From Zygnema circumcarinatum SAG 698-1b (taxonomy: Eukaryota; Plantae; Zygnematophyceae), in the NCBI GenBank assembly GCA_037447605.1, contig CM074816.1, positions 1,007,873 through 1,071,872 of the forward strand: a stretch of DNA of 64,000 nt. Direction: 5' to 3'. Positions 1 through 64,000 of the stretch are shown here, piece after piece; within the stretch, counting starts at the first letter, position 1; every line of letters begins with the position of its first letter. The translations under genes were made by a program, and so were the position numbers. A model generated the notes under the pieces. It saw only the letters and a list, made by a program, of their open reading frames with translations. It searched no databases and had not been told where the DNA came from.

Positions 1-627
1 GGAGAGAGAGAGAGAGTTTCCAGAGTGGCGCAGTACTTCGTCGTGGGTGCAAATCAATGCCGGTATCGCTGGTTGGGTGACGCATAGCTACCCACGCCCC
101 TTACGCCTGGCCGAACTCCTACCAAACATGGAGGATTGGAAGTGGTGGTCGCCCAAAGGGTAAACCCGCCACGCGGTCCGCTCTACTTGAATGGGTCGAG
201 GAGTGTAACGTATTTAACGCCGCCGCGTTTCCCGGCTGGCGCTACAAGGCTGATGCGCGCCGCCGCCGGTGATGCTGGTGTGTGCACGGCTGGGAACCTT
301 ACGCTACGCCGCGCTGATCCCATCAGTCACCGTCCGGGTACCAACCGCGAATCCGCGATTGTACGACGCATCGTTACGCCCAAACGCAGCATGATGTGGT
401 CGGTTCGCGATACCTGGGTTCCAGATCGGCGCCATATATATATGTATCTCAGATAGGTCACAAGGCCACAGATCGGAACCCTGGGCGACCTTCTAGTGCT
501 CCGATCCTAAGACCTTCCTGTGCCCTAGGTGGTCCCCCGCCTTGACCACTGGCCCGCCTCGGGTGAGTACTAGGACGGAGTATGTCCTAAGTACACCTCC
601 CGTGGGTGACTGTAGCGTTTCGCTACA
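1..627 (-). mobile_element. Partial LTR of chromovirus family A (cut by window start), inserted into a family-B LTR
   Basis: Colinear similarity to LTR 59582-60288, including the identical terminus GTACACCTCCCGTGGGTGACTGTAGCGTTTCGCTACA. Confidence 0.85.
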
Positions 628-1363
628 CTAGCTACTTCTCCCCTTACTCACTACCTTGCGACACAAGCAGGGCAGCCCAGCAACACGAGCAGGCACAGAG
701 TAAGTCACGGGTATACAGTAGTCTAATGTGGTTATCCTACATAAACAAGCTAAACCCTATATACCGCCATGGCCGTGTTACGTGACATCTTCCTTGTTGA
801 CCGATGTCACCGCCACGTCAGCCCCTCATGCCTTCCTCAGCATCGGGTACACGCTCAACATCCAAAGATTGCGTCCTTCTCGTGAAACCTTACTTTCGGG
901 CCACACTCTGCTAGGGCTGCCCTGCATACTCCGCCAGCCATTCGAATCTTGTGAGAGCCGTCTGCTCGAAGCGCACTTCCGGGCCGCCCAGACAAGGTCA
1001 CGCCTGGGTGGCAAGACATGTTCGAGCCCCTCAAGGCTGCATAATATTTGGCGCCGCCCTCAAGCGACGAATCTCCTCGGCTGCCGATTCGCTGCCAAGT
1101 TACACGCCTTGTTCAAGGGTGGCTGCCGACTCGGTTCCCTCCGTGAAGCTGACCTCGCCACAGTCCATGGACCGCACTAAGGGTCTGACGCGGCTCCGCC
1201 GACATCACCGACATTCTCCGCGCCCGAAAAGCGTACGGGCCACCGACATCAAGCCCCGTAATATTTCCAAGGAGCGCTACTAGCAGTGTTCCCCAAACTG
1301 AGGACCACAACAATGTTAGTGTGAACCCATACAATGTCTAACTATAGCACACTAACACTAACA
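628..1363 (-). mobile_element. Fragment of copia-type LTR family B
   Basis: Similar to 63200-63901 and ends in the same CATACAATGTCTAACTA..ACACTAACA. No PPT follows, so it is a solo or 5' LTR. Confidence 0.75.
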
Positions 1364-1383
1364 GTGGCAACGTCAGACTCGCG

Positions 1384-1618
1384 GCAACTATACCCCATTT
1401 TCATTAAATTCATCATTCACAACCTAACCGAATCCGTACACCACATAAAACATCAAAATCGAACGCCGTCTTACGTAGAAAAAGACAGGTGGCAATGAAA
1501 CAATAAGTACGCAATATACCCCATTTTCTACGATTCGATCCAACTAAACGCACAACCAATCAGACGCCGACGGGTAACGCCGCACTCAAGCGCAACTATA
1601 CCCCATTTTCATTAAATT
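1384..1618. repeat. Three direct copies of GCAA(C)TATACCCCATTTTC
   Basis: Copies at 1384-1410, 1511-1528 and 1592-1618; the first and third share 27 identical nt. Confidence 0.8.
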
Positions 1619-2037
1619 AATCTTTCACAACATAATCGACCGCTTCCGCACGGATCAAAACGACAAGAAAAGCTTTTGCCTACGGCAACAAAAAAAAGAG
1701 AGTCGGGGAATAGAGCCAAATAGAGCCGTTGCACCAGACGCAGGATCGGACGACGCTTCGATGATCTAAACGACACGAACAACCGCACATCATCTTCCTG
1801 CTCTTCACCTCCTCCCCGACTTCCATTTCTTACACTCACTGCCTAGCCAGGCAAGAGTTGCTGGTGGTGCTTGCCGTTTTGTTCCGAAATCTACCATAAC
1901 CAACACTTATGTCGCTGCGGTTTCTCTGCCGTTCTGCTACTACAGCTACTGCTGCATTTCTTCCTACCAGAGAAACCGAAATGACCGACAAATAATGATT
2001 GGTGGAGGAGGAGGAGGAAAGAGGAAGNNNNNNNNNN

Positions 2038-5000
2038 GATGTAAAGGCTAGGATTATCGAGTATGATTGCAGGCTGAGGAGGATAAGAAAGGAAGGAAAA
2101 GGGAGGCAAGAGACAGCATTTGCAACCATGACTAGTGGAAACTATAGAGGTCGGGGAGGAGGACAGTCAAGCAGAGGAGGTCATGCAAACAGAGGAGGAT
2201 ACGTGAGCAGCAGAGGAGGATATGAACCGAGAGGTGGACACAACAACAGAGGTGGATTCAGAGGTAGAGGTGGAGGTTTTCAAGGAGGAAACTTTCCTAG
2301 TTACAGAGGAAGAGGAGCAAGAACAGGATTCAATTCGTTTGACAACGGTGGAAGGTTTTCAGAAATCACCTGCTATACATGTGGCGGAAACGGCCACACA
2401 TCAAGAGACTGCCGTGCTGGAGGAGGCAGAGGAGTTGGAGCTTATGGAGGCAGTCCTCAAAATCGCAACAACCAAGGAAATACAACGTTCAGAGGTAGTT
2501 GCTATACCTGTGGCCAACCAGGACATTCAGCAAGGAACTGTATGAGTAGAAGTACCGCAAATTTCGCAACTACTGAACAGACCGAAGGATACGCCACAAG
2601 CTTTAGAGTCTCTTCAGTCAATCACCTTTCCATTAAGAGATCAGACTGGATTATAGATTCAGGAGCAAGTGCTCATATTTGTACAGAGAAGGAGATGTTT
2701 GAAGAGATACATACTCTGAATGTGCCTATCACTGTTCAGACAGCAAGCGGACAAAGGTTCAGTGTGACAGAGAGTGGAAGAGTGAGATTGATTCTAAAAA
2801 CAAAGGAAGGGAATGTAGAAACAGTTCTCACAGATGTTCTGTACTCTCCACAAATGATCCACAATCTTTACTCAGTCTGCTATATGCTTGATCAAGGGGT
2901 AGTGACACTATTTGACATAGGAGGGATTCAGATGAGAGAAAGGAGCACATGGAATCTAGTTGGAGAAGGATTCAGACAAGGACAGACTGCGTTCTTGAAG
3001 TGGGAGAAACCCAAATCTCTACCAGTGACTGCAAATCAAGTGGATGTGGAGAAGAATCTGGAGAAGTGGCACAAGAGATTAGGACATCTCAGCTACTGGG
3101 GAATGAAAAGCATGGTAGAGAAGAATTCAGTGATTGGAATTGAGGAGATGAGAGGAGACTGGAGTCCCAAGATGTCATGTGAAGACTGCTTGAAGTGCAA
3201 GTCTCACAAACTACCGCACAAGACCCATGGAGAAAGGAAGTACCGAGCAACGAGGAAGTTGGAGCTGGTTCACTCTGACATTTGTGGCCCAATTTCACCT
3301 GCAAGCAAGAGCGGTGCAGAATATTTCATCACCTTCATGGATGATTATTCCCGTAAGTGTTGGGTAGCATTTCTTAAGAGGAAATCTGCAGCGCTAGATT
3401 GCTTTAAGCATTGGCAGCGAGTGGTGGAGACAGAAACAGGGGAGAAAATTGCAGCTTTGAGGACAGATAATGGAGGAGAGTTTACCTCAAATGCATTTAT
3501 GCAACATTGTAAGGACGCAGGGATAAAAAGGCAATTTACTGCACCTCACTGTCCTGGAAGCAATGGTGCAGCAGAAAGATTGAATCGCACTTTGGTGGAA
3601 ATGGCACGATCAATGCTTCATGGTTCCAATCTGCATTTGAGTTTTTGGGCAGAGGCCATCAATGCAGCGATTCATGTGAGAAATCGATGTCCCACATCAG
3701 CCTTGAATGATGGCAAGGTTCCAGACGAGCTTTGGCCCGGGTCCAAGCCCACAATTTCTCACTTACGTGTGTGGGGGTCCAAATGCTTTGTCAATATTCC
3801 ACATGCTCAGAGGAGAGGGAAGATGAATCCTACCGCATGGACAGGATGGCTGGTTGGATATGATCATGAGAGTTTGACCTACAGGATTTGGGATGCTCAG
3901 AATAATGCAGTCAGGCGTAGCAGGGATGTTCAATTCGTGGAGAAAGGAGAAGTCACCAGAAATGACATGGACTCATGGAGTGTAGAGGGGTTAAGTGAAG
4001 AAGTGCAGGATGAGGAGAGCGCTAAGGAAGACCCAAGCCCCACAATTTTGCATGAAAGGGATGCTGAACCAAGAGATGATTTGGAGTCAAGGTTGGAAGA
4101 ATCAGAATCACCTGAAGAATTGTCAAGAGAGGAGATTCCTACCTTGAGGCGAAGTGCACGCATAGCAGAGCGGGAGGCGTTCACACCATCAGAAAATGAT
4201 CGCCCAAGGAACTTTCGAAGGGCAGCAGAATCACTGGATGCGCTCACAAGGATTCCTAGAGATACAGATAATTTTGCCTACGTTGCAGCCTGCACACGAG
4301 CAAAACCAGATGAGCCACAATCATTTCAGGAGGCCATTGAAGGACCAGATAAAGAGAAATGGAAGCAAGCTATCAAGGATGAGTTGCAGAGCTTCAAGGA
4401 AAATGACACGTGGTCGTTGGAGGAGTTGCCAAGTGGGAGAAACGCAATCGGATGCAAGTGGACTTTCAAAATCAAGCGCAAGGCAGATGGATCGATTGAA
4501 AGGTACAAGGCAAGACTGGTAGCTAAAGGATATTCACAGACAGAAGGCATAGATTACCAGGAGACTTTTGCTCCAGTTGTGAAATTCAATTCTCTAAGAT
4601 CGTTAGTAGCTATTGCAGCAGCTGAATCGATGCATATTCATCAAATGGATGTAAAGACAGCTTTCTTAAATGGAGAATTAACTGAGGAGATTTACATGGA
4701 GATGCCAGAGGGAGTGATGAAAGTACCAGGAAAAGTCTGCAAGCTACATCGGACAATTTATGGACTTAAGCAAGCACCTCGAGCCTGGAATAAGAAGTTG
4801 GATGACGTAATGCAGAAGAATGGATACAGACAATTCAAAACAGACCCTTCAGTCTACATCAAAGGAGAAGGAGAGGAACGGATCTTCATTGGAATTTATG
4901 TAGACGACATTATTATTGTCAGCAAGTCTACAACAAGCATTGCAGCACTGAAGGAGATGCTTCAACGAAATTTCAAAATGTCAGACATTGGAGAGGCGAA

Positions 5001-5856
5001 CTTTTTACTTGGAATTCAGATTAAGAGGGGGTAGAATGGTAAGATTTTACTCACCCAGGAGCAGTATGCAAAAGATGTCTTGGAGAAGTTCCAAATGCAG
5101 GATGCCCATCCGTGTTCCTCACCGATGGATCCCAGTGCAAAGCTATCAGCAGCTGATTGCCCTAAGACCAAAGAAGAAGAGGTGGAGATGCAGCGAGTGC
5201 CTTATCGACAGGCCATTGGGAGCCTAATGTACCTCACCACAGGTACCAGACCTGACCTTGCAAAAGCAGTCAGCAATGTGAGTCGTTTTCTGAATAATCC
5301 TGGAGTCGCACATTGGGAGGCAGTGAAGAGAATTTTTCGCTATGTGAAGGGGACGGCAGAGTACGGACTATCATTCAGCGCTGGTGAGTCTATTCAGGTG
5401 TACGGATATTCAGATGCCGACTGGGGAGGAGACATTGATACTGGTAGGTCCACGTCCGGATATGTGTTTATGTGTGGAGGAGGATGTATCACATGGAATT
5501 CGAAGTTACAGGAGACAGTTGCGCTGTCCAGTACTGAGTCAGAGTACATGGCAGCTTGTCACGCGGCAAAGGAGGCGATATGGCTTAAGATGTTTTTTCA
5601 GGAGTGTGGATATGCACAAGATCCAATTTTGATCTTGATCGACAATAAATCAGCGATTGCACTCACAGAGAATCCCGTCAACCACAAGAGGTCAAAACAC
5701 ATTGATCTCTATTATCACTTTATAAGGGAGCAGGTCAAGAAGAAGAAGATCAGAGTGGAATTCGTACGGACGACGGAACAGGCGGCAGATATGATGACAA
5801 AAGGAGTATCTGGAGCAATTCTTCGCACATGTGTTCAACTGATAGGAATGATGTAG
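2038..5856 (+). pseudogene. pol: Copia Gag-Pol polyprotein with one in-frame TAG (5032-5034)
   Basis: RGG-rich segment, two CCHC knuckles (CYTCGGNGHTSRDC, CYTCGQPGHSARNC), protease DSGAS, HHCC plus rve integrase, RT (QMDVKTAFL, YVDD), RNase H (YSDADWGG). ORFs 1999-5034 and 5080-5856 share a frame. Confidence 0.92.
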
Positions 5857-5880
5857 CGATTGCACGGATCAGAGGGGGAT

Positions 5881-6279
5881 TGTTGAGATCCGTACAATCG
5901 TACAGTGAGTCGTACGGAACGTTTGTTCGGATATTGTGTACGGAATTGTACGAGCTGCGTAACACGTGTTGAGTGCTTAGGAAGTAGTGTGAATCCCAAG
6001 ACCTTTGATCGTATGGTTTGTGTTGTTCATCATGTTATGCATTTTGGCGGCGAGGTTTTAGGAAGGACAGATATAAGACTCGTGTTTTGTGTGTCTTTGT
6101 TAACTTGAGCTTTGAGGAAAGCATAGGATGCTGAGCTCTTGTTAAGTTTTGGAATAAAGCTTTTGCGGATATATGTTCTACTCCTTGGATGCTTGAGATT
6201 GTTGAACATGTCTAAGAAAGGAAAGGCCCACAAAGCTGAGATGGATGATAGTGAGAGAGACAAAGGCTCCAGTTCTACA
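5881..6279 (+). repeat. 3' LTR of the copia element (399 bp)
   Basis: TG...CA ends, follows the PPT, homologous to 15951-16326 and 12757-13097. Confidence 0.9.
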
Positions 6280-6384
6280 AGGAGGAGGAAGGAACATGGA
6301 GTGTGGTGAAAGGGAGAATGGTGGAAGGGCGAAGGAAGAAGTTGAAGAGGGTGTTGAGGAAGGATGGAGGCTACTAACTAACAT

Positions 6385-6740
<356 letters not shown>

Positions 6741-6807
6741 GTCGGCCAGTCGTTCCGACGTCGTCGGAACGTCGTCGACGTCACCGTACCGGCACGAAAC
6801 GGCTCTA

Positions 6808-6850
6808 CAGTAGGGGGTCCTCATATTTTCCACCCTGGTTCCGGGCAAAA
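6808..6850 (+). mobile_element. Truncated left end of a TA-targeting MITE related to 12164-12750
   Basis: TA|CAGTAGGGGGTCCTCATATTTTCCACC resembles the TIR CAGTAGGACCCCGTCATATTTTCCACC. Confidence 0.6.
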
Positions 6851-7752
6851 TAGGGCGTGTCAGACTTAAAAAATTCTCGTAATACTAAAAACTCGATATT
6901 CGTAACATTTCGAGTCAACGTCAGTAAAACTAAAATTCCCGAGCCTAGTTTTTCGCACTCGCGGCGCGGTCCTGTTCGCACTCCGCGATCGCCGTCTTCG
7001 CACTTCTCCAAACGCCGTCTTCGCAACTTCGCCCTCGCGCGGGGCCCTCAGACTTAGAAACAGCGCCGGCGCGGCGCGCGGAGACCGCTTGTCGGTGTGT
7101 CGTGTTGCGCGTCACGTCGCTGCGCGCCGCCACCATCTCCTCCTCCTCCTCCTCCTCCTCCTCCTCCTTCTCCTCCTCCTCCTCCTCCTCCTCCTCCTCC
7201 TGCTGCTGCCGCCCCGACTTAAGCCGAGGGTCTTGTTCACGCTTGCCCGCTGTCCCTTGTCAGCGCCCAACTCGATCGGGCGAACAACTTCTTGTGGCCG
7301 CTTCCCAGTCCCCACACGCTCCCTTTGCTCCAGGTACTCCCGCCTGCCCCCCTGCTCCCTGTCCCTGTATGCCTGCCTACTTGCCCGCTTGCCGGCCTGC
7401 ACCCTTGCCTAGCTACCCCCCCTTGCCCGCTGCCCCCCCTCCCTGCCCCCTTGCCCCACTCCCTACCCCTTACCTTGCCCCCTTGCCCCACTCCCTACCC
7501 CTTACCTTGCCCCCTTGCCGGCCTGCCCCCTTTCCTATGTACCCCCCTTTGCCCGCTGCCCCATTCCGTGCCCCCTTGCCCCACTCCCTGCCCCCTTTTC
7601 CCACCGCCTGCCCCTTTCCTTGCCCCTTCCCCGCCCCCTTGCCGGCCTGCCCCCTTGTCTGCCTACCATCTTACTACCTTTTTTGTTTCCTTTTCTTTTT
7701 TTTTATCCTTTCCTGCAGCATTCAAAGCTGCATTCGAAACATTGCCATCATT

Positions 7753-8140
7753 ATGCCTCGACAGTCAGATAGAAATCGCATACTTGCAGTTTTAGAGGGC
7801 TTAATTGCATTTGCTTATTTTTATGAGGATGAAGAAGAAGCAGATTCTTCTGACGACGAAACAGAAGCAGAAGAATTGATGGATTTGTATCAGCAAGTAA
7901 TATCTTCACGCTATTTTTATGAGCGTTTTTTTTATTTAAATGGGTCCAAATGGAGTGAAAAAAGGGGTGCATATGGGGCATAAATGGGCTTTAAGGGGGT
8001 TGCTATCTGAATATAGCAAGGTGGCTAAATTTTTCCTTTAAATTTGGAATTTTTTCTTAACGTCGTTTTTTATTTCTGCAGGTTCTTGGATCGAGCGTGA
8101 AAATGGAAGTGGAGATTCCATCGGACTAAAAGTGTTCAAA
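7753..8140 (+). pseudogene. N-terminal fragment of a putative PIF/Harbinger-type transposase
   Basis: MPRQSDRNRILAVLE...EDEEEADSSDDE...ELMDLYQQVISSRYFYER resembles N-termini of Harbinger (DDE_Tnp_4) transposases as I recall them. No catalytic DDE region is visible. Confidence 0.45.
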
Positions 8141-9060
8141 ATTTCAGGGCAGAAAAATAGTAAAAAAAAACGGTGGCGAAATATTGTTGAACGGGTGAAA
8201 TAGTTTGGTTTTTTTTAAATTCTTGTTTTGTTGACTAGAGAAGGTCGGAATTAGGAGAACAAGTATGGGTACGAAGTTTAAGGGCTTAGGGTTTAGGGAG
8301 AGGGAGAGAGGAAGAAAGGGAGGGAGAGACAGAGTGAGAGGAAGATAGGGAGTGGGACAAGGGGTTAAGAAGGAAGTTGAAAGGGAGGGGTAGGGGGGAG
8401 CGAGAGAGAGAGGGGGGGAGAGAGAGAGAGAGAGAACGTGAACTGTGTATACATAGTTAAGAGAGGCCGAGTGGCTAAAAGTGATAATATTTAGTTTGAA
8501 CTCAGATAAAAATAAAAATTCAACAGATTGACATCCGGCACTGGCCGTACTTTGTTGGAGCATGTCATCGGAATTCACATCTCGGCATAAAAGTAAACAT
8601 TTGGAATAACGAGTGGTGGAATACTGCACACGTCGCATAAGTGGGTGACATCGAACCTCACCAACAAGCCAACCCACCGTCCATCACCTTAGAATTGNNN
8701 NNNNNNNTGGGAGAGGGAGGGAGAGGGTGGGGGGGAAGGGAGGGGGAGGGGAAGGAGGGAGTGGGTGAGGGGGAAGGGAGAGGGTGGGGGGAAAGGGAGA
8801 GAGTGGCGGAGGGAGAGGGTGAGGGGGGAGGGAGGGAGTGGGGAGCGAGGGAAAGGGTGGGGTGGAAGGGAGAGAGATGCGGTGGGGGGGGGAGCGAGGG
8901 GATGGGGGTTGTGAGGAGGGAGGGAGGGTGTGGGGGGAGAGAGATGGGGTGGGTGGGGGAGGGAGGGGGTGGGGGGGGAGGGAGGGAGAGAGATGGGCAG
9001 GTGAAAGAAAAAGGAATAAAAGAACAACAAAAAGACTACAGTTTCCAAGACAATTTTTTT

Positions 9061-9348
9061 TCAAGTAACCACCTCGACCTCCGCCTTCTCATGCTCAAAA
9101 CTAGGCTCTGAAACATCCCCTCCCTCATGGAACGGCTGTTCCGTATGGTCTAACTGACGTAGAGCCTCATAGATCCCCACACTCGTAGCCACGGCCAGAT
9201 TCAATGAACGGACGTGCGTTTCTATGATCGGAATTCGGGCGATTCCGCCCGCATGGAAACCGTTGGAGCACTGCTCCAAAGCTTCTTTGGGGAGACCAGT
9301 GGTTTCAGAACCGAAAAGGAGCCAATCGCCAGGGCGGTAGCGGAGAGT
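9061..9348 (-). CDS. trmL: TrmL/SpoU tRNA (cytidine/uridine-34 2'-O)-methyltransferase, last exon
   Basis: Acceptor cccacgcag|ACT; translates YRPGDWLLFGSETTGLP...RIPIIETHVRSLNLAVATSVGIYEALRQL, the SPOUT knot motifs; stop at 9061-9063. Confidence 0.92.
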   Translation of the reverse strand, partial: TLRYRPGDWLLFGSETTGLPKEALEQCSNGFHAGGIARIPIIETHVRSLNLAVATSVGIYEALRQLDHTEQPFHEGGDVSEPSFEHEKAEVEVVT

Positions 9349-10146
9349 CTGCGTGGGAGAGAGTAGGGAGAGGAGGGAGAGGAGGGAGAGGAGAGAGAGG
9401 AGGTAGAGGAGAGAGAGTAGGGAAAGGAGGTAGAGGAGGGAGAGGAGGCACAGAAGGGAGAGGTTATTAGAGGAAGAGGGCGGGAGTGGGAGTGGGAGTG
9501 GGAGTGGGGAAAGGGGAGGGAGGTGGGGGAGGAAGGGAGAGAACGAATATGGAGTCAGGGGATTGAGGGGGAGGGAGAGGGGAGGGAGAGAGAGAGAGAG
9601 AGCGGGAGCGGGGGGGAGGGAGGAAGGGGGGTGAAAGGGAGGGAGTGGAAAAGGAGAAACGGAGGGTGGGGGGAATGGGAGGGAGGGGGAGTGGGAGAGG
9701 GCGAGGGAGAGAGGGAGTGGGAGGGGGGAAGGGGAGGGAGTGGGAGTGGGGGGCGGAGGAGGGGGGAGTGGAAGGGGGACGCGGGGAGACGAGAATGAAT
9801 TTTAGGGGGAGGGGAGTGAGAGGAGGGAGAGAGAGTGCGAGAGGGGGATGGGAGAGGAAGGGGGGTGAAAGCGAAAGAGTGGGAAAGGAGAAACGGAGGG
9901 TGAGGGGGAGGGGGAGAAGGGGAATGGGACGAGTGGGAGAGAGTGGGAGTGGGGGGGGGGGGGAATGGGAGGGGGGGAGGCGAAGGGGAAAATGATTGAT
10001 GGGGAGGGGAGGGGAGGGAGAGGGAAAGTCAGGGAGGGGGAAGAGAGCAGCGGACGAGAGGGAGAGGGAGAGGAGAAAGGGAAGGTGAGCGAGAGGGGAG
10101 GGGGTGGTAGAGGAATAGGAGGGGAAGGAGGGAGAGGGAGACGCAC

Positions 10147-10200
10147 CCAATGAACTTGACTGCCTCTCTTTGAAAATGCAATGAGTCGTTTTGGCTCCTC
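10147..10200 (-). CDS. trmL: TrmL internal exon
   Basis: tgcag|EEPKRLIAFSKRGSQVHW|gtgcgt; phase 0/0; joins in frame to 9348. Confidence 0.85.
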
Positions 10201-10726
10201 CTGCAATCGTGGAGAGAAGGGAAAGCGAACATTGTACAATCAGTGATGTGAGGAATCGCAGGTGAGGGAGGGAGGGAGGGAGGTAGGAGAGGCAGAGAGG
10301 GGGAGAAACAGGAGGGAGGGAACGGGTAGGGGAGGGAGGGTAGGAGAGAGGGAGGGAGGGTCGGAGTGAGGGAGGGAGCGGGGGAGGGGGAGAGAGGGTG
10401 GGAATGGGTAGGGTTGGGAGGGATGGAGGGGAGGAGAGGGGCGGAGAAGGGAGGGGGAGGGAGGGAGGGAGTGGGAGAGGGGGGGGAGGGCGAGGAGAGA
10501 GAGAAAGAGGGGGGGGGAGGGAGAGGAGAGAGAGAGGGGGGGGAGGGAGAGGAGGGAGAGAGGAGAGGCAGAGAGGGGAGGGGAAAAAGCAAAATCAGGA
10601 CGGAAATACAGACATTTTGAAGATAAAAGGGCAGGGATAGGAGTGATGCAGACATCAACAGAGAAGTGACGGAGAGAGTGAGCGGGAGAGAGTGGGAGAG
10701 AGAGTGGGAGAGAGTGCTCTTCGAAT

Positions 10727-10796
10727 GGAACTGCCTGGGAATTGAACCCAGATTTCTTGCCAGAGGCAAGTGCCCTCCCAGTTGGACGAGCAGCAC
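10727..10796 (-). ncRNA. tRNA-like sequence (pseudo-tRNA or SINE head) in a trmL intron
   Basis: Acceptor GTGCTGC/GCAGTTC, D arm GTCC/GGGC, stem CTTGC/GCAAG with only a 5-nt loop, T arm CTGGG-TTCAATT-CCCAG; A- and B-box-like motifs. Confidence 0.6.
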
Positions 10797-11302
10797 TTTT
10801 TTACTCCCTCTCCTCCTAATTTGACAAAAGTTTTTATTGCCATTATAATTTTCTTTTCGCACAGGTCCATGAATGAATTACCTAACCCTCCCTTTCCATC
10901 TCCCTCATTTTCCTCTCTCCCAATTCCCTCCTTCACTCTCCCCCTCCCTTTCCCTCTCGCCCACACTTCATTTCTCCCTCTCTCGTCCTCTTCCTCACTC
11001 CCTCGCACCTCTCCTCTCACCCTCCATCAGTCACTCTCTCTTGCCTCCCTCCCCCTCTCCCTCCCTTTCCCACTCCCTCATACTTTCCTTCTCTCTTCCT
11101 CCATCCCTTCCTCTCCCCTCTCCCTCACTCCTCCCTCTTCTCTCTCCCTGCGTCCCTCCCTCTCTCCCCTTGACTGTCCTACACTCTCTTTCTGTCTCAC
11201 CTCTTTTCTCCCACTACCCTTCTCCCTCTCTCCTCTCTCGTCCCTCCTCTTTCCGGCCTCTTCCATCCTCTCTCTCTCTCTGTCTCTCTCCCTCTCACTC
11301 AC

Positions 11303-11371
11303 CTCCACAAGGTGCAGCCCCACCGATGTCGCCGCACATGTCCGCGCAATCGACCCAACGTTGCCGGGAAT
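11303..11371 (-). CDS. trmL: TrmL exon (SpoU motif 1)
   Basis: tgcag|IPGNVGSIARTCAATSVGLHLVE|gtgagt; phase 0/0. Confidence 0.9.
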
Positions 11372-11679
11372 CTGCAATTAACTCAGAACATTATTAAAAA
11401 AACCACAAAAAATGAAGTATTTCAGAAGTTAAAAGATAAATTTCAAGTGTACGACTCAACTCCCAGATGCAAAATAACCTTGAACCCAAAGAAAACGATC
11501 GCTAAAGATAACGCAGAAATAGTAGGGTCAATCAGACAAATCTGAGCAATTCTATACAATTTTTTCAGCAATTTTTATGAAGGTATTAAAGAACTTAATG
11601 AGATTTCAAGAGAAAGCAANNNNNNNNNNGGAAAGGCAAGGAAAGGCAAGGAAAGGAAAGGCAAGGAACGAGGGAGTAC

Positions 11680-11883
11680 CTCTAGCAAAGTTAGCGCGTG
11701 AAGCGCAGCCACACGTCGGTTTCGAGTCCCTCCGGAAGGGAGGGAAGGGCGCAGGCAGGTGGCGTCAGGCACAGAACCTCGGGCCATGGCGGGCGGCCGG
11801 ATGAGGGGGAGGGGAAGGTTGTTGGGGGGTGGCTCGACGACAAGAGAGGGACCCGGCGCGCGGGCGGACGGGAAAACAACCAT
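11680..11883 (-). CDS. Putative first trmL exon (transit-peptide-like)
   Basis: ATG at 11883; Ser/Pro/Arg/Ala-rich 68 codons; donor GAG|GTACTC. Linkage to trmL crosses the gap at 11620-11629. Confidence 0.4.
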
Positions 11884-12163
11884 GACGTCACGCTGACGCG
11901 ATTTTCGCCAGTATTTTCTTCGCTCGTCCATTTCGGCGCCTCTTTTGGGTGCGAACAAAATCGTGCGAAGAAGTGCCCTTTTTAGTAAACCCCACGGGTC
12001 AATCTTCGTAACGTTGACCCGTTGACTTAGCACAGTTGACTTCCGTTCGGTTCGGTTTAGGTTCGGGGGCGCGATGATTTTTAGTACTTAGTAACCTCGA
12101 TTCTCGTAATACTAAAAACTCGATATTCGTAACATTTTGTTAAGTCTGACACCCCCTATTGTA

Positions 12164-12750
12164 CAGTAGGACCCCGTCATATTTTCCACCTACATTTGGC
12201 AAAAATCGGGCGAAAATATTGTATTTGGCAAATATAAGGTCCGTGTTACCAATAGGCGAGCGGAATTATGTTAGAGTTCATGTATGTTCGTACGTATCGT
12301 ATCGCATCATATCGTATCGTTTTCTGTCATATCGCACCGCATCGTGCCGTATCGTATCGTGGCTAACCGCATACAGTACATGAAGCACGCCTTAGCGTTT
12401 ACTGAGGTAGCAAACCAAAAAGCTTCGACCCCGTAACGGCTACTACAGCTCGTACGGCTAGTACGGATAGTACCGTATCGGGTCGTATCGTATCGTATCG
12501 AAGCCAAAAAGAAGTGGAGAAGAGCGAGCGCCTCTTACTGCGGCACGTGCGGGGAGAATAGGTGAGTTTTGCGTAAGCCCGTGACGGCTAGTACAGCTAG
12601 TACGGGAAGTACGGTTAGTACGGTTAGTACGGTTAGTACGAATAGTACGGCTAACACAAGTTACCGTACAAAAAGGTGGTTTCGGCAAAATCGGGGCGAA
12701 TTTCTTGGGGACGCACTTTTGATGGTGGAAAATATGACGGGGTCCTACTG
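12164..12750. mobile_element. Complete 587-bp MITE, Tc1/mariner(pogo)-type
   Basis: Perfect 27-bp TIRs CAGTAGGACCCCGTCATATTTTCCACC, TA duplication, internal TATCG and GTACGG repeats, no transposase. Confidence 0.93.
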
Positions 12751-12756
12751 TACTGT

Positions 12757-15700
12757 AGTGTAGGAAACTGTACGGACATAGTCACGCGTGTCGAGTGTTT
12801 CGCAAGTGGTGCGAATCCCAAGACCCTTTGATCGTATGGTTCATCATGTTATGTTTTTGGCGGCGAGGTTTAGGAAGGACATGTATAAGACTACTGTTTT
12901 CTGTATCTTTGTCAACTGGACCTTTTGAGGGAAGCATAGGATGCTTGAGCTCTTTTTCTATTTTGGAATAAAGTTTTTGTGGATATATGTGTTGTTCCAT
13001 GTATGATTGAGACTCTTGAAAATGTCTAGGAAAGGAAAGGCTTCTAAAGATGAGATAAAAGATACTGAGAGAGAGAGAAATAGGGTCAAGTTCTACAAGT
13101 GGTATTAGAGCAGGACATGATGATATGGAAAAATATTCAGTCACTTTGTTTGATGGGACAAATTAACTTTCTTGGAGTCAAAACATGGAGGCAGTGTTCG
13201 AAGTGAAGGAGTTGATGGAGTTGGTGGATGGCACAAAAGCCATACCAGATGTAGAGAAAGAGCTCGAGTAGTTTGCAAATTGAAAGAAGAAAAACGATAA
13301 AGCAAAAGCTTTAATTCTCACTTCAATGAAAACCCTACATAGAATAGCACTTAGAGGATTAACAACGAAAAAAATATAGACAAAGCTCCTAAACATTTAC
13401 TCATAAAAAACGCAGCACATGGGATAGTAGCATATGTAGAGTTTACATCTATCAAGATGAGGGAGACAAAAACTCTAGATAACCACAATATCAGATTTGA
13501 CAGTGAATTGAAAATACTAACTGAAATCGACAAATCTATCTTAGAAAACGACTAGGCCTATATGTATCTTCAAGTGTAGGTAGCTGTTACACTTGTAATC
13601 GCCTTGGATATTCAGCAAAGAATTGCATGAGTAAAAGAATTGCAAATTCTGTTATCACTAAACAAAATAACGCCTATGCTATAAAATTTTGAGTTGCCCC
13701 AACAACTACCTCTCTATCAAAAAATCAGATTGGATTATAGATTGAGAGGCTAGTACTCACGTTATTTGGAAATGGAACACTCTCGGAGAACCCTTGATCC
13801 TTACATTGTAGAAGCTCACTATTTTTAATGTAGTCATTAAGCTGTCAAGAGCAATTTTTAAAACACACTTTTTTATACAACCTTTTTCCTTCCACTTTTT
13901 TCTCTGTCCCCCTTCTCACTCTCTTTAACACCGGCTCCATCTCTCTCCCCTTTCTCTCTTCTTCTTATGCATTTTGCTATTCGAGCAACGACCAAAGCAA
14001 GCAGCCCATAGTGAAACAGCTTACAAAAACAAAAAATAACATGCAAAAATTGGTCTCATACACAGTAATAGTTAGACAACGACATCCACAATAAAAAATT
14101 TGACATCGTTAATATAAAAATTGATATTCATTCAACAATGAATGTCAAGGAGCACAAAATTTACAAACTGCGAGTTTGGCTCACTTGTTGGACACAGTTT
14201 GACCTCTCTTTTAAGGTAAGCTGCACCCAATAATAAATCTTACCTTAAAAAAAAAAAAAATGTAACTTAAACCTTGAATCCTGACCAAATCTGACCTTGA
14301 CTCCAACCACCCACTGTGGACACCCGCGCGAGAGAGAGAGTCTCTCTCTTTTGACTTCCTCTACAACGAAGGACCAAAAGAAAAATTTCAAGAAAAAAAA
14401 AAAAAAAAAATATTTATTATCGCATTTCAACTCCACGACGACAAAGAGGAAGATTTCTCATGAGGAGTGCAGACTGCTACGACGGATCCAAAATGATTTG
14501 CTGTACAAGTAAAACAGAATTTTCTGTTAGAACTTATTGCTAAGGCAAGGATGTTAAAAAGCTGGAAAACAATCATGCATTCTTTTAGTAAAAGGAGACA
14601 ACAAACCAGCTCCAATCCTCTGCAATAGATAAAATTGCAACTCGACTAAAGAATGGAAGTCTTACTTGTTAGATTTGTTGCTTTGCACCTTTAATTCGCT
14701 CGCCTTGTTCACTTATCAAATGTGCCTTTCATTTTTTTGGGCTGGCATCCAAACGTGCTTATCTATTTTGTGGGCATTAACCACTATGGTGCGAAAAAGG
14801 CGTTGGGCAGGCAATCCATCATGAGCGGCGGCCATTGTGTCACTCTAAAAGAGGGCGAGAAATTCAGCACGGGCAGCGACAGTGGCGAGAACTCCTCAAT
14901 CTTACCTCCAACCGATACCTACACGGCCTAGCTATTTGTTGTAACCCTTAAAAAGGCAACTATAATTGTAGGTATTAGGCCATACAATTGGAGCCTAGAA
15001 TGAGAAGCTGGATGATGTATTTCAGAAAAATAGATATAGGCAATTACAAAAAAACTCTTTAGTTTACACCAAAGGAAAAAGAGAGAATTGGATCGTCATT
15101 GGAATCTATGTAGACGATCTCATCATTGTCAGTAATTCTATATCAAGTATTGCAACATTGAAGAAGATGCTTTCGCAGAATTTTAAAATGTCAGACATTG
15201 AAGAGGCAAAATTTCTACTCGGAATTCAGATTAAGAGAGGGCAAGATGGTAAGATCTTACTTACTCAAGAGTAGTATGCAAAAAATGTTTTGAAAAAGTT
15301 TCAACTACTGGATGCATGCCCATGTCCATCACCGATGGATCTTAGCATGAAGCTTTCAGCAAATGATTACCCCAAGAGTGTTCCATATCGACAGGCTATC
15401 GGGAGCTTAATGTACCTATGTAGAGGAGGCAGGGGTTCGTTACAACCTAACTACAGGCACTACTACCGACTACTAGTCGGTTCTTAAACAATCTTGAATA
15501 TGCACATTGGGAAGCAGGTAAAAGAATCTTTCGTTATGTGAAAGGGACAGGAGGGTATGGATTGTCGTTTAGTTTTAATGAGTCTACTCAGGTGTATGGT
15601 TACTCAGACGCTGATCGGGGAAGAGACGTTGATATTGGTAGGTTCACTTTAGGATATGTGTTTTTGTGTGGAGGTTGTATCACATGGAACTCAGAGTTAC

Positions 15701-16326
15701 AAGAGTCAGTAGCGCTGTTTAATACGGAGTCAGAGTACATGGTAGCATGTCATGTGACAAAGGAGGCTATTTGGCTCAAGATGTTCTTTCAAGAGTGTGA
15801 ATTTACATTTGCAGTTGCCTTTTAATAATAAAGCACTTAAGTGGGTACCAAGAGGTCCAAAGTTCGAACCCTGTTGATGACCGGGCTTATTATAGCACAT
15901 GTGTTCAATTGGTAGGAATGATGTAAAAAAAGCACACTCAAACAAGAATTTGTTGAGATCCATATAATCGGATCATAAAACTAGTGTACAAAATTGTACA
16001 GACGTATTCACACATGTCGAGTGTTTAGCAATTGGTGTGAATCCCACGACCCTTTGATCAAATGGTTCATATTGTTCATCATGTTATGCTTTTGGTAGCG
16101 AAGTTTAGGAAGGACATGTATAAGACTATTGTTTTTTGTGTCTTTGTCAACCAAAGCTTTGAGGGAAGCATAGGATTCTTGAGCTCTTGTTCTATTTTGG
16201 AATAAAGTTTTTGTAGATATAGTGCTATTCCATGTATGATTGAGACTCTTGAAAATGTCTACGAAAGGAAAGGCTTTTAAGGATGAGATAGAAGATACTA
16301 AGAGAGAAATAATTCCCAGTCCTACA
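12757..16326 (+). mobile_element. Degenerate, internally deleted copia of the same family as 2038-6279
   Basis: 5'-truncated LTR to 13097; PBS TGGTATTAGAGC 13100-13111; decayed gag to ~13600; decayed RT/RNase H ~14990-15930; 3' LTR 15951-16326. Confidence 0.85.
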
Positions 16327-16878
16327 TCGCCATCATGAGATCAATGCCATATCCATTGTACCTAAACCCTAAATCTCGAGGATCCTAAGGATTCTCGAGT
16401 AATCCTAAGGATTCCACCCAAGTTTGACGAGTACCACCCCCAGATACAGTCCATTGTGGCTGCCACAAATGGCTTCTTCTTGCATTCACTTTGTCACGCA
16501 TGCAAGGTTCAACTTGTCGTTCAAGGCGCCATTCCTTCCTACAGTGCTACATCTCAAACTGCGGATGAAAAGGCGGTTCGGAAAGAGCCTAACTCGCTGC
16601 ACCCCACCGACCCCAAAGTGGTCAAGTCAATGCAGAACCAGGTTCGCCATCCAAAAGGAAAAAAGTTAATCGTAGACCACTGAGCTCTAATATGCAATGA
16701 GTCGAGCACCTCTGATATGTCATGGGGGCCCGTGTGAATTGTCCTAGTATTTAAGGCTTATGTCCTGGCTGTGGTACCTTCCGCCAGGGTTCCCATAAAG
16801 ATAAATGTTCACCCATTGATACATTGCGCATGCAGATTAAAAATGAAGCTGGACGAGGTGTCTAAACAAATATCTTAC

Positions 16879-18259
16879 GTGGTGGTGGAGGACCTGGAGG
16901 TTTCTTTGGTGCTGGTGAGGAAGGACGAGGCAGTGGTGAAGGAGGAGGCCTTGGCGGTGAACGAGGGGGCTTTGGAGGTGGAGATGGTCGTGGCGGGGGT
17001 GAAGGTGGCCTTGGCGGAGATGGCGGAGGTCGTGGAGGTTTTGGTGGTGATGGAGGAGGCTTTGGAGGCCTCGGTGGTGAGGGTGGTTTTGGAGGTGAGG
17101 GCGGTGGCCGTGGCCGAGGACTTGGTGGAGGAGGAGGTGGTGGAGAAGGAGGGCTTGGGGATGGTGGTGGTGAAGGAGGAGGAGGAGGTCTTGGGGGTGG
17201 TGGTGGTGAAGGAGGAGGAGGAGGACTTGGGGATGGTGGTGGTGAAGGAGGAGGAGGAGGTCTTGGGGGTGGTGGTGGTGAAGGAGGAGGAGGAGGACTT
17301 GGGGATGGTGGTGGTGAAGGAGGAGGAGGAGGACTTGGGGGTGGTGGTGGTGAAGGAGGAGGAGGAGGACTTGGGGGGTGGTGAAGGAGGAGGAGGGTGG
17401 TGGTGAAGGAGGAGGAGGAGGACTTGGGGGTGGTGGTGGTGAAGGAGGAGGAGGACTTGGGGGTGGTGGTGGTGAAGGAGGAGGAGGAGGACTTGGGGGT
17501 GGTGGTGGTGAAGGAGGAGGAGGAGGATATGGTGGTGATGGTGGAGGTGAGGGTGGTGGTGGTCTTGGTGGGGGATGGGGAGGTCGTGGAGGCCTTGGTG
17601 GTGGACGAGGGGGCTTTGGAGGTGGAGATGGTCGTGGCGGGGGTGAAGGTGGCCTTGGCGGGGATGGCGGAGGTCTTGGAGGTTTTGGAGGAGATGGCGG
17701 AGGTCTTGGAGGTTTTGGAGGAGATGGCGGAGGTCGTGGAGGTTTTGGTGGAGATGGGGGCGGCCTTGGAGGCCTGGGAGGTTGAGGAGGTGCGGGTGGA
17801 GGTCGTGGGGGAGGACGAGGCGGAGGAGCTGGGGGTGGTGAAGGAGGGCGGGGCGCTGGTGGTGGTGCACGTGGGGGTGAAGGTCGTGGTGGTGGAGGTC
17901 TCGGAAGTGATGGTGGCAATGAGAACAGTGGAGCCGGCGGGAGTGACGGCGTAGGTGTCGTCGAGGGAGGCGAGTGGCTGATGGGTGGAGGGTTAGAAGG
18001 TGGGAGGCGCGGAGTTGATCTGGATGTATATGCCAAAGTGAATGAGGAAGAGGAGGTATAATCAAGAATACTGACATAGTCAGTGGCCGGTTTGCTTCCA
18101 TCGAGTGCAACATAAGTTGTCCATGCGTTGAATGGAAGAAGAATTTGTGTTCCATCAGCGCGGTAAACAGCTGACAAGGTCCATCTATTAGAAGGGAAGC
18201 CCACAGGTGACTTTAGCTTTATGTATTGCCATGTGCCATCGCCAACACTCAGATTGCCC
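16879..18259 (-). CDS. Exon 14: end of core plus second extensin-like Pro-rich rod
   Basis: GTWQYIKLKSP..LSAVYRADGTQILLPFNAWTT..SILDY followed by SP3-SP5 and PPRPPPSPPK repeats; strong donor C|GTAAGA at 16878; frame slip in the 33-nt repeat near 17380. Confidence 0.8.
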
Positions 18260-21200
18260 CTGAAAACAAGTGAACAGATGTCAAACATGGGGGTCAGCAA
18301 AACGCGAACAAATGCTCCACAACCAGCAAGTTTGACAAGGATTTGGATAAACTTTGAACTACCATACTAGTAATATAAATCACATCGGGCTTTCACATTC
18401 GTTAGCAACATAGATTCCTCAGTCAATCCTTATAAGTTGACAGGGATACATGGAAAGCCATGCGTCAAATTGTCAAGGCTTGAATAGCACCTGATGATAG
18501 ACACAACTTGGGTGTACGACGCGTCTCCCGGTCCAAGGATCGGACTCCCAAGTATGATATTGGTGGCTGAAACCGTGAAGACAGGTAGCACTACGTTGCC
18601 TTTACTGCTGTGGATCCTGTCGGGAATGAGATCAACATCCGGCACTTGATCCACCAGAAAGTCCGGGTATTCGTCGACGTTGCTTTCGTCCACCATCATA
18701 ACAACGTGAACAAGGTCAAACAAATCCACTGACTGCATTACCGACAATGAGGGCTCGCCCAGTGGGTTCACAGAGGAGAAGGTCGCATTCACGCCCACAA
18801 CTGACCCTGCAGGCTGCTCTGGATGAGCCACCGAACCTCGGTTGTACCAAGAGGAGGAATGTCGCCAACGGTCAATGCGAAGGCATTCTGAACTATCGAG
18901 TTCCCGAGGAGGGCGTCAACAATGGAGAAAGTCACAAGAAGACCCTTCTTGTTAGCGGTGATTGTTGGTTGAAGGGACTGGGCCTTTACTTGCTTTGCAA
19001 TTCCGGCACCGGAGTTGTATAGGAGGAGACCCAGAGTTGCAGGAACGGCAGGTTCCACCTGACATACCCGATTCGCGATTTAGTAATCAGAGCCCAAACA
19101 CTCTTTTCATAAGTCATCAAAGTAGTGAGCTCGTTAGCCCTACTTCAAGTCCATTTCATTTCCAAGATTCGGCACTATTAAAGAAATGACATAACAAATG
19201 TTGATCCACAATTCCACATGAGGATACACATCGCACTATAATACCATGAAAACGCTTCAATACTAATATCTCCTAAGGATAATCGAAATGAGATGATTTA
19301 CCAGTACTGAAACGAAAGAGGAGAGAGCGTGTTTGAATGTTACCTCGGAAGTAAAGGGATTGTCCCCAATGACAGTGCGCTCTATGAAGTACTTGAGCGA
19401 CAGTTGAGGCTTTGGCTCAACCGTTATCTGGACAGGCGTCAGAGAGTACTCCACAGCTGAATCTTGGTCAAAGCCTTCCACGTTGTATGACAGAGTTCCG
19501 CCTATGAAGTACGTTGTGGGTCCAACTGGAGCAGCTTCTGCACGCGCTGCAATCAGCCAGTCTGCAGATCCTGATGTCTCCCCGGAGAGTGTTCCTGTGA
19601 CAACATGCCAACATGCCAACACTTGAAAAGTCTATTCCAAGCCGAATCCTTCAGACTAAGCGGTGGAGTTATAGCTTTAGAGCCAGGTGTAAAATTATTT
19701 TTGTCATCGAAAGTGTTCAGCCTCTACTTTTCTAGCTTGGAAAGGAGGAAATGGGTCCAAGAAGTTCAACATCCTCTTATAAAACCCTGTTTGGCTATCT
19801 TTTGTATGGAGTATAATCCAAGAGATGTAGAAATTTTGGGGGCAATGATCCGAGAGAAGGATGAACCTGTTCCGTTGAGAGCCGTGATGCCCGTAAGCTC
19901 CAGCTTACCCACAACAAAGAGCCCATTCACATTGTTACCATCCGCGTCTGTGAATGAGAGGGTCACGGAGATCTGAATGAGCGCTTGCGGAGCGGAATTA
20001 GTCAGTTGGAGCTGAGCTTCAACCTGTTCATTAAGAAAAGGCAAAACAGGAAGCCCATCAATCGTCAGCTTAAAATAATTTTTGAGAAACCTCACCCCAA
20101 ATCTCTACATTTAACCATTCCCTCTTTAAGAGCTGGCTGAAAAGGAAGTACCGCTGCATCGGTGATGAAAATTGTCTGCTTGACGACCACTGAGACTTCC
20201 GCGCATGTTCCTGATTGGTCCTCCGACTCCACGAGCTCAAGAAACGCGTCCAGGAAGGCGTGAGAGGCCGTAAGATAACCTTGAGAACGGACTATCCGGG
20301 TATTGTTTAAAAAGCTTGCATACAACGATTGCACCTTCGCCACATTCATCGCTGGGTTTCCAGGCGTCACTGAAGCAGGGTTCCATCCTAAAGCACGTAA
20401 GAGTTACAGAGAGAACGTCGTTGAATTGGTTAGTTCCCAATCTCAACTTTTCTCCTTGTTTCTCTTGACTTTGGCCCGGCTATTTTGAACAAGAAACATA
20501 ATCTGCTCATGATCTCGCTGTCATTTTCAGACTGGTTTTTCCTCAAACATCATAGATCTAAACTTTCTAGAAAGTAGAGAGTGATCACAGACTAGATAGG
20601 GAAAATGCAAAATGGGTCGTAAGCCAGTGTCTCATGTGTGACTGTAGCCACGTATGTGAAAGCCGGAGCTTTTACAACGCCATACAAGAGGCACTCACCT
20701 CCATTCCATCTCTCAATGAATCGTCGTCGATAATTAACAGCCACATATGAGTCATACATTGCACTCTCAAGCTGAGTTTGCTCCATGGACGAGATAAGTA
20801 TGCCGCTTTCCGAGCTGTCCCCAACAAACGTGGTGAATAGAGCCGTCCAATTTTCGCTCACAGTGAAATCTTGAGTAGTGTTGAGCCACTCAGGGGCATC
20901 ATCTGCCCCAAAGTACTCGTCAAAAAGGTCGACCTCCACCTGTGCAAGGCCTGCACAGCGTTTCAAGAAGCAAAATCTTTAGTATTCGGCTCCTTCGCCG
21001 TTATCGTTTTCTCCTGAAAACGCAATAAATCGGATCGAATCCGTTTGTTCGGTTGCAATGCTTAGGCTAGAGTATGTTGATTTCTCTTTTCGCGAGGAAG
21101 GACGTCGACTCAAGATTTCACATTACACGCTAATACACTCCATTGCTGGCTTTATACTCGTGTCCATACGTTCATATTGTCTTTAGAATTTCACCCTGAA

Positions 21201-24200
21201 TTATCCAACTCTGCTAATTATACGTGGTTTCAACCACTAAAATAGGCAGGCCTCAAGCATTACGGCATCACAATTGCTTGCATCTGGCACATGTGGATCA
21301 ATCCTTCCACTTTTCCTTGGCATTCAAAACATGAGATTAAAGTCAAATCCCTTATGGGATCCATTATGGCATATGGGAGTTAAATTTAGGTTTAAGCGCT
21401 CGTTGCAGCAGTTGGCATGGCCCAGTAATACGAGCACATTTTGTGACAACTCTTGCATCTGGGAGTACAAGGTTGCCTGTGCACCTTGATAGTACTTCAC
21501 AACCTTCGCAGCCGGAGTGTTCAAGTCGACAAAGCCCCCAGAAGAAAGTTGAAGAAGCTTCCTTTGCGCACCGCTACCACTTGCGCCATTGTTTATGCCG
21601 GCGAAGAAGCAACTCACCAATCCTTTGGCAATGCACTTATAGAATAGGTTTGGAATCAAACTGACTACAGCCTCAACAACAACTTGATAGCAGTTAATAA
21701 CAAGTGTCCTGGAGGAAATCACTGGAGTGAATAAGTCGTCGCGGATTGAGTTTGAACAGCGCACGCTCTTGACGTTACTTGCAAGATTCGATGCGCCTTT
21801 CGCAACCTCTAAACCATTGTTGGCCTTAACCGGAATAAGTTTCTGAATGTATGTGATGACAAACTTGAATTGTCCAAAAACCATACATTTAGCAAATGCC
21901 TTGATGCCTGCGTCAATGCACTTGTTGCAGTTGAACGGAATGGTTGCCTGTTGAGGACAAAAAAAGAGGATTTAAAGAAGAATCGCAACATTAGTTTAGT
22001 GACGCCTGGCCAACTTGTTACGCAAATGGTAAACTTCAATTATTACTGCCCGTATGAAAGACACTAGAATATTTTTTTCACAATACAAGCTACCACTAAT
22101 ATACATGGATAAATGCTCTGTTAAAATTGAAACATAACATGAGTGCAAGCTTTCTAAATTTGAAGTACCTGAACAGGATATTCTTGTGCAGTTATCTCTC
22201 CCCCTCCTCCCTCTCCTCCCGTTCCTGAGAATGTGGAGGGCTGTAACGGGCAGGCCTTGGCACCAACTACTGTGAAAGTTATGTCACAAATTATTCCATC
22301 GCATGGGTAGCACCACCGCACTCTGATGGCAACCACATTGCATGTTCCAGTGCTGCAGAAAAAAGACAATGTTCACAAAAGCATTTATGAGTCAATTTTC
22401 ACATTCTAATGTCACAACAAAGGGAAGCCTTGAACTAAAAAGAGCGAAGGACGTGGTAAAACTATTGAAGCCATCGTGGAACTTCAAAATTCAAGAGATT
22501 AGGGCCTGACTTTAACATCAATACCATAAAAACGATGCAGCCTTTCTCTGAAATATTGTTCGTTTGAGCACAGGGACAAAGCGAGAGAGGGAGAGAGAAT
22601 GAGGGTGGGGGGAGGGGAATAAGATTACCTGGTGGAAGATGCGCGAGACACAGAACTCAAGTGTGGGGCCTTAAGCCTTGCCACTACTGGAATGAGCACA
22701 CTGGTCAATGCCGGCAGTACGTCAATCATTGTGTTGACTTCCGGTATGAATTCAAAGTTGGGGTCATCGCTCGGTAGTACCAATTCCGTGGCCAGAGCTG
22801 CGATCAAGCGAAAAAAAAAAAAAAAAATTGCCAGAAATAACAAGGGAAAGTGTATTTAAAAACTTCCTGTCCTCAAGCGAGATCAACAACAGTCGGCCTG
22901 AATAAAGATCGCATGGACGGCCTCAATACACCCTTCTTCCTTTGCCATGGCAATGGTTAGTTAAGGCAGGGTGATGTCGCACCTGCAATGAGTCCCACGT
23001 TTGTAATGTTGTACACAATCCTTTGGGTCGCCACCAGATCATCGTATGAAATGTAACTTGGCTCTACAATCACAACAGGAGCTGGAACTCTGCACAATCC
23101 ATGTCACCAAATAGTTAGAATGAAACATTTTTTCTGACACTGTTGACAAAGGACAGGATGGTCCACATCCAATAACAACAGTCTTTAGGATTTGGCATTT
23201 CCCGGACAAAAGATTGTTTTGGCCGGCACTGAGCTAAGGGAAAAAAGGAAAACACCTGGTAGAGAAGACCAAAGTGAGCTCCACACTGTTCACCTCCTCA
23301 AAGCTTGTCGGCACAACAGTGAAGGCCACCGTCACAAGGTCACGCTTTAAGAAGAGAGAAATGATTTGAGGTGTCCCATCCGCATACTTTAACTGCATAG
23401 TCATCCAGCTCAAGGTAAAGAAGTTGGGCACTTGAGAAAGAACGCTGGGCAAGACTCAATCACCTATTATAACCTTCGATGGCAATGAAAGAAGCAAAAT
23501 ACAACAGGTAAAGGTGCAGGAAGCGGAGGTCCATACCTTTGTACCTATTCTGTGTTTTGGGGCTGAGCCTTTGATCGTGTACAAGCCTTCTACAAGTCCA
23601 GCGAACGTGACCGTTCCATTTGAAGGCGATACTTTGCTGGAAATAACAGCACCTTCAGTATCGAAAAGTGTGACAGTTGCACCTTCCAACAAAGGTGATC
23701 CGGGAGCAAAAAATGTGTACTCGTCTTGAACTTGCACAACAAAAGATGAAGTTCCAAGAGTTGAGTTGGTCACGACGACAATCTGAATAGGAACTTGAAG
23801 AGATTGGATACCCGACCCCACTGAGAGAAACGTAGAGATGGTGAGACCTGGTTGGGCATCGATTGGGACTGCTCCAAGCAAAGTCACAGATGTCACCCCT
23901 CCGGGTGGAATTGGCGGAAGCGGAGAAGGAGTAGCGAGTGAAATGAATGAGCCAGAAGAGTCGATGGAGAGAGGAATGACAGTTGATGTTTGTACCACGT
24001 CCGTATTGGAAATTGAGACAGTGAAGGTAACAACTGCTCCCGGAAGTGACGTTCTGGACAAGGTAGATGGTGAAGCTTGCAATTTTGTGGAGGCTACTTC
24101 AGCTTTCACAAGGAAGGAAAAAGAGTTTTTGGCTCCTTCAGTGCATGTGACGTTGAAAGTTGCCACTTGAAGGCCAGAAGTAGCAGAAGCTTGGTTGGCA

Positions 24201-27200
24201 ATAAAGTCAACACTGACATCGGCTGCGTCTCCTGCAGCTAACGAAGTTGCAGTGATTGAAGCTGAGGCAAGAATTCCCGAACCGGAAGGCAGTGTCATGA
24301 CTACATTAATTCCATTAAGTGGAGATGCGCCGGTGTTAGTTATGGTGGCAAAGGATGATAAGCTGGTGGTGGTGCCAGATGGGATAGTGAAAGTGAGGCC
24401 CTGCTGAGTTGGTTGCACAGCTGCTGAAATAAGTGTAGCAGACAAGCCCAATATATTGAAGGAGTCCTGCGGTGAACTATCTATAGATGGATAGCTGACG
24501 TCACTCGGATGCCGAGAAAACACATAGAACATGCCCGCCTCCGTTTGAATTGGGTCATATGTTGCCTGAAAACTACCGACTGCATCCGAAGTAGACGCTA
24601 AGATAATGGTTTTCACTTGATTGTTGAGGCCGGCCAAGACAATGCTAACATTCGAACCAACAGGGACTGAAGTAAGGGGAGGACTTGGAGTCGTTCTTCC
24701 GACAAAGGAGATGCGCTGAACATAAGGGAATACTCGCTTTCCACCACTCAATTGGACAGTAGCCGTGTATGGAAGAGGCACCAAGATCTGCCAATTATAT
24801 ACATCCGTTCCCGCAACATTGGCTGCTACAAGCTCAATAGAAACAGCCTGATCCGTTGTGGCTGCGGCCATCCAAGAGATAACGCCTGTCGTACTATTGA
24901 TCACCATCCCAAGAGGAGGGTTGATAAGTCTCCATTCAATAGGAGCAGTTCCACTTTGAACCCTTGGAAAGACTGTGTACGATGTGCCCGCATATACTAT
25001 GACTGTGTCGTCCTCTGCTGGCAGCCCCACACTGGAGATAACTGGAGGAGACAACTCCACACTACAATTCGAGCCATAGAAATATGTTCGACAGAGGCAA
25101 ATGCCTGCACTGCAAGTACCTAAGCTAGAGCATGGAGGGCTCCCAGGACATGGGCCGTAGTATCTTAGAAGACCAGGGGCAAAAACTTGAACGGCTCGTC
25201 CTAGAAACATGGCGGATATTCCAAGGGTGACAGTGGATTCGGGAGTATTGCTTGGAACTGTGCAAAAAAGAGAATCGGAAGAAATGAATGTGGCTTGGTT
25301 TCGGGCTACTCCATTGATGAGACAAGTGTAGGAGGTCCTTGGGTCGAAATCGCTACCTAGGAGTGTTATGGTTCCACCTCCAGTGCCGATAGAGGGAGGC
25401 GTGAAGCTGGAAACAAGGAACTGGCGTGGAGGTGGAGGAGGAAATGGGGGAGGACTCGGAGGAGGATTGGGAGATGGTGGTGGAGATGGAGGGGGTGAAG
25501 GGAAAGGTGGAGGTGTGGGAGGGGGAGGTGGTCTCGGAGGAGAGGGAGGGGGAGGTGGTCTCGGAGGAGGGGGAGAGGGAGGGGGTCTCGGAGGAGAGGG
25601 AGAGGGAGGTGGTCTTGGAGGAGCGGGAGAGGGATGTGGTCTCGGAGGAGAGGGAGAGGGAGGTGGTCTCGGAGGAGAGGGAGAGGGAGGTGGTCTTGGA
25701 GGCGAGGGAGAGGGAGGTGGTCTTGGAGGAGGTGGAGAGGAAGGTGGTCTGAGAGGTGGCGGAAGTGGCGGCGATTGCGGAGGCGGTTGACTTGGCGGCG
25801 GTTTTGCAGGTGTGGAAACTGCACAGAGAAAACTGCAACAATGTAAATGTGCAGACAAGCTGAAAACTTCAAACTGCCAAGTTTCAAAAGGTTCGGTTCA
25901 TGCAATAAGGGGTTTTGATCAATATAGTTATGGTGATAATCCTTAGCAAAATCTCCTTGGTGGAAATATGACGTTCTATGTTATACATCTGAGCAAGAAA
26001 AAACTCTGCCACTGTTATACATTTGATCGAAGGTATGGCGCACGTCCACGATATACTAGGTTTCAAGATACTTAACTTCGTTGTTAGACGAAGTCTATTG
26101 TGACTTGACCTGCGGAAGAGACTGTATGACATGCATACAATACTAAAGTAGTTCTAATTTCAAATGATTTTGCAGGGAGTAGGTATCAGGGTTGAAGGAC
26201 AGAATGGGGGAATGTAGTGTTAGATATAGGGATAGTGCGTGGACGGGCTGGCAGGACCGTAGACGTGACGGCGGCGAGCCCACCGCACATTATAACCTCT
26301 TCTTAAATTCCTTTTTGTTCCAGTCGGTTAAGCATAGAGTTTGACGCCCAACAGCAGAATTACACAACATAAACTAAGTTTTATAGGAAACGATGATTGT
26401 GATAGCTGACAATCATGCAAAACGAGGTGTGGACAGGAGAATATATATGATTCATTTGATTATCTTTTTAAGAACAAAGAAAAACCTGCATTTTTTCTTG
26501 TTCAGGGTTTCCGCAGCTTTATCAGCGGGGCAGCAAGCAGGGCGCTTCCTTTTGCCTTTACATTTGTAACGATGGTCGCAACCACTCGCTATCCAGAACT
26601 TTAAATGCATTACTGTCCATCTCTCAGAATTCGATCATCTCGCTTCCGTGCGACCGAGCAACCGGTAAAAGTGAGGGAAATTCTATTTGAAAGACTTAGG
26701 ACATTCCTATGTATGATTCCTACATCATGCAGAGCGGGCAAATGCACCCTCACGGCACGCATGAAGGTACAAAAGTTTGGCAACGCACCCATCCAGCTGC
26801 TCTCAAAGCTCCACGATAAAATCTGATGAGCATCAATGCAAGCCCCCGTTGCGGCTGTAAATCCAACAAAGGCCGAGGCTATACGGGAACAGTCCGCGCA
26901 GGTGGGTGGCCGAAGGATGCGGCAGAGGGACTTGGAATAATAACGGAGAACAGGCTGAACAGGTTTGCTATTCGCGTCGCTGAAGAATATGGACCACTGG
27001 CTGGTTTTGCTTTTGTATTCCACCCATGCATACTTCGTCGAGGTTTCCGACAAGTCGTCGAGGATGGACGTAATTGCGGATGCAATGGTCGTGGGGTTCA
27101 TGTCCTCAAGTATTCCAACATTTCTTCCATTAGGATCACTGTACTCAGAATTGACGTAAGTGTCGAATTTAACGGCTATGGAACCAACTGTGGCCGATCC

Positions 27201-29902
27201 TCCGTAGGAGTACCCGAGACCTCCCCCCGCGACTGCCCCAATTTCGCTCAAGTCCGCGTTGGAAGAAACAAGGGTGAAAGTAAGGCCATCCCCATCACAG
27301 CCTTGCATGTTGTTAAATATGAGAAACGAGAACGTCGCATTAAAAGAAGCTGCTTCGCAACCTCCAGTTCCGTTTTTGAGCAAGGTCATCGGAGCCGGAT
27401 GGAATGCATTGCCAGACTGGTAACTGCTGTAAGCCGTCAGCTGCAGCCTGTTGCCGACGACTTCTGTATTGCCTTGCATGATGGGAGGATTGCTGGTATT
27501 GAAATTGACATAGTTGAAGGCCGTCGGAGTAGCAAGTGCTGCATAAACTCAAAAAAATGAGTATCAGAAATAAGTGGAAGAGCAAAGAATCTGTTGTGTA
27601 ACTGGCAAAATTGCGAGGATAGAACAGAAATAATCGACTGGTGGACGAACTTTCTGTTGGTGGAATTCGCAACTCAGAGACTGGCATCAAAAACTCAACA
27701 TCACACAAAATTCCAAATAGCACCTTGTGTCCCATCCGATATTTTCCCTTTACTTCCCAAAGCCCTAACCCGTACAATCACAAAGAGGAGTCTCCCACTT
27801 CCCGTTCACCTTAGATTCACGAAAGCAAGTCTTTCAGCCAATCTTTGATGGCTGGACCAGCTTTTTTGCATCCTTTTTGGTTCCCGAATGCGACGATGCA
27901 GATGCCAAATATACTTTCCAATGCTCCAATTTTCCATGCAATTTTTTTCCTGCACGTGCAGCTGTTCTTTTATTCTATATAATGGATTGCTCTCTAAGAG
28001 CCTCCGCAGCTTCCTCTGCGGAACAGGAGGCAGGGCGCCTCCTTCTGCTTTGTATTTGTAACGTCTGTGAATGTACTCGCTTCAGAACTCCTTTAGATGC
28101 TCATCGCAGTTCTGAACCTCCGGGAAAACCCTAAACGTCCTAATGACCCTAAGAACTCCAAATTTGCAGAAGAAAGTACCGGTGGAGGACTAGCATCGAG
28201 CGGAGAGGAGAGCTCTGAATTGGGGGGGGCGGAGGGAGAGCTGCCACTTGGCAGCAGCGCAGAGAGCGACCCTGAAAACCCTTATATATTTCAAATCTGG
28301 GAGAGTTCTAAATCGAAGTAGGAGAGGACTCCGTCATGCCTCGAGGGAGGGAGAGTGGGAGGAGAGGAAAAGGGAGTTCTTACGGCACTTAAAACCGTAT
28401 ATGAAAATGTGATGTATGGATTAATGATGCCAGAAAGAGCATCCGGGTTCTTACATAGTCAGACCTGCAGCTATGCGTTCCGTAGGCACTCCTTGAGTCA
28501 GCTGTGGAAACCCTAAACACGAAAAAAAAAATAGGTGATCCTGCAAACCCTCAAAATCTGCAGAAGCTGGCACAGCTGTCATTAAGCGGAGACGGAATCT
28601 CTGAACATTGGGGAAAAGGTAGAGTTGCCACCCTGGCAGCTGCAGAAATACCCTGATGCTCATTACAGTTCTGAACATGCCGAATACTGAATGAAGAATT
28701 CTAACAATTGGAAATCCCTAAAAGGACAGGCTCTGAGAATTGCAATGCCGCCTCGGCAGCTGCAGCAGCCTCTTCTCCCGCTCTCGAAGCACAGAGAGGG
28801 GTCGGGCGAGGAGGGAGCAGAGCGCATTTGTCATGAAGCGTATTCTGGAGCGGTATTTTAACAGATTCGATAATCATCTCGCACGGAGAGGCTATTGGAT
28901 GTTCCCTCATATTCTGCAATCTTCACCACCTTTTAACCCCTCTGCAGAACCAACAGGAGGTGGGAGGACTGGCATCAATAGGAGAGGAGAGTTCTAACCA
29001 GGAAAGTAGACGTACAGCTGAAACTTGGGATGCGCAGATGGAGACCCTCAGAACCCTAATTTACCTTGAAAGGAAATTTCTACAAATATGGAAGATTCAA
29101 AGAAGTTGGTAAAACCCGAAAATTAGAAGAAAGGCAAGGCTCTGCAACGCATGGCTTCTGCAATGCAACGCTACAACAGCTCCCTCTCCTGCTGCTAAAG
29201 CAGGGAGTGAGGTCGGTCGCGAAGGGAGTGACAGGGTGAGGAAGGGCAAGAGGGAGGAGAGGAAAGGATGCTCTTGCAACTCCTCATGCGATGCATGTAA
29301 TGATTGCGAGAAGTCGCCGGATGCTGTCATAGTCGGAAGCAAGGCTATGCTTTCCTTCGGAACTCTAGCGTCGACTACGTGCTCGCAGCTCCATGAAATG
29401 GTGGAATTTAAAGGCGCTCCCTCTTTCAGTCAGTGGACCAGCTCGTCCTCCAAAAGCTCGCCTTTTTTCTCAGGGACTGAAAGTGGCTCCATGAAGGACT
29501 TTCGAACGGATTCTTTACTAACGCATATTCTGGATCGGAATTTCTAAAACGGGAGTCGAGAAACGTCTGAGGATTAGAGAGAGATTCCGATAAATATGTA
29601 AAACAACAAAGGAACACGGAAAAAACTCGTAACAGAAAGATGACGAGCCAGCTGAAGCATTGTCCTTCACACACCATTTACTTATACGACTGTGCACAAG
29701 ATCGACTGTCCATGGTAGTCTGATGATGTAATTCCATGCTTTTGCGATAAAAGCGACGAGCGAGCGTACAAGACATCACACGCAACTCTTCGTTACCTTG
29801 TGACAAAGGCGGAGGGCCGGACGGGACCATGTCCGCAAGTGCGAGCGCGGCCAGGTGGAGGGCCGCGAGCAGCAGCGCGAGAAGGGAGGGAGGGGAAGCC
29901 AT
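16879..29902 (-). CDS. Giant secreted multidomain protein (~2,300 aa, at least 14 exons): signal peptide, L-type lectin, Pro-rich rod, IPT/TIG, EGF, Ig-like repeats, uncharacterised core, Pro-rich rod
   Basis: Manual model with all GT-AG junctions phase-compatible: 29902-29797, 27538-26789, 25818-23537, 23392-23256, 23089-22983, 22797-22629, 22352-22169, 21947-21485, 20950-20699, 20387-20152, 20023-19867, 19594-19344, 19058-18491, 18259-16879. Two apparent indels (~18806, ~17380). Terminal exon unresolved. Confidence 0.82.
18491..20950 (-). CDS. Exons 9-13: conserved core
   Basis: ESGILIS..RRFIERWN; GTCAEVSVVVKQ; VEAQLQLTN; GETSGSADWL..PTTYFIGGTLSY; GDNPFTSEVEPAVP; VRWLIQSSLQG; NPLGEPSLS; DEYPDFLVD. 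One base is missing at 18805-18807. Confidence 0.85.
21485..22352 (-). CDS. Exons 7-8 (22352-22169, 21947-21485): Cys-rich segment
   Basis: WCYPCDGIIC...ATIPFNCNKCIDAGIKAFAKC...RKLLQ. The exon-8 donor position is the least certain junction. Confidence 0.75.
22629..23392 (-). CDS. Exons 4-6 (23392-23256, 23089-22983, 22797-22629): start of the conserved core
   Basis: Spliced translation LFLKRDLVTVAFTVVPTSFEEVNSVELTLVFST-RVPAPVVIVEP...ITNVGLIA-ALATELVLPSDDPNFEF reads continuously. Exon 5 is not in the ORF track. Confidence 0.85.
23537..25818 (-). CDS. Exon 3: Pro-rich rod, IPT/TIG, EGF-like, putative-Ig, further Ig/CARDB-like and carboxypeptidase-regulatory-like folds
   Basis: PPRPPPSPS repeats; VSSFTPPSIGTGGGTITLLGSDF; CPGSPPCSSLGTCSAGICLCRTYFYGSNC; GTAPIEWRLINPPLGMVINSTTGVISW; QDEYTFFAPGSPLLEGATVTL. 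Confidence 0.88.
26789..27538 (-). CDS. Exon 2: legume (L-type) lectin domain
   Basis: AFNYVNF..MQGNTEVVGNRLQLT, SFNATFSF, GDGLTF, GGGLGY, IAVKFDTYVNSEYSDPNGRNVGI, AWVEY, AFVGFTAATG, HQILSWSF; tatgcag| acceptor and G|GTGCGT donor. Confidence 0.9.
29797..29902 (-). CDS. Exon 1: signal peptide
   Basis: MASPPSLLALLLAALHLAALALA/DMVPSGPPPLSQ then G|GTAACG. The phase-1 donor matches the lectin-exon acceptor. Confidence 0.7.
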
Positions 29903-30298
29903 ATCGCAGACCCTCCGCTCTCATAGCCTCCTCTCCCTCTCTATTCCTCCCTCTCCCTCGCCCTCTCCCTCTCCGTCTCCCTCTCCCTCTCCCTCTCGCG
30001 CCCCCTCAGGCAGGCGACCGTCCGCCTCACTCCGCCGCCTCTCCCTCGCCTGCCCCCTCTTCTCAGCGATCCCACGATATCCCAAGTGTGCAAATGTTTT
30101 CCGAAGGAAGTACTTTGGATTGCACTTTTGCGCCCTATTTCACAAGATCTCTGTACGGAATTTGAACTCAGTTCGAGATTCACCGTGGCTGTACGGACAC
30201 AAATATCGGTCCCCTCACCAGGCGGCGCCGACTTTGGCGTTTCTCCTCCCGCGGTCGCCGTACTGGGAGGTACTGTACTTCCACTGTACAGTACAGTA

Positions 30299-33200
30299 CA
30301 GTAGGACCCCGTCATATTTTCCACCTTCAAAAGTGCGTCCTGTAGCGTAACGGAGCTGCGTTCGACGGATCCGCGCCCGTTCAGTTGTACTTGACATGTT
30401 CATATTCAGTGTCACGGACCGGCCTGATCCAGGAATTGCCGACGGAAAATGCGAGACGGCGGCGCCATTTGTTGGCGGCCCACGGGACAGCACACCATCC
30501 AGCTAGGCGCACTCGGAAGCGCCGCAAGATGCCGCCGATTGTCATCAGTTGACCTATCCGAAGGCTCCACGTAGTCAGTCAGGCCTCTCAGTGGGCAGTT
30601 GGCCAATCAGAGGCTGTCACTGCTAAGGCTCAAGATCTATTGTCAGTGTTAAGTAGATGGGATGTCAGTGATGCTTTTTTGTCTTTTAGTGCTGGGCTTA
30701 GTATTTGTATTTGCTGTGTGGTTTGTCTTCTTGTTCTTCTCTTCTTCCTCTTCAGTTCCAGCAACAGATGCTAAGTGTGAGAGAGAGAGAGAGTTCCATG
30801 CCATAGATAGAGAGAGAGAGAGAGAGAAAGAGTCTTCTTGCTGATAGCATTTAGACGTCCCATTCAGCCCAGCCAGACAAAGATTTCAGTGAGAAGATAC
30901 TTTCATCAGAATGACAATCCTCACCAACCGCCGGGCCGGGTGACTTTCCAAAATACAACCTTATCTAAGTTGAGTCCCTGCTTCCCTTTGCCGCCACTAT
31001 GCCAAGCTACCATCTTGTTCTATCCTGCCTCACATTCCTCCCAATGACCAATGATAATCTCAAGCCTAGCCAAGAGACTAGCCGGTGAGTAGTGACAGTG
31101 GGAGGAGAGCCCCTGGGCGAAGGGCTCTGCGATCGAGTCCACGGCGGGAACATCTTCGTGATCCTCGGCGGCTCGCTGGGCCCGCGCTGCATCTCCGAAG
31201 TCTCCCGATCCTCGCTCTATGTCGGCAAAGTGCACTACGTAACCCCACCCAACCTCTTCATCGGGCCAAAGACGGACGCTGAAAGCCGCATGTACACTGC
31301 AGAATTCAGCTCAGCCTCTTTAACCCCACTTATCTTGGAAATGAAATAAGGTTTTGCGCATCCACGCATTTGATACGCTAGGTGCTGCCGACCCCCGTGA
31401 CTCGTGTCATGCTCTCGCCATGGATGGCGAGCCGCAATAAGAGGTGGATGCTGCATCTTCAAGTGAGTTTTATGGAGACTTGGGACCTCAAGAAGAACAG
31501 GCGATCCGAAATCCAAGGACGGATTCAGACTCAGAGGAAGAAGCAGTCAGAGAAAGACTGAAGATGGGCATCACCGAAGAGAACCCTTATCCCAGTCTGG
31601 CTTACCTTGAGCAGATCGAAGTCGCATTGAAGAGCCGTTTAATTTTACTCCAGTGCGTGCTGATGGCCATAAACTGGGCCGGCACCGGAACGATCAAGCT
31701 CATAAACGCCTGCCGGGCCGGCCGCCTACCGCATGCCGTGGAGGGCAGTGAGTCCGACCTTGAGGTCCCCACCGCTGCCCACCAGAGACATGCCACTCTG
31801 AGCCCGGCCGGATAACTACCGCGACTCAGAGTCCCTTCAAGCGCCGCCAGCCGCAAGAGACGCACCCCACAGCAGAGCAAGGGATTCCTGTAAGACACCT
31901 ACCCTCCGGGCGTCGCTGCCACAACTTACCCAACTGTAGCCCTGTGCGAGCAACCTTCAGGCGGCGGACGCATCGCGAAGCGACCCTCCAGCTTTCAGCA
32001 GACCAACCTCAAGCAGAGAAGACACGAGTCGAGATCTCGAAGTTTCCCACAAGATGGACGAGATGATGACCAAATTGATAGCAATGATTCCTGAAAAGAG
32101 TGAGGTGAGGGATACCACGGGCATCATCACAAGAGGCTTCACCGGCAAGCAGGAAGATGCGGAAGCCTGGCTGAGACATCTTGAGGAGAAGGCAGCTTAA
32201 AGGTGACTCAAGGAAGACCCGGATCAAGCCGCCCTTTGAGCTACCGGAAGGAGAGGCGCCAATCGAAGTCGCCCCAAACTGGCACGCGTATGTCGCCGCA
32301 ACCGACAAAGACACATTCAAGCAAGCTTTTGTGACAACGCCGGATTTCGCATCCAATCACTCGCGACCGACTGGGCTACATAGAGCGCTACGCTGATGAG
32401 CCGCCGCTCAATTCACCGGAAGCGCTTCAGGCGCGATGGCAACAATGACGAGAACTTGCCCACTTTCCCCGGTTCTCCAAAGGGTTCCGCAAGGCCATCA
32501 CGTAGAAGGATCTCCACTGATCGTGAGCCGCGCTGACAACCCACCGCCAGATGCCCGGTGCCTTGTTAGAAAGGGCGTGGTTTAATTCTATGATCAAGAG
32601 AGAGGCAAGTAACCATTATGTACTGTAATTCACATTACATGAACGCCAAGGTGATCCACGACAAGATCGACTTCCTACCAGCGCCTCAAGACAATAATCG
32701 CCAATCGTATGATCCCTTACGCTACATCTTCTGTAGAACAAGCCATCTTTCTCCTGCATCCCCGCCAGACGCCCCGCAACCCTATGCGGTGCTCGCTATA
32801 GCCGCTACTCAAGCTTCCCTTCCCCTTTCCCCCGCACTTCGCGATCCGGCGCATCCCATTGAGCCGTGAATCCTCACATACCGTATGCTTCTCGCCCAGA
32901 TATTCTGCCTTTATTCCTATCGCAGACACCAAGAGAGAGAGAAGTCGCCAGGTCATCTCAGGCTGGGCCGGATGACGAGGCAGGGGTTCTAGAGGGCGCT
33001 CGCCTTGCCTCGCTGCCCACCATAACTGCTGCCGCTAGGACCATGGACTCCGCGACTTCGGCTGCATCACTCGGACATGATGCCCGTGTATGCATGCGGA
33101 GACTCTCAAGTGAGAAGGCCCGAAAGGGGAAAGAGGCAGCTGCAGGGAGCTCACCTGCAGAGATCACCTTCATGGACATGCTCCCGGCTACTCCCACACC

Positions 33201-36200
33201 ACCGAGAACTCCGGCTCCCTTTCGCCCGCCTCCACCTCCTTCACCCGCTTACACCATCCTGCAACGACCGCCTATCCACCTGCACCCCATGGACTCCCCT
33301 TCCCTGACAAACGCATTGGGTGCTGAGCCCGATCCTGCTGCCCGCTCACGCACTGCCCAGATTGCCGCAGCATTGCAACCGGCTTGGTCCGAATCCCCCA
33401 TCACTTCAAAAGAGGGTGCTCAAGCCTGGATCGCCGAGATTGCAAATGCCTTGCGCAGGCTCCCTGTCAACCAAAGTGATCCTCATTCACATCCCCTGCC
33501 ATTCCTCCCTGCCGATGTCAACGGCGCCAGCTCCTCTGGCACGGCTCCACCGGTCGCCACCCCTTTCCGGAGAACTTCANNNNNNNNNNGGTGATAGCTG
33601 CACCCAGCTTTCCCCCACACGAGACCATTGGTGATGAGGAGTGGCAGGAAATAGAGGGTCAGATGCGATTGGGGCCAGCAGTCCATTCAGACCCGATCAA
33701 GCATTCACAATTACGCCAAGTGCTGCGCCGAAATCATCTAGTTTTCGCACGACATTCACTCGACATTGGCAAGACCCACCTGATAGAGCACCACATCGAT
33801 ACGGGGGATGCACCTCCCGTGATGACCATGACTCCATACCGCTTTTCCGCCGCTCAGCAGGCCGATGTCGAACGACAGATCGATGAGAACGTGGGTGCCG
33901 GCTTGATGGAACCTGGAGAAGGGCCTTGGGCCACCCTACCGCTCGCCCCAAAGCCGGATGTGGCACACTCACGCCTGCGGGAGACTATCTAAATCAATGC
34001 CATAACGGCGGGGATCCTTATAATGCTGCACGGGATGTGGACTGATTCTCCACGGTGTCTCCCCGAGGATCATGGTGGTTCTCGTGGGCTCCTGCATACG
34101 TTGAATCCTTTCCTCGTAGATCCTCGCGACAAAGCCGATCAGCCAAGAAGATAGAGCCAGCATACCAATGCCGCTTCGTGGCAAAGGGACGGTGCTTCCC
34201 TTTGGGCTCAAGAATCTCCAGCCAGACTCATACTCAAATACCGCCAACCAGGTGTTCGCCCCCGCTGTCTTCAAGGAACCTTTACGCTGATGATGCTTCA
34301 TCCACAAAGAAGGATCGGGTCCTTCCCACCGCAAATACTGACCAAGTCCTCGCATCAGCCTTATCAAGGCCACCAAGATTGCACCCAAGAAGTGCAAATG
34401 GGGCCATCAGGAGATCACTCATCTCGGGCACCGCCTCGGCATCAATGGCCTGAAACCATCACTCGACAAGATTGAAGCGATTGCCCTTATGCCGATTCCA
34501 CAGACCCTCACTCAGCTCAAGTCCTTCTTGGGGCTCACCTCATTCTATCGCCGGTTCATCAAGGGCTATGCCCTTATCGCACGTCCCCTACATGCCTTGG
34601 AGAAGCACGGAGTCCAATACGAATGGAGCCGAGCGCAGGATTTGGCCTTCCACGCGCTCAAGAGTGCCCTCCTTCAGGCTCCTTGTCTGCATCAATTTGA
34701 CCCCACCCTGCCAACCATCATTGACGCTGACTGGAGTCAGACGGGATTTGGGGCAGTGGCCAGTCAAGCCTTTCCGGATGGGGAACACCCGGTCAGTTAT
34801 GCTAGCAGGGTTTGTTTGGAAACCGAGACCAAGTACAGCCCTACAAAGGGTGAGGCCGCGGCTATCCTCTGGGCACTCGAGAAGTTCAAGCTCTTCACGG
34901 CCTACCAGCCCATTATCATCCGGACTGACCACATGCCCCTCACCTGGCTGCACATCATGGCTACCCTACGCCCTAAGTTTGCACGATGGGTGATGAAGTT
35001 GGAGGAGTATAATGTACTTAAGGTCNNNNNNNNNNCTCATTGGTCCATTTCTAATCCCCGCCACTTTTTGCCGCTTCGCCAACATTGCGCTTGTCGGCCA
35101 TACCTTTCGATTTCGAATTTGTCTTACTCCCTCCTCCACCTCCGGTCCTGCCGATACTCCCCATTGCCGAATAACCGAGGAAGCTTCTCCACACGGCCAC
35201 CGACTCGCCTCCCGTCCACGTCATCCTTGGCTCCTCCCCTGCCCTTTGTCTCTTCTTCCTTGCGCCCGCAGGGGCGTGCGCTTGTTCCCCCCCCCCGGCA
35301 TGTGCTACAGATGTAGCGTAACGGAGCTGCGTTCGACGGATCCGCGCCCGTTCAGTTGTACTTGACATGTTCATATTCAGTGTCACGGACCGGCCTGATC
35401 CAGGAATTGCCGACGGAAAATGCGAGACGGCGGCGCCATTTGTTGGCGGCTCCACGGATAAAGATAATTATCCAGTTTAGTGCACTCTAAGTCGCCGTAG
35501 TATGCCGCCATTATTACTGCTGACTCATCCTAAGGCTCTATAGGCCGGCCAGCCCACGCGCTGGCCAATCGTAGGCCGCTACCGCTAAGGCTCAAGATCT
35601 ATTGCCAGTGTTAAGTAGATGGGATGTCAGTGATGCTTTTTGTCTTTTAGTGCTGGGCTTAGTATTTGTATTTGCTGTGTGGTTTGTCTTCTTGTTCTTC
35701 TCTTCTTCCTCTTCAGTTCCAGCAACAGATGCTAAGTGTGAGAGAGAGAGAGAGTTCCATGCCATAGATANNNNNNNNNNCCCAAGGAAGGGCTCTTTGC
35801 GCATCGAGTCCAGCCGCCGGTGGGAACATCTTCAGGATCCCTGCGTCTTCCGCTGCGCGTACCTCTGAGTCTCCCGGATCCTGGCTCTATGCTGCAGGCA
35901 GACCCACAGAACCGACCCAACCCTTCATCAGTTTCAGCACAGACGCGCGAGTGGCCGTACAGCACCTGCAACTAGCTCAACAGTCTCCTTTTAACCCCAC
36001 TTATCTTGTGCCACAGTCCCGAAGAAATTCGCCCCGATTTTGCCGAAACCACCTTTTTGTACGGTAACTTTGAGTTAGCCGTACTATTCGTACGATCCAC
36101 ACTATCCGTACTATTCGTACTAACCGTACTACCCGTACTAGCTGTACTAGCCGTCACGGGCTTACACAAAACTCACCTATTCTCCCCGCAAGTGCCGCCG

Positions 36201-36468
36201 TAAGAGGCGCTCGCTCTTCTCCACTTCTTTTTTTGGCTTCGATACGATACAATACTCCCCGATACGGTACTATCCGTATCAGCCGTACGAGCTTTAGTAG
36301 CCGTTACGGGCTCGAATTTAAACGATACGATACGATACGTACGAACATACAAGAACTCTAACATAATTCCGCTCGCCTATTGGTAACACGGACCTTATAT
36401 TTGCCAAATACAATATTTTCGCCCGATATTTGCCAAATCTATGGCGAAAATATGACGGGGTCCTACTG
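30299..36468. mobile_element. Second copy of the 587-bp MITE, split by a gypsy insertion
   Basis: 30299-30340 and 36016-36468 together reconstitute the reverse complement of 12164-12750; TA at both outer ends. Confidence 0.9.
30341..36015 (+). mobile_element. Ty3/gypsy family D, copy 1 (noisy, gapped)
   Basis: LTR 30341-31335, degenerate PBS, gag remnants, RT (33591-34470), RT/RNase H (34489-35025), 3' LTR 35312-36015; GTCC on both flanks. Confidence 0.9.
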
Positions 36469-36558
36469 TACTGTACAGTAACAGTACAGTACTGTACTGT
36501 GCAATCCGCCGCCCGACCGTACAGGGTGCTGTCCGTACACGTCCGCGGCCCTGCTGTA

Positions 36559-36700
36559 CCGTACCCTCCCCTAATATTTTCCACCCTCGTACTTACGTTA
36601 CCCAAGAAATTCGCCCTGATTTTGAGGAAACCACTTTTAGTGCGGTACGTCTGTGTTAATGCATTAGGGGTGTTAACCTAACCTGACCTATTCTTCAATA
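36559..36700 (+). mobile_element. Left end of a related TA-targeting MITE
   Basis: TA|CCGTACCCTCCCCTAATATTTTCCACC...CCCAAGAAATTCGCCCTGATTTTG matches one end of the 587-bp MITE. Confidence 0.55.
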
Positions 36701-38300
36701 CGAAATCTGTTACGGCATATGTACTTCACCAATAAGAGCTCGTGTAGTTAAATGTACAGCACCACTAGGAGCTCGCGACAGGACCCGTGTAGCACAAGAT
36801 AAGTGGGGTTAAAAGGAGATTGTTGAGCTAGTTGCAGATGCTGTACGGCCACCCGAGCGTCTGTGCTGAAACTGATGAAGGGTTGGGGTGGTGCTGTGGG
36901 TCTGCCTGCAGCATAGAGCCAGGATCCGGGGGATTCAGAGGTACGCGCAGCGGAAGACGTAGGGATCCTGAAGATGTTCCCTCCGGCGGCTGGACTCGAT
37001 GCGCAAAGAGCCCTTCCTTGGGGCCTCTCCTCCCCTGTCCTCTCCTCGGCTAGTCTCTTCGCTAGGCTTCTAGTTATCATTGGTCATTGAGAGGAATGTA
37101 AGGCAGGATAGAACAAGATAGGGGCTTGGCATAGTGACAGCAAAGGGAAAACAGGACACAACTTAGATAAAGGTGGTATTTTGGAAACTCACCCCAGCCA
37201 TCGGTTGGCTGGGGAATGTCATTACAATGAAAGTACCTTCTCACTGAAATCTTTGTCTAGCTGGGCTGAATGGGACGTCTAAATGATCTCAGCAAGAAGA
37301 CCCTTTCTCTCCCTCCCTCTCTATATCTATGGCATGGAACTCTCTCTCTCTCTCACACTTAGCATCTGTTGCTGGAACTGAAGAGGAAGAAAAGAAGAAC
37401 AAGACAACAAACCACACAGCAAATACTAATACTAAGCCCAGCACTAAAAGACAAAAAAGCATTACTGACATCCCATCTACTTATCACTGACAATAGATCT
37501 TGAGCCTTAGCACTGACAGTCCCAGATTGGCCAACTGCCCACTGAGAGGCCTGACTAACTATGTGGGGCCTTCTAATAGGCCAACTGCTGACAATCGGCG
37601 GCATTTTGCGGCGCTTCTGAGTGCGCCTAGCTGGATGGTGTGCTGTTCCGTGGGCCGCCGCCTTCACATGGCGCCGCCTTCTCGCCTTTTCCGTCGGCAA
37701 TTCCTGGAGCAGGCCGGTCCGTGACACTGAATATGAAGATGCCAAGTACAACTGAACGGACGCGGATCCGTCGAGCGCAGCTCCGTTACGCTACATCTGT
37801 AGCACATGCCGGGTGGGGAAAACAAGCGCCCGCCCCTGCGGACGCAATGAAGAAGAGACAAAGGGCAGGGGAGGAGCCAAGGATGACGTGGACGGGAGGC
37901 GAGTCGGTGGCCGGGTGGAGAAGCTTCCGCGTACATTCGGCAAGGGGGAGCATGGGCAGGACCGGAGTGGAGGGAGTAAGACAAAGTCGAAATCAAAAGA
38001 TTCGGCCGACTGGCGAACTGGGGACAAAGTGGCAAAAAGTGGCGGGAAGTAGAAACGGACCAATGAGGAGTCGTCATGACAGGGGGGGGTACGAGGAGAC
38101 CGCGCTGTTGGTTGCAAACGCTCAGCCATCGCGGGGGGGAGGAACTGCGGACGTGGCGGCACGAATGTCGATCCAGTGTGAACGCCAGCGCCAGGCGTTT
38201 CCACCAGAGTCAGGGCCTTCCGAAATGATGGCCCAACCTGGGATCTCCGACGGACCGACACAAATGAAGGGGCCCAACCACGGAAAAGCCNNNNNNNNNN

Positions 38301-40465
38301 GAATGCTTAGATTCTGTCGCGTGAACTTCCACCCACTTGGTGTATCTGTCCACGGCTAGGAAGACCCGAATGTAGCCAGAGGGGGTGCCGAGCTGGGGGA
38401 TAGAAAAGGTGTCGATGTTCCAGTCTTCGGCGACGCCGCGTATCGGGATCTCACCCATCTCGAGGGGTTGGCGGTCGGGGGGAGCAGAGCGCTTGCCGCG
38501 TTGGCAGCGGGTGCAGGTTTCGATGTAGCGGCTCACGGCGCCATGGAGGCCGGGCCAATAGTAGCGTTCCTGCAGCAGGGCCACCATCTTCTTCTGGCCG
38601 AGGTGGAAGCCTGCAGGTTGGGCATCGTGGGCAACGTCCAGGATTTCCATACGCTCGTTAGGGAAGGGAATAGGTATGCCGGAGGGGAGGTAGAGAATCT
38701 GTCCTTCATCATCGACAGAGAATTTCCGAGCGCGGCGGAGCAGCCGAGCCCTCGCGGTGTCCGTGACAAAAGGGGGCAATGTGCGGGTCATGACGTAGCG
38801 CAGAAGGGAGGAGTCGGAATGGACGTCATTGGCGCTGGGGAAATGGGGAGGAAGAAAGGGAGCTTCACCATCGTCATCCATGAGGAGTTCCCACGGATCC
38901 GCATGGGGGTGGCCGTGGGTGAAGTCAGGGTCTTGCCAGCGATGGAGGGTGGTGGCCGTGGCCGGAATATCGATCAGCCCATCTGCGAATATGACATCAT
39001 GTAAGTCTTGCTCTGCAATAAAAATCTCAATGGGAAGATGCTCAGGGTTCAAGAGGGTGGGTGGAGGGATGGGTTCAGGAACGGCCGGATCGTGGCAGAG
39101 GAGGGGAGCCGAGGGATTGCGACTGAGGCCATCAGCATTGTCGTGACTACGGCCAAAACGGTGAGTGACTTTGAGTACATTATACTTCTCCAACTTCATC
39201 ACCCATCGTGCAAACTTAGGGCGTAGGGTAGCCATAATGTGCAGCCAGGTGAGGGGCATGTGGTCAGTCCGGATGATAATGGGCTGGTAGGCCGTGAAGA
39301 GCTTGAACTTCTCGAGTGCCCAGAGGATAGCCGCGGCCTCTCCCTCAGTAGGGCTGTACTTGGTCTCGGTTTCTGAACAAACCCTGCTTGCATAACTGAC
39401 CGGGTGTTCCCCATCTGAGAATGCTTGACTGGCCACTCCCCCAAAGCCCGTCTGACTCCAGTCAGCGTCAATAATGGTGGGAAGGGTGGGGTCGAATTGA
39501 TGCAGACAAGGAGCTTGAAGGAGGGCACTCTTGAGCGCTTGGAAGGCCAAATCCTGCGCGCGGCTCCATTCGTAGTGGACTCCGTGCTTCTCCAGGGCAT
39601 GTAGGGGACGCGCAATAAGGGCATAGCCCTTGATGAACCGACGATAGAATGAGGTGAGCCCCAAGAAGGACTTGAGCTGAGTGAGGGTCTGTGGAATCGG
39701 CATAAGGGCAATCGCTTCAATCTTGTCGAGTGATGGTTTCAGGCCATTGATGCCGAGGCGGTGCCCGAGATGAGTGATCTCCTGGTGGCCCCATTTGCAC
39801 TTCTTGGGTGCAATCTTCAGACGCGCACTGATAAGCTGTTGCAGGACTTGGTCAATGTGTTGCAGGTGGGAGGACCAGTCCTTGCTGTGGAGGGAACCAT
39901 CATCCACGTAAGGTTCGCAGAAGGCACGACAGGGGCCGAACACCTGGTTGGCCAGGCGCTGGTGAGTCTGGCTGGAATTCTTGAGCCCGAATGGAAGCAC
40001 TGTCCACTGCACGAAGCGCGTGGCTGTGCGAAGCCCTGTCTTGCAGCGATCGGCCTGTCGCAAAGGGATCTGCCAGAAGGATTTCTGCATGTCAAGTGCC
40101 GAGAACCACCGGTCATCAGGGGAGACGCCGTGGAGAATCAGGTCCACATCCGGTAATGTATAGGGATCCTACTTCGTTGTTGCATTCCGTTTCCGGTAGT
40201 CCCCACAGAAGCGGAGTGTGCCATCCGGCTTTGGGGGCAGAACGGCCGGGCTGGCCCAAGGCCCTTCTTCGGGTTCCATCAAGCTGGCAGCCACGTTCTC
40301 ATCGATCTGTCGTTCGACATCGGCCTGCTGCGCGGCGGAAAAGCGGTATGGAGTCAGGGTCATCACGGGAGGCGCATCCCCCGTATCGATGTGGTGCTCA
40401 ATCAGGTGTGTCTTGCCGATGTCGAGTGAATGTCGTGCAAAAACTAGGTGATTTCGGCGCAGCAC
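38301..40465 (-). CDS. pol: Family D pol: RT, RNase H, integrase (frameshifted near 40150, truncated at a gap)
   Basis: LRFCGDYRKRN, LDMQKSFWQI, PFGLKN, YVDD; DADWS..PVSYASR, TDHMPL; HD..H..C..C zinc finger; VDRYTKW. Confidence 0.93.
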
Positions 40466-40590
40466 TTGGCGTAGTTGAGAATGCTTGATCGGGTCTCAGA
40501 GGACTGCAGGCCCCAATCGCATCTGACCCTCTATTTCCAGCCACTCCTCATCACTGATGGTCTCGTGGGGGGGGAAGCTGGGTGCAGATA

Positions 40591-41540
40591 TCACTGGCGG
40601 CAACAGTTCCTCCGTCGGCGCACAGAGGGCTGGACCCGGAGGAGCAGGANNNNNNNNNNAGCTGGACTCGGAGGAGCTGGAGGGGGAGTCTCGTCATCGG
40701 TATCAGAATTGGCCGATCCATAAGAAGAATGGGGGCTGCCGACCGAATGGTACATGGTGATCTCTGGGTAGGAGACCTCTGCCGTGGCATGGCGTTTGGG
40801 GAAGGCGGAGGTGGTAAGGGACTCGAGGATGATGGGGAAGGAGCAGTCTGTCCCGCCAGCAGATAAGTGCAGCTGACATGTAGCAAAGTCGATTTGTGCT
40901 CCCATCGCAATGAGCCAATCTGAGCCCAGCAGGATAGAATAGTGTTTTGCGGCCGTGATGACCGCATTCACCGTGGCTCCCATCTCGCCAAGGCTGATGA
41001 TCACTTGGGCGCTGCCCAATCCTTCATGTAAACTCCCTTCAACCCCCACATATCGGGGAATGGGCTCAAGTGTCTTGTCCAACTTAACCCCTGCAGCCTT
41101 CATTACTGGCTTGGACAGAACTGTGCGCATAGCTCCTGTGTCGATCATGGCTTTGCTGGGATGACCGTTGAGCCATACATTGACAATGATTTGCACGTTG
41201 GGTGTGGGGATCAGAGGGAGGATCTGAATCTGGCGAGGAGGATGGCGGGGAGAGCAAACTGGGTCCGGAGGAGGTGCCGTGGCCATGTGGTGGATATCGG
41301 CCGGTGAGGGGATGTCCAGAGGAGGTGCCGTGGGAACCGGGGGAGGCCGCATGGTGGCCTCTGCACTGTCGGCCAGCTTACGAACTACGGCTGCAGCACC
41401 TGGTACCAACTGCATCAACTGGGACAAGGTAATGCCGATCTTAGCCTTGTCTCCCATGAGCTGATGCACCATGCGTTCAATCAGGGATACACCGTCTGTC
41501 GGTGGGGGTGGTCGACGATCGGCTGCTTGGGGGTAGAAAC
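40591..41540 (-). CDS. Family D gag C-terminus and aspartic protease
   Basis: KAMIDTGAMRTVLS retropepsin motif; the ORF is cut at 41540 by the GAAAC-bounded insert. Confidence 0.88.
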
Positions 41541-43626
41541 TGTTGGTGCAAGGGGCAGCAAGAAAGGAAAGACACAAGGAAAGGGCAACACATGCCCTGG
41601 GTATCAGAGCTCAAAACTTTTCTTTTTCTTCTCCTTGGGCCACATACCGCTTCCGCCACGATATGCCTTCTCGTCCACCTCTTGCCAGGTGCGCACAGCG
41701 GAAACTAAACTCCCCACCTCAACAAGTGCACTTCTTCATCTCCTCCATGGTCTCGCCTCCTCAACTCCACGCTCCTCCAATGATCTCCTCGTGTGGAGCA
41801 ACACACCGCCCATACAATGGTCGCCTCCACTCATCCACCACGTCAATCCAACACGAGGACTCACATGACAAATGATACAGTAGTGAGGAGAAAGCCCACG
41901 GCCCCAAAACTCCTTAAACTCCATGAGTGTAATACAAGCTCTTCTTGGAAATCTACATAATCCCTTATGCTAGATTCTCCTCCTCTCATGAGCACTATCC
42001 TATCCTCTCATAGATAGCCTACACCCCAACTGCAGTAGCCAAGCACTACTTGCCTCCATGAACTCCTCCTCTACCTCAACACATGAGGGACATGTGAGAG
42101 GGGCAGAGGGATGAGAAGCAAATTCACCTTCCACCCTTTCTCCCTCTTCACTGTCCATGGAAACTTCCCTCCTGGTGCCCGCAGCACTCTCACTCATTTT
42201 TCACTCACGTGCATACACAACACACGAGAGGCGGAATAGAAAAACGTAGGAGAAAGCTCCCAGCCTAAAACTCCTTTATGATGACAAGCTTTCCAACTCA
42301 AGCCCCCATAAGCCTAGTCAAGCTTTCACCACATGATCACTTCACCTTCACGTGAGGCAGCTCNNNNNNNNNNTTGCCAAAGCCATGCCTTCAAACTGCC
42401 ATAGCCTTGCAATGCATATCAAGAAGGTTTCTAACTTACACACCCACTCTCACTATATAGTATGGGGCTGTGACGTGACCATGTCACGTCACACGCGCCG
42501 GGACCATGCATGCAACAACCTTATTCAAACAACCTAAATAAACTACTTCGTGTCTTGCTATGCATAGTACACCCAGCCTGGCAACGTACCAACACCACCG
42601 CCCTAACCCAGATGGCCATGTACTCTACCGCCGAAATAACTTCCCCGCCACCCACAAGGACTATCTTCCGTATCGCCAGTAGTGGCTCACCGACTCCACC
42701 CATTCTCGCCTTTGTCACAAGATCAGTCCACGATTCCGTACGCCAAGACCGATTCCTCGGCGCGGTACCAAATGTCGGACTCCCGGCCGTAGTGTCCGTA
42801 CCGACCGTACGGTCTGTACGGTCCATACTATCCGTACGGTTGCGCGGTCGGTCTCGCCGCCGCGCGCACGCTGAAGTAAGTCCGTCCCCATACATGTCAC
42901 ACCTAGAAGCACACCCCTAGGAACTAAGCGCCAACACAAACATGCTAATCTGAACTAACTATGTACACTAACAGGACACACCATCTAGCTTCTTCACTAA
43001 AGCTTAGCATGATGAGAGCTAGTTCCTTCACGACCTTCATACACAAGGCCGGACTCCTCTAGGCCTCAGCCTCAGCCTACTCTTCCTATACAACAACGTT
43101 CGAGCAGCATAACATTCAGAGAGAGTGAGTGAGTGAGAGAGCCAAGCTTGCTCCCTCTTAAACTATGGCGGCCGGCGTGACGTGACCACCGATGTCACGT
43201 CACAGGCGCACTAGCAAGCGCATGCATTCAACAGCCAGCAAGCCGTTCAACGGCCAGCTACGCGTTCAACAGCCAGCTACACGACTTCACGTAAACCTAC
43301 ACCAGCATCGACCTACANNNNNNNNNNGCGACCAATCATGTCGCTTCGTGCAGATCCGCCTCTCGCGCCAAATATCTTCTCGTCCATACGTTTCGCGTCG
43401 TCCGTACAGTCGCGCGCCGTCCGTACGGCCGCGCTCCTTTTCGGTCAAGCACATTCCGTGCACCCCCTTTGGTACGATCTAAGCCTAAGCCGTAATTCCA
43501 CGACCCTAGACCTTCCCTAGACCTGCCGTACCATGCCCTATCGATACGGGCACCCCCCATGTTCGGTCCTACACCAAACATGACCAACATGGTCAACCTC
43601 CCGCCGTTAGTGCTTTCACTCGGAAA

Positions 43627-44258
43627 ATGTCCGAGGCGTTACAGAGGGCAAGGCAGACCCTGTTAGCAGCCCAGTCGCGGCAGAAAGCCTATGCTGATCG
43701 TCGTCGTGCTGCATTAACCTTCGCTGTAGGCGATCAGGTACTGCTGAGCACGTCGAACTTGCGCCTGAAGACTTACGGCGGAACCCGTAAGTTGTGGCCT
43801 CGCTTCATGGGACCTTTTTCGGTCGTGAAGCGAATCGGTGAGGTCGCTTACCGGTTGGCTTTACCGGCTCATATGAAAGTGCATCCGGTCTTTCACGTGG
43901 GTCTTCTTAAGGCATACCGCAGCGATGGGGGAGTCCAACCACCTCCCCCTCCAGTGGAAGTTGAGGGTGACCTCGAGTATGAGGTAGAGACCATCCAAAC
44001 CCACAGGACTGTGAGTAGAGGTCAGACTTCCCGCCACGAATATCTCGTGAAATGGTTGGGCTATGGGGTTGAACATAGCACGTGGGAACGTGAAAGCAAT
44101 CTGACAAATTGCAAGGAGCTCCTGAGATTGTACTGGGAGGCGCAGACCGCTGGTGAGCGGGCGAGGGCGGCTAGGGGGGTTCCCGAACCGTCCACGCGCT
44201 ACTCGGAAAGGGACTTGACCGGGATTAACGCTGAGCCCTCCCGTACACCCCGCAGACA
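43627..44258 (+). mobile_element. Orphan chromovirus 3' fragment: integrase C-terminus plus chromodomain
   Basis: FMGPFSVVKR..HPVFHVGLLK; YEVETI..YLVKWLGY..STWE; paralogous to 50724-51250. Confidence 0.85.
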
Positions 44259-44268
44259 NNNNNNNNNN

Positions 44269-47200
44269 GAACCATCTGGCCCCCTCTTCAGCTGGATCCC
44301 CAAGAGATATTGGGCCTCTCCAAGGTCAGTCATCTGGAAATTCTCCTGCAAGAGCTCCTTCAACTCTGCAATGCTGCGAAGAGACTTGCTGATCATGATC
44401 AGGTCATCCACATAGACCCCAACAAACAACTTATCATCATCTTCGCCAACTGAGTACACACAAGTATCAGTCTCAAAACGATCAAACCCATAGCCCTGTA
44501 AGAGTTCATCGATCTTCTCATACCACACGCGAGGGGCCTGCTTCAGCCCATACAAACTCTTCACGAGTCTGCACACAAGGTTCTCCTTTCCCTTCTCGCG
44601 TTTCCCCTCTGGCTGCTCCATGTATATCTCTTCATCAAGATCTCCATACAAGAAAGCAGTCTTGATGTCCAACTGGTGGACATGCATCCCCTCTGCGGCT
44701 GCAATAGAAATGAGGGAGCGGAGGGAGTTGAACTTCACCACAGGAGCAAAGGTCTCTGTGTAGTCAATCCCCTCCTTCTGACTGTAGCCCTTGGCCACAA
44801 GTCGCGCCTTGTACCTATCGATGCTGCCGTCCGCCTTCCTCTTAACCTTGAAGACCCATTTGCAGCCGATGGCACGCCTCCCAGGTGGGAGCTTCTCCAA
44901 GCGCCAAGTCTGATTCTCAATCAGACTGTTCCACTCACTATCAATGGCCTCCTGCCACTTGATCTGATCTGGCCCCTCAACAGCTTCCCCGTAAGTCTGA
45001 GGCTCAACAGCATGGGCCATGTAACAATGGGCAATCATGTCCATGTCACCTGAGAATGATGCAGAATGATCCTGGGCATTCTTTCGTGCTTTCTTCCGCA
45101 TGCGCTTCGTAGGCACAGCCGGACTGAAACGATTTGGAGGCCGCCTGGTCCTCCCACTTGTCTTCTCCATCACAGAGGGATGCTCTTCAGGCTGCTCCAC
45201 AGCTCGCATTGGAGCTGACACTTCCTCCTCTGGCTCATCAGCCATCTCCTCCAGCAACTCTTCATTCGCCGCTGCACGTGGTTCTGAAGCCACCAACTTA
45301 TGCGGCATGCTGGCTGTCTCCTCTCGTGAACTGGAGGTCTCCTCCTGAGACTTCGTAGCTGATGCCTCCACCGATGGTCCCACAGACTCCTGCATGTCTC
45401 CCCAATGTGGAGAACCCAAGGGAGTAAAGGTCACCGGTTTTGTCTCATCATCACTCTCTGACTCTACAGGCCGTCGTGAATGAATGGGCGTGGCACTCTC
45501 CTCCGTCTGAGCTTGAGTGGCCACTGGCACCTTCTCCTGCTCAGGGTGACTCACAATCACTTCACCTTCATAGGTGAATCCGAGTGGACACGACTCATCA
45601 GCACGCCTCCATGAGTGGGTAAAGGGGACGTGTGCAGCATCCTCATCCACCCTCACGTCCCTGCTGATCTCTACCTTCTTGGTCTCAAGGCTATACACCC
45701 TGTAAGCCCTGCAATCACTGGCGTATCCAAGAAAGAAGCCCTCCTTGCCCCTTGGGAAAAACTTCCCTCCACGCGCGACCTTCGGTATCGCATACCAGCA
45801 CTTTGATCCAAATGCTTTCAAGTGTCCCACAGTGGGCTTCGTCCCACTCCACACCTCATCAGGCACTCGATCCTCCAAGACCGATGACGGACACCTGTTC
45901 CTCACATAAGCGGCAGTCATCACTGCTTCTCCCCAAAATGTCACAGGAAATGGTGAGTCATGCAACATCGTCCTTGCCATGTCTCCAAGAGTCCTGTTCA
46001 CTCTCTCTGCAGCTCCATTACTCTGCGGTGAGTATGGAGCAGAGAACTCCTGCTTGATTCCCAAGCCTCTCAAATACTCACTGAACACCTTGTTCTTGAA
46101 TTCTCCTCCATTGTCTGAACGGAGGTTCTTGAGTAGATGGCCGCTCTCCCGCTCTGCACGCATCTTCCAAGCTCTGAAGGCTGGATAAGCGTCAGACTTC
46201 TGTGTCAAGAGCACCACCCAAATCTTTTCGTGAGTAGTCATCAAGGAAAGTGATGAAATATCGACTTCCTCCCAAGCTCGCTGGGGTGATGGGGCCACAC
46301 AAGTCTGTGTGCACAAGCGCCAACGGCTCCTTGGCGCGCCCCTCTCCATCTCCTCTTCGCACGAATGGCCCACGATGGATCTTCCCTTTAATGCAGTCTT
46401 CGCAAATCCTCTGTGGATCAACCGCACCCTCCAAGTCCAAGCCTCGGACCAACCCCTTCTGAGCTAACTCCCGCATGGCTCGAAAACTCACATGCCCAAG
46501 CCTCCTATGCCACTTCTGCACCTCATCTTGGGTCATAAGCAAAACTGACTCTCCTTCTTCTTCAGGCTTACTCCACTGTAAGACGTACAGGCCCTCTCTC
46601 CGGTGCCCCTGAAATAAGACATTCCCAGTTTTCTTATGTCTAGCCACGCAATTCTGCTTATCAAAAGTGACTGAGTAACCCCTGTCGCACACTTGTCCCA
46701 CAGACACAAAGTTGTGCTGCAACCCAGGGGTATAAAGCACGTTACCAATCATGGTAGCTGCCCCTTCACTCTCTCCTCCTAAGACGATCCTCACGTCGCC
46801 TCCGCTGGTCACCTTCACTTCCTCACCGGTCGCTGACTGAACTGAACGAGGGGCCTGGAGCGATCTCATCTCGTAGAACAACCCCCAGTCTGCACACATG
46901 TGCGTCGACGCCCCTGAATCAATGAGCCACGGCTTCTCGGGTCCTTCACACATTCTCCCCACAAACTCCACATGCTCCTTCTCAGCAAACATCAAGTTTG
47001 TATCAATAGCAGCACTTCTGCAATCAATGCTCTTGTGACCCTTCTTCTTGCACTTGAAGCAAGCGCCTGTGAACTCCTTCTTGCTCGACTTCGTCTTGGC
47101 GTCCCCTCCCTTCACTTGGGCCGCCTTGCCGGAACGGCACTCGTTGGAGTAGTGACCTGGCTTCCCACAAGTGAAGCATGTCCCCTTGGGACGATCTCCG

Positions 47201-47988
47201 CCACCTCCTCCTTTCGCCTTGCCTTTCCCAAAAGGCTTCCCCTTCATCGCCAACACGCTCTCACTCGCATCGGATGCGTCATGAAGAGCGTCCTCTTCAC
47301 GAATCCGCTTCTTCACCTGCTCAAAGGTCAAAGAAGAAGTGGTAAGAACTGTTCGAAGGGCGCTGCATGTGCCGTCAAAGCGACTGGGCAAACCAACCAA
47401 GAACTGGCTGATCTTATGATCTGACTCAAGACCCTTGCCCATCACCACGAAGCGCTGCATGAGACTGTCAAAGCGCCCCATGTAGTCAGTCAGCTTCTCA
47501 TCCAAGCTCATCTTCATCTTCCCGAGCTCCGTGTACAGGTGCACCACTGTGACGCTGTCCTTCGCATCGTACATGTCCTCCAAACACTTCCACATCTCGT
47601 GTGACGTGCTGAGGTCGTAGAGCATGTGTGAAGGCGTCCCCTTCACACTCATTGCAATCTGAGTGATGGCCTTGTTGTCACGGGCCTTCCACTTTGCAAG
47701 CTCCTCCACGGATGTAGCCGGCGGCGCCTTCACCTTCCCAGTCACATGACCAAGAAGTCCCTTCCCTTCAAGTATGGGAGTCAGCCGCCACTTCCATCCC
47801 TTGTAGTCTGTCCCATCAAATGCAGGGACATTAAACTTCACACTAGCCCCGGTTTCCTCTTCACCATGAGCTCTGATACCACTTGTGAGAGGGGCAGAGG
47901 GATGAGAAGCAAATTCACCTTCCACCCTTTCTCCCTCTTCACTGTCCATGGAAACTTCCCTCCTGGTGCCCGCAGCACTCTCACTCAT
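44269..47988 (-). CDS. pol: Copia E Gag-Pol (one extra A near 46228; truncated at a gap)
   Basis: FDGTDYKGWK gag, two CCHC knuckles, WLIDSGAS, WHRRLGH..C..C, rve, RT HQLDIKTAFL and YVDD. Confidence 0.92.
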
Positions 47989-49741
47989 TTTTCACTCACG
48001 TGCATACACAACACACGAGAGGCGGAATAGAAAAACGTAGGAGAAAGCTCCCAGCCTAAAACTCCTTTATGATGACAAGCTTTCCAACTCAAGCCCCCAT
48101 AAGCCTAGTCAAGCTTTCACCACATGATCACTTCACCTTCCGTGGCTGACTCTCCACATACGGAGGAGACTCTCACAAGGAGTCCCTCACCATTGCCAAA
48201 GCGGCCGCTGAAACTGCCATAGCCTTGCAATGCATATCAAGAAGGTTGCTAACTTACACACCCACTCTCACTATATAGTATGGGGCTGTGACGTGACCAT
48301 GTCACGTCACACGCGACGGGACCATGCATTGCAACAACCTTATTCAAACAACCTAAATAAACTACTTCATTGCTATGCATAGTACACCCAGCCTGGCAAC
48401 GTACCAACACCACCGCTCTAACCCAGATAGCCATGTACTCTACCGCCGAGCTGAACTTCCCGCCGTCACCCACAAGGACTATCTTCCGTACGCAAAGTAG
48501 GCTCCGCCGACTCCACCGACTTCGCCGCCTTTTGCCGCCGCATCAGTCCACGATTCCGTACGCCAAGACCGATTCCTTGGCGCGGTACCAAATGTCGGAC
48601 TCCCGGCCGTAGTGTCCGTACCGACCGTACGGTCTGTACGGTCCATACTATCCGTACGGTTGCGCGGTCGGTCTCGCCGCCGCGCGCACGCTGAAGTAAG
48701 TCCGTCCCCATACATGTCACACCTAGAAGCACACCCCTAGGAACTAAGCGCCAACACAAACATGCTAATCTGAACTAACTATGTACACTAACAGGACACA
48801 CCATCTAGCTTCTTCACTAAAGCTTAGCATGATGAGAGCTAGTTCCTTCACGACCTTCATACACAAGGCCGGACTCCTCTAGGCCTCAGCCTCTGCCTAC
48901 TCTTCCTATACAACAACGGTCGAGCAGCATAACATTCAGAGAGAGTGAGTGAGTGAGAGAGCCAAGCTTGCTCCCTCTTAAACAATGGCGGCCGGCGTGA
49001 CGTGACCACCGATGTCACGTCACAGGCGCACTAGCAAGCGCATGCATTCAACAGCCAGCAAGCCGTTCAACGGCCAGCTACGCGTTCAACAGCCAGCTAC
49101 ACGACTTCACGTAAACCTACACCAGCATCGACCTACACAAGGTCATCCGTACTGTTCCGCCACCGGCCGTACACGTCCGCCGACCAGCCGTACATATCCG
49201 CCGCCCGCTCAAGTGCTGACTCGGTCCCCTTCTGAGTTGACCTCGTCAGAGCCGCGGACCGCACTAAGGGTCCACGCAATGCCACGTGCCGCCTCCTCAT
49301 TCGCCGCCGACATCTTCAGTCTCTCAACCGACTTCCGCGTCACGTCACGCCCGAAGACTGCGTCGCTATCTGCACGCTGGCGCGACCAATCATGTCGCTT
49401 CGTGCAGATCCGCCTCTCGCGCCAAATATCTTCTCGTCCATACGTTTCGCGTCGTCCGTACAGTCGCGCGCCGTCCGTACGGCCGCGCTCCTTTTCGGTC
49501 AAGCACATTCCGTGCACCCCCTTTGGTACGATCTAAGCCTAAGCCGTAATTCCACGACCCTAGACCTTCCCTAGACCTGCCGTACCATGCCCTATCGATA
49601 CGGGCACCCCCCATGTTCGGTCCTACACCAAACATGACCATTCATACATGACATTGTCCCTATACCACCACATTGATGTCCAGGACAACATCCATGCTAG
49701 GAACTAAGTACCAACACCTTGATGTACCCTATACATCAACA

Positions 49742-50549
49742 GAAACGGGCTGCCCGAGGGCGATGGGGAGGGTTGACGTGCATTTCCTCTGTCGCCGGTG
49801 CTGTCGCCTCTGGCTGCGCCGCTGTCGGCTCCTCCTCATTGAGATCTTCAATTTCCTCCTCAGGCATGGATCCCAAGGGATGACCCGTGGAAGAAGGGAG
49901 GACTGAAGTTCTTCGGACAGGGGTGGCGACCGGTGGAGCCGTGCCCGAGGAGCTGGCGCCGTTGACATTGGCAGGGAGGAATGGCAGGGGATGAGAATGA
50001 GGATCGCTTCGGTTGACAGGGAGCCTGCGCAGGGCAGTTGCAATCTCGGCGATCCGGGCTTGAGCATCCGCTTCAGTAGTGATGGGGGATTCGGACCAAG
50101 CCGGTTGCAATGCTGCGGCAATCTGGGCAGTGCGTGAGTGGGCAGCAGGATCGGGCTCAGCACCCAATGCGTTTGTCAGGGAAGGGGAGTCCATGGGGTG
50201 CAGGTGGATAGGCGGTCGTTGCAAGATGGTGTAAGCGGGTGAAGGAGGTGGAGGCGGGCGAAAGGGAGCCGGAGTTCTCGGTGGTGTGGGAGTAGCCGGG
50301 AGCATGTCCATGAAGGTGATCTCTGCAGGTGAGCTCCCTGCAGCTGCCTCTTTCCCTTTTCGGGCCTTCTCACTTGCGAGTCTCCGCATGCACACACGGG
50401 CATCATGTCTCGTGATTTGGCAGAAGGTGCAGGTCCATGGTCCGCAACGCAGCCGCGGATTATGATTCAGGCCGCAGGCAAGACAGACGCCCTCTGGAAC
50501 CCCTGCCTCTGTCATCCTACGGCGCAGATCGGCCCTGGCAGCTTCTCTC
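49742..50549 (-). CDS. gag: Family D gag, middle part with Cys/His motifs
   Basis: CLACGLNHNPRLRC and CTFCQITRHDARVC; near-identical to 33060-33579. Confidence 0.8.
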
Positions 50550-50723
50550 TGTAACAACTGAAAAACGCCTTCTTCAGCCTGCGCGGAATTGCACTTAACC
50601 AGCACTCAGAGTTCAGAGAGAGAGAGAGGGAGAGAGCTTCAGAGTGGGGAGCAGCCCGGGGTGGGCGTGCAACCGTATGCCGGTACGTTGGTTGGGTGAC
50701 GACAGTCCCCCTCNNNNNNNNNN

Positions 50724-52388
50724 ATGAGCTCCTGGCAATTGGTTAAGTTGCCCTCGGCTTCCCATGTGCTATGTTCAACCCCATAGCCCAACCACTTCAC
50801 GAGGTATTCGTGACGGGAAGAACGACCCTTTCTCACAATACGGTGGGCTTGAATGGTTTCAACTTCATACTCAAGTTCACCCTCAACTTCCACTAGTGGG
50901 GGAGGTGGCTGGATCCTCCCATCGCTGCGGTAGGCTTTTAGCAATCCCACATGAAAGACCGGATGCACCTTCATATGGTCTGGTAAATCCAACCGGTAAG
51001 CGACCTCATTGATGCGCTTCACGACCTTGAAGGGTCCGATGAGCGGGGCCACAACTTACGTGTTTCGCCATAAGCCTTGAGTCTCAAGTTCGCCGTACTT
51101 AACAACACTTCGTCGCCCTCATTGAAGGTGAGTTGGGTACGGTGACGGTCAGCATAGGCCTTTTGTCGCGACTGGGCCGCTAGCAGGGTCTGCTGTGCCC
51201 TCTGCAGCGCCTCGGACATTAGCCGGACAAAAGATCTGACTGCGGGAGGTTGAGTCCCATCAGTCCCTCTCAGCTTCCAAGGGTCGGGGGTTCTATGGAC
51301 GCCCATGTTCCACGGATCAGGGGGCTGATCCCTTGGTTGCAGGGGATTTAAAGGATGCTGGCCAAAATTCAGGAAGAAAGGGGTGGTACCAATGGATTCC
51401 TGGAAAGCATTATTGATGGCGTATTCAGCCACTGGGAGCAGTTCATCCCACCCATCCGGGGTGGGTCCCACATAATGCCGGAGGTAATCCTCTTGGATCC
51501 TGTTCACCCGTTCCGTCTGGCCATCGGTTTGCGGGTGGAAAGCTGTACTCAATGCCTGCTTGGTCCCCACGATTTTGAGCACTTCCGTCCAAAAATGGCC
51601 GGTGAATCGTGGATCGCGGTCAGACACAATTTCTGACTGCAGACCATGCTGGCTCCACACCTTGTCAACATACAACCGTGCAATCTCGTCGGCCCCAGCT
51701 GTCTTAGTAGTTGGTGCAAAGTGCACCATCTTGCTGAGCCGATCGACAAAGACGAGGATGGAGTCATGCCCCCGAGGTGTCACAAGAAGNNNNNNNNNNC
51801 GGTCAGACACAATTTCTGACTGAAGACCATGCTGGCTCCACACTTTGTCAACATACAACCGTGCAATCTCGTCGGCCCCAGCTGTCTTAGTAGTTGGTGC
51901 AAAGTGCACCATCTTGCTGAGCCGATCGACAAAGACGAGGATGGAGTCATGCCCCGAGGTGTCACAGCAAGATCTGTGATCAAGTCCATACCCACACTAT
52001 CCCATTTCCGAAAAGGAGGTGTGAGGGGATGCAGCTGGCCAGGGATCCTGCCAGTGCGGGGTTTGTTTCGTTGACAAGTTGGACAAGCGAGTACATACGC
52101 TTTCACATCCCTCGAGAGTCCAGGCCACCAGAACTCTCGGAGCAGTGCCTCACGGGTTTTGGCAACTCCCATGTGACCTCGGTACGGAGGATCATGTAGC
52201 TCACCCAGAATGAGCTGCTGTACAGTCCCGGCCTTGGGCACGACCAACTGCTGGCCGTGGTACCAAAATCCGTCCTTTGACACCACTTTGTCCTTATAGC
52301 CATTACCTTGGCCATCCAGGAACAAAGGATCACCAGTATACCCCTCCTGAATCATCTGTCTGAGATCAGAGAGAGCAGGAGGGTTGAT
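50724..52388 (-). CDS. pol: Chromovirus integrase plus chromodomain (broken by gaps and indels)
   Basis: HD..H..C..C, FVDRLSKMVHF, SDRDPRF, HPQTDGQTERVN, GPF, YEVE..YLVKWLGY..STWE. Confidence 0.9.
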
Positions 52389-55300
52389 TGTTGTTGCAGC
52401 GCCCTCCATGCGTGGGGCTGCCACTTCTCCTCTAGCACTTGTAGAACTCGACATTTTCAATGAATTGCTCAATCACACAAAGCACACTAAATGCAAGAGA
52501 ACAACTCAGCGGAAATATGAAAATGTAAGGAGAAAGCCACCAGCCTAAAACTCCTTAAGATAAAGATGAAATACAACTTGACAACACTAGAGCCAAGCTT
52601 CAAGCACCTCTACTCAAGCTACGTGAATAAACCACCCACTACAAGCTGAACTCTTCCCACTATCTCCTAGGCCTAAGCAGATAGCCTCCCTCCCCAATGT
52701 GAAGGTCCGCGAGAAGGTTAACTTCTACCAAACAATCAAGCCTTAACTACAATATGAAGCCATTAGTGACATTGTCACGTCACGGCGCACATGCTACGCC
52801 TGCAAGACCCATATCCCGATCCTAATCTCGCGCGTTGGATCCTCGTAGGCTTTACGCGGATCCGACACATCATTCTTGAGTCGGTCGCCTGCGGCCTTAT
52901 CTCCGTCGGAGTCCTCCACGTGGGATCCTGACTCCTCGATACTTGGCGTCATGTGGGACGTAAGCCTACGAAGCGCCACCGACCTAGGCCATTACAGGCC
53001 TTCCCTTTCACCGACCGCATTGAAACCTTCCGATTCGCCAGCGTCCTCCAAATGGACGGCTAGCGACTCTGGCCCGTCGGTTACGCTCCGTAGCGGTTGG
53101 CGCCTGCGTCACTTCTCGATTTGTCAGCGTCGCGCCCGTCACATCTGACTCCGCTGCGCCGTACCTCGCCACTGCGACCAATGTCCGTACATTCGAGGTC
53201 ACGGCCTTTAAATCGTTACCAGCGATTGGCTCCACCGACATTCGATGCCTTGCCTTGCCAAATCAGACTCCTGCTGCGGCGCTATTGCACACCTTAAAGA
53301 CTTATGCGATTAGCCTAGACGCCCCCTCCGTACAATGTGGACAACATGAGCACACCTCCATAGAACTTGAGTACCAACAACTTAGTGTACAACTAGTTCC
53401 TAACTACTTTTACACTAACAATCCCCTCTTGGTACTTAGTTCCCCATGAACCACTAGTTCCGTGAGACCACTACTATTCTCTAGTGTCCACAACCAAATG
53501 AATGCTCCTTGTCCTAACAATTTTGCCCCTCTTGATCCAAGGCCTGAGGAGAGAATCTTCCCCCCTCTTGATCTCCTCTTGGTTTTGCCTTTCACACTTG
53601 ATCACAGGCTTCGGCTGGCGGGCTCCTTATAGGTCCGGTAACCGGGTATTCCTTCCTTGGTTGCAGCCTTGTACTCGAGCAGCTCCACTACCTGGGTTAG
53701 AAGGACCCCTCCACTTCAACTCCATCATTGTTTGGATGCAACAAGCCCGTGTTTCCGGCCTCCTTGGAGCTCACTAACTCTGAGTGATCCTGGAATTCGC
53801 ACACATTCTCACCACCACTAATGTCCACCCTTTCGGTGATGGGTCTTTCAACCCCCTTAGCCTGGCTATCTGAAATGTCGTTGGCGAAATAATCCTCTGC
53901 TCCCCTGAGCCTCAATGCTTGCTCTAGCATCCCCTTTCCTCCTCCAAGCTGGTTTGGATCTATCTTATGGCGAATGGGCTTCCCTACAGGGTCCTTGGCC
54001 GGATAGCTCAGCCCTTGAGCCTCCTTCTTCTCTAGGAAGTAAAGCCCACCTTGCTGGATTCCCTTGCACAAGACTTGCCCTGTCTCCTTGTGAATGACCT
54101 CACAACTACCCTTCTCAAACCATACTCCATAGTCCTCTTCACACAGCTGACTAACAGAGAGGAAATTAATCTGTAATCCGGGAGTATGCAGATACGTTAC
54201 CAACATGGACAACCCTCTGCGTGCTTCCACTCCCCGACACCTCAACTTGACTGTTCGCCTTGCGTCACGGGACTCCATCTCGATTTGCAGTGGGCCGGCG
54301 GGTTCCTCAAAAGTCTCCTTCTCTTGCCAAAGAGTGAGTAGATCCGCACATGTGCCTTGAAGCACCGAGAATCTAATCACCCAAGGTTTAAATTTGAATT
54401 TTTCAGCTCCTAAGACATCCGACAAACTCATCGTGGGTCCCCAATCACAGGATTATCAAGTTAGTCACCGTGAATCCTCTTGCGCGTTCATCTGCAGGAT
54501 ACACTGCATCACCTCCTCCCTTCTTGCTTTCGTTTAGAGCATCGTCCGAAAGTGAACCGCCATTCTGAGAACTGTTAGGCGGTTCCTCTTGGAGAGCGGT
54601 CTTCCACAAGAGTAGCAAGTCCTCTGAGTCTTCAGCTCTCCACCATCTTTGGCTGCGTTTGGTCCCTTGCCGTTCCTGTATGGGCGAGCAGTTGCAGCAT
54701 ACAGCTTCTCCGAACTTGACCTGTACTTGCTTCTTGTCTTGAAGACCATCCTCCTCTACCACTCTCCTCTTGACCTGCTCAAAGGTCATCTTTGCTGTAG
54801 AAAGCTGAGTGCGTAGAGGCAGTGCAAGCAGGGTCAAATCTGTCCGGCAAGCCTCCAAGGAATAGACTAATCTTGTGATCCAAGTGAAGGGGCTGTTTCA
54901 GCCCATCAAACTTGATCACATAGTCTTTCAGCTCCTCCACGAATCCAAACTGAGTTTTTCAAAGCTCCGTGTAGAGATAAACCCTACGGTGGCATTATCT
55001 ACACCACATCATAAATCTTCTCTAGAGTATCCCACATCTCCCGAGCTGTCTTTAACTCTGAAATCAGATTAAGCTGGGTTCCTCACTAACGCCCGGCTTC
55101 ATGAGGTCCTAACTATGCCCCAATCCTTGGCCTCCTTTGTAAACTCAAATTAGGATTAATCTAAGATGCGGGGCCACAGTAGACCATTCACATACCCCAA
55201 CAACGCTTGTTCTCAGCCTTAACTTGTGAGCATATGAGAGCTTCCGTATGTAGTTCTTCCCATCCGAGAGTTGGAATGGTAAACTTCACGTCTTCTTTGC

Positions 55301-56285
55301 CTTTGGCTCTGATACCACTTGTTGATGCAGCGCCCTCCCTTGGTGGGGCTGCCACTTCTCCTCTAGCACTTGTAGAACTCGACAACTGCAATGAATTGCT
55401 CAATCACACAAAGCACATAAATGCAGAGAACAACTCAGCCCGGAAATATGAAAATGTAAGGAGAGAGCCACCAGCCTAAAACTCCTTAAGATAAAGATGA
55501 AATACAACTTGACAACACTAGAGCCAAGCTTCAAGCACCTCTACTCAAGCTACGTGAATAAACCACCCACTACAAGCTGAACTCTTCCCACTATCTCCTA
55601 GGCCCTAAGCAAGATAGCCTCACTCCCCAATGTGAGTCACGAGAAGGTTAACTTCTACCAAGTGACATGATGTCACGTCACGGCCGCACATGCTACGCCT
55701 TGCAAGACCCTTATCCCGATCCTAATCTCGCGCCGTTGGATCCTCGTAGGCTTGCACGGATCCAGCACATCATTGCCGTCAGATCCGCCTCAGCCTTATC
55801 TCCATCCGAGTCCTCCACCGTAGGATCTGACTCCTCATTACTTGGCGTCATGTGGGACCCCGTAAGCCTACGAGCGCCACCGACCTAGGCCGTACAGGCC
55901 TTCCCTTTCACCCGACACGTGGCGCCTTCCGATTCGCCACTGTCCTCCAAATGAGACATTGCTGACTCTGTACCTCGTCAGTTCTGCTCCGCGCGCTGGT
56001 TCGCGCCTCGTCACTTCTCGATTTGTCGCGTCGCGCCACGTCACATCTGACGCTGCGCCGCGCGCCTCTCGACAATGTCCGTACATTCGGGAGTCCTGGC
56101 CTTCCAAATCGTACCACTGATTGGCTCCACCGACGACCGATGCCTTGCGCTTGCCAAATCAGACTCTACTTATTTGCACACCGCAGGAGCTTGTACGGTG
56201 CCTAGACGACCCTCCGTACAATGTGGACAACATGGCGCACCTCCTTAGAACTTGGTACACCATGACTTGAGTGTACAACTGGTTC
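52389..56285 (-). mobile_element. Internally deleted, non-autonomous copia (family C) inserted in chromovirus pol
   Basis: LTRs 52389-53420 and 55320-~56285; PPT complement at 53421; PBS 55317-55306; ~1.9-kb decayed gag/protease interior. No matching TSD is seen at the right junction. Confidence 0.8.
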
Positions 56286-56299
56286 ACTGTACTTTCTGT

Positions 56300-59200
56300 A
56301 CTGGTACGTCACTGGTGGGAGGGATCTATGACGAAAGCATACTGGAGGCGGAGACTTCGGGGTTGGCGGCCCTCACCTCTGTCATCTCGTTCCGCTATGG
56401 CTCGAATTAGGCGGCGCGCCCATCGGGCAAGATGCGAGGCTGCCTACCGATTAAGATTGCCGCTGCATTCAGCCTTCGGGCGATTAAACCCAGCGGCGGT
56501 CAAACCTTTGGAGGCTTCAGAACCGGCGTGCACGCACGCTGAAGCGAGATACGGTTGGGTTGAAGAGCGTCCCGTGGCGGTGGTGGGTGACGGCGTGACC
56601 GCTTTAAGCCCCCTCTAAATAGCACGCCGTATCCTCGGTGGGCTACCTGGCAGTTCTGTTACATTGCGGAATAGTTAAGCTCGGGATTCATTTCAAACTT
56701 TCATGCGCCAAAGGTTGGCCATCTTGAAACAAGACGGCACCCAAGGCGAATCCCGAAGCATCACAAACCACTTCATAAGGCTTGGACGGGTCCGCTAAAC
56801 GGAGAGTGGGTGCGGTAACAAGTGCATGGCGCACACCTTCGAATGCATCCTGGCATTCAGGGGTCCATGTAAAGGGGACACCGGAACGTGTCAAATTAGT
56901 CAAGGGAGTAACCAATTTACTAAACCCTTGGATGAACTTACGAAAATAATTCGCAAAGCCCAGAAAAGACCTCAACTGGTGCAAGTCAGTCGGTGGCGCC
57001 CAAGTTTCTACCGCTGAAACTTTGGCAGGATCAGGCCGAAGGCCTTGATCATTCAAGATATGCCCAAGATAGAGCAACTCACGTTGCATGAAGTGACACT
57101 TCTTCCTCTTGGCATAAAACTGGTGTTTCCTCAGGGTCTCAAACACTTTTCGAACGTGTTCAAGATGTTCCTCCTCCGTCTTACTGAAGACAAGGATATC
57201 ATCGAGGTAAACCAAAACAAACTCGTCCATGCCGATGAACATNNNNNNNNNNACTGCCCCGGAGTAGGATTGGAGCTTGATCTTGAGTGTGACGCTACCA
57301 GAGATCTGGCCCTTGCGTCCATCCCCGAAAGTAACACTTTCTGAATGGGGATCTGCGGTCAACCCAAATCTTTGGGTGAATGCAGAACTAACAAAATTAG
57401 CATCTGCCCCAGTATCTTGCAGTATAACTGCTGGGTGGCCATTGGCTGAGCCGGTGAAGGTCATGGCACGGTGGGCAAGATGGAACATGGATCGCACTAT
57501 ATGCGAGGGTTGAGGACGAGCCGTCCTCCACACCAAGGTGTAGGGGGATCCAACCAGCGAACTGGTGGATCCTTCCATCGTCTGCACCAATTTGTGCCCT
57601 TTCCTCAACTGTTTCACCAACCGCCAAGTGGCGTTGGGAAACGTGCGAACTGCCATGTGCTGAGGAACCAGCACATGCAGCCCAAGGACATGGGAGGTGT
57701 TTCCCATGACATGCAAAGCATCCATGGCACATTGCATGAGAACATCATCGCCCATGACATTGAGGATAAAGACATGCCAAGCACCATTCATCACTACATC
57801 CATAAACCCAGAAGGAGTCACTACAGTGGCAGGGGAAAGAGAAATGGAAGAAGGGAGTACATCAAACACAAAAAGATCTTGCACTCCCAAAGTCCTGCCC
57901 ACCAAATTAAGAATGTCCGAGATTCTAAGAAACAATAGTCTCTTATCCTTGATGGCAGCCCCATTCCCTCCCCCTAGCCTAGCATGTCCACCAGCAACGA
58001 CCCCTAAGCTGCTGGTGGGTTGGGGTTTTCCGGCCCCTTGCCCTTCTTGTCCTTGGTGTTCAGAGGGCAATCCCGGGCCTTGTGCCCCTCCTTGCGGCAG
58101 CGGAAACACTTGTTCTCCCGCTGCATCTTCTCCATTTCCTCTGGAGTCAACTTCTGCGGCCGTGCAGTGGGTGGGCGGGCAGCCACTTCCGGCTGCTTCC
58201 GCTTGTTCTTTCCTGCCAGTTTGGCAGGAGCTGAGGGTCCCGCCTTCCACGACCCTGTCACGTCGCCCGACCTCTGCTGGGGTCGGGAAGGGCCTGCATC
58301 GCCTGCAGGGGCGGTGTCCAACTGAATGGCTGCATCCAAGTACAGCTCAGAGTCACATGAGTCCCCGGTTTTGGGAATCGATGGGTTAGTTCTTATTTTG
58401 CTTTTCCTCAGTGTGGCTTCAAGCCATTCTTTGAAGTGGAAAAAAGAACTCAACCTGTCCAGGCTTGTGAGAGGTATTGTCTGAGGCACCACTTGTGCAT
58501 GATCTACTTGAGAAACTGCTTGGCAGCTGCAGTTTGGACCATGTTACGAAACTTATCGGGCCTCCAAGCGGGATCCAAGGCTTAAAAGTGTTTGATAAGT
58601 TCATCTCTGAACTTATCCCAATCGTCCCCAATCTCATCAGAGAGGCCCTCATACACACGGTATGCGGCTCCTCTGAGTGCTGGGTAAGCAAAGCTTACCC
58701 ACTGGAGGGGGGGACAGTTGGTCGCCAGAAGGTAACCCTTCGTTTGACCCAACCACTGCTCAATCGAGCAGTCCGTGGTAGGATGTTCGCCCCAAAAGGA
58801 AAGAGGGGCCACCTTGGCCCGATTCCGTCGGGCATCCTCAGTAGGTTGCGGGGGAGCAGTCCGAGGACTGGGATCTCCTCCGCCCCCAGCAGCTGCCCCC
58901 GACGGGGGTCCCCCACTACTGGGTGGTTCGCCACCCGTGGTGACTCCCGGAAAAACCAGCGGGGGTCGGGACGTCACGCATTTTGCTTTTCGCGGCGGCG
59001 GTTGGCTGTCGGGGCCGAGCGGCAGCTACCGGAGTGGTTTGCCTAACCCCTTCCCAGGACCTCTTTGCATCCGCGCACTCTACATTTGCGGCGGTTGAGG
59101 GGCATACCTTTCACCGATCCTCGAACTGTCGAAAGGCTCGAACTCAACTGGGCGTGTCCGCAGGCGGCCGTGAGCTCCATCAATAGATCCCACCTGCCTC

Positions 59201-59550
59201 GTACAGGCCATGGTGGCGACGCGCTGCTGCCCTCCATCCGCTCCCCGTTTGTCGATCTTCTTCCTCAACTTCAAGGAAGCGCCCACCGTGATGTGGGCCC
59301 CGATCATGGGATCGGCGGATTCTGCCGGAGCCAGCGGCTCCGGTGACGCGGGGAAAGGGGCAGCAGCTACCGGATGACCTTGGTCATCCGTGGGCTCGGG
59401 ACTGGGCCCCTCCATGGGGGTGGCCGCAGTCTCCGAGTTCTCCTCCATCACCTCGTCCCGAGGGACAGGTGGTGGAGGTGGCGGCCCCGAGGGCCCCGGG
59501 TCCCCTCCGGCCCGGCGAGTGGTCACCATGACCCGCAGGTTCTCTTTCAA
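56300..59550 (-). pseudogene. pol: Chromovirus gag, CCHC, protease, RT, RNase H (frameshifted, one gap)
   Basis: MVTTRR start, CFRCRKEGHKARDC, QDTGADANFVS, VYLDDILVFS, CDASGFALGAVL. Confidence 0.88.
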
Positions 59551-60288
59551 AGAGAAGGCCGCAACGCGGCTCTGATACCAATGTAACAGCTGAAAACCGC
59601 CTCTTCAGCCTGCGCGGAATCACACACCAGCACTCAGCAAAACAGAGTTCAGATTGAGAGGGATTCAGAGAGAGAGAGAGAGCTTCAGAGTGGGGAGCAG
59701 CCCGGGGTGGGCGTGCAACCGTATGCCGGTACGTTGGTTGGGTGACGACAGTCACCCTCGCCCCTTTACGCTTCCCCCGTTGAACCTCCTACCAGCATGG
59801 AGGATTCAGAGCGAAACGTCCAATGTGACTACGTGTCCCTCTGACCGAATAGATTGAGGAGTCAACAACGTCACCGAGCGCTCACACCCGCATTCCTTGG
59901 CCTTGGCGCGTGGCGCAGCAGCGCGCCGTGCTCCGGTGCGGTGGATCCCTACGTAGCGGCGGGGATTCGCTTTATCGGCTCAAATCGTACCAGCGGTGAC
60001 CCGTAATTATGCAGGGCCGGCGATTTGCATTCCAAACGTAGGAAGATGGCGGTAGATTCCGTGATCCCACCGACCACATCGGCCGGCTGCATGACTCCAT
60101 ATATGTCTCGGTATACGCGCCCGCGCCGAACCCTTGCAACGCCGCGGAGTTGATCCGAGACGCCTACTGGTCTAAGGTGGGTAGTCCCCGGCGCCCCTTG
60201 GCCACTCGGCCCGCGCCCGGGGTGAGAGTACTAGGACGGAGCGCGCCCTAAGTACACCTCCCGTGGGTGACTGTAGCGTTTCGCTACA

Positions 60289-62208
60289 CTCTCTCTTCGG
60301 GTGTGCGATCGGAATAAGGAGCCCGATATCCTGGACGAGAAACATCTGGTATGTGAGGATTCACCGCCGGCTCAATGGGATGCGCCGGATCATGAGGGTA
60401 TGGGGAAAGGGGAAGGGGCTTGGTCGTGCTGGCTATGGCCAGAGGCTGAACCACAGGGGCTGCCCGGACGTCCTGAGCAGTGATGCCGGAGAAAGAAGGC
60501 TTGTTCCGAGAAGATGTAGCGTAGGGATCATACAACTGCTGATTCTGTGTCTTCAGGAACTGCTGGTAGAGTCGATCTTGTCGTGGATCTGTTGCATTCA
60601 TGTAATGTGGTCGTACATGTCGGTTGCCTCTCTCTTGATCCTTCTGAATTCGCTCTGCCCTTTCTAACAAGGCCTGGGCATCTGCTGGTGGGTTGTCGCG
60701 CAGCTCACGATCCAGGTGGAGATCCTTCTCGCTGATGGCCTTGCGGAACCACTGGAGAACTTCGGGAAAGTCAGGCAAGTTCTCGATAGTATTTGCCATG
60801 CGCACAAAACGCTCAGTGAATTCAAACAGCCGCTCATCACTGTAGCATTCTATGTAGCGAAGTCGGTCTAGCACAGTGATCGGATCTGAAATCCAGCGTT
60901 GTCTGAAAGCTTGCTTGAATGTGTCCCTTGTCAGGTTGCCGACGACATCCGCCTTGTGCCAGTTTCGGGACAGCTTCCAGTTGACGGCCTCTCCTTCCAG
61001 CGCTCCAAGGGCCAGCTTGATCCATTGGTCCTCCTTCAGGTCTGCTTGCGCTGCCTTCTCCTCAAGGTGTCTCAGCCATGCTTCTGCATCTTCCTGCTTG
61101 CCGGTGAAGCCTCTTGTGATGATGCCCGTGGTATCCCTCACCTCACTCTTTTCAGGAATCATTGCTATCAGTTTGGTCATCATCTCTTCCATCTTGCTGG
61201 GAAACTCAGATCTGACTCGTGTGCTTCTCTGCAGGTTGGTGCGAAAGCTGGAGGGTCCTTGCGATCGTCCTGCCCTTGCCCCTGAAGCCGCTCGCCTGGG
61301 GCTGCCGGATGGGCAAGTTGTGAATGCCGGGGTGAGGGGTGTCTTCGGCGGGAATCCCCTTTGCTTCTTCTCGGTGGGAGGGGACCGCGTGTGCCGCTAA
61401 GCCGTGCTTGAAGCGACTCCCGGTACAGTTATCCGGCTCCAGATCTCGCGGGTTCTCGGCCTCGGGAGCCGCTGTGGGGAATTTCGTGCCTGAACGCACT
61501 CTTTCTCTTCACGGCATCTCGCTGCCGTGAGCCGGGCCACCGGCAGTGCGCTTGATCATCCGGGCGCGCATACCGCCACCGGAAGTTTCTCGTACACACC
61601 GCCTTCAGGACGTGAGTCGCCGCAGCCTCTTCAATCACCATCTGCTCAAGGTAAGCCAGACTGGGATAAGGGTTCTCTTCGGTGATGCCCATCTTCAGTC
61701 TCTCTCTGACTGCTTCTTCCTCTGAGTCTGAATCCGTCCTTGGATTTCCGATCGCCTGTTCTTCTTCTTCTTGAGGTGCCAAGTCTTCATCTGAATACTC
61801 ATGAAGATCTGCTTGTCCCTCTTGCTGCAGCTCTTCATCCATGGCGGCTGTGACACGGGTCACAGGATCGGCAGCCTCACGTATCAAGGTACGTGGATCT
61901 GCAAAACCTTCAGCTCTGATACCAAGATAAGTGGGGTTAAAAGGAGATTGCTGAGCTAGTTGCAGATGCTGTACGGCCACCCGAGCGTCCGTGCTGAAAC
62001 TGACGTAGGGTTGGGGTGGTGCTGTGGGTCTGCCTGCAGCAAAGAGCCAGGATCCGGGGGATTCAGAGGTACGCGCAGCGGAAGACGTAGGGATCCTGAA
62101 GATGTTCCCTCCGGCGGCTGGACTCGATGCGCAAAGAGCCCTTCCTTGGGGGCTCTCCTCTCTTGTCCTCTCCTCGGCTTGTCTCTTCGCTAGGCTTCTA
62201 GTTATCAT
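60289..62208 (-). CDS. gag: Family D gag N-terminal region (two ORFs, probably one frameshifted CDS) starting inside the 5' LTR
   Basis: ORF 62208-61429 (MITRSLAKR...) crosses the PBS; ORF 61192-60289 is retrotransposon-gag-like (FTGKQEDAEAWL..WIKLALGALEGEAVNW..TFKQAFRQRW). Confidence 0.75.
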
Positions 62209-62936
62209 TGGTCATTGAGAGGAATGTAAGGCAGAGAGAACAAGATAGGGGCTTGGCATAGTGACAGCAAAGGGAAAACAGGACACAACTTAGATAAAGG
62301 TGGTATTTTGGAAACTCACCCCAGCCATCGGTTGGCTGGGGAATGTCATTACAATGAAAGTACCTTCTCACTGAAATCTTTGTCTAGCTGGGCTGAATGG
62401 GACGTCTAAATGCTCTCAGCAAGAAGACCCTTTCTCTCCCTCCCTCTCTATATCTATGGCATGGAACTCTCTCTCTCTCTCACACTTAGCATCTGTTGCT
62501 GGAACTGAAGAGGAAGAAAAGAAGAACAAGACAACAAACCACACAGCAAATACTAATACTAAGCCCAGCACTAAAAGACAAAAAAGCATTACTGACATCC
62601 CATCTACTTATCACTGACAATAGATCTTGAGCCTTAGCACTGACAGTCCCTGATTGGCCAACTGCCCACTGAGAGGCCTGACTAACTATGTGGGGCCTTC
62701 TGATAGGCCAACTGCTGACAATCGGCGGCATTTTGCGGCGCTTCTGAGTGCGCCTAGCTGGATGGTGTGCTGTTTCGTGGGCCGCCGCCTTCACATGGCG
62801 CCGCCTTCTCGCCTTTTCCGTCGGCAATTCCTGGAGCAGGCCGGTCCGTGACATTGAATATGAAGATGCCAAGTACAACTGAACGGACGCGGATCCGTCG
62901 AGCGCAGCTCCGTTACGCTACACCCGCCGAGCAGCC

Positions 62937-63901
62937 TGTTGAAGCGGGGGTCTGCTCCCCACTTCCGGCGCCACCTCGGGTGTCGCCCTCCATTGGAACT
63001 TGAGTTCCCACGGATGAAGACATTCAAAACACTCAAAGCTCTATCTTACTTCACTCATCGCCCATAACAATAGAATGAAGCTATAAGACAAGCACAGCGG
63101 AAATCACAATGAGAGAGTGTTAGGAGAAAGCTCACGGCTCTAAAACTCCTTATAATAAAACTGTCTTCCCACAATGAAGTTCTCCCACCACTTCAAGGTC
63201 CCTCTTACTCACTACCTCACGACACAAGTGTAGGCAGCCTAGCAGCACGAGCAGGCTCTGAATAAGACCCGAGACTATGACAGAGTAGTGTGGGTGGGTT
63301 ACTTCCCATAGTAAAACTAAGCACTATATAATATGGCGTCCGTGACGTGACACACATGTCACGTCGCGTCCGCCATTGCAAACCCATGCACCGAGTCTGA
63401 GTGGGCGCACTCAGAAATAGCGACTAGCTAGCTGCCTCGTAAACCTACGGCGGCGCCGACCTAGTTCTTGTCGGATCGTACATCCGTCCGTACTGTTGCG
63501 CCCGTTTTGCCAGCGGCTCGCCCGCAGTCTTAGCCCGCCGACATCACCGGCCGTACCTCGAACTTCATGAGGTTACATAGCGAGTGGTCACCGTGGGCTG
63601 GTTCGCGCCCAGCCATCTTCCATGTCGTTTCGGCAGCTTTTGCGCTCCGCGTTTCGCGCCCGAGCCGCGACCAATCAGAGTCGCGCGTGTCCGTACTTTG
63701 CGAATCCGCGGCCGCGCCTCGACCAATCAGCGCCATCCGTTCGTAGTCCGCGCACTCGCGACGCACTCACCAAAGTCAGAGCACCGACATTACTAAATCT
63801 AAGAGCACTACGCCTAGCAGATCTCATGTTCTACAAACTGAGTACCACAACAAGTTAGTGTGTGCCATACAATGTCTAACTATCATACACTAACACTAAC
63901 A
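62937..63901 (-). mobile_element. 3' LTR of a family-B copia whose interior lies beyond the window
   Basis: TGTTG...CTAACA ends followed by ATCCCCCTC (PPT complement, 63902-63910). Confidence 0.8.
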
Positions 63902-64000
63902 ATCCCCCTCTTGGGACTCAGTTCCTCATGGGCCCTAGCCCAATCAACCTGCTGTTCACTAGTAGTGTCTCCCCGCTGACCCCCTTTGTCAACATGTCTG

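What the first reader, a model, noticed from the sequence alone, without database searches (positions are those of the whole stretch)
16879..29902. Giant lectin-extensin-adhesin chimera
Seen: one spliceable frame joins a signal peptide, a legume lectin, an SP/PPRP rod, IPT-EGF-Ig repeats, a ~900-aa core and a second Pro rod. No transmembrane or kinase segment is visible. Established: plant L-type lectin domains usually occur as soluble lectins or on receptor kinases, and SP3-5 rods are hydroxylated, glycosylated wall modules. Inference: a very large wall or mucilage protein presenting a carbohydrate-binding head on a rigid stalk (adhesion, mating or microbe capture). I do not recognise this architecture.
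Basis: partly seen in the sequence, partly recalled or inferred. Interest (0 to 1): 0.85.

Follow-up and report, generated by a model that had tools for sequence, protein, structure and literature searches.

The report
Secreted lectin-headed, proline-rod algal wall protein
This is a real, expressed gene for a roughly 2,300-residue secreted protein that puts a legume-type sugar-binding head and two stiff proline-rich rods onto a large extracellular module of unknown function, which bacteria, marine animals, a choanoflagellate and green algae also carry with other heads.

Summary
The described gene exists on the minus strand (29902 to about 16862), with 14 exons and 13 introns.

**Splicing.** So the signal peptide, lectin and first Pro rod belong to one transcript.

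**Domains.** The lectin exon matches Pfam Lectin_legB (E 1.4e-32). It keeps the sugar triad and Ca2+ ligands but has lost two Mn2+ ligands.

**Main correction.** "IPT-EGF-Ig repeats" plus "~900-aa core" are one conserved module of about 1,750 aa, not loose domains. It is colinear with a large unannotated family found in Planctomycetota, Saccoglossus, molluscs, Monosiga and volvocine algae. No Pfam family, no PDB sequence hit and no clear fold match cover its helical centre. Relatives carry other heads (SRCR, VOMI, WSC, F5/8C, Laminin_G_3). Volvocine members share the order head, Pro linker, TIG/EGF, module, and two end in a Pro-rich or Pro/Ser/Gln-rich tail. None of about 195 relatives carries a legume lectin.

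**Caveats.** The window has a 1-nt frame break near 18800 and another in the second rod near 17390. These are probably assembly indels. Function is inferred only.

The same stretch was noted once more by this scan (s1-321719). I rate it a new variant of a known kind, of moderate interest.

The parts
29797..29902 (-). Exon 1: start codon at 29902 and the N-terminal signal peptide (about 23 hydrophobic residues)
   Evidence: It is the only hydrophobic segment in the model (KD 1.99). The donor at 29797 is joined to 27538 in RNA contigs of X2, X3 and X4.
26789..27538 (-). Exon 2: complete L-type (legume) lectin domain
   Evidence: Pfam Lectin_legB E 1.4e-32. It aligns end to end with peanut lectin, PHA-E and Bowringia lectin. 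Both flanking junctions are seen in RNA.
25400..25818 (-). Start of exon 3: first Pro rod, about 140 aa, with PPRPPPSPS-type units
   Evidence: 62% Pro. A 27-nt tandem repeat x9 at 25509-25750 has no indels. The acceptor at 25818 is seen in RNA.
25226..25414 (-). IPT/TIG domain
   Evidence: Pfam TIG E 1.6e-5, 25.2 bits against a cutoff of 20.9.
25046..25150 (-). EGF-like (teneurin-type) domain
   Evidence: The Pfam hits here are weak (EGF_TEN 0.0038, EGF_Teneurin 0.019). The same position is an above-cutoff EGF_Teneurin in the algal relatives P0127 and P0148.
24770..25054 (-). He_PIG-like Ig domain, where the part shared with bacterial relatives begins
   Evidence: tblastn aligns many He_PIG repeats of P0001, P0003 and P0005 here, with E down to 5e-11.
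23537..24769 (-). Rest of exon 3: CARDB/NPCBM_assoc-like Ig domains and a CarboxypepD_reg/prealbumin-like domain (about 23540-23689)
   Evidence: Pfam gives weak hits. The stretch is colinear with relatives over 480-620 aa. It lies in one uninterrupted ORF with the rod.
23256..23392 (-). Exon 4 (core)
   Evidence: Core HMM positions 80-121, E 1.8e-8. In-phase GT..AG sites.
22983..23089 (-). Exon 5 (core)
   Evidence: Core HMM positions 121-157, E 9.5e-10. Splice sites.
22629..22797 (-). Exon 6 (core)
   Evidence: Core HMM positions 155-204, E 7e-6. Only one in-phase splice pair exists on its 5' side.
22169..22352 (-). Exon 7 (Cys-rich part of the core)
   Evidence: Core HMM positions 215-274, a weak match at E 0.019. 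Splice sites.
21572..21947 (-). Exon 8 (Cys-rich or helical part). Its 3' end is the least certain boundary in the model.
   Evidence: Core HMM positions 279-375, E 0.0044. Several donors are possible. The full model still gives one unbroken HMM domain.
20699..20950 (-). Exon 9 (helical domain)
   Evidence: Core HMM positions 401-475, E 1.6e-8. The donor is GAG|GTGAGT.
20152..20369 (-). Exon 10 (end of the helical domain, with the conserved motif GxCAxV..xQ). The acceptor could be 20369, 20351 or 20387.
   Evidence: Core HMM positions 499-567, E 1.7e-5. Consensus from A1.
19867..20023 (-). Exon 11 (Ig-like array)
   Evidence: Core HMM positions 569-621, E 2.4e-11.
19344..19594 (-). Exon 12 (Ig-like array)
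   Evidence: Core HMM positions 619-700, E 6e-31.
18491..19058 (-). Exon 13 (Ig-like array). It contains a 1-nt frame break at 18799/18800.
   Evidence: Core HMM positions 699-786 (E 8e-31) and 787-864 (E 1e-22) lie in two frames that abut with no gap. Relatives run straight across the break. No DNA or RNA run holds more than 5 of 9 sampled words here.
18010..18259 (-). Exon 14, first part: the last conserved domain of the core (motif NAWT..Y)
   Evidence: Core HMM positions 885-963, E 3e-13. The same motif ends the module in P0127, P0148 and P0061.
16865..18009 (-). Exon 14, second part: second Pro rod, about 370 aa if read as Pro-rich throughout. There is a frame change near 17390 and a stop codon at 16864-16862.
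   Evidence: Three-frame read. A 36-nt repeat x11.8 has 7% indels, and a 22-nt period lies at 17363-17418.
28941..28941 (-). Alternative acceptor inside intron 1, giving a non-productive isoform
   Evidence: The joint 29797>28941 appears in X4 only. Read in phase, it stops after 11 codons (sequence).

Best explanation
**What it is.** A single expressed gene encodes a secreted, non-membrane glycoprotein of about 2,300 aa. Its order is: signal peptide, L-type lectin head, Pro rod of about 140 aa, TIG, EGF, He_PIG/CARDB-like Ig domains, CarboxypepD_reg-like domain, Cys-rich segment, helical domain with no recognised fold, array of four or more DUF11/CARDB-like Ig domains, and a C-terminal Pro rod of about 370 aa.

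**Shown here.**
- The domain order.
- Two RNA-verified junctions.
- Membership of the globular part in a large conserved family.
- Absence of any TM segment or kinase.

**Inferred mechanism.**
- The SP3-5/PPRP rods are hydroxylated and O-glycosylated in the secretory pathway and adopt stiff polyproline-II shafts. At 0.31 nm per residue these would be about 40 nm and about 110 nm long.
- The C-terminal rod takes the place that a transmembrane anchor has in the animal and choanoflagellate relatives. It holds the protein in the wall or mucilage network.
- The N-terminal rod holds the lectin head away from the globular module, so the head can bind a glycan in a Ca2+-dependent way.
- The protein therefore works as a glycan-directed cross-linker or adhesin of the extracellular matrix.

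**How it arose.** It is one more case of swapping the recognition head on a conserved chassis. Relatives carry SRCR, VOMI, WSC, F5/8C or Laminin_G_3 heads.
For: - **Splicing:** joints 29797>27538 and 26789>25818 appear in three runs, with exon depth 50-350 against intron depth 2-16. Exons 1-3 read in frame.
- **Lectin:** Pfam Lectin_legB E 1.4e-32. The peanut-lectin positions D83, G104, N127, D123, Y125 and D132 are kept.
- **One ORF:** a single 2.3-kb ORF holds the first rod, TIG, EGF, the Ig domains and the CarboxypepD_reg-like domain.
- **Family match:** the spliced model matches a 39-sequence family HMM as one domain, positions 3-785, E 1e-166. The remainder matches positions 790-963, E 2e-39.
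- **Family size and range:** 780 relatives at E<1e-3, from bacteria, animals, Monosiga and volvocine algae.
- **Heads of relatives:**
- **Anchors:** animal relatives end in a TM segment and algal ones do not. Astrephomene P0127 ends in a Pro-rich tail directly after the same NAWxxY motif.
- **Fold:** Ig arrays like those of DUF11/CARDB/OmcB surface proteins, with no enzyme fold.
- **3' expression:** exon 13 words are present in runs of the RNA study P2.
Against: - No direct evidence exists for secretion, hydroxylation, wall location or sugar binding.
- Two of the four Mn2+ ligands of classical legume lectins are replaced (E121->K, H137->N), which could weaken or abolish the canonical site.
- The window has a frame break near 18800 and another near 17390. 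If they are real, the product would end after about 1,752 aa and lack the last Ig domains and the second rod.
- Eleven of the 13 junctions rest on homology and consensus sites, not on reads. Exon boundaries at 21572 and 20369 are uncertain.
- The rods contain almost no Tyr, so extensin-type covalent cross-linking is not predicted.
Confidence: 0.6

Rival explanations
1. It is an extracellular pattern-recognition or scavenger protein, an immune-like or chemosensory surveillance molecule. The lectin head captures foreign (microbial) glycans rather than the alga's own wall polymers. The conserved module is the effector or aggregating part.
For: Heads on relatives are classic recognition domains: SRCR x10 plus VOMI (C. 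incerta), WSC x3 (Monosiga), F5/8C (Mya) and SRCR (Haliotis). SRCR/CTL proteins of Chlamydomonas have been proposed to act in immunity or chemoreception (PMC8226300). Solanaceous lectin-extensin chimeras are linked to defence (PMC8012813).
Against: There is no signalling part (no TM, no kinase) and no lytic or enzymatic fold in the module. Nothing here separates self from non-self ligands.
Confidence: 0.15
2. It is a gamete or cell-cell agglutinin that works like the Chlamydomonas sexual agglutinins, which are fibrous HRGPs with globular heads on a long shaft.
For: The overall design is a globular head, a Hyp-type shaft and a large globular domain, with no membrane anchor. The shaft lengths are of the same order as those I recall for the Chlamydomonas agglutinin fibrils, a comparison not checked here.
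Against: Homology to SAG1/SAD1 was not tested. Transcripts are abundant in several ordinary RNA runs from three or more studies, which does not suggest gamete-restricted expression, although the conditions of those runs are unknown.
Confidence: 0.08
3. It is a decaying or truncated gene. The frame breaks at about 18800 and about 17390 are real, so the product is a protein of about 1,750 aa that lacks the last Ig domains and the second rod, or the transcript is degraded.
For: The window sequence as given has both breaks. A non-productive splice variant, 29797>28941, exists.
Against: - Downstream of the break the sequence is still strongly conserved and free of stops in the new frame (E 1e-22 and 3e-13).
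- Around 18800 every one of 15 short-read data sets, DNA and RNA alike, lacks 4 of 9 sampled words while holding the rest. That pattern is expected if the assembly, not the organism, carries the indel.
- The other break lies in a 36-nt tandem repeat of G/C runs, where assemblies often err.
- The window also has an N gap, so it is draft sequence.
Confidence: 0.12
4. The lectin domain is a non-binding structural or protein-binding module, as in many lectin receptor kinases. The protein is then simply a structural matrix HRGP.
For: The Mn2+ ligands E121 and H137 are replaced. Identity to any known lectin is at most about 31%.
Against: The sugar triad (Asp, Gly, Asn) and all Ca2+ ligands are kept across that divergence, which argues for selection on the site.
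Confidence: 0.2

Closest known systems
Unannotated TIG-EGF-Ig-CarboxypepD_reg-core proteins of volvocine algae (C. incerta HXX76_013351 and paralogues, Edaphochlamys HYH03_008867, Astrephomene Agub_g4033, Volvox VOLCADRAFT_106956)
   Same: They have the same conserved module, 27-35% identical and colinear over about 1,700 aa. The order is the same: head, Pro-rich linker, TIG/EGF, module. None has a TM segment. The Astrephomene protein ends in a Pro-rich tail and the Edaphochlamys one in a Pro/Ser/Gln-rich tail.
   Different: Their heads are SRCR x10 plus VOMI, or unknown, and none is a legume lectin. Their linkers are about 30 aa, not 140 aa. All are 'hypothetical', with no known function.
Animal, choanoflagellate and bacterial members of the same module family (Saccoglossus LOC100371179, Haliotis, Mya 'WIF1-like', Monosiga MONBRDRAFT_24936, Planctomycetota/Verrucomicrobia MAG proteins)
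   Same: The module is the same, from He_PIG (or TIG-EGF in eukaryotes) through the Ig array. The N-terminal recognition heads vary.
   Different: Several animal and choanoflagellate members end in a TM segment, and Saccoglossus has three tandem copies of the module. Bacterial members lack TIG-EGF and have many He_PIG repeats. None has Pro rods.
Solanaceous chimeric lectins (potato and tomato lectin)
   Same: A carbohydrate-binding domain is fused to a heavily glycosylated extensin-like Ser-Hyp rod in a secreted protein, classed as an 'other chimeric extensin' (PMC8012813).
   Different: Those use hevein (chitin-binding) domains, are small, and have no large Ig/helical module. They are not homologous to the lectin head here.
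L-type lectins of land plants: soluble legume lectins and L-type lectin receptor kinases
   Same: The lectin fold and family are the same. The nearest Atlas clusters are streptophyte legume lectins.
   Different: The known partners of the domain are nothing at all, a TM segment plus kinase, or a PEP-CTERM anchor in bacteria. Here there is no TM segment or kinase, the domain sits on an HRGP rod, and the Mn2+ site is degenerate.
Chlamydomonas sexual agglutinins SAG1/SAD1 and other algal fibrous HRGPs (from my own knowledge, not tested)
   Same: It works like them in design: globular domains carried on a long Hyp-rich shaft, exposed on the cell surface or in the wall.
   Different: Sequence relationship was not tested here. 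The agglutinins are not known to carry an L-type lectin.

Membership tests
L-type (legume) lectin domain, Pfam PF00139 | Full-length match to the family profile above the curated cutoff | tested here: met
   113.6 bits against a cutoff of 26.3, E 1.4e-32, profile positions 20-237 of 250. 98 PDB lectins match at E<1e-3.
L-type (legume) lectin domain, Pfam PF00139 | Monosaccharide-binding triad Asp/Gly/Asn (peanut lectin D83, G104, N127) | tested here: met
   All three positions are identical in the HMMER alignment to 1bzw/1ciw.
L-type (legume) lectin domain, Pfam PF00139 | Ca2+ ligands (D123, Y125, N127, D132) | tested here: met
   All are kept.
L-type (legume) lectin domain, Pfam PF00139 | Transition-metal (Mn2+) ligands (E121, D123, D132, H137) | tested here: not met
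   E121 is Lys and H137 is Asn. D123 and D132 are kept.
L-type (legume) lectin domain, Pfam PF00139 | Actual carbohydrate binding | not testable with these tools
   This needs recombinant protein and a glycan array.
Extensin / HRGP (chimeric extensin class) | Signal peptide plus repeated SP3-5 motifs | tested here: met
   There is an N-terminal hydrophobic segment. SPPP, SPPPP and SPPPPP runs are abundant in both rods.
Extensin / HRGP (chimeric extensin class) | Tyr cross-linking motifs (YXY, VYK) | tested here: not met
   Read by eye, only one Tyr occurs in the rods and no YXY is visible.
Extensin / HRGP (chimeric extensin class) | Pro hydroxylation and Hyp O-arabinosylation | not testable with these tools
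   This is biochemical. The review notes that glycosylation of chimeric extensin domains is rarely validated (PMC8012813).
Unannotated He_PIG-CARDB-CarboxypepD_reg-helical-Ig-array module family | Colinear match over the whole module to family members | tested here: met
   One HMM domain covers positions 3-785 (E 1e-166) and a second covers 790-963 (E 2e-39) of 1,094 positions. The upstream 640 aa match at E 3e-93 to 1e-15 against 150 or more proteins.
Unannotated He_PIG-CARDB-CarboxypepD_reg-helical-Ig-array module family | Conserved signature motifs (GVCAxVRxxIxQ, SSLQG, DFLV, NAWxT) | tested here: met
   Ours reads GTCAEVSVVVKQ, SSLQG, DFLV and NAWTT.
L-type lectin receptor kinase | Transmembrane helix and cytoplasmic kinase domain | tested here: not met
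   No hydrophobic segment follows the signal peptide. There is no kinase Pfam hit. The 5 kb downstream holds no ORFs of 70 aa or more other than short unassigned ones and a copia-like fragment.
Chlamydomonas sexual agglutinins | Sequence homology to SAG1/SAD1 and gamete-specific expression | not tested
The resemblance is in design only.

The most novel reading that the evidence does not exclude
The roughly 1,750-aa TIG-EGF-Ig-helical-Ig module is an ancient, still unrecognised extracellular 'chassis' shared by bacteria, choanoflagellates, marine animals and green algae. Lineages swap glycan-recognition heads onto it. Its confidently modelled helical domain has no detectable counterpart among solved structures. 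In this alga, the plant-type L-lectin (the ectodomain type that land plants put on receptor kinases) works from within the wall on an HRGP stalk. That would be a kinase-independent, matrix-based way of reading glycans.
Probability: 0.3. Interest if true: 0.7.

Novelty: new variant of a known kind. Interest (0 to 1): 0.5.

Why it matters
- **Lectin context.** If the lectin head binds sugar, this places an L-type lectin in a third context, besides soluble lectins and receptor kinases: tethered on a glycoprotein rod inside an algal extracellular matrix.
- **A neglected family.** The finding draws attention to a large conserved extracellular module with hundreds of members and no Pfam family for its core. 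No member seen here is annotated with a function (not all 780 were checked). Its fixed body and exchangeable recognition heads suggest a general adhesion or recognition role.
- **An experimental handle.** The alga's version has a head of a well-understood lectin family, so it offers an unusually tractable entry point. A defined ligand for the head would give the first functional handle on the whole family.
- **Practical use.** The gene model and the two frame breaks are of direct use to whoever annotates this genome.

Tried and rejected
- **Codon-usage exon scoring**, trained on the confirmed exons, was too weak to define exons. I replaced it with a family HMM run against all open segments.
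- **Atlas search with the 186-aa ORF at 21327-21884** gave only scores of 0.41 or lower.
- **Sequence searches of the core:** Pfam and PDB sequence searches found nothing beyond flanking Ig or CarboxypepD_reg domains.
- **Fold searches of the core model** (PDB, AFDB Swiss-Prot, AFDB clusters, Atlas) gave only generic Ig arrays and unnamed clusters.
- **An alpha-2-macroglobulin or thioester-protein reading** was considered because of MG-like hits and a conserved Cys...Gln motif. I dropped it. A separate model of the Cys-rich and helical region (pLDDT >90 over about 165 aa) found no alpha/alpha-toroid or any other match (Foldseek best E 0.3; VIA best Z 7.3, all generic helical hairpins). There is also no CGEQ motif.
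- **A nested gene or repeat in intron 1** was considered. There is no repeat elsewhere in the window, no Rfam family and no convincing ORF.
- **Homologue search:** the first long-region search timed out. A shorter region worked.
- **The 18800 break as an intron** was rejected, because homology is continuous with no residues missing.

Full report
**1. What is in the sequence**

All long open segments that look like protein lie on the minus strand between 29902 and about 16860.

- An ATG at 29902 opens a hydrophobic N-terminus. In the final model this is the only segment with a 19-residue Kyte-Doolittle mean above 1.8.
- The ORF at 27479-26610 is a complete legume lectin domain: Pfam Lectin_legB, E 1.4e-32, 113.6 bits against a cutoff of 26.3.
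- The 800-codon ORF at 25858-23456 starts with about 140 residues that are 62% Pro. It continues with a TIG domain (E 1.6e-5, above cutoff), a weak EGF, Ig-like stretches and a CarboxypepD_reg/prealbumin-like domain.

**2. Transcript evidence**

The contigs are spliced, so these are RNA data.

| Joint | Ends on minus strand | Depth X2 | Depth X3 | Depth X4 |
|---|---|---|---|---|
| 26789>25818 | GT..AG | 218 | 143 | 34 |
| 29797>27538 | GT..AG | 88 | 44 | 24 |

- Exons are covered 50-350 deep and introns 2-16 deep.
- Joining exons 1-3 at these sites gives one frame: signal peptide, lectin, Pro rod.
- An extra joint, 29797>28941, appears in X4 only. Read in phase it stops after 11 codons, so it is a non-productive variant.

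**3. The 'IPT-EGF-Ig repeats' and the 'core' are one conserved module**

A full HMMER scan with the 641 non-Pro residues of exon 3 found 780 proteins at E<1e-3, none above 41% identity.

- The best are giant proteins: Planctomycetota and other MAG proteins, Saccoglossus LOC100371179, Mya, Haliotis, Halocaridina, Monosiga MONBRDRAFT_24936, and the volvocine algae Astrephomene, Edaphochlamys and C. incerta.
- tblastn of these proteins against the window hits not only exon 3 but a colinear series down to about 18020.
- An HMM of 39 relatives (1,094 positions) hits 13 open segments in strict order.
- At each gap there are in-phase GT..AG sites, mostly CAG|GT...(Y)nCAG| like the two confirmed introns.
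- Exons 1-13a translate to 1,749 residues without a stop. They match the HMM as a single domain, positions 3-785, E 1e-166. The rest matches positions 790-963, E 2e-39.
- Eukaryotic relatives align from the TIG-EGF onward. Bacterial relatives align from the He_PIG domain onward.

**4. Frame breaks**

*Break at 18799/18800.* The frame changes by one base while the alignment to every relative continues with three to five relative residues between the aligned ends (P0127 1708 to 1712, P0061 3864 to 3869, P0001 3058 to 3063). An intron cannot do this.

A 121-nt probe centred on the site found 15 DNA and RNA data sets of the same species that hold words from it. None holds more than 5 of the 9 sampled words. 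That is the pattern expected if one central position of the window differs from all reads. I therefore think an assembly indel is more likely (about two in three) than a real lesion, but I could not look at reads there.

*Break near 17390.* A second frame change lies in a 36-nt tandem array with 7% indels and a local 22-nt period. Read as Pro-rich throughout, the rod has about 370 residues and ends at 16865.

The window also contains an N gap near 11620, so it is draft sequence.

**5. No anchor and no kinase**

There is no hydrophobic segment after the signal peptide and no hydrophobic C-terminal tail. The 5 kb downstream is AT-rich, with only short ORFs and a copia-like fragment on the other strand.

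**6. What the module looks like**

- AlphaFold on the family alignment (mean pLDDT 72) gives N-terminal beta domains, a poorly modelled Cys-rich stretch, a helical domain, and about 410 residues of beta-sandwiches at pLDDT above 90.
- Fold searches return only Ig arrays (DUF11/CARDB, chlamydial OmcB, TRAPPC11/13, integrin-alpha legs) and unnamed AFDB and Atlas clusters.
- A separate model of the Cys-rich plus helical part has about 165 residues at pLDDT above 90. It finds nothing in the PDB (Foldseek best E 0.3; VIA best Z 7.3, on generic helical hairpins).
- Pfam and PDB sequence searches with the family profile are empty for this part.
- The module is therefore an uncharacterised, non-enzymatic-looking surface module.

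**7. The pattern across relatives**

| Protein | Head or N-terminal part | C-terminal end |
|---|---|---|
| C. incerta P0148 | SRCR x10 + VOMI, then a ~30-aa Pro linker | no TM |
| Edaphochlamys P0061 | SRCR per its UniRef name (no Pfam scan run here), then a Pro linker | Pro/Ser/Gln-rich tail, no TM |
| Astrephomene P0127 (partial) | unknown | SPPPP-type tail right after the NAWxxY motif |
| Monosiga P0051 | WSC x3 | fn3, then TM |
| Mya P0038 | F5/8C + beta-helix | no TM found |
| Haliotis P0045 | SRCR + beta-helix | TM |
| Several bacterial members | Laminin_G_3 (precomputed Pfam PF13385) | variable |
| This gene | L-type lectin, then a ~140-aa Pro rod | ~370-aa Pro rod |

- The family has a fixed body and an exchangeable recognition head.
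- In algae a Pro-rich tail sits where several animal and choanoflagellate members have a membrane anchor.
- No legume lectin occurs in the 154 + 44 relatives examined.
- In the large Atlas clusters the only partners of the lectin domain are none at all, a kinase, or a bacterial PEP-CTERM anchor.

**8. The lectin head**

- Aligned to peanut lectin, it keeps D83, G104 and N127 (the sugar triad) and D123, Y125, N127 and D132 (the Ca2+ ligands).
- It has Lys for E121 and Asn for H137, two of the four Mn2+ ligands.
- Its nearest relatives are only about 31% identical. Its language-model neighbours are streptophyte legume lectins.
- Sugar binding is likely but not assured.

**9. Mechanism and rivals**

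Best reading (confidence 0.6): a secreted HRGP-type matrix protein.

- The C-terminal rod embeds it in the wall or mucilage network.
- The N-terminal rod presents a Ca2+-dependent lectin head.
- The whole acts as a glycan-directed cross-linker or adhesin.

The domain order, splicing and family membership are shown. Hydroxylation, rod geometry (0.31 nm per residue, from general knowledge of polyproline II), location and ligand are inferred.

The rivals are microbe recognition, a mating agglutinin, a truncated or decaying gene, and a non-binding lectin. They are set out in their own section.

**10. Novelty**

- Lectin-on-extensin chimeras exist in Solanaceae, with hevein domains (PMC8012813).
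- The head, linker, module, tail order exists in volvocine algae.
- New here are the legume-lectin head on this module and the very long rods.
- Other first-stage notes suggest that extensin-linked chimeras are frequent in this genome (untested). That lowers the surprise of the fusion as such.
- The more interesting object is the conserved module family itself.
- Verdict: a real feature, a new variant of a known kind, interest about 0.5.

Noticed in passing
window 27970-28965 (inside intron 1 of the gene): This stretch is transcribed at depth 35-125 in the RNA runs, although it lies in a confirmed intron. The joint 29797>28941 (X4 only) leads into it and gives an early stop. There is also a minor joint 27736>27538 with non-canonical ends. 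No repeat, Rfam family or convincing ORF explains it.
   Followed up: partly
window about 20200 (exon 10); alignment A1 near position 570 of P0001:2252-3399: A nearly invariant motif, GVCAxVRxxIxQ (here GTCAEVSVVVKQ), opens the Ig array of the family. Its invariant Cys may pair with another invariant Cys about 280 residues upstream in the Cys-rich segment. Its role (disulfide or reactive site) is unknown.
   Followed up: no
window 15538-15825 (+): A short ORF resembles, by eye, the C-terminal part of a copia-type polyprotein (...ESEYMVACHVTKEAIWLK...). It is probably a degraded retroelement in the AT-rich stretch downstream of the gene. No search was run on it.
   Followed up: no
window about 11620-11630: A run of N (X in the translations) marks an assembly gap. 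The window is draft sequence, which bears on how much weight to give single-base frame breaks.
   Followed up: no
window 24080-24680 and 27245-27370: RNA contigs differ from the window at clusters of positions, about 2% over some exon stretches, and the same variants recur in X2, X3 and X4. The sequenced RNA probably comes from another strain or haplotype than the assembly.
   Followed up: no
window 30341 onward: According to another first-stage note, a Gypsy element begins only about 440 bp upstream of this gene's start codon. It could therefore contribute to or constrain the promoter.
   Followed up: no
P0002 (Saccoglossus kowalevskii LOC100371179, 7,485 aa): This protein contains three tandem copies of the whole module (about 2431-3823, 4143-5485 and 5752-7028) and ends in a hydrophobic segment.
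   Followed up: partly

Follow-up and report, generated by a model that had tools for sequence, protein, structure and literature searches.

The window analysed here, a 64-kb stretch of DNA from the freshwater green alga Zygnema circumcarinatum SAG 698-1b, contains two independent insertions of a high-copy Ty3/gypsy family, both built as TSD-A-PBS...GGCA-B-GA-A-B-TSD. In this notation A stands for the LTR core of ~1 kb and B for TGTGCTACA. Copy 1 occupies 30341-36015 on the plus strand and is preceded by the left TSD GTCC (30337-30340). Its 5' LTR core A (30341-31335) starts with TGTAGCG and ends with CTTATCT, with no terminal CA, and TGG begins directly afterwards at 31336. This TGG opens a degenerate PBS, TGGAAATGAAATAAGG, at 31336-31351 (sequence TGGAAATGAAAT), as judged against the intact PBS found in copy 2. 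A broken pol remnant consisting of a stretch collinear with the RT region of copy 2 and an RNase H domain lies at 33591-35025, between the gaps at 33580-33589 and 35026-35035. It is collinear with 40594-39167 of copy 2; a Pfam profile search placed RT_RNaseH domains in 34489-35025 and found no match in 33591-33992 or 34055-34453. The pyrimidine-rich 3' untranslated stretch (35036-35300, purine fraction 0.29) has no PPT and ends in a C-run (35288-35296) followed by GGCA (35297-35300). Next come the internal B (TGTGCTACA, 35301-35309) with its GA spacer (35310-35311), the 3' LTR core A (35312-36006), from which ~0.3 kb is hidden by a gap at 35771-35780, and the terminal B (TGTGCCACA, 36007-36015), the source of the right-hand CA. 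The right TSD GTCC follows at 36016-36019, and contig flanks diverge past 36015.

The ends of copy 1 and its 4-bp TSD are fixed independently by an empty paralogous target site at 12709-12712 (minus strand), where a further copy of the host TIR element carries a single GTCC. Public-run contigs that skip about 30341-36015 agree with these boundaries. Based on collinearity with copy 2, the three gaps of copy 1 hide at least 3 kb in total, with ~1.7 kb or more from the protease region, 1.1 kb or more from the integrase and ~0.3 kb from the 3' LTR; none of them touches a diagnostic junction. The LTR pair is mosaic, with some stretches 100% identical and others much more diverged, such as 31076-31335, which by eye is about 70% identical to its counterpart in the 3' LTR. 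No contig from four public runs covers 31076-31463, and the LTR/PBS junction there lacks cover owing to this divergence. Copy 1 is the older, mosaic copy and is partly uncovered, so copy 2 is the better witness.

Copy 2 (62922-36788, minus strand) is interrupted by nested elements and has the same layout as copy 1, with CGGG as its TSD. From the left TSD (62923-62926), the 5' LTR core A (61925-62922) leads into a perfect 12-nt iMet-type PBS, TGGTATCAGAGC (61913-61924), which abuts CTTATCT with no CA between. The aspartic protease region (40591-41577) was recognised by gag-asp_proteas (3e-09) and RVP_2 (2.7e-06). The pol ORF (38301-40147), which runs into the gap at 38291-38300, encodes RT (RVT_1, 3.7e-22), RNase H (RT_RNaseH, 1.1e-26) and an integrase H2C2 zinc domain (Integrase_H2C2, 2.6e-16). 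GGCA, the internal B (TGTGCTACA) and GA (37796-37810) stand immediately 5' of a contiguous, gap-free 3' LTR core A (36797-37795), which is followed by the terminal B (TGTGCTACA, 36788-36796) and the right TSD CGGG (36784-36787). The two LTRs are 98.4% identical over 1001 columns, and the identity begins exactly at TGTAGCG and stops after CTTATCTTG.

Could the layout be an artefact, created where a gapped short-read assembly collapsed a high-copy repeat and joined its copies chimerically, or a feature of dead copies? The mosaic LTRs of copy 1, its three gaps and the uncovered stretch at 31076-31463 speak for such an artefact. Against it, the 3' end (38290-36700) and the 5' end (63100-61500) of copy 2 are each gap-free and have identical junctions, its TSDs agree across 26 kb, and a public-run contig spanning 35252-35365 covers GGCA-B-GA-A of copy 1. 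The empty site and a nested-insertion empty site also tie the pieces together. We consider an artefact very improbable. The other LTR elements in the window are canonical. The PBS 12-mer of copy 2 also follows the LTRs of three of them, and a copia-like element has CA-AG-PBS. A chromovirus nested in copy 2 (60288-50550, minus strand) reads TGTAGCG...TGTTACA-T-PBS and has a 5-bp TSD. It shares with the split-end family the LTR start TGTAGCG and an iMet-type PBS, and its right terminus TGTTACA resembles B (TGTGCTACA); unlike in the family, TGTTACA closes both of its LTRs, the PBS follows after one spacer nucleotide and the target duplication is 5 bp. These canonical neighbours show that neither the host genome nor the assembly imposes the split layout.

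The observed layout, with unequal LTR ends and without a PPT, is confirmed. It had been predicted from copy 1 that A starts with TGTAGCG, ends with CTTATCT and runs into the PBS without a CA, and this is seen in both copies; the predicted 3' order GGCA-B-GA-A-B-TSD was confirmed in copy 1 and is repeated in copy 2. The TGG placed after A as the start of a PBS holds as well, with the qualification that the PBS of copy 1 is degenerate and the intact one is found in copy 2. U5 ends in CTTATCT and the iMet-type PBS abuts it, so that the 5' LTR ends as CTTATCT|TGG and the 3' LTR as CTTATCT-TGTGCTACA; the LTR ends do not match, and no CA stands before the PBS. A C-run in place of a PPT had likewise been foreseen. 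In both copies the 130 nt preceding the 3' LTR are free of purine runs of 6 or more and have a purine fraction of 0.29-0.32, and the C-run, GGCA and B-GA stand in the PPT position. B-GA-A makes a palindromic end-to-end junction, GCTACA-GA-TGTAGC, just upstream of the 3' LTR. The window has exactly two occurrences of the 18-mer B-GA-TGTAGCG, where chance would give 0.04. The TSDs, both 4 bp, differ between the insertions (GTCC in copy 1, CGGG in copy 2).

The terminal B equals the internal B at 9/9 positions in copy 2 and 8/9 in copy 1. The idea that the LTR is simply a non-canonical TG...CT one and that B comes from the target was rejected, as the empty site has no B. Snap-back copying of A's start was rejected as well, since the terminal B has 2 mismatches to the reverse complement of that start (TACGCTACA) and equals the internal B. 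A retained tRNA/PBS copy would yield TGGTATCA and was rejected; with TG...CA imposed, the 9/11 resemblance between B-GA and the PBS is non-significant (P = 0.07). Canonical retrotransposition from an inherited, rearranged master is logically excluded because canonical reverse transcription would equalise the LTR ends. A metagenome scan for B-NN-TGTAGCG returned 120 chance matches, 0 of them sharing LTR sequence, and a protein search for further copies, with the ORF spanning the LTR end and PBS, found nothing.

In its class assignment the element agrees with Ty3/gypsy, having long direct repeats, a target duplication within the 4-6-bp range and TG...CA ends (TGTAGCG...GCTACA). The domain order in copy 2 is PR-RT-RNase H-IN, with RT, RNase H and the IN H2C2 zinc domain in one frame. 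The tRNA PBS lies next to the 5' LTR, where TGGTATCAGAGC abuts the LTR and TGTGGTATCAGAGC is not present; we take this 12-mer, TGGTATCAGAGC, to match the 3' end of plant initiator tRNA-Met. For a Gag capsid, the search gave only a faint Ty3_capsid match (E = 0.061) in 60284-61192 (minus strand). The RT-RH-IN relatives of the element are ordinary Ty3/gypsy elements. Among the distant relatives in pol, the contig of L001 contains no LTR pair, and L002 is canonical and env-bearing, with a PPT and matching LTR ends. The original prediction of an integrase-encoding element stands as far as the H2C2 zinc domain, present in copy 2; the catalytic core falls in assembly gaps in both copies.

Taken by its repeats alone, the layout is formally one of split direct repeats A1...B1-A2-B2, with a B of 9 bp, and this raises the question of a non-DDE route, in which, as in PAT, Ngaro and TOC-type elements, a tyrosine recombinase or another enzyme would act, concealed here in the unassembled part. 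DIRS-type TOC elements occur in green algae, and both copies have lost at least 1 kb of the 3' region of pol to gaps; no tyrosine recombinase was found in the assembled parts. Such a route is nevertheless extremely improbable given the TG...CA ends, the integrase H2C2 zinc domain in frame after RNase H, the tRNA-type PBS and the ordinary Ty3/gypsy relatives. The insertion without target duplication that is typical of DIRS, PAT and Ngaro is not what is seen, as both copies have 4-bp TSDs, one of them verified by the empty site. Together the 4-bp TSD, the TG...CA ends and the integrase zinc domain point to a putative DDE integrase.

How, then, does B reach the right end? The 5' LTR/PBS junction and the right end both come from the 5' end of the minus-strand DNA; therefore, a linear canonical cycle cannot yield A|PBS at the left junction together with A-B at the right end. 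Since canonical reverse transcription equalises LTR ends, the right-hand B has to be re-created in each cycle from the B directly upstream of the 3' LTR, which is the sole B in the transcript. The fixed layout fits integration from a form whose two DNA ends were first joined. We give this reading a probability of roughly 45%, jointly with the proposition that B, the right-hand integrase recognition end (ending in CA), lies outside the repeat copied from the 5' LTR by reverse transcription. Plus-strand synthesis would start at or next to B and give a cDNA of the form [B-GA-A]-PBS-internal-GGCA-[B-GA-A], whose left end carries B-GA and whose right end is without CA. Joining of these ends, whether through ligation to a 2-LTR circle or because RT switches template across the shared TG, would create A-B-GA-A. 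Integrase would then cut both strands after the CA of the palindrome with a 2-bp stagger, GA would be lost, and the opened molecule A-PBS...GGCA-B-GA-A-B would integrate with a 4-bp target duplication. In every cycle, B would thus leave the left cDNA end and reappear at the right provirus end.

The logic of a circle A-B-GA-A cut at CA|GA|TG, as originally predicted, is sound and reproduces the layout exactly; the circle itself remains conjectural. The contigs of four public runs contained no A-B-GA-A joint, a weak negative because contigs drop rare forms; these contigs were compared against copy 1 as the reference, and copy 2 is the better one. Permuted insertions are absent from the window, as are tandem-LTR insertions. 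Also counting against the explanation, a G-rich stretch, AGGGGCG(G/T)GCG, lies ~30 nt upstream of B, and its use as the plus-strand primer would give a longer right-end extension than is seen. Retroviral 2-LTR circles, moreover, are generally regarded as dead-end products. The evidence comes from two inspected copies, of which copy 1 is mosaic.

Reverse transcriptase may itself make the same end-joined junction without a ligated circle, after which integrase would cut at the palindrome. The plus strand would reach the 5' end of the minus strand (CTTATCT plus the TG copied from the terminal CA of the tRNA) and jump to its 3' end, the complement of TG-TGCTACA-GA-A, and the product would be a relaxed circle or a tandem-LTR linear form, in a manner resembling hepadnavirus circularisation through a short terminal redundancy. 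TG is indeed common to the end of A, the start of the PBS and B (CTTATCT-TG-G..., CTTATCT-TG-TGCTACA and GGCA-TG-TGCTACA). Such a switch needs no host ligation step and explains the precise junction in every copy. The microhomology, however, is only 2 nt, the four public runs have no junction contig for this form either, and genomic sequence alone does not distinguish a switch from ligation. On balance we regard the switch as unlikely. Returning to the joined-end form in general, we suggest, a little more tentatively than for the joining itself, that in this integrase-encoding Ty3/gypsy lineage end-joined cDNA may be the obligatory integration substrate, with the right att site kept ahead of the 3' LTR, where a PPT would otherwise lie.

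Several known systems share parts of this arrangement. DDE transposons of the IS3, IS30 and IS911 types form a circular intermediate with ends abutted 2-3 bp apart, which is then cut and integrated by the DDE enzyme; unlike the family, they are bacterial DNA transposons without reverse transcription or LTRs. As an enzymatic precedent, the integrases of prototype foamy virus (PFV) and HIV-1 cut the palindromic LTR-LTR junction (PMC1180852, PMC1905944), for HIV-1 as an integrase tetramer in vitro. In PFV the junction contains an AT dinucleotide and only two nucleotides are lost between junction and provirus (PMC1180852). The 2-LTR junctions of both viruses consist, like CA-GA-TG in the family, of CA, a short spacer and TG, and cuts after each CA linearise the circle with both 3' ends processed. 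Whereas these viruses have identical LTRs and a linear cDNA that is also integration-competent, making the circle route optional and disputed, the family belongs to Ty3/gypsy and the absence of B from its 5' LTR seems to require an end-joined intermediate.

In the split repeats A1-B1-A2-B2 of PAT, Ngaro and TOC the internal B-A junction equals the joined ends (PMC4157794), and TOC1 of Chlamydomonas is a DIRS-type element (PMC9940879). The likeness to PAT and Ngaro drawn in the original prediction extends to the repeat layout A...B-A-B and ends there. Those elements have a tyrosine recombinase, no target duplication and no tRNA PBS beside the LTR, whereas the family has an integrase zinc domain, 4-bp TSDs, TG...CA ends, an iMet-type PBS and a B of only 9 bp. 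According to the passage of PMC5006619 that cites Cappello et al. (1985), the internal complementary region of DIRS-1 is an 'internal circle junction sequence'. DIRS-1 resembles the family in that an internal copy of the abutted ends carries the termini through an RNA lacking one of them, and differs in its inverted terminal repeats, its tyrosine recombinase and its proposed cDNA pathway. A full-text literature search returned no description of the split-end layout in an integrase-encoding element.

Joined-end (2-LTR) forms as a source of retroviral integration have been debated since the 1980s, and are mostly discounted as dead ends. In this abundant family, the fixed genomic layout seems by itself to call for a joined-end intermediate. 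If true, the family would be a natural example of 2-LTR-type junctions that serve as productive intermediates instead of dead ends. Its layout would, moreover, link integrase-bearing LTR elements with split-repeat tyrosine-recombinase elements, which have been thought mechanistically separate. LTR finders that need matching TG...CA LTR ends and a PPT will mis-delimit or reject such elements, and the layout shows that a PPT is dispensable in a successful gypsy family.

The element at 30341-36015 (+) of the window is an LTR retrotransposon (copy 1) whose first bases are TGTAGCG. The original prediction held that its roughly 1-kb LTR core, A, runs into the primer binding site (PBS) without a terminal CA, and this was borne out: the 5' A ends CTTATCT at 31335, with TGG directly next. 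The 3' order was likewise as described, with a C-run, GGCA (35297-35300), the 9-nt sequence TGTGCTACA (B, 35301-35309), the dinucleotide GA and a second A from 35312. A terminal B, TGTGCCACA, occupies 36007-36015 and is followed by GTCC, the target site duplication (TSD), which is also present before 30341. The host of copy 1 is a TIR-bounded element with a second copy on the other strand at about 12161-12762. In that paralogue the site is empty, with the left flank stopping at 12709, the right flank starting at 12712 and GTCC present once; this defines exactly where copy 1 begins and ends, as well as its 4-bp target duplication. Contigs of four public sequencing runs that skip from ~30341 to ~36016-36025 show that the host element has other copies without the insertion. 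The insertion point lies 15 bp within this short inverted-repeat element (window 30270-30325 and 36446-36497), whose bounding repeats begin CAGTACAGTACAGTAGGACCCCGTCATATTTTC. The element, which has a second copy in the window and many in the public runs, probably represents a DNA transposon of non-autonomous type.

A BLAST search of the window with copy 1 returned collinear minus-strand pieces from 62922 to 36788, which are one element, copy 2, broken up by nested insertions. Copy 2 is flanked on both sides by the TSD CGGG, and its LTR pair is 98.4% identical (1001 columns). The identity starts exactly at TGTAGCG and stops after CTTATCTTG; beyond it the 5' LTR reads GTATCAGAGC into the PBS TGGTATCAGAGC at 61924-61913, and the 3' LTR reads TGCTACA, then flank. 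GGCA-TGTGCTACA-GA precedes the 3' LTR, an exact match to copy 1, and the 18-mer B-GA-TGTAGCG occurs 2 times in the window against 0.04 expected. Both termini of copy 2 lie within gap-free sequence. An ATG open reading frame of 259 codons (62208-61429, -) begins within its 5' LTR and, past the LTR end and PBS, extends into the leader; it may be coincidental, because a Kozak-like GCCGCCATGG lies downstream of its start, at about 61843.

Collinearity with copy 2 revealed that the three gaps of copy 1 are not continuous and that each hides sequence. The gap at 33580-33589 conceals about 1.7 kb or more, the protease region, and that at 35026-35035 conceals 1.1 kb or more, the integrase, where copy 2 is also gapped (38291-38300). 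At 35771-35780 the 3' LTR lacks about 0.3 kb. The diagnostic junctions are all clear of gaps. The LTR pair of copy 1 is a mosaic, with 100% identity over 139 and 134 nt and clearly more divergence elsewhere, the distal part being ~70% identical by eye. The alternating blocks (35451-35561 versus 30480-30600; 31076-31335 versus 35781-36006) reflect either gene conversion or subfamily recombination, or else the collapse of a high-copy repeat into a chimeric assembly. Since copy 1 is mosaic and its stretch 31076-31463 had zero contig cover in the four public runs, more weight is placed on copy 2.

In retroviral reverse transcription, the 5' LTR base beside the PBS and the last base of the 3' LTR have the same source, the 5' end of minus-strand DNA, and canonical LTR ends are therefore alike. 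The conflict with this scheme claimed earlier is real, as the LTR ends are unlike in two independent insertions. Terminal and internal B are identical at 9/9 positions in copy 2 and 8/9 in copy 1. Terminal B is not the reverse complement of the start of A, which would be TACGCTACA, nor a copy of the PBS, which would be TGGTATCA. A rearranged master moved by canonical machinery was also rejected, for its ends would equalise within one cycle. As the canonical routes fail, terminal B must be remade every cycle from the B upstream of the 3' LTR, the only B within the transcript.

The predicted absence of a polypurine tract (PPT) was confirmed: in both copies, every purine run in the 130 nt upstream of A is shorter than 6 nt. 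This stretch is 68-71% pyrimidine in both copies, and the sole G-rich stretch upstream of A is AGGGGCG(G/T)GCG, about 30 nt upstream of B. The PBS 12-mer of copy 2 is common to other elements of the window that are canonical in layout. A chromovirus nested in copy 2 (60288-50550, -) has TGTTACA at both LTR ends, 1 spacer nucleotide and the PBS; its 5-bp TSD is GAGAG, the uninterrupted site being supplied by copy 1. A copia-like element has the junction ...CA-AG-PBS, and a second nested LTR element (42090-49640, -; LTRs about 1.5 kb, boundaries provisional) reads ...CACA-AG-TGGTATCAGAGC. In L002, a distant pol relative and canonical env-bearing element, the PPT is clear, the LTR ends match and the TSD is 4 bp long. 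The canonical neighbours and L002 thus show that the split-end layout belongs to the family and is not imposed by genome, assembly or method.

Several further observations concern these neighbours. The nested chromovirus carries a chromodomain-like motif, YLVKWLGYG...HSTWE, near 50820, and its 3' LTR has lost its beginning to a gap (50714-50723). Its LTR starts with the hairpin TGTAGCG-AAA-CGCTACA, the heptamer being the start of the split-end family LTR. Upstream of the 3' LTR of the 42090-49640 element, TGACCA-TGT-TGGTCA likewise forms a palindrome that takes in the start of the LTR. No TSD was found for that element, and TGTCCCT occurs inverted in both flanks. A short LTR element (about 3 kb; 55306-55317, 52380-52800, -) is possibly either a TRIM/LARD or copia-like and non-autonomous; its junction is the canonical ...AACA-AG-PBS, and its repeat blocks, 52510-52673 and 55441-55604, share 99% identity.

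We infer that an end-joined A-B-GA-A intermediate is the most likely source of the split-end layout. Plus-strand synthesis would start at or beside B, so that each cDNA LTR would be B-GA-A, and the right cDNA end would be CTTATCT, perhaps with TG from the tRNA terminal CA. The predicted linear cDNA would thus begin on the left at or close to TGTGCTACAGA-TGTAGCG and finish on the right at CTTATCT(TG). Joining of the right end to the left would give A-B-GA-A, containing the palindrome GCTACA-GA-TGTAGC. Cutting both strands after CA would leave two 3'-processed ends with 2-nt 5' overhangs, and integration would then yield A-PBS...GGCA-B-GA-A-B with loss of GA. Joining need not be ligation, as a template switch of the reverse transcriptase over the shared TG would give the same junction; hepadnavirus circularisation offers a likeness. 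B resembles the right terminus of the neighbouring canonical chromovirus, and B-GA-A therefore looks like the LTR-LTR junction of a canonical relative. In prototype foamy virus (PFV), the LTR-LTR junction is a palindrome that includes an AT dinucleotide; the PFV integrase cuts it, and the provirus loses only two nucleotides from the junction (PMC1180852). The HIV-1 integrase tetramer also cleaves its own junction palindrome (PMC1905944).

The circle-junction model of the original prediction stood in part. A CA|GA|TG cut of A-B-GA-A gives the observed layout exactly, but the joint itself was absent from the contigs of the four public runs, a weak negative since rare forms are lost from contigs of this kind. 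Within the window, no insertion was permuted or carried tandem LTRs, and no further split-end copies came from a metagenome scan or protein searches. One run contig (X7/X11; window 35307) joins unrelated upstream sequence, ...GGGCCGC, to ACAGA-TGTAGCG, and in another (X7/X11; 36093/35308) CAGA-TGTAGCG follows directly on host-element sequence at 36093; either copies with (C)A-GA before the 5' LTR or a diverged subfamily may account for them.

Copy 2 codes for an aspartic protease (40591-41577, -) and, in one frame that enters a gap (38301-40147, -), reverse transcriptase, RNase H and the H2C2 zinc domain of integrase; its Gag is only faintly recognisable. Its relatives are ordinary Ty3/gypsy polyproteins with identity of 41% or less, and the two best full-coverage relatives contain rve and a PHD finger. 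The 4-bp TSD, the zinc domain and the TG...CA termini of the element point to an integrase of DDE type, whose core falls within the gaps.

In formal terms the layout matches the split direct repeats (A1...B1-A2-B2) of PAT, Ngaro and TOC elements (PMC4157794), TOC1 being a DIRS-type element (PMC9940879), and it recalls the internal circle-junction sequence of DIRS-1. Whereas those elements have a tyrosine recombinase and no TSDs, the split-end family has target duplications, a PBS of tRNA type and the zinc domain of an integrase, and membership of the tyrosine-recombinase class fails on these grounds. Full-text literature searches gave no description of the layout in such a Ty3/gypsy element. 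The split-end family is a Ty3/gypsy family that departs from the canonical replication layout in two defining respects: its LTR ends are unequal and it has no PPT.

What the first reader, a model, noticed from the sequence alone, without database searches (positions are those of the whole stretch)
36788..37806. Independent second insertion repeats the same non-canonical 3' end
Seen on the minus strand: B at 37806-37798, GA, core 37795-36797, B at 36796-36788, then flank. Its 5' LTR (62922-61925) has no B on either side and abuts a perfect PBS. Two insertions at different sites sharing all four junction types argue for a family trait rather than one mutation. GCTACA-GA-TGTAGC is itself an inverted repeat of the two attachment ends.
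Basis: seen in the sequence. Interest (0 to 1): 0.8.

Follow-up and report, generated by a model that had tools for sequence, protein, structure and literature searches.

The report
Retrotransposon with a split terminal repeat
Two independent copies of a Ty3/gypsy-type plant retrotransposon keep the last 9 bases of their right end next to the 3' repeat instead of next to the primer site, an arrangement that textbook reverse transcription cannot copy, though with two copies in a draft assembly the mechanism is only inferred.

Summary
On the minus strand the order is B (TGTGCTACA, 37806-37798), GA, a 999-bp core A (37795-36797), B again (36796-36788), then a 4-bp target duplication. The partner LTR (62922-61925, 98.4% identical) has no B and abuts the 12-base plant tRNA-Met primer site.

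A second copy (30341-36015, plus strand) has the same four junctions. An uninterrupted paralogue of its target (about 12660-12785) shows that it is a separate insertion and that B belongs to the inserted DNA.

The element is Ty3/gypsy-type (protease, RT, RNase H, integrase zinc finger), not copia. It has no polypurine tract. Three canonical copia neighbours end in ...CA, 1-2 bases, then the primer site.

The layout A1...B1-GA-A2-B2 is formally a split direct repeat, or an LTR-LTR junction palindrome. Canonical reverse transcription cannot template the outer B.

My best inference (confidence about 0.35) is that B is re-copied each cycle from the inner B when the two cDNA ends are juxtaposed, and that integrase then cuts the palindrome. 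Rivals are entry by recombination into resident LTRs, defective copies of a canonical family, and scaffold chimerism. No further copies were found in any searchable collection.

The parts
36788..62922 (-). Whole element ('ins2'): a Ty3/gypsy-type LTR retrotransposon, about 26 kb as it stands. Two blocks of unrelated nested LTR elements interrupt its internal region.
   Evidence: LTR pair 98.4% identical. Internal pieces are colinear with the other copy. It is flanked by the 4-bp duplication CGGG.
62923..62926 (-). Target-site duplication, 5' side (CGGG)
61925..62922 (-). 5' LTR, core A1 only. It starts TGTAGC and ends ...CTTATCT, with no B on either side.
61913..61924 (-). Primer binding site TGGTATCAGAGC, abutting A1. 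Its first two bases (TG) are also the last two bases shared by both LTRs.
   Evidence: PMC3852365 describes this 12-mer as complementary to plant tRNA-Met.
37791..61912 (-). Internal region with gag-pol, given as one part. Domain hits: protease about 40861-41190, RT about 39755-40114, RNase H about 39182-39568, integrase zinc finger about 38489-38659. The integrase core is not seen; an assembly gap lies where it should be.

Broken by: 2 nested-insertion blocks, at least 1 in-frame stop in RT-RNase H-integrase, and no frameshift detected there. Two assembly gaps lie in the element's own sequence.
   Evidence: The closest solved relative is the Ty3 Gag-Pol polyprotein, 7q5b, E = 4e-51.
37798..37806 (-). 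B1: inner copy of the 9-base right terminus (TGTGCTACA)
37796..37797 (-). GA spacer between B1 and the 3' LTR. It is the centre of the palindrome GCTACA-GA-TGTAGC.
36797..37795 (-). 3' LTR core A2 (999 bp)
36788..36796 (-). B2: outer 9-base right terminus. Its last six bases are the inverted repeat of the LTR start.
36784..36787 (-). Target-site duplication, 3' side (CGGG)
30341..36015 (+). The other copy ('ins1'), incompletely assembled with three ten-N gaps.

Its features: A1 at 30341-31335; decayed primer site from 31336; B1 at 35301-35309; GA at 35310-35311; A2 at 35312-36006; B2 at 36007-36015 (one mismatch); duplication GTCC at 30337-30340 and 36016-36019.
12660..12785 (+). Uninterrupted paralogue of the target of ins1, in the opposite orientation. 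GGAC is present once, at 12709-12712.

Best explanation
What it is (shown). The region is the 3' LTR of a Ty3/gypsy-type LTR retrotransposon. The element has a plant tRNA-Met primer site, 1.0-kb LTRs, TGTAGC...GCTACA termini and a 4-bp target duplication. The two LTRs of a copy differ at their right edge. The 9-base right terminus B is present at the outer end of the 3' LTR. A second copy of B lies 2 bases upstream of the 3' LTR. B is absent between the 5' LTR and the primer site. The layout is therefore A1-PBS...B1-GA-A2-B2, where PBS is the primer binding site. This is a split direct repeat, and B1-GA-A2 has the form of an LTR-LTR junction.

How it most likely works (inferred).
- The RNA runs from A1 to A2 and contains only B1.
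- In textbook reverse transcription the right end of the cDNA is whatever lies just upstream of the primer site. Here that is ...CTTATCT(TG), which has no CA attachment end.
- B2 must therefore be re-made from B1. I propose that the left end of the cDNA keeps an 11-base extension, B-GA. This extension would be either the plus-strand primer copied into DNA or a plus strand that starts upstream of B.
- The two cDNA ends would then be joined or bridged, by ligation or by a template switch guided by the shared TG. That creates A-B-GA-A.
- The integrase would cut the palindrome after the CA on each strand, 2 bases apart. The cut leaves TGTAGC... on the left and ...TGTGCTACA on the right, which is what is found integrated.
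For: Structure and independence.
- All four junctions are present in two independent insertions.
- The empty-site paralogue proves that B2 is inserted DNA and that the duplication is 4 bp.
- B is exact at three sites and has one mismatch at the fourth.

Type of element.
- Pfam finds protease, RT, RNase H and the integrase zinc finger, in Ty3/gypsy order.
- The best solved relative is Ty3 Gag-Pol.

Why the canonical cycle fails.
- By the textbook model (my knowledge), U5 of both LTRs is copied from the 5' end of the RNA, which here lacks B.
- Three copia families in the same window are canonical, with ...ACA, 1-2 bases, the primer site, and a purine tract before the 3' LTR. The anomaly is therefore specific to this family and not a habit of the assembly.

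Fit of the model.
- Removing B-GA from the left and adding B on the right is exactly a circular permutation of a cDNA whose repeat is B-GA-A.
- The identity between the two LTRs extends through the TG shared by the primer site and by B.

Precedent.
- Retroviral integrases cut the palindromic LTR-LTR junction internally and leave processed ends (PMC1180852, PMC1905944).
- Split A1-B1-A2-B2 repeats, with internal copies that pair with the termini, are known in tyrosine-recombinase retroelements (PMC4157794).
Against: - Only two copies exist, both in a draft scaffold. No further copy was found in any collection.
- No purine tract lies before B1 or before the LTR. No purine run of 7 or more occurs within 495 bases upstream. 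The proposed plus-strand start therefore has no sequence support.
- The B1/LTR-start hairpin is no more stable than in shuffled sequence.
- The model predicts LTR pairs that are identical at birth. The older copy's pair is instead a block mosaic.
- This copy's LTR pair has 4 differences in the left half and 12 plus one indel in the right half.
- No junction-containing DNA (A-B-GA-A) has been seen.
Confidence: 0.35

Rival explanations
1. Entry by homologous recombination. The cDNA of this lineage (A-PBS...B1-GA-A) has no right attachment end and cannot be integrated by its integrase. It enters the genome by recombining with a resident canonical LTR (A-B, with its own 4-bp duplication). B2 and the duplication come from the resident LTR. 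B1 is a relic or has another role.
For: - It reproduces the whole layout, including the duplication.
- It predicts LTR pairs that are mosaic at birth. The older copy's LTRs are 99-100% identical in two segments and about 50-70% identical in the two divergent blocks, with a symmetric substitution spectrum.
- This copy's LTR differences cluster in the right half, and CpG decay does not explain that.
- Recombination of retrotransposon cDNA with genomic LTRs is established in yeast (my knowledge).
Against: - No canonical resident LTR (solo A-B, or A-B next to a primer site) exists in the window.
- The block pattern in the older copy does not fit a single crossover in each LTR.
- It does not explain why an exact copy of B sits 2 bases before the 3' LTR in both copies.
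- The mosaic could be an artefact of scaffolding.
Confidence: 0.2
2. The family is canonical (LTR = A+B, then a spacer, then the primer site). Both copies seen here are defective products that lost B at the 5' LTR/primer-site junction. B1 is merely the left arm of an inverted repeat spanning the junction between the internal region and the 3' LTR.
For: - An inverted repeat placed around the PPT/3' LTR junction is documented in Sireviruses and in some classic copia elements (PMC2829016).
- Because the LTR termini are themselves inverted repeats, such an arm automatically resembles the LTR end.
- The missing stretch is flanked by TG on both sides, a possible microhomology.
Against: - Progeny of a parent whose 5' LTR lacks B would lack B at both ends. 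The loss would therefore have to happen independently, and identically, in both copies.
- B1 equals B2 over 9 bases, whereas the perfect inverted repeat with the LTR start is only 6 bases.
- No purine tract lies inside the supposed inverted repeat.
Confidence: 0.15
3. Assembly artefact. Short contigs from several collapsed copies were scaffolded together, so one or more junctions do not exist in the genome as written.
For: - There are 14 ten-N gaps.
- A 156-bp duplicate lies on both sides of one gap, at 51617-51955, which suggests unmerged contig ends.
- The older copy has mosaic LTRs.
Against: - Each junction is short-range and lies well inside a contig.
- One contig (35781-38290) runs from the end of the other copy, through the shared flank, to B2, the whole 3' LTR, B1 and 484 bases of internal sequence.
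- The same junctions are seen twice in contexts that differ by about 10-15%.
- The duplications and the empty site fit exactly.
Confidence: 0.1
4. One aberrant insertion that was later copied by a segmental (inverted) duplication.
For: The two copies lie tail to tail, 772 bases apart.
Against: - Target duplications and flanks differ.
- There is an empty-site paralogue for one copy only.
- Nested elements occur in one copy only.
- Divergence between the copies is far above the divergence within this copy's LTR pair.
Confidence: 0.02

Closest known systems
Ty3/gypsy (Metaviridae) LTR retrotransposons, e.g. yeast Ty3
   Same: - Domain order protease, RT, RNase H, integrase zinc finger.
- The best solved relative is Ty3 Gag-Pol (7q5b).
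- LTRs with TG...CA outer ends, a tRNA-Met primer site and a short target duplication.
   Different: - The 5' LTR lacks the terminal 7-9 bases and ends ...CT next to the primer site.
- A copy of the right terminus sits 2 bases before the 3' LTR.
- No polypurine tract.
- The duplication is 4 bp, not the 5 bp that I recall for Ty3.
- Proteins are at most 41% identical to anything in the protein collection.
Tyrosine-recombinase retroelements with split direct repeats (PAT, TOC, Ngaro, Viper)
   Same: The formal layout A1 ... B1-A2-B2, with an internal copy that pairs with a terminus (PMC4157794).
   Different: - Those elements encode a tyrosine recombinase and no DDE integrase.
- As I recall, they make no target duplication.
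- Their B units are, as I recall, much longer than 9 bp.
- Here there is an integrase zinc finger, a protease and a 4-bp duplication, and no recombinase domain was found.
Palindromic LTR-LTR junction of retroviral 2-LTR circles, cut by integrase
   Same: The end of one LTR (CA), a short spacer and the start of the next (TG) form a palindrome. Integrase can cut it internally to give processed ends (PMC1180852, PMC1905944).
   Different: - In retroviruses the junction exists only in unintegrated DNA, and its role in replication is debated.
- Here a junction-like sequence is a fixed internal part of the integrated element.
- The spacer here is 2 bases.
[quoted passage not shown]
   Same: A short arm just upstream of the 3' LTR is the inverse of sequence inside the LTR (PMC2829016).
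   Different: - Sireviruses are copia-type and have conserved purine tracts inside the repeat.
- Their 5' LTR ends in the universal CA before the primer site.
LTR retrotransposons with non-TG/CA termini (e.g. TARE1; the TGTT and AACA subfamilies)
   Same: The termini are non-canonical and are a family trait (abstracts of PMC3701649 and PMC5659011).
   Different: - TARE1 carries its atypical motif at the start of both LTRs, and the abstracts do not report LTRs of one copy that differ at an edge.
- Here the outer ends are canonical, and the two LTRs of one copy differ from each other.
IS3-family 'copy-out, paste-in' circle junctions (from my knowledge, not tested here)
   Same: Two abutted inverted ends separated by a few bases serve as the substrate of a DDE enzyme.
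   Different: These are bacterial DNA elements with no reverse transcription. The resemblance is an analogy only.

Membership tests
LTR retrotransposon, Ty3/gypsy type | Two long direct terminal repeats | tested here: met
   1001 bases at 98.4% identity
LTR retrotransposon, Ty3/gypsy type | pol domain order protease, RT, RNase H, integrase | tested here: met
   Pfam hits in that order along the minus strand. The integrase core is hidden by an assembly gap, so only the zinc finger is seen. Ty3 Gag-Pol is the best solved relative.
LTR retrotransposon, Ty3/gypsy type | tRNA primer binding site next to the 5' LTR | tested here: met
   Exact 12-mer at 61924-61913. PMC3852365 identifies it as the tRNA-Met complement.
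LTR retrotransposon, Ty3/gypsy type | Polypurine tract immediately upstream of the 3' LTR | tested here: not met
   No purine run of 7 or more in the 495 bases upstream. The best 15-base window is 73% purine and lies 128 bases away.
LTR retrotransposon, Ty3/gypsy type | Both LTRs end in the same TG...CA inverted termini | tested here: not met
   The outer ends are TGTAGC...GCTACA. The 5' LTR ends ...CTTATCT before the primer site and lacks B.
LTR retrotransposon, Ty3/gypsy type | Short target-site duplication | tested here: met
   4 bp in both copies, proved for one of them by an empty-site paralogue.
Split-direct-repeat retroelements (PAT/Ngaro/Viper) | A1 ... B1-A2-B2 repeat layout | tested here: met
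   B is only 9 bases, and a 2-base spacer separates B1 from A2.
Split-direct-repeat retroelements (PAT/Ngaro/Viper) | Encodes a tyrosine recombinase and lacks protease and DDE integrase | tested here: not met
   A protease and an integrase zinc finger are present. No recombinase hit was found in any ORF scanned. One assembly gap leaves part of pol unseen.
Split-direct-repeat retroelements (PAT/Ngaro/Viper) | No target-site duplication (from my knowledge) | tested here: not met
   A 4-bp duplication is present.
Elements that integrate from an LTR-LTR junction | Junction DNA (A-B-GA-A) exists outside the chromosome and is cut by the element's integrase | not testable with these tools
   Only the integrated copies are available.

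The most novel reading that the evidence does not exclude
This would be a DDE-integrase LTR retrotransposon whose repeat as made by reverse transcription (B-GA-A) is offset by 11 bases from the ends used for integration. Every new copy would then have to pass through a joined or bridged LTR-LTR junction, which the integrase opens like a restriction site. That would make the junction an obligatory intermediate rather than a dead-end by-product. It would also be a structural bridge between LTR elements and the split-repeat tyrosine-recombinase retroelements.
Probability: 0.3. Interest if true: 0.85.

Novelty: new variant of a known kind. Interest (0 to 1): 0.6.

Why it matters
If the layout is a heritable family trait, the textbook cycle cannot be the whole story for this family. 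In that cycle both LTR ends are templated from the RNA's own U3 and U5. Here the right attachment end would have to be regenerated from an internal copy, through contact between the two cDNA ends. That would give the long-debated LTR-LTR junction a required role in a natural element.

There is also a practical consequence. LTR-finding programs that set boundaries by LTR identity, and then look for TG...CA and a target duplication, would mis-call such elements. The 9-base B lies between the end of LTR identity and the duplication.

Tried and rejected
- I first took the element for a copia type because of its primer site. Pfam showed Ty3/gypsy domain order.
- By eye, the LTR start resembled the primer site plus leader, and the 20 bases before B1 resembled the LTR end. 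A shuffle test gave no significance (127 and 915 of 1000 shuffles reach the score). I dropped both ideas.
- A stable RNA hairpin formed by B1 and the LTR start is not supported (z = +0.7 and +1.2).
- I tested for coding constraint in the last 280 bases before the 3' LTR. The ORF in both copies stops at the TAG inside TGTAGC. The synonymous to non-synonymous count was 7:17, no better than the other frames. The result is inconclusive.
- I searched for further copies. The 20-mer at the LTR start gave nothing in the metagenome and viral collections. The junction 20-mer gave two hits in the metagenome collection, both chance hits with no flanking homology. The 24-mer spanning the LTR end and the primer site gave nothing in the viral collection.
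- Protein relatives reach at most 41% identity. The contig of the best long relative (L001) has no LTR pair and no such primer site, so it says nothing about the trait.
- I looked for a second empty site for this copy and found none.
- I tried to name the organism from a nested copia pol and from a lectin gene. Only distant relatives came back. It is a plant-like genome that is poorly represented in the databases.
- Hypermutation as the cause of the odd LTR blocks of the older copy is rejected, because the substitution spectrum is symmetric.

Full report
**1. The observation**

- TGTGCTACA (B) at 37806-37798
- GA
- a core that starts TGTAGC at 37795 and ends ...CTTATCT at 36797
- B again at 36796-36788
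- flank

The partner repeat at 62922-61925 is preceded by unrelated flank. It is followed at once by TGGTATCAGAGC at 61924-61913. BLAST aligns the two repeats over 1001 bases at 98.4% identity, and the identity ends after the TG that follows ...CTTATCT.

The exact 9-mer B occurs three times in the window against 0.38 expected, and no shuffle reaches three. All three lie at the predicted edges. The fourth expected site has it with one mismatch.

The 12-mer is described in the literature as the complement of plant tRNA-Met (PMC3852365).

**2. The element and its neighbours**

The 26 kb between the two repeats is one element, interrupted by two blocks of unrelated nested LTR elements. Its own pieces are colinear with the second copy at 30341-36015 on the plus strand.

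It is not a copia element. Pfam finds, in order along the minus strand, an aspartic protease, RT (RVT_1), an RNase H of the RT_RNaseH type and the H2C2 integrase zinc finger. The best solved relative is the Ty3 Gag-Pol polyprotein.

State of gag-pol in this copy:
- 2 nested-insertion blocks
- at least one in-frame stop within RT-RNase H-integrase
- no frameshift detected in that stretch
- 2 assembly gaps in the element's own sequence, one of which hides the integrase core

In the other copy, the one pol piece that aligns carries up to three in-frame stops, depending on the relative used. Three assembly gaps hide the rest.

No tyrosine recombinase or any other domain was found in the remaining ORFs.

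The nearest proteins in the 5.8-billion-sequence collection are only 31-41% identical. A nested copia pol and a legume-lectin-domain gene in the window also have only distant relatives. The source is a plant-like genome that is poorly represented, and I could not name it.

**3. Independence of the two copies**

The copies are flanked by different 4-bp duplications:
- this copy: CGGG at 62926-62923 and 36787-36784
- the other copy: GTCC at 30337-30340 and 36016-36019

In both, the duplication fits only if the outer B is part of the element.

For the other copy the window holds an uninterrupted paralogue of the target, at about 12660-12785 in the opposite orientation. Its sequence matches the right flank up to GGAC and continues straight into the left flank, with GGAC present once. 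This proves three things:
- the insertion is a separate event
- its ends are exactly TGTAGC ... TGTGCCACA
- B2 was brought in by the inserted DNA and not by the target

No such paralogue exists for this copy. The copies are 80-92% identical to each other, against 98.4% within this copy's LTR pair.

**4. What is unusual**

Three copia families in the same window have the ordinary junctions. Their LTRs end in ...ACA at both LTRs, followed by 1-2 bases and the primer site. The one whose 3' LTR start I could place also has a purine tract before it.

In this family:
- the 5' LTR ends ...CTTATCT and has no CA
- the right terminus B appears only at the outer end of the 3' LTR and, as a second copy, two bases upstream of that LTR
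- no purine run of seven or more lies within 495 bases upstream of the LTR

The layout is A1-PBS ... B1-GA-A2-B2. B1-GA-A2 reads GCTACA-GA-TGTAGC, which is the two attachment ends abutted.

**5. Why the textbook cycle does not reproduce it (established knowledge plus inference)**

In the standard model, U5 of both LTRs of a new copy is copied from the 5' end of the RNA. The right end of the cDNA is whatever lies immediately upstream of the primer site. A parent with A directly next to the primer site would therefore give progeny without B at either LTR, and without a CA attachment end on the right.

Yet two independent insertions carry B2 inside their target duplications. The only B in the RNA is B1. 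Either B2 is re-made from B1, or it comes from elsewhere.

**6. Best explanation (inferred, confidence about 0.35)**

Formally, the integrated structure is a circular permutation of a cDNA whose terminal repeat is B-GA-A. Eleven bases (B-GA) are removed from the left, and nine (B) appear on the right.

Two steps would produce this:
- The left cDNA end keeps a B-GA extension and is joined or bridged to the right end. This could happen by ligation, or by a template switch using the TG shared by the primer site and by B.
- The integrase then cuts the palindrome after the CA on each strand, two bases apart.

Retroviral integrases are reported to make just such restriction-like cuts in the palindromic LTR-LTR junction (PMC1180852, PMC1905944). 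Internal repeats that pair with termini, in an A1-B1-A2-B2 layout, are the hallmark of PAT, Ngaro and Viper retroelements (PMC4157794). Those elements use a tyrosine recombinase, which this element does not appear to have.

Weak points:
- nothing in the sequence marks a plus-strand start
- the hairpin is not unusually stable
- the sample is two copies

**7. Rivals**

(a) *Recombination.* The cDNA lacks a right attachment end and enters by homologous recombination with a resident canonical LTR. B2 and the duplication then come from the resident LTR.
- The LTR pair of the older copy speaks for this. It is 99-100% identical in two segments and about 50-70% identical in the two divergent blocks, with a symmetric substitution spectrum.
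- This copy's 16 substitutions and 1 indel fall 4 in the left half and 13 in the right half. Only 2 of them are CpG transitions.
- Against it: no canonical resident LTR is seen, the block pattern does not fit single crossovers, and it leaves B1 unexplained.

(b) *Defective copies of a canonical family.* B1 would then be only an arm of an inverted repeat at the junction with the 3' LTR, as in Sireviruses (PMC2829016). This needs the same loss twice.

(c) *Scaffold chimerism.* The window has 14 ten-N gaps, and one gap is flanked by duplicate sequence. Against it: each junction lies well inside a contig, and one contig spans from the neighbouring copy's end through the flank to B2, the whole 3' LTR, B1 and internal sequence.

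(d) *Segmental duplication.* This is refuted.

**8. Leads that went nowhere**

- An eyeballed likeness between the LTR start and the primer site plus leader was not significant.
- A test for coding constraint before the LTR was inconclusive.
- Pattern scans of metagenome and viral contigs found no relative. The two 20-mer hits are chance.
- The contig of the best long protein relative has no LTR pair.

**9. Verdict**

The element is a new variant of a known kind: a Ty3/gypsy-type element with a 9-base split terminal repeat and no polypurine tract. The mechanism is inferred only, and a census of the family in the source genome would settle most of it.

- My script also carries those coordinates in its code.
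- Every pattern I searched with was read off the window.
- While looking for relatives I looked up the contig of a distant homologue (P0041). One of its neighbouring genes has a weak baculovirus-F-like hit, so it may be an insect virus-like element. No DNA was returned and I did not pursue it.
- The locus L002 (of unknown origin) was fetched but not analysed.

Noticed in passing
window 30341-31335 versus 35312-36006: The two LTRs of the older copy are a block mosaic. They are 100% and 98-100% identical in alignment columns 1-100 and 301-500. They are only about 63-72% identical in columns 101-300 (the 3' LTR is the odd one) and about 50-70% identical in columns 701-1000 (the 5' LTR is the odd one). 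The substitution spectrum is symmetric. This means either recombination or conversion between subfamilies, or a scaffold built from several copies.
   Followed up: partly
window 12161-12785 and 36016-36471 plus 30266-30340: The older copy sits inside a repeat of at least 620 bp. A second, uninterrupted copy of that repeat lies 18 kb away in the opposite orientation. I did not determine what the repeat is.
   Followed up: partly
window 37791-38261 (-) and 34489-35316 (+): In both copies an open frame runs through the sequence before B1, through B1 and GA, and stops at the TAG inside the LTR's first TGTAGC. It gives no Pfam hit, and the two copies show no clear coding constraint between them.
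   Followed up: partly
window 37807-37900 (-): The sense strand just upstream of the 3' LTR is pyrimidine-rich rather than purine-rich, and this stretch is better conserved between the two copies than its surroundings. The only G-rich run (GCAGGGGCGGGCG) ends 20 bases before B1, 31 bases before the LTR.
   Followed up: partly
window 41599-41610 (+): A one-mismatch copy of the tRNA-Met primer site lies on the opposite strand, inside the internal region of the element, and is preceded by a purine-rich stretch. It may be a fragment of another element.
   Followed up: no
window 47870-47881, 55306-55317, 59569-59580 (-) and 13100-13111 (+): These are four further primer sites of the same tRNA-Met type, belonging to other LTR elements. 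Each is preceded by ...ACA and 1-2 spacer bases, the canonical junction. Three of them lie in elements nested within the element studied.
   Followed up: partly
window 51617-51772 and 51800-51955: A 156-bp sequence is present at 99% identity on both sides of a ten-N gap. It looks like two overlapping contig ends that were not merged, so at least some gaps in this scaffold may have zero or negative length.
   Followed up: no
window 16911-17854 and 25419-25750: These are long arrays of short tandem units, with spacings that are multiples of 9, up to 36 bases, and a strong G-over-C skew. They overlap long ORFs. One ORF (23456-25858, minus strand) has a weak TIG domain hit.
   Followed up: no
window 26610-27479 (-): This ORF has a clear legume-lectin domain (E = 1e-32), but its relatives in the protein collection are at most 35% identical. 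The host genome seems to come from a poorly sampled lineage.
   Followed up: partly
window 1999-5034 (+): A 1011-residue open frame of a copia-type polyprotein (zinc knuckle, integrase core, RVT_2) at the left end of the window.
   Followed up: no
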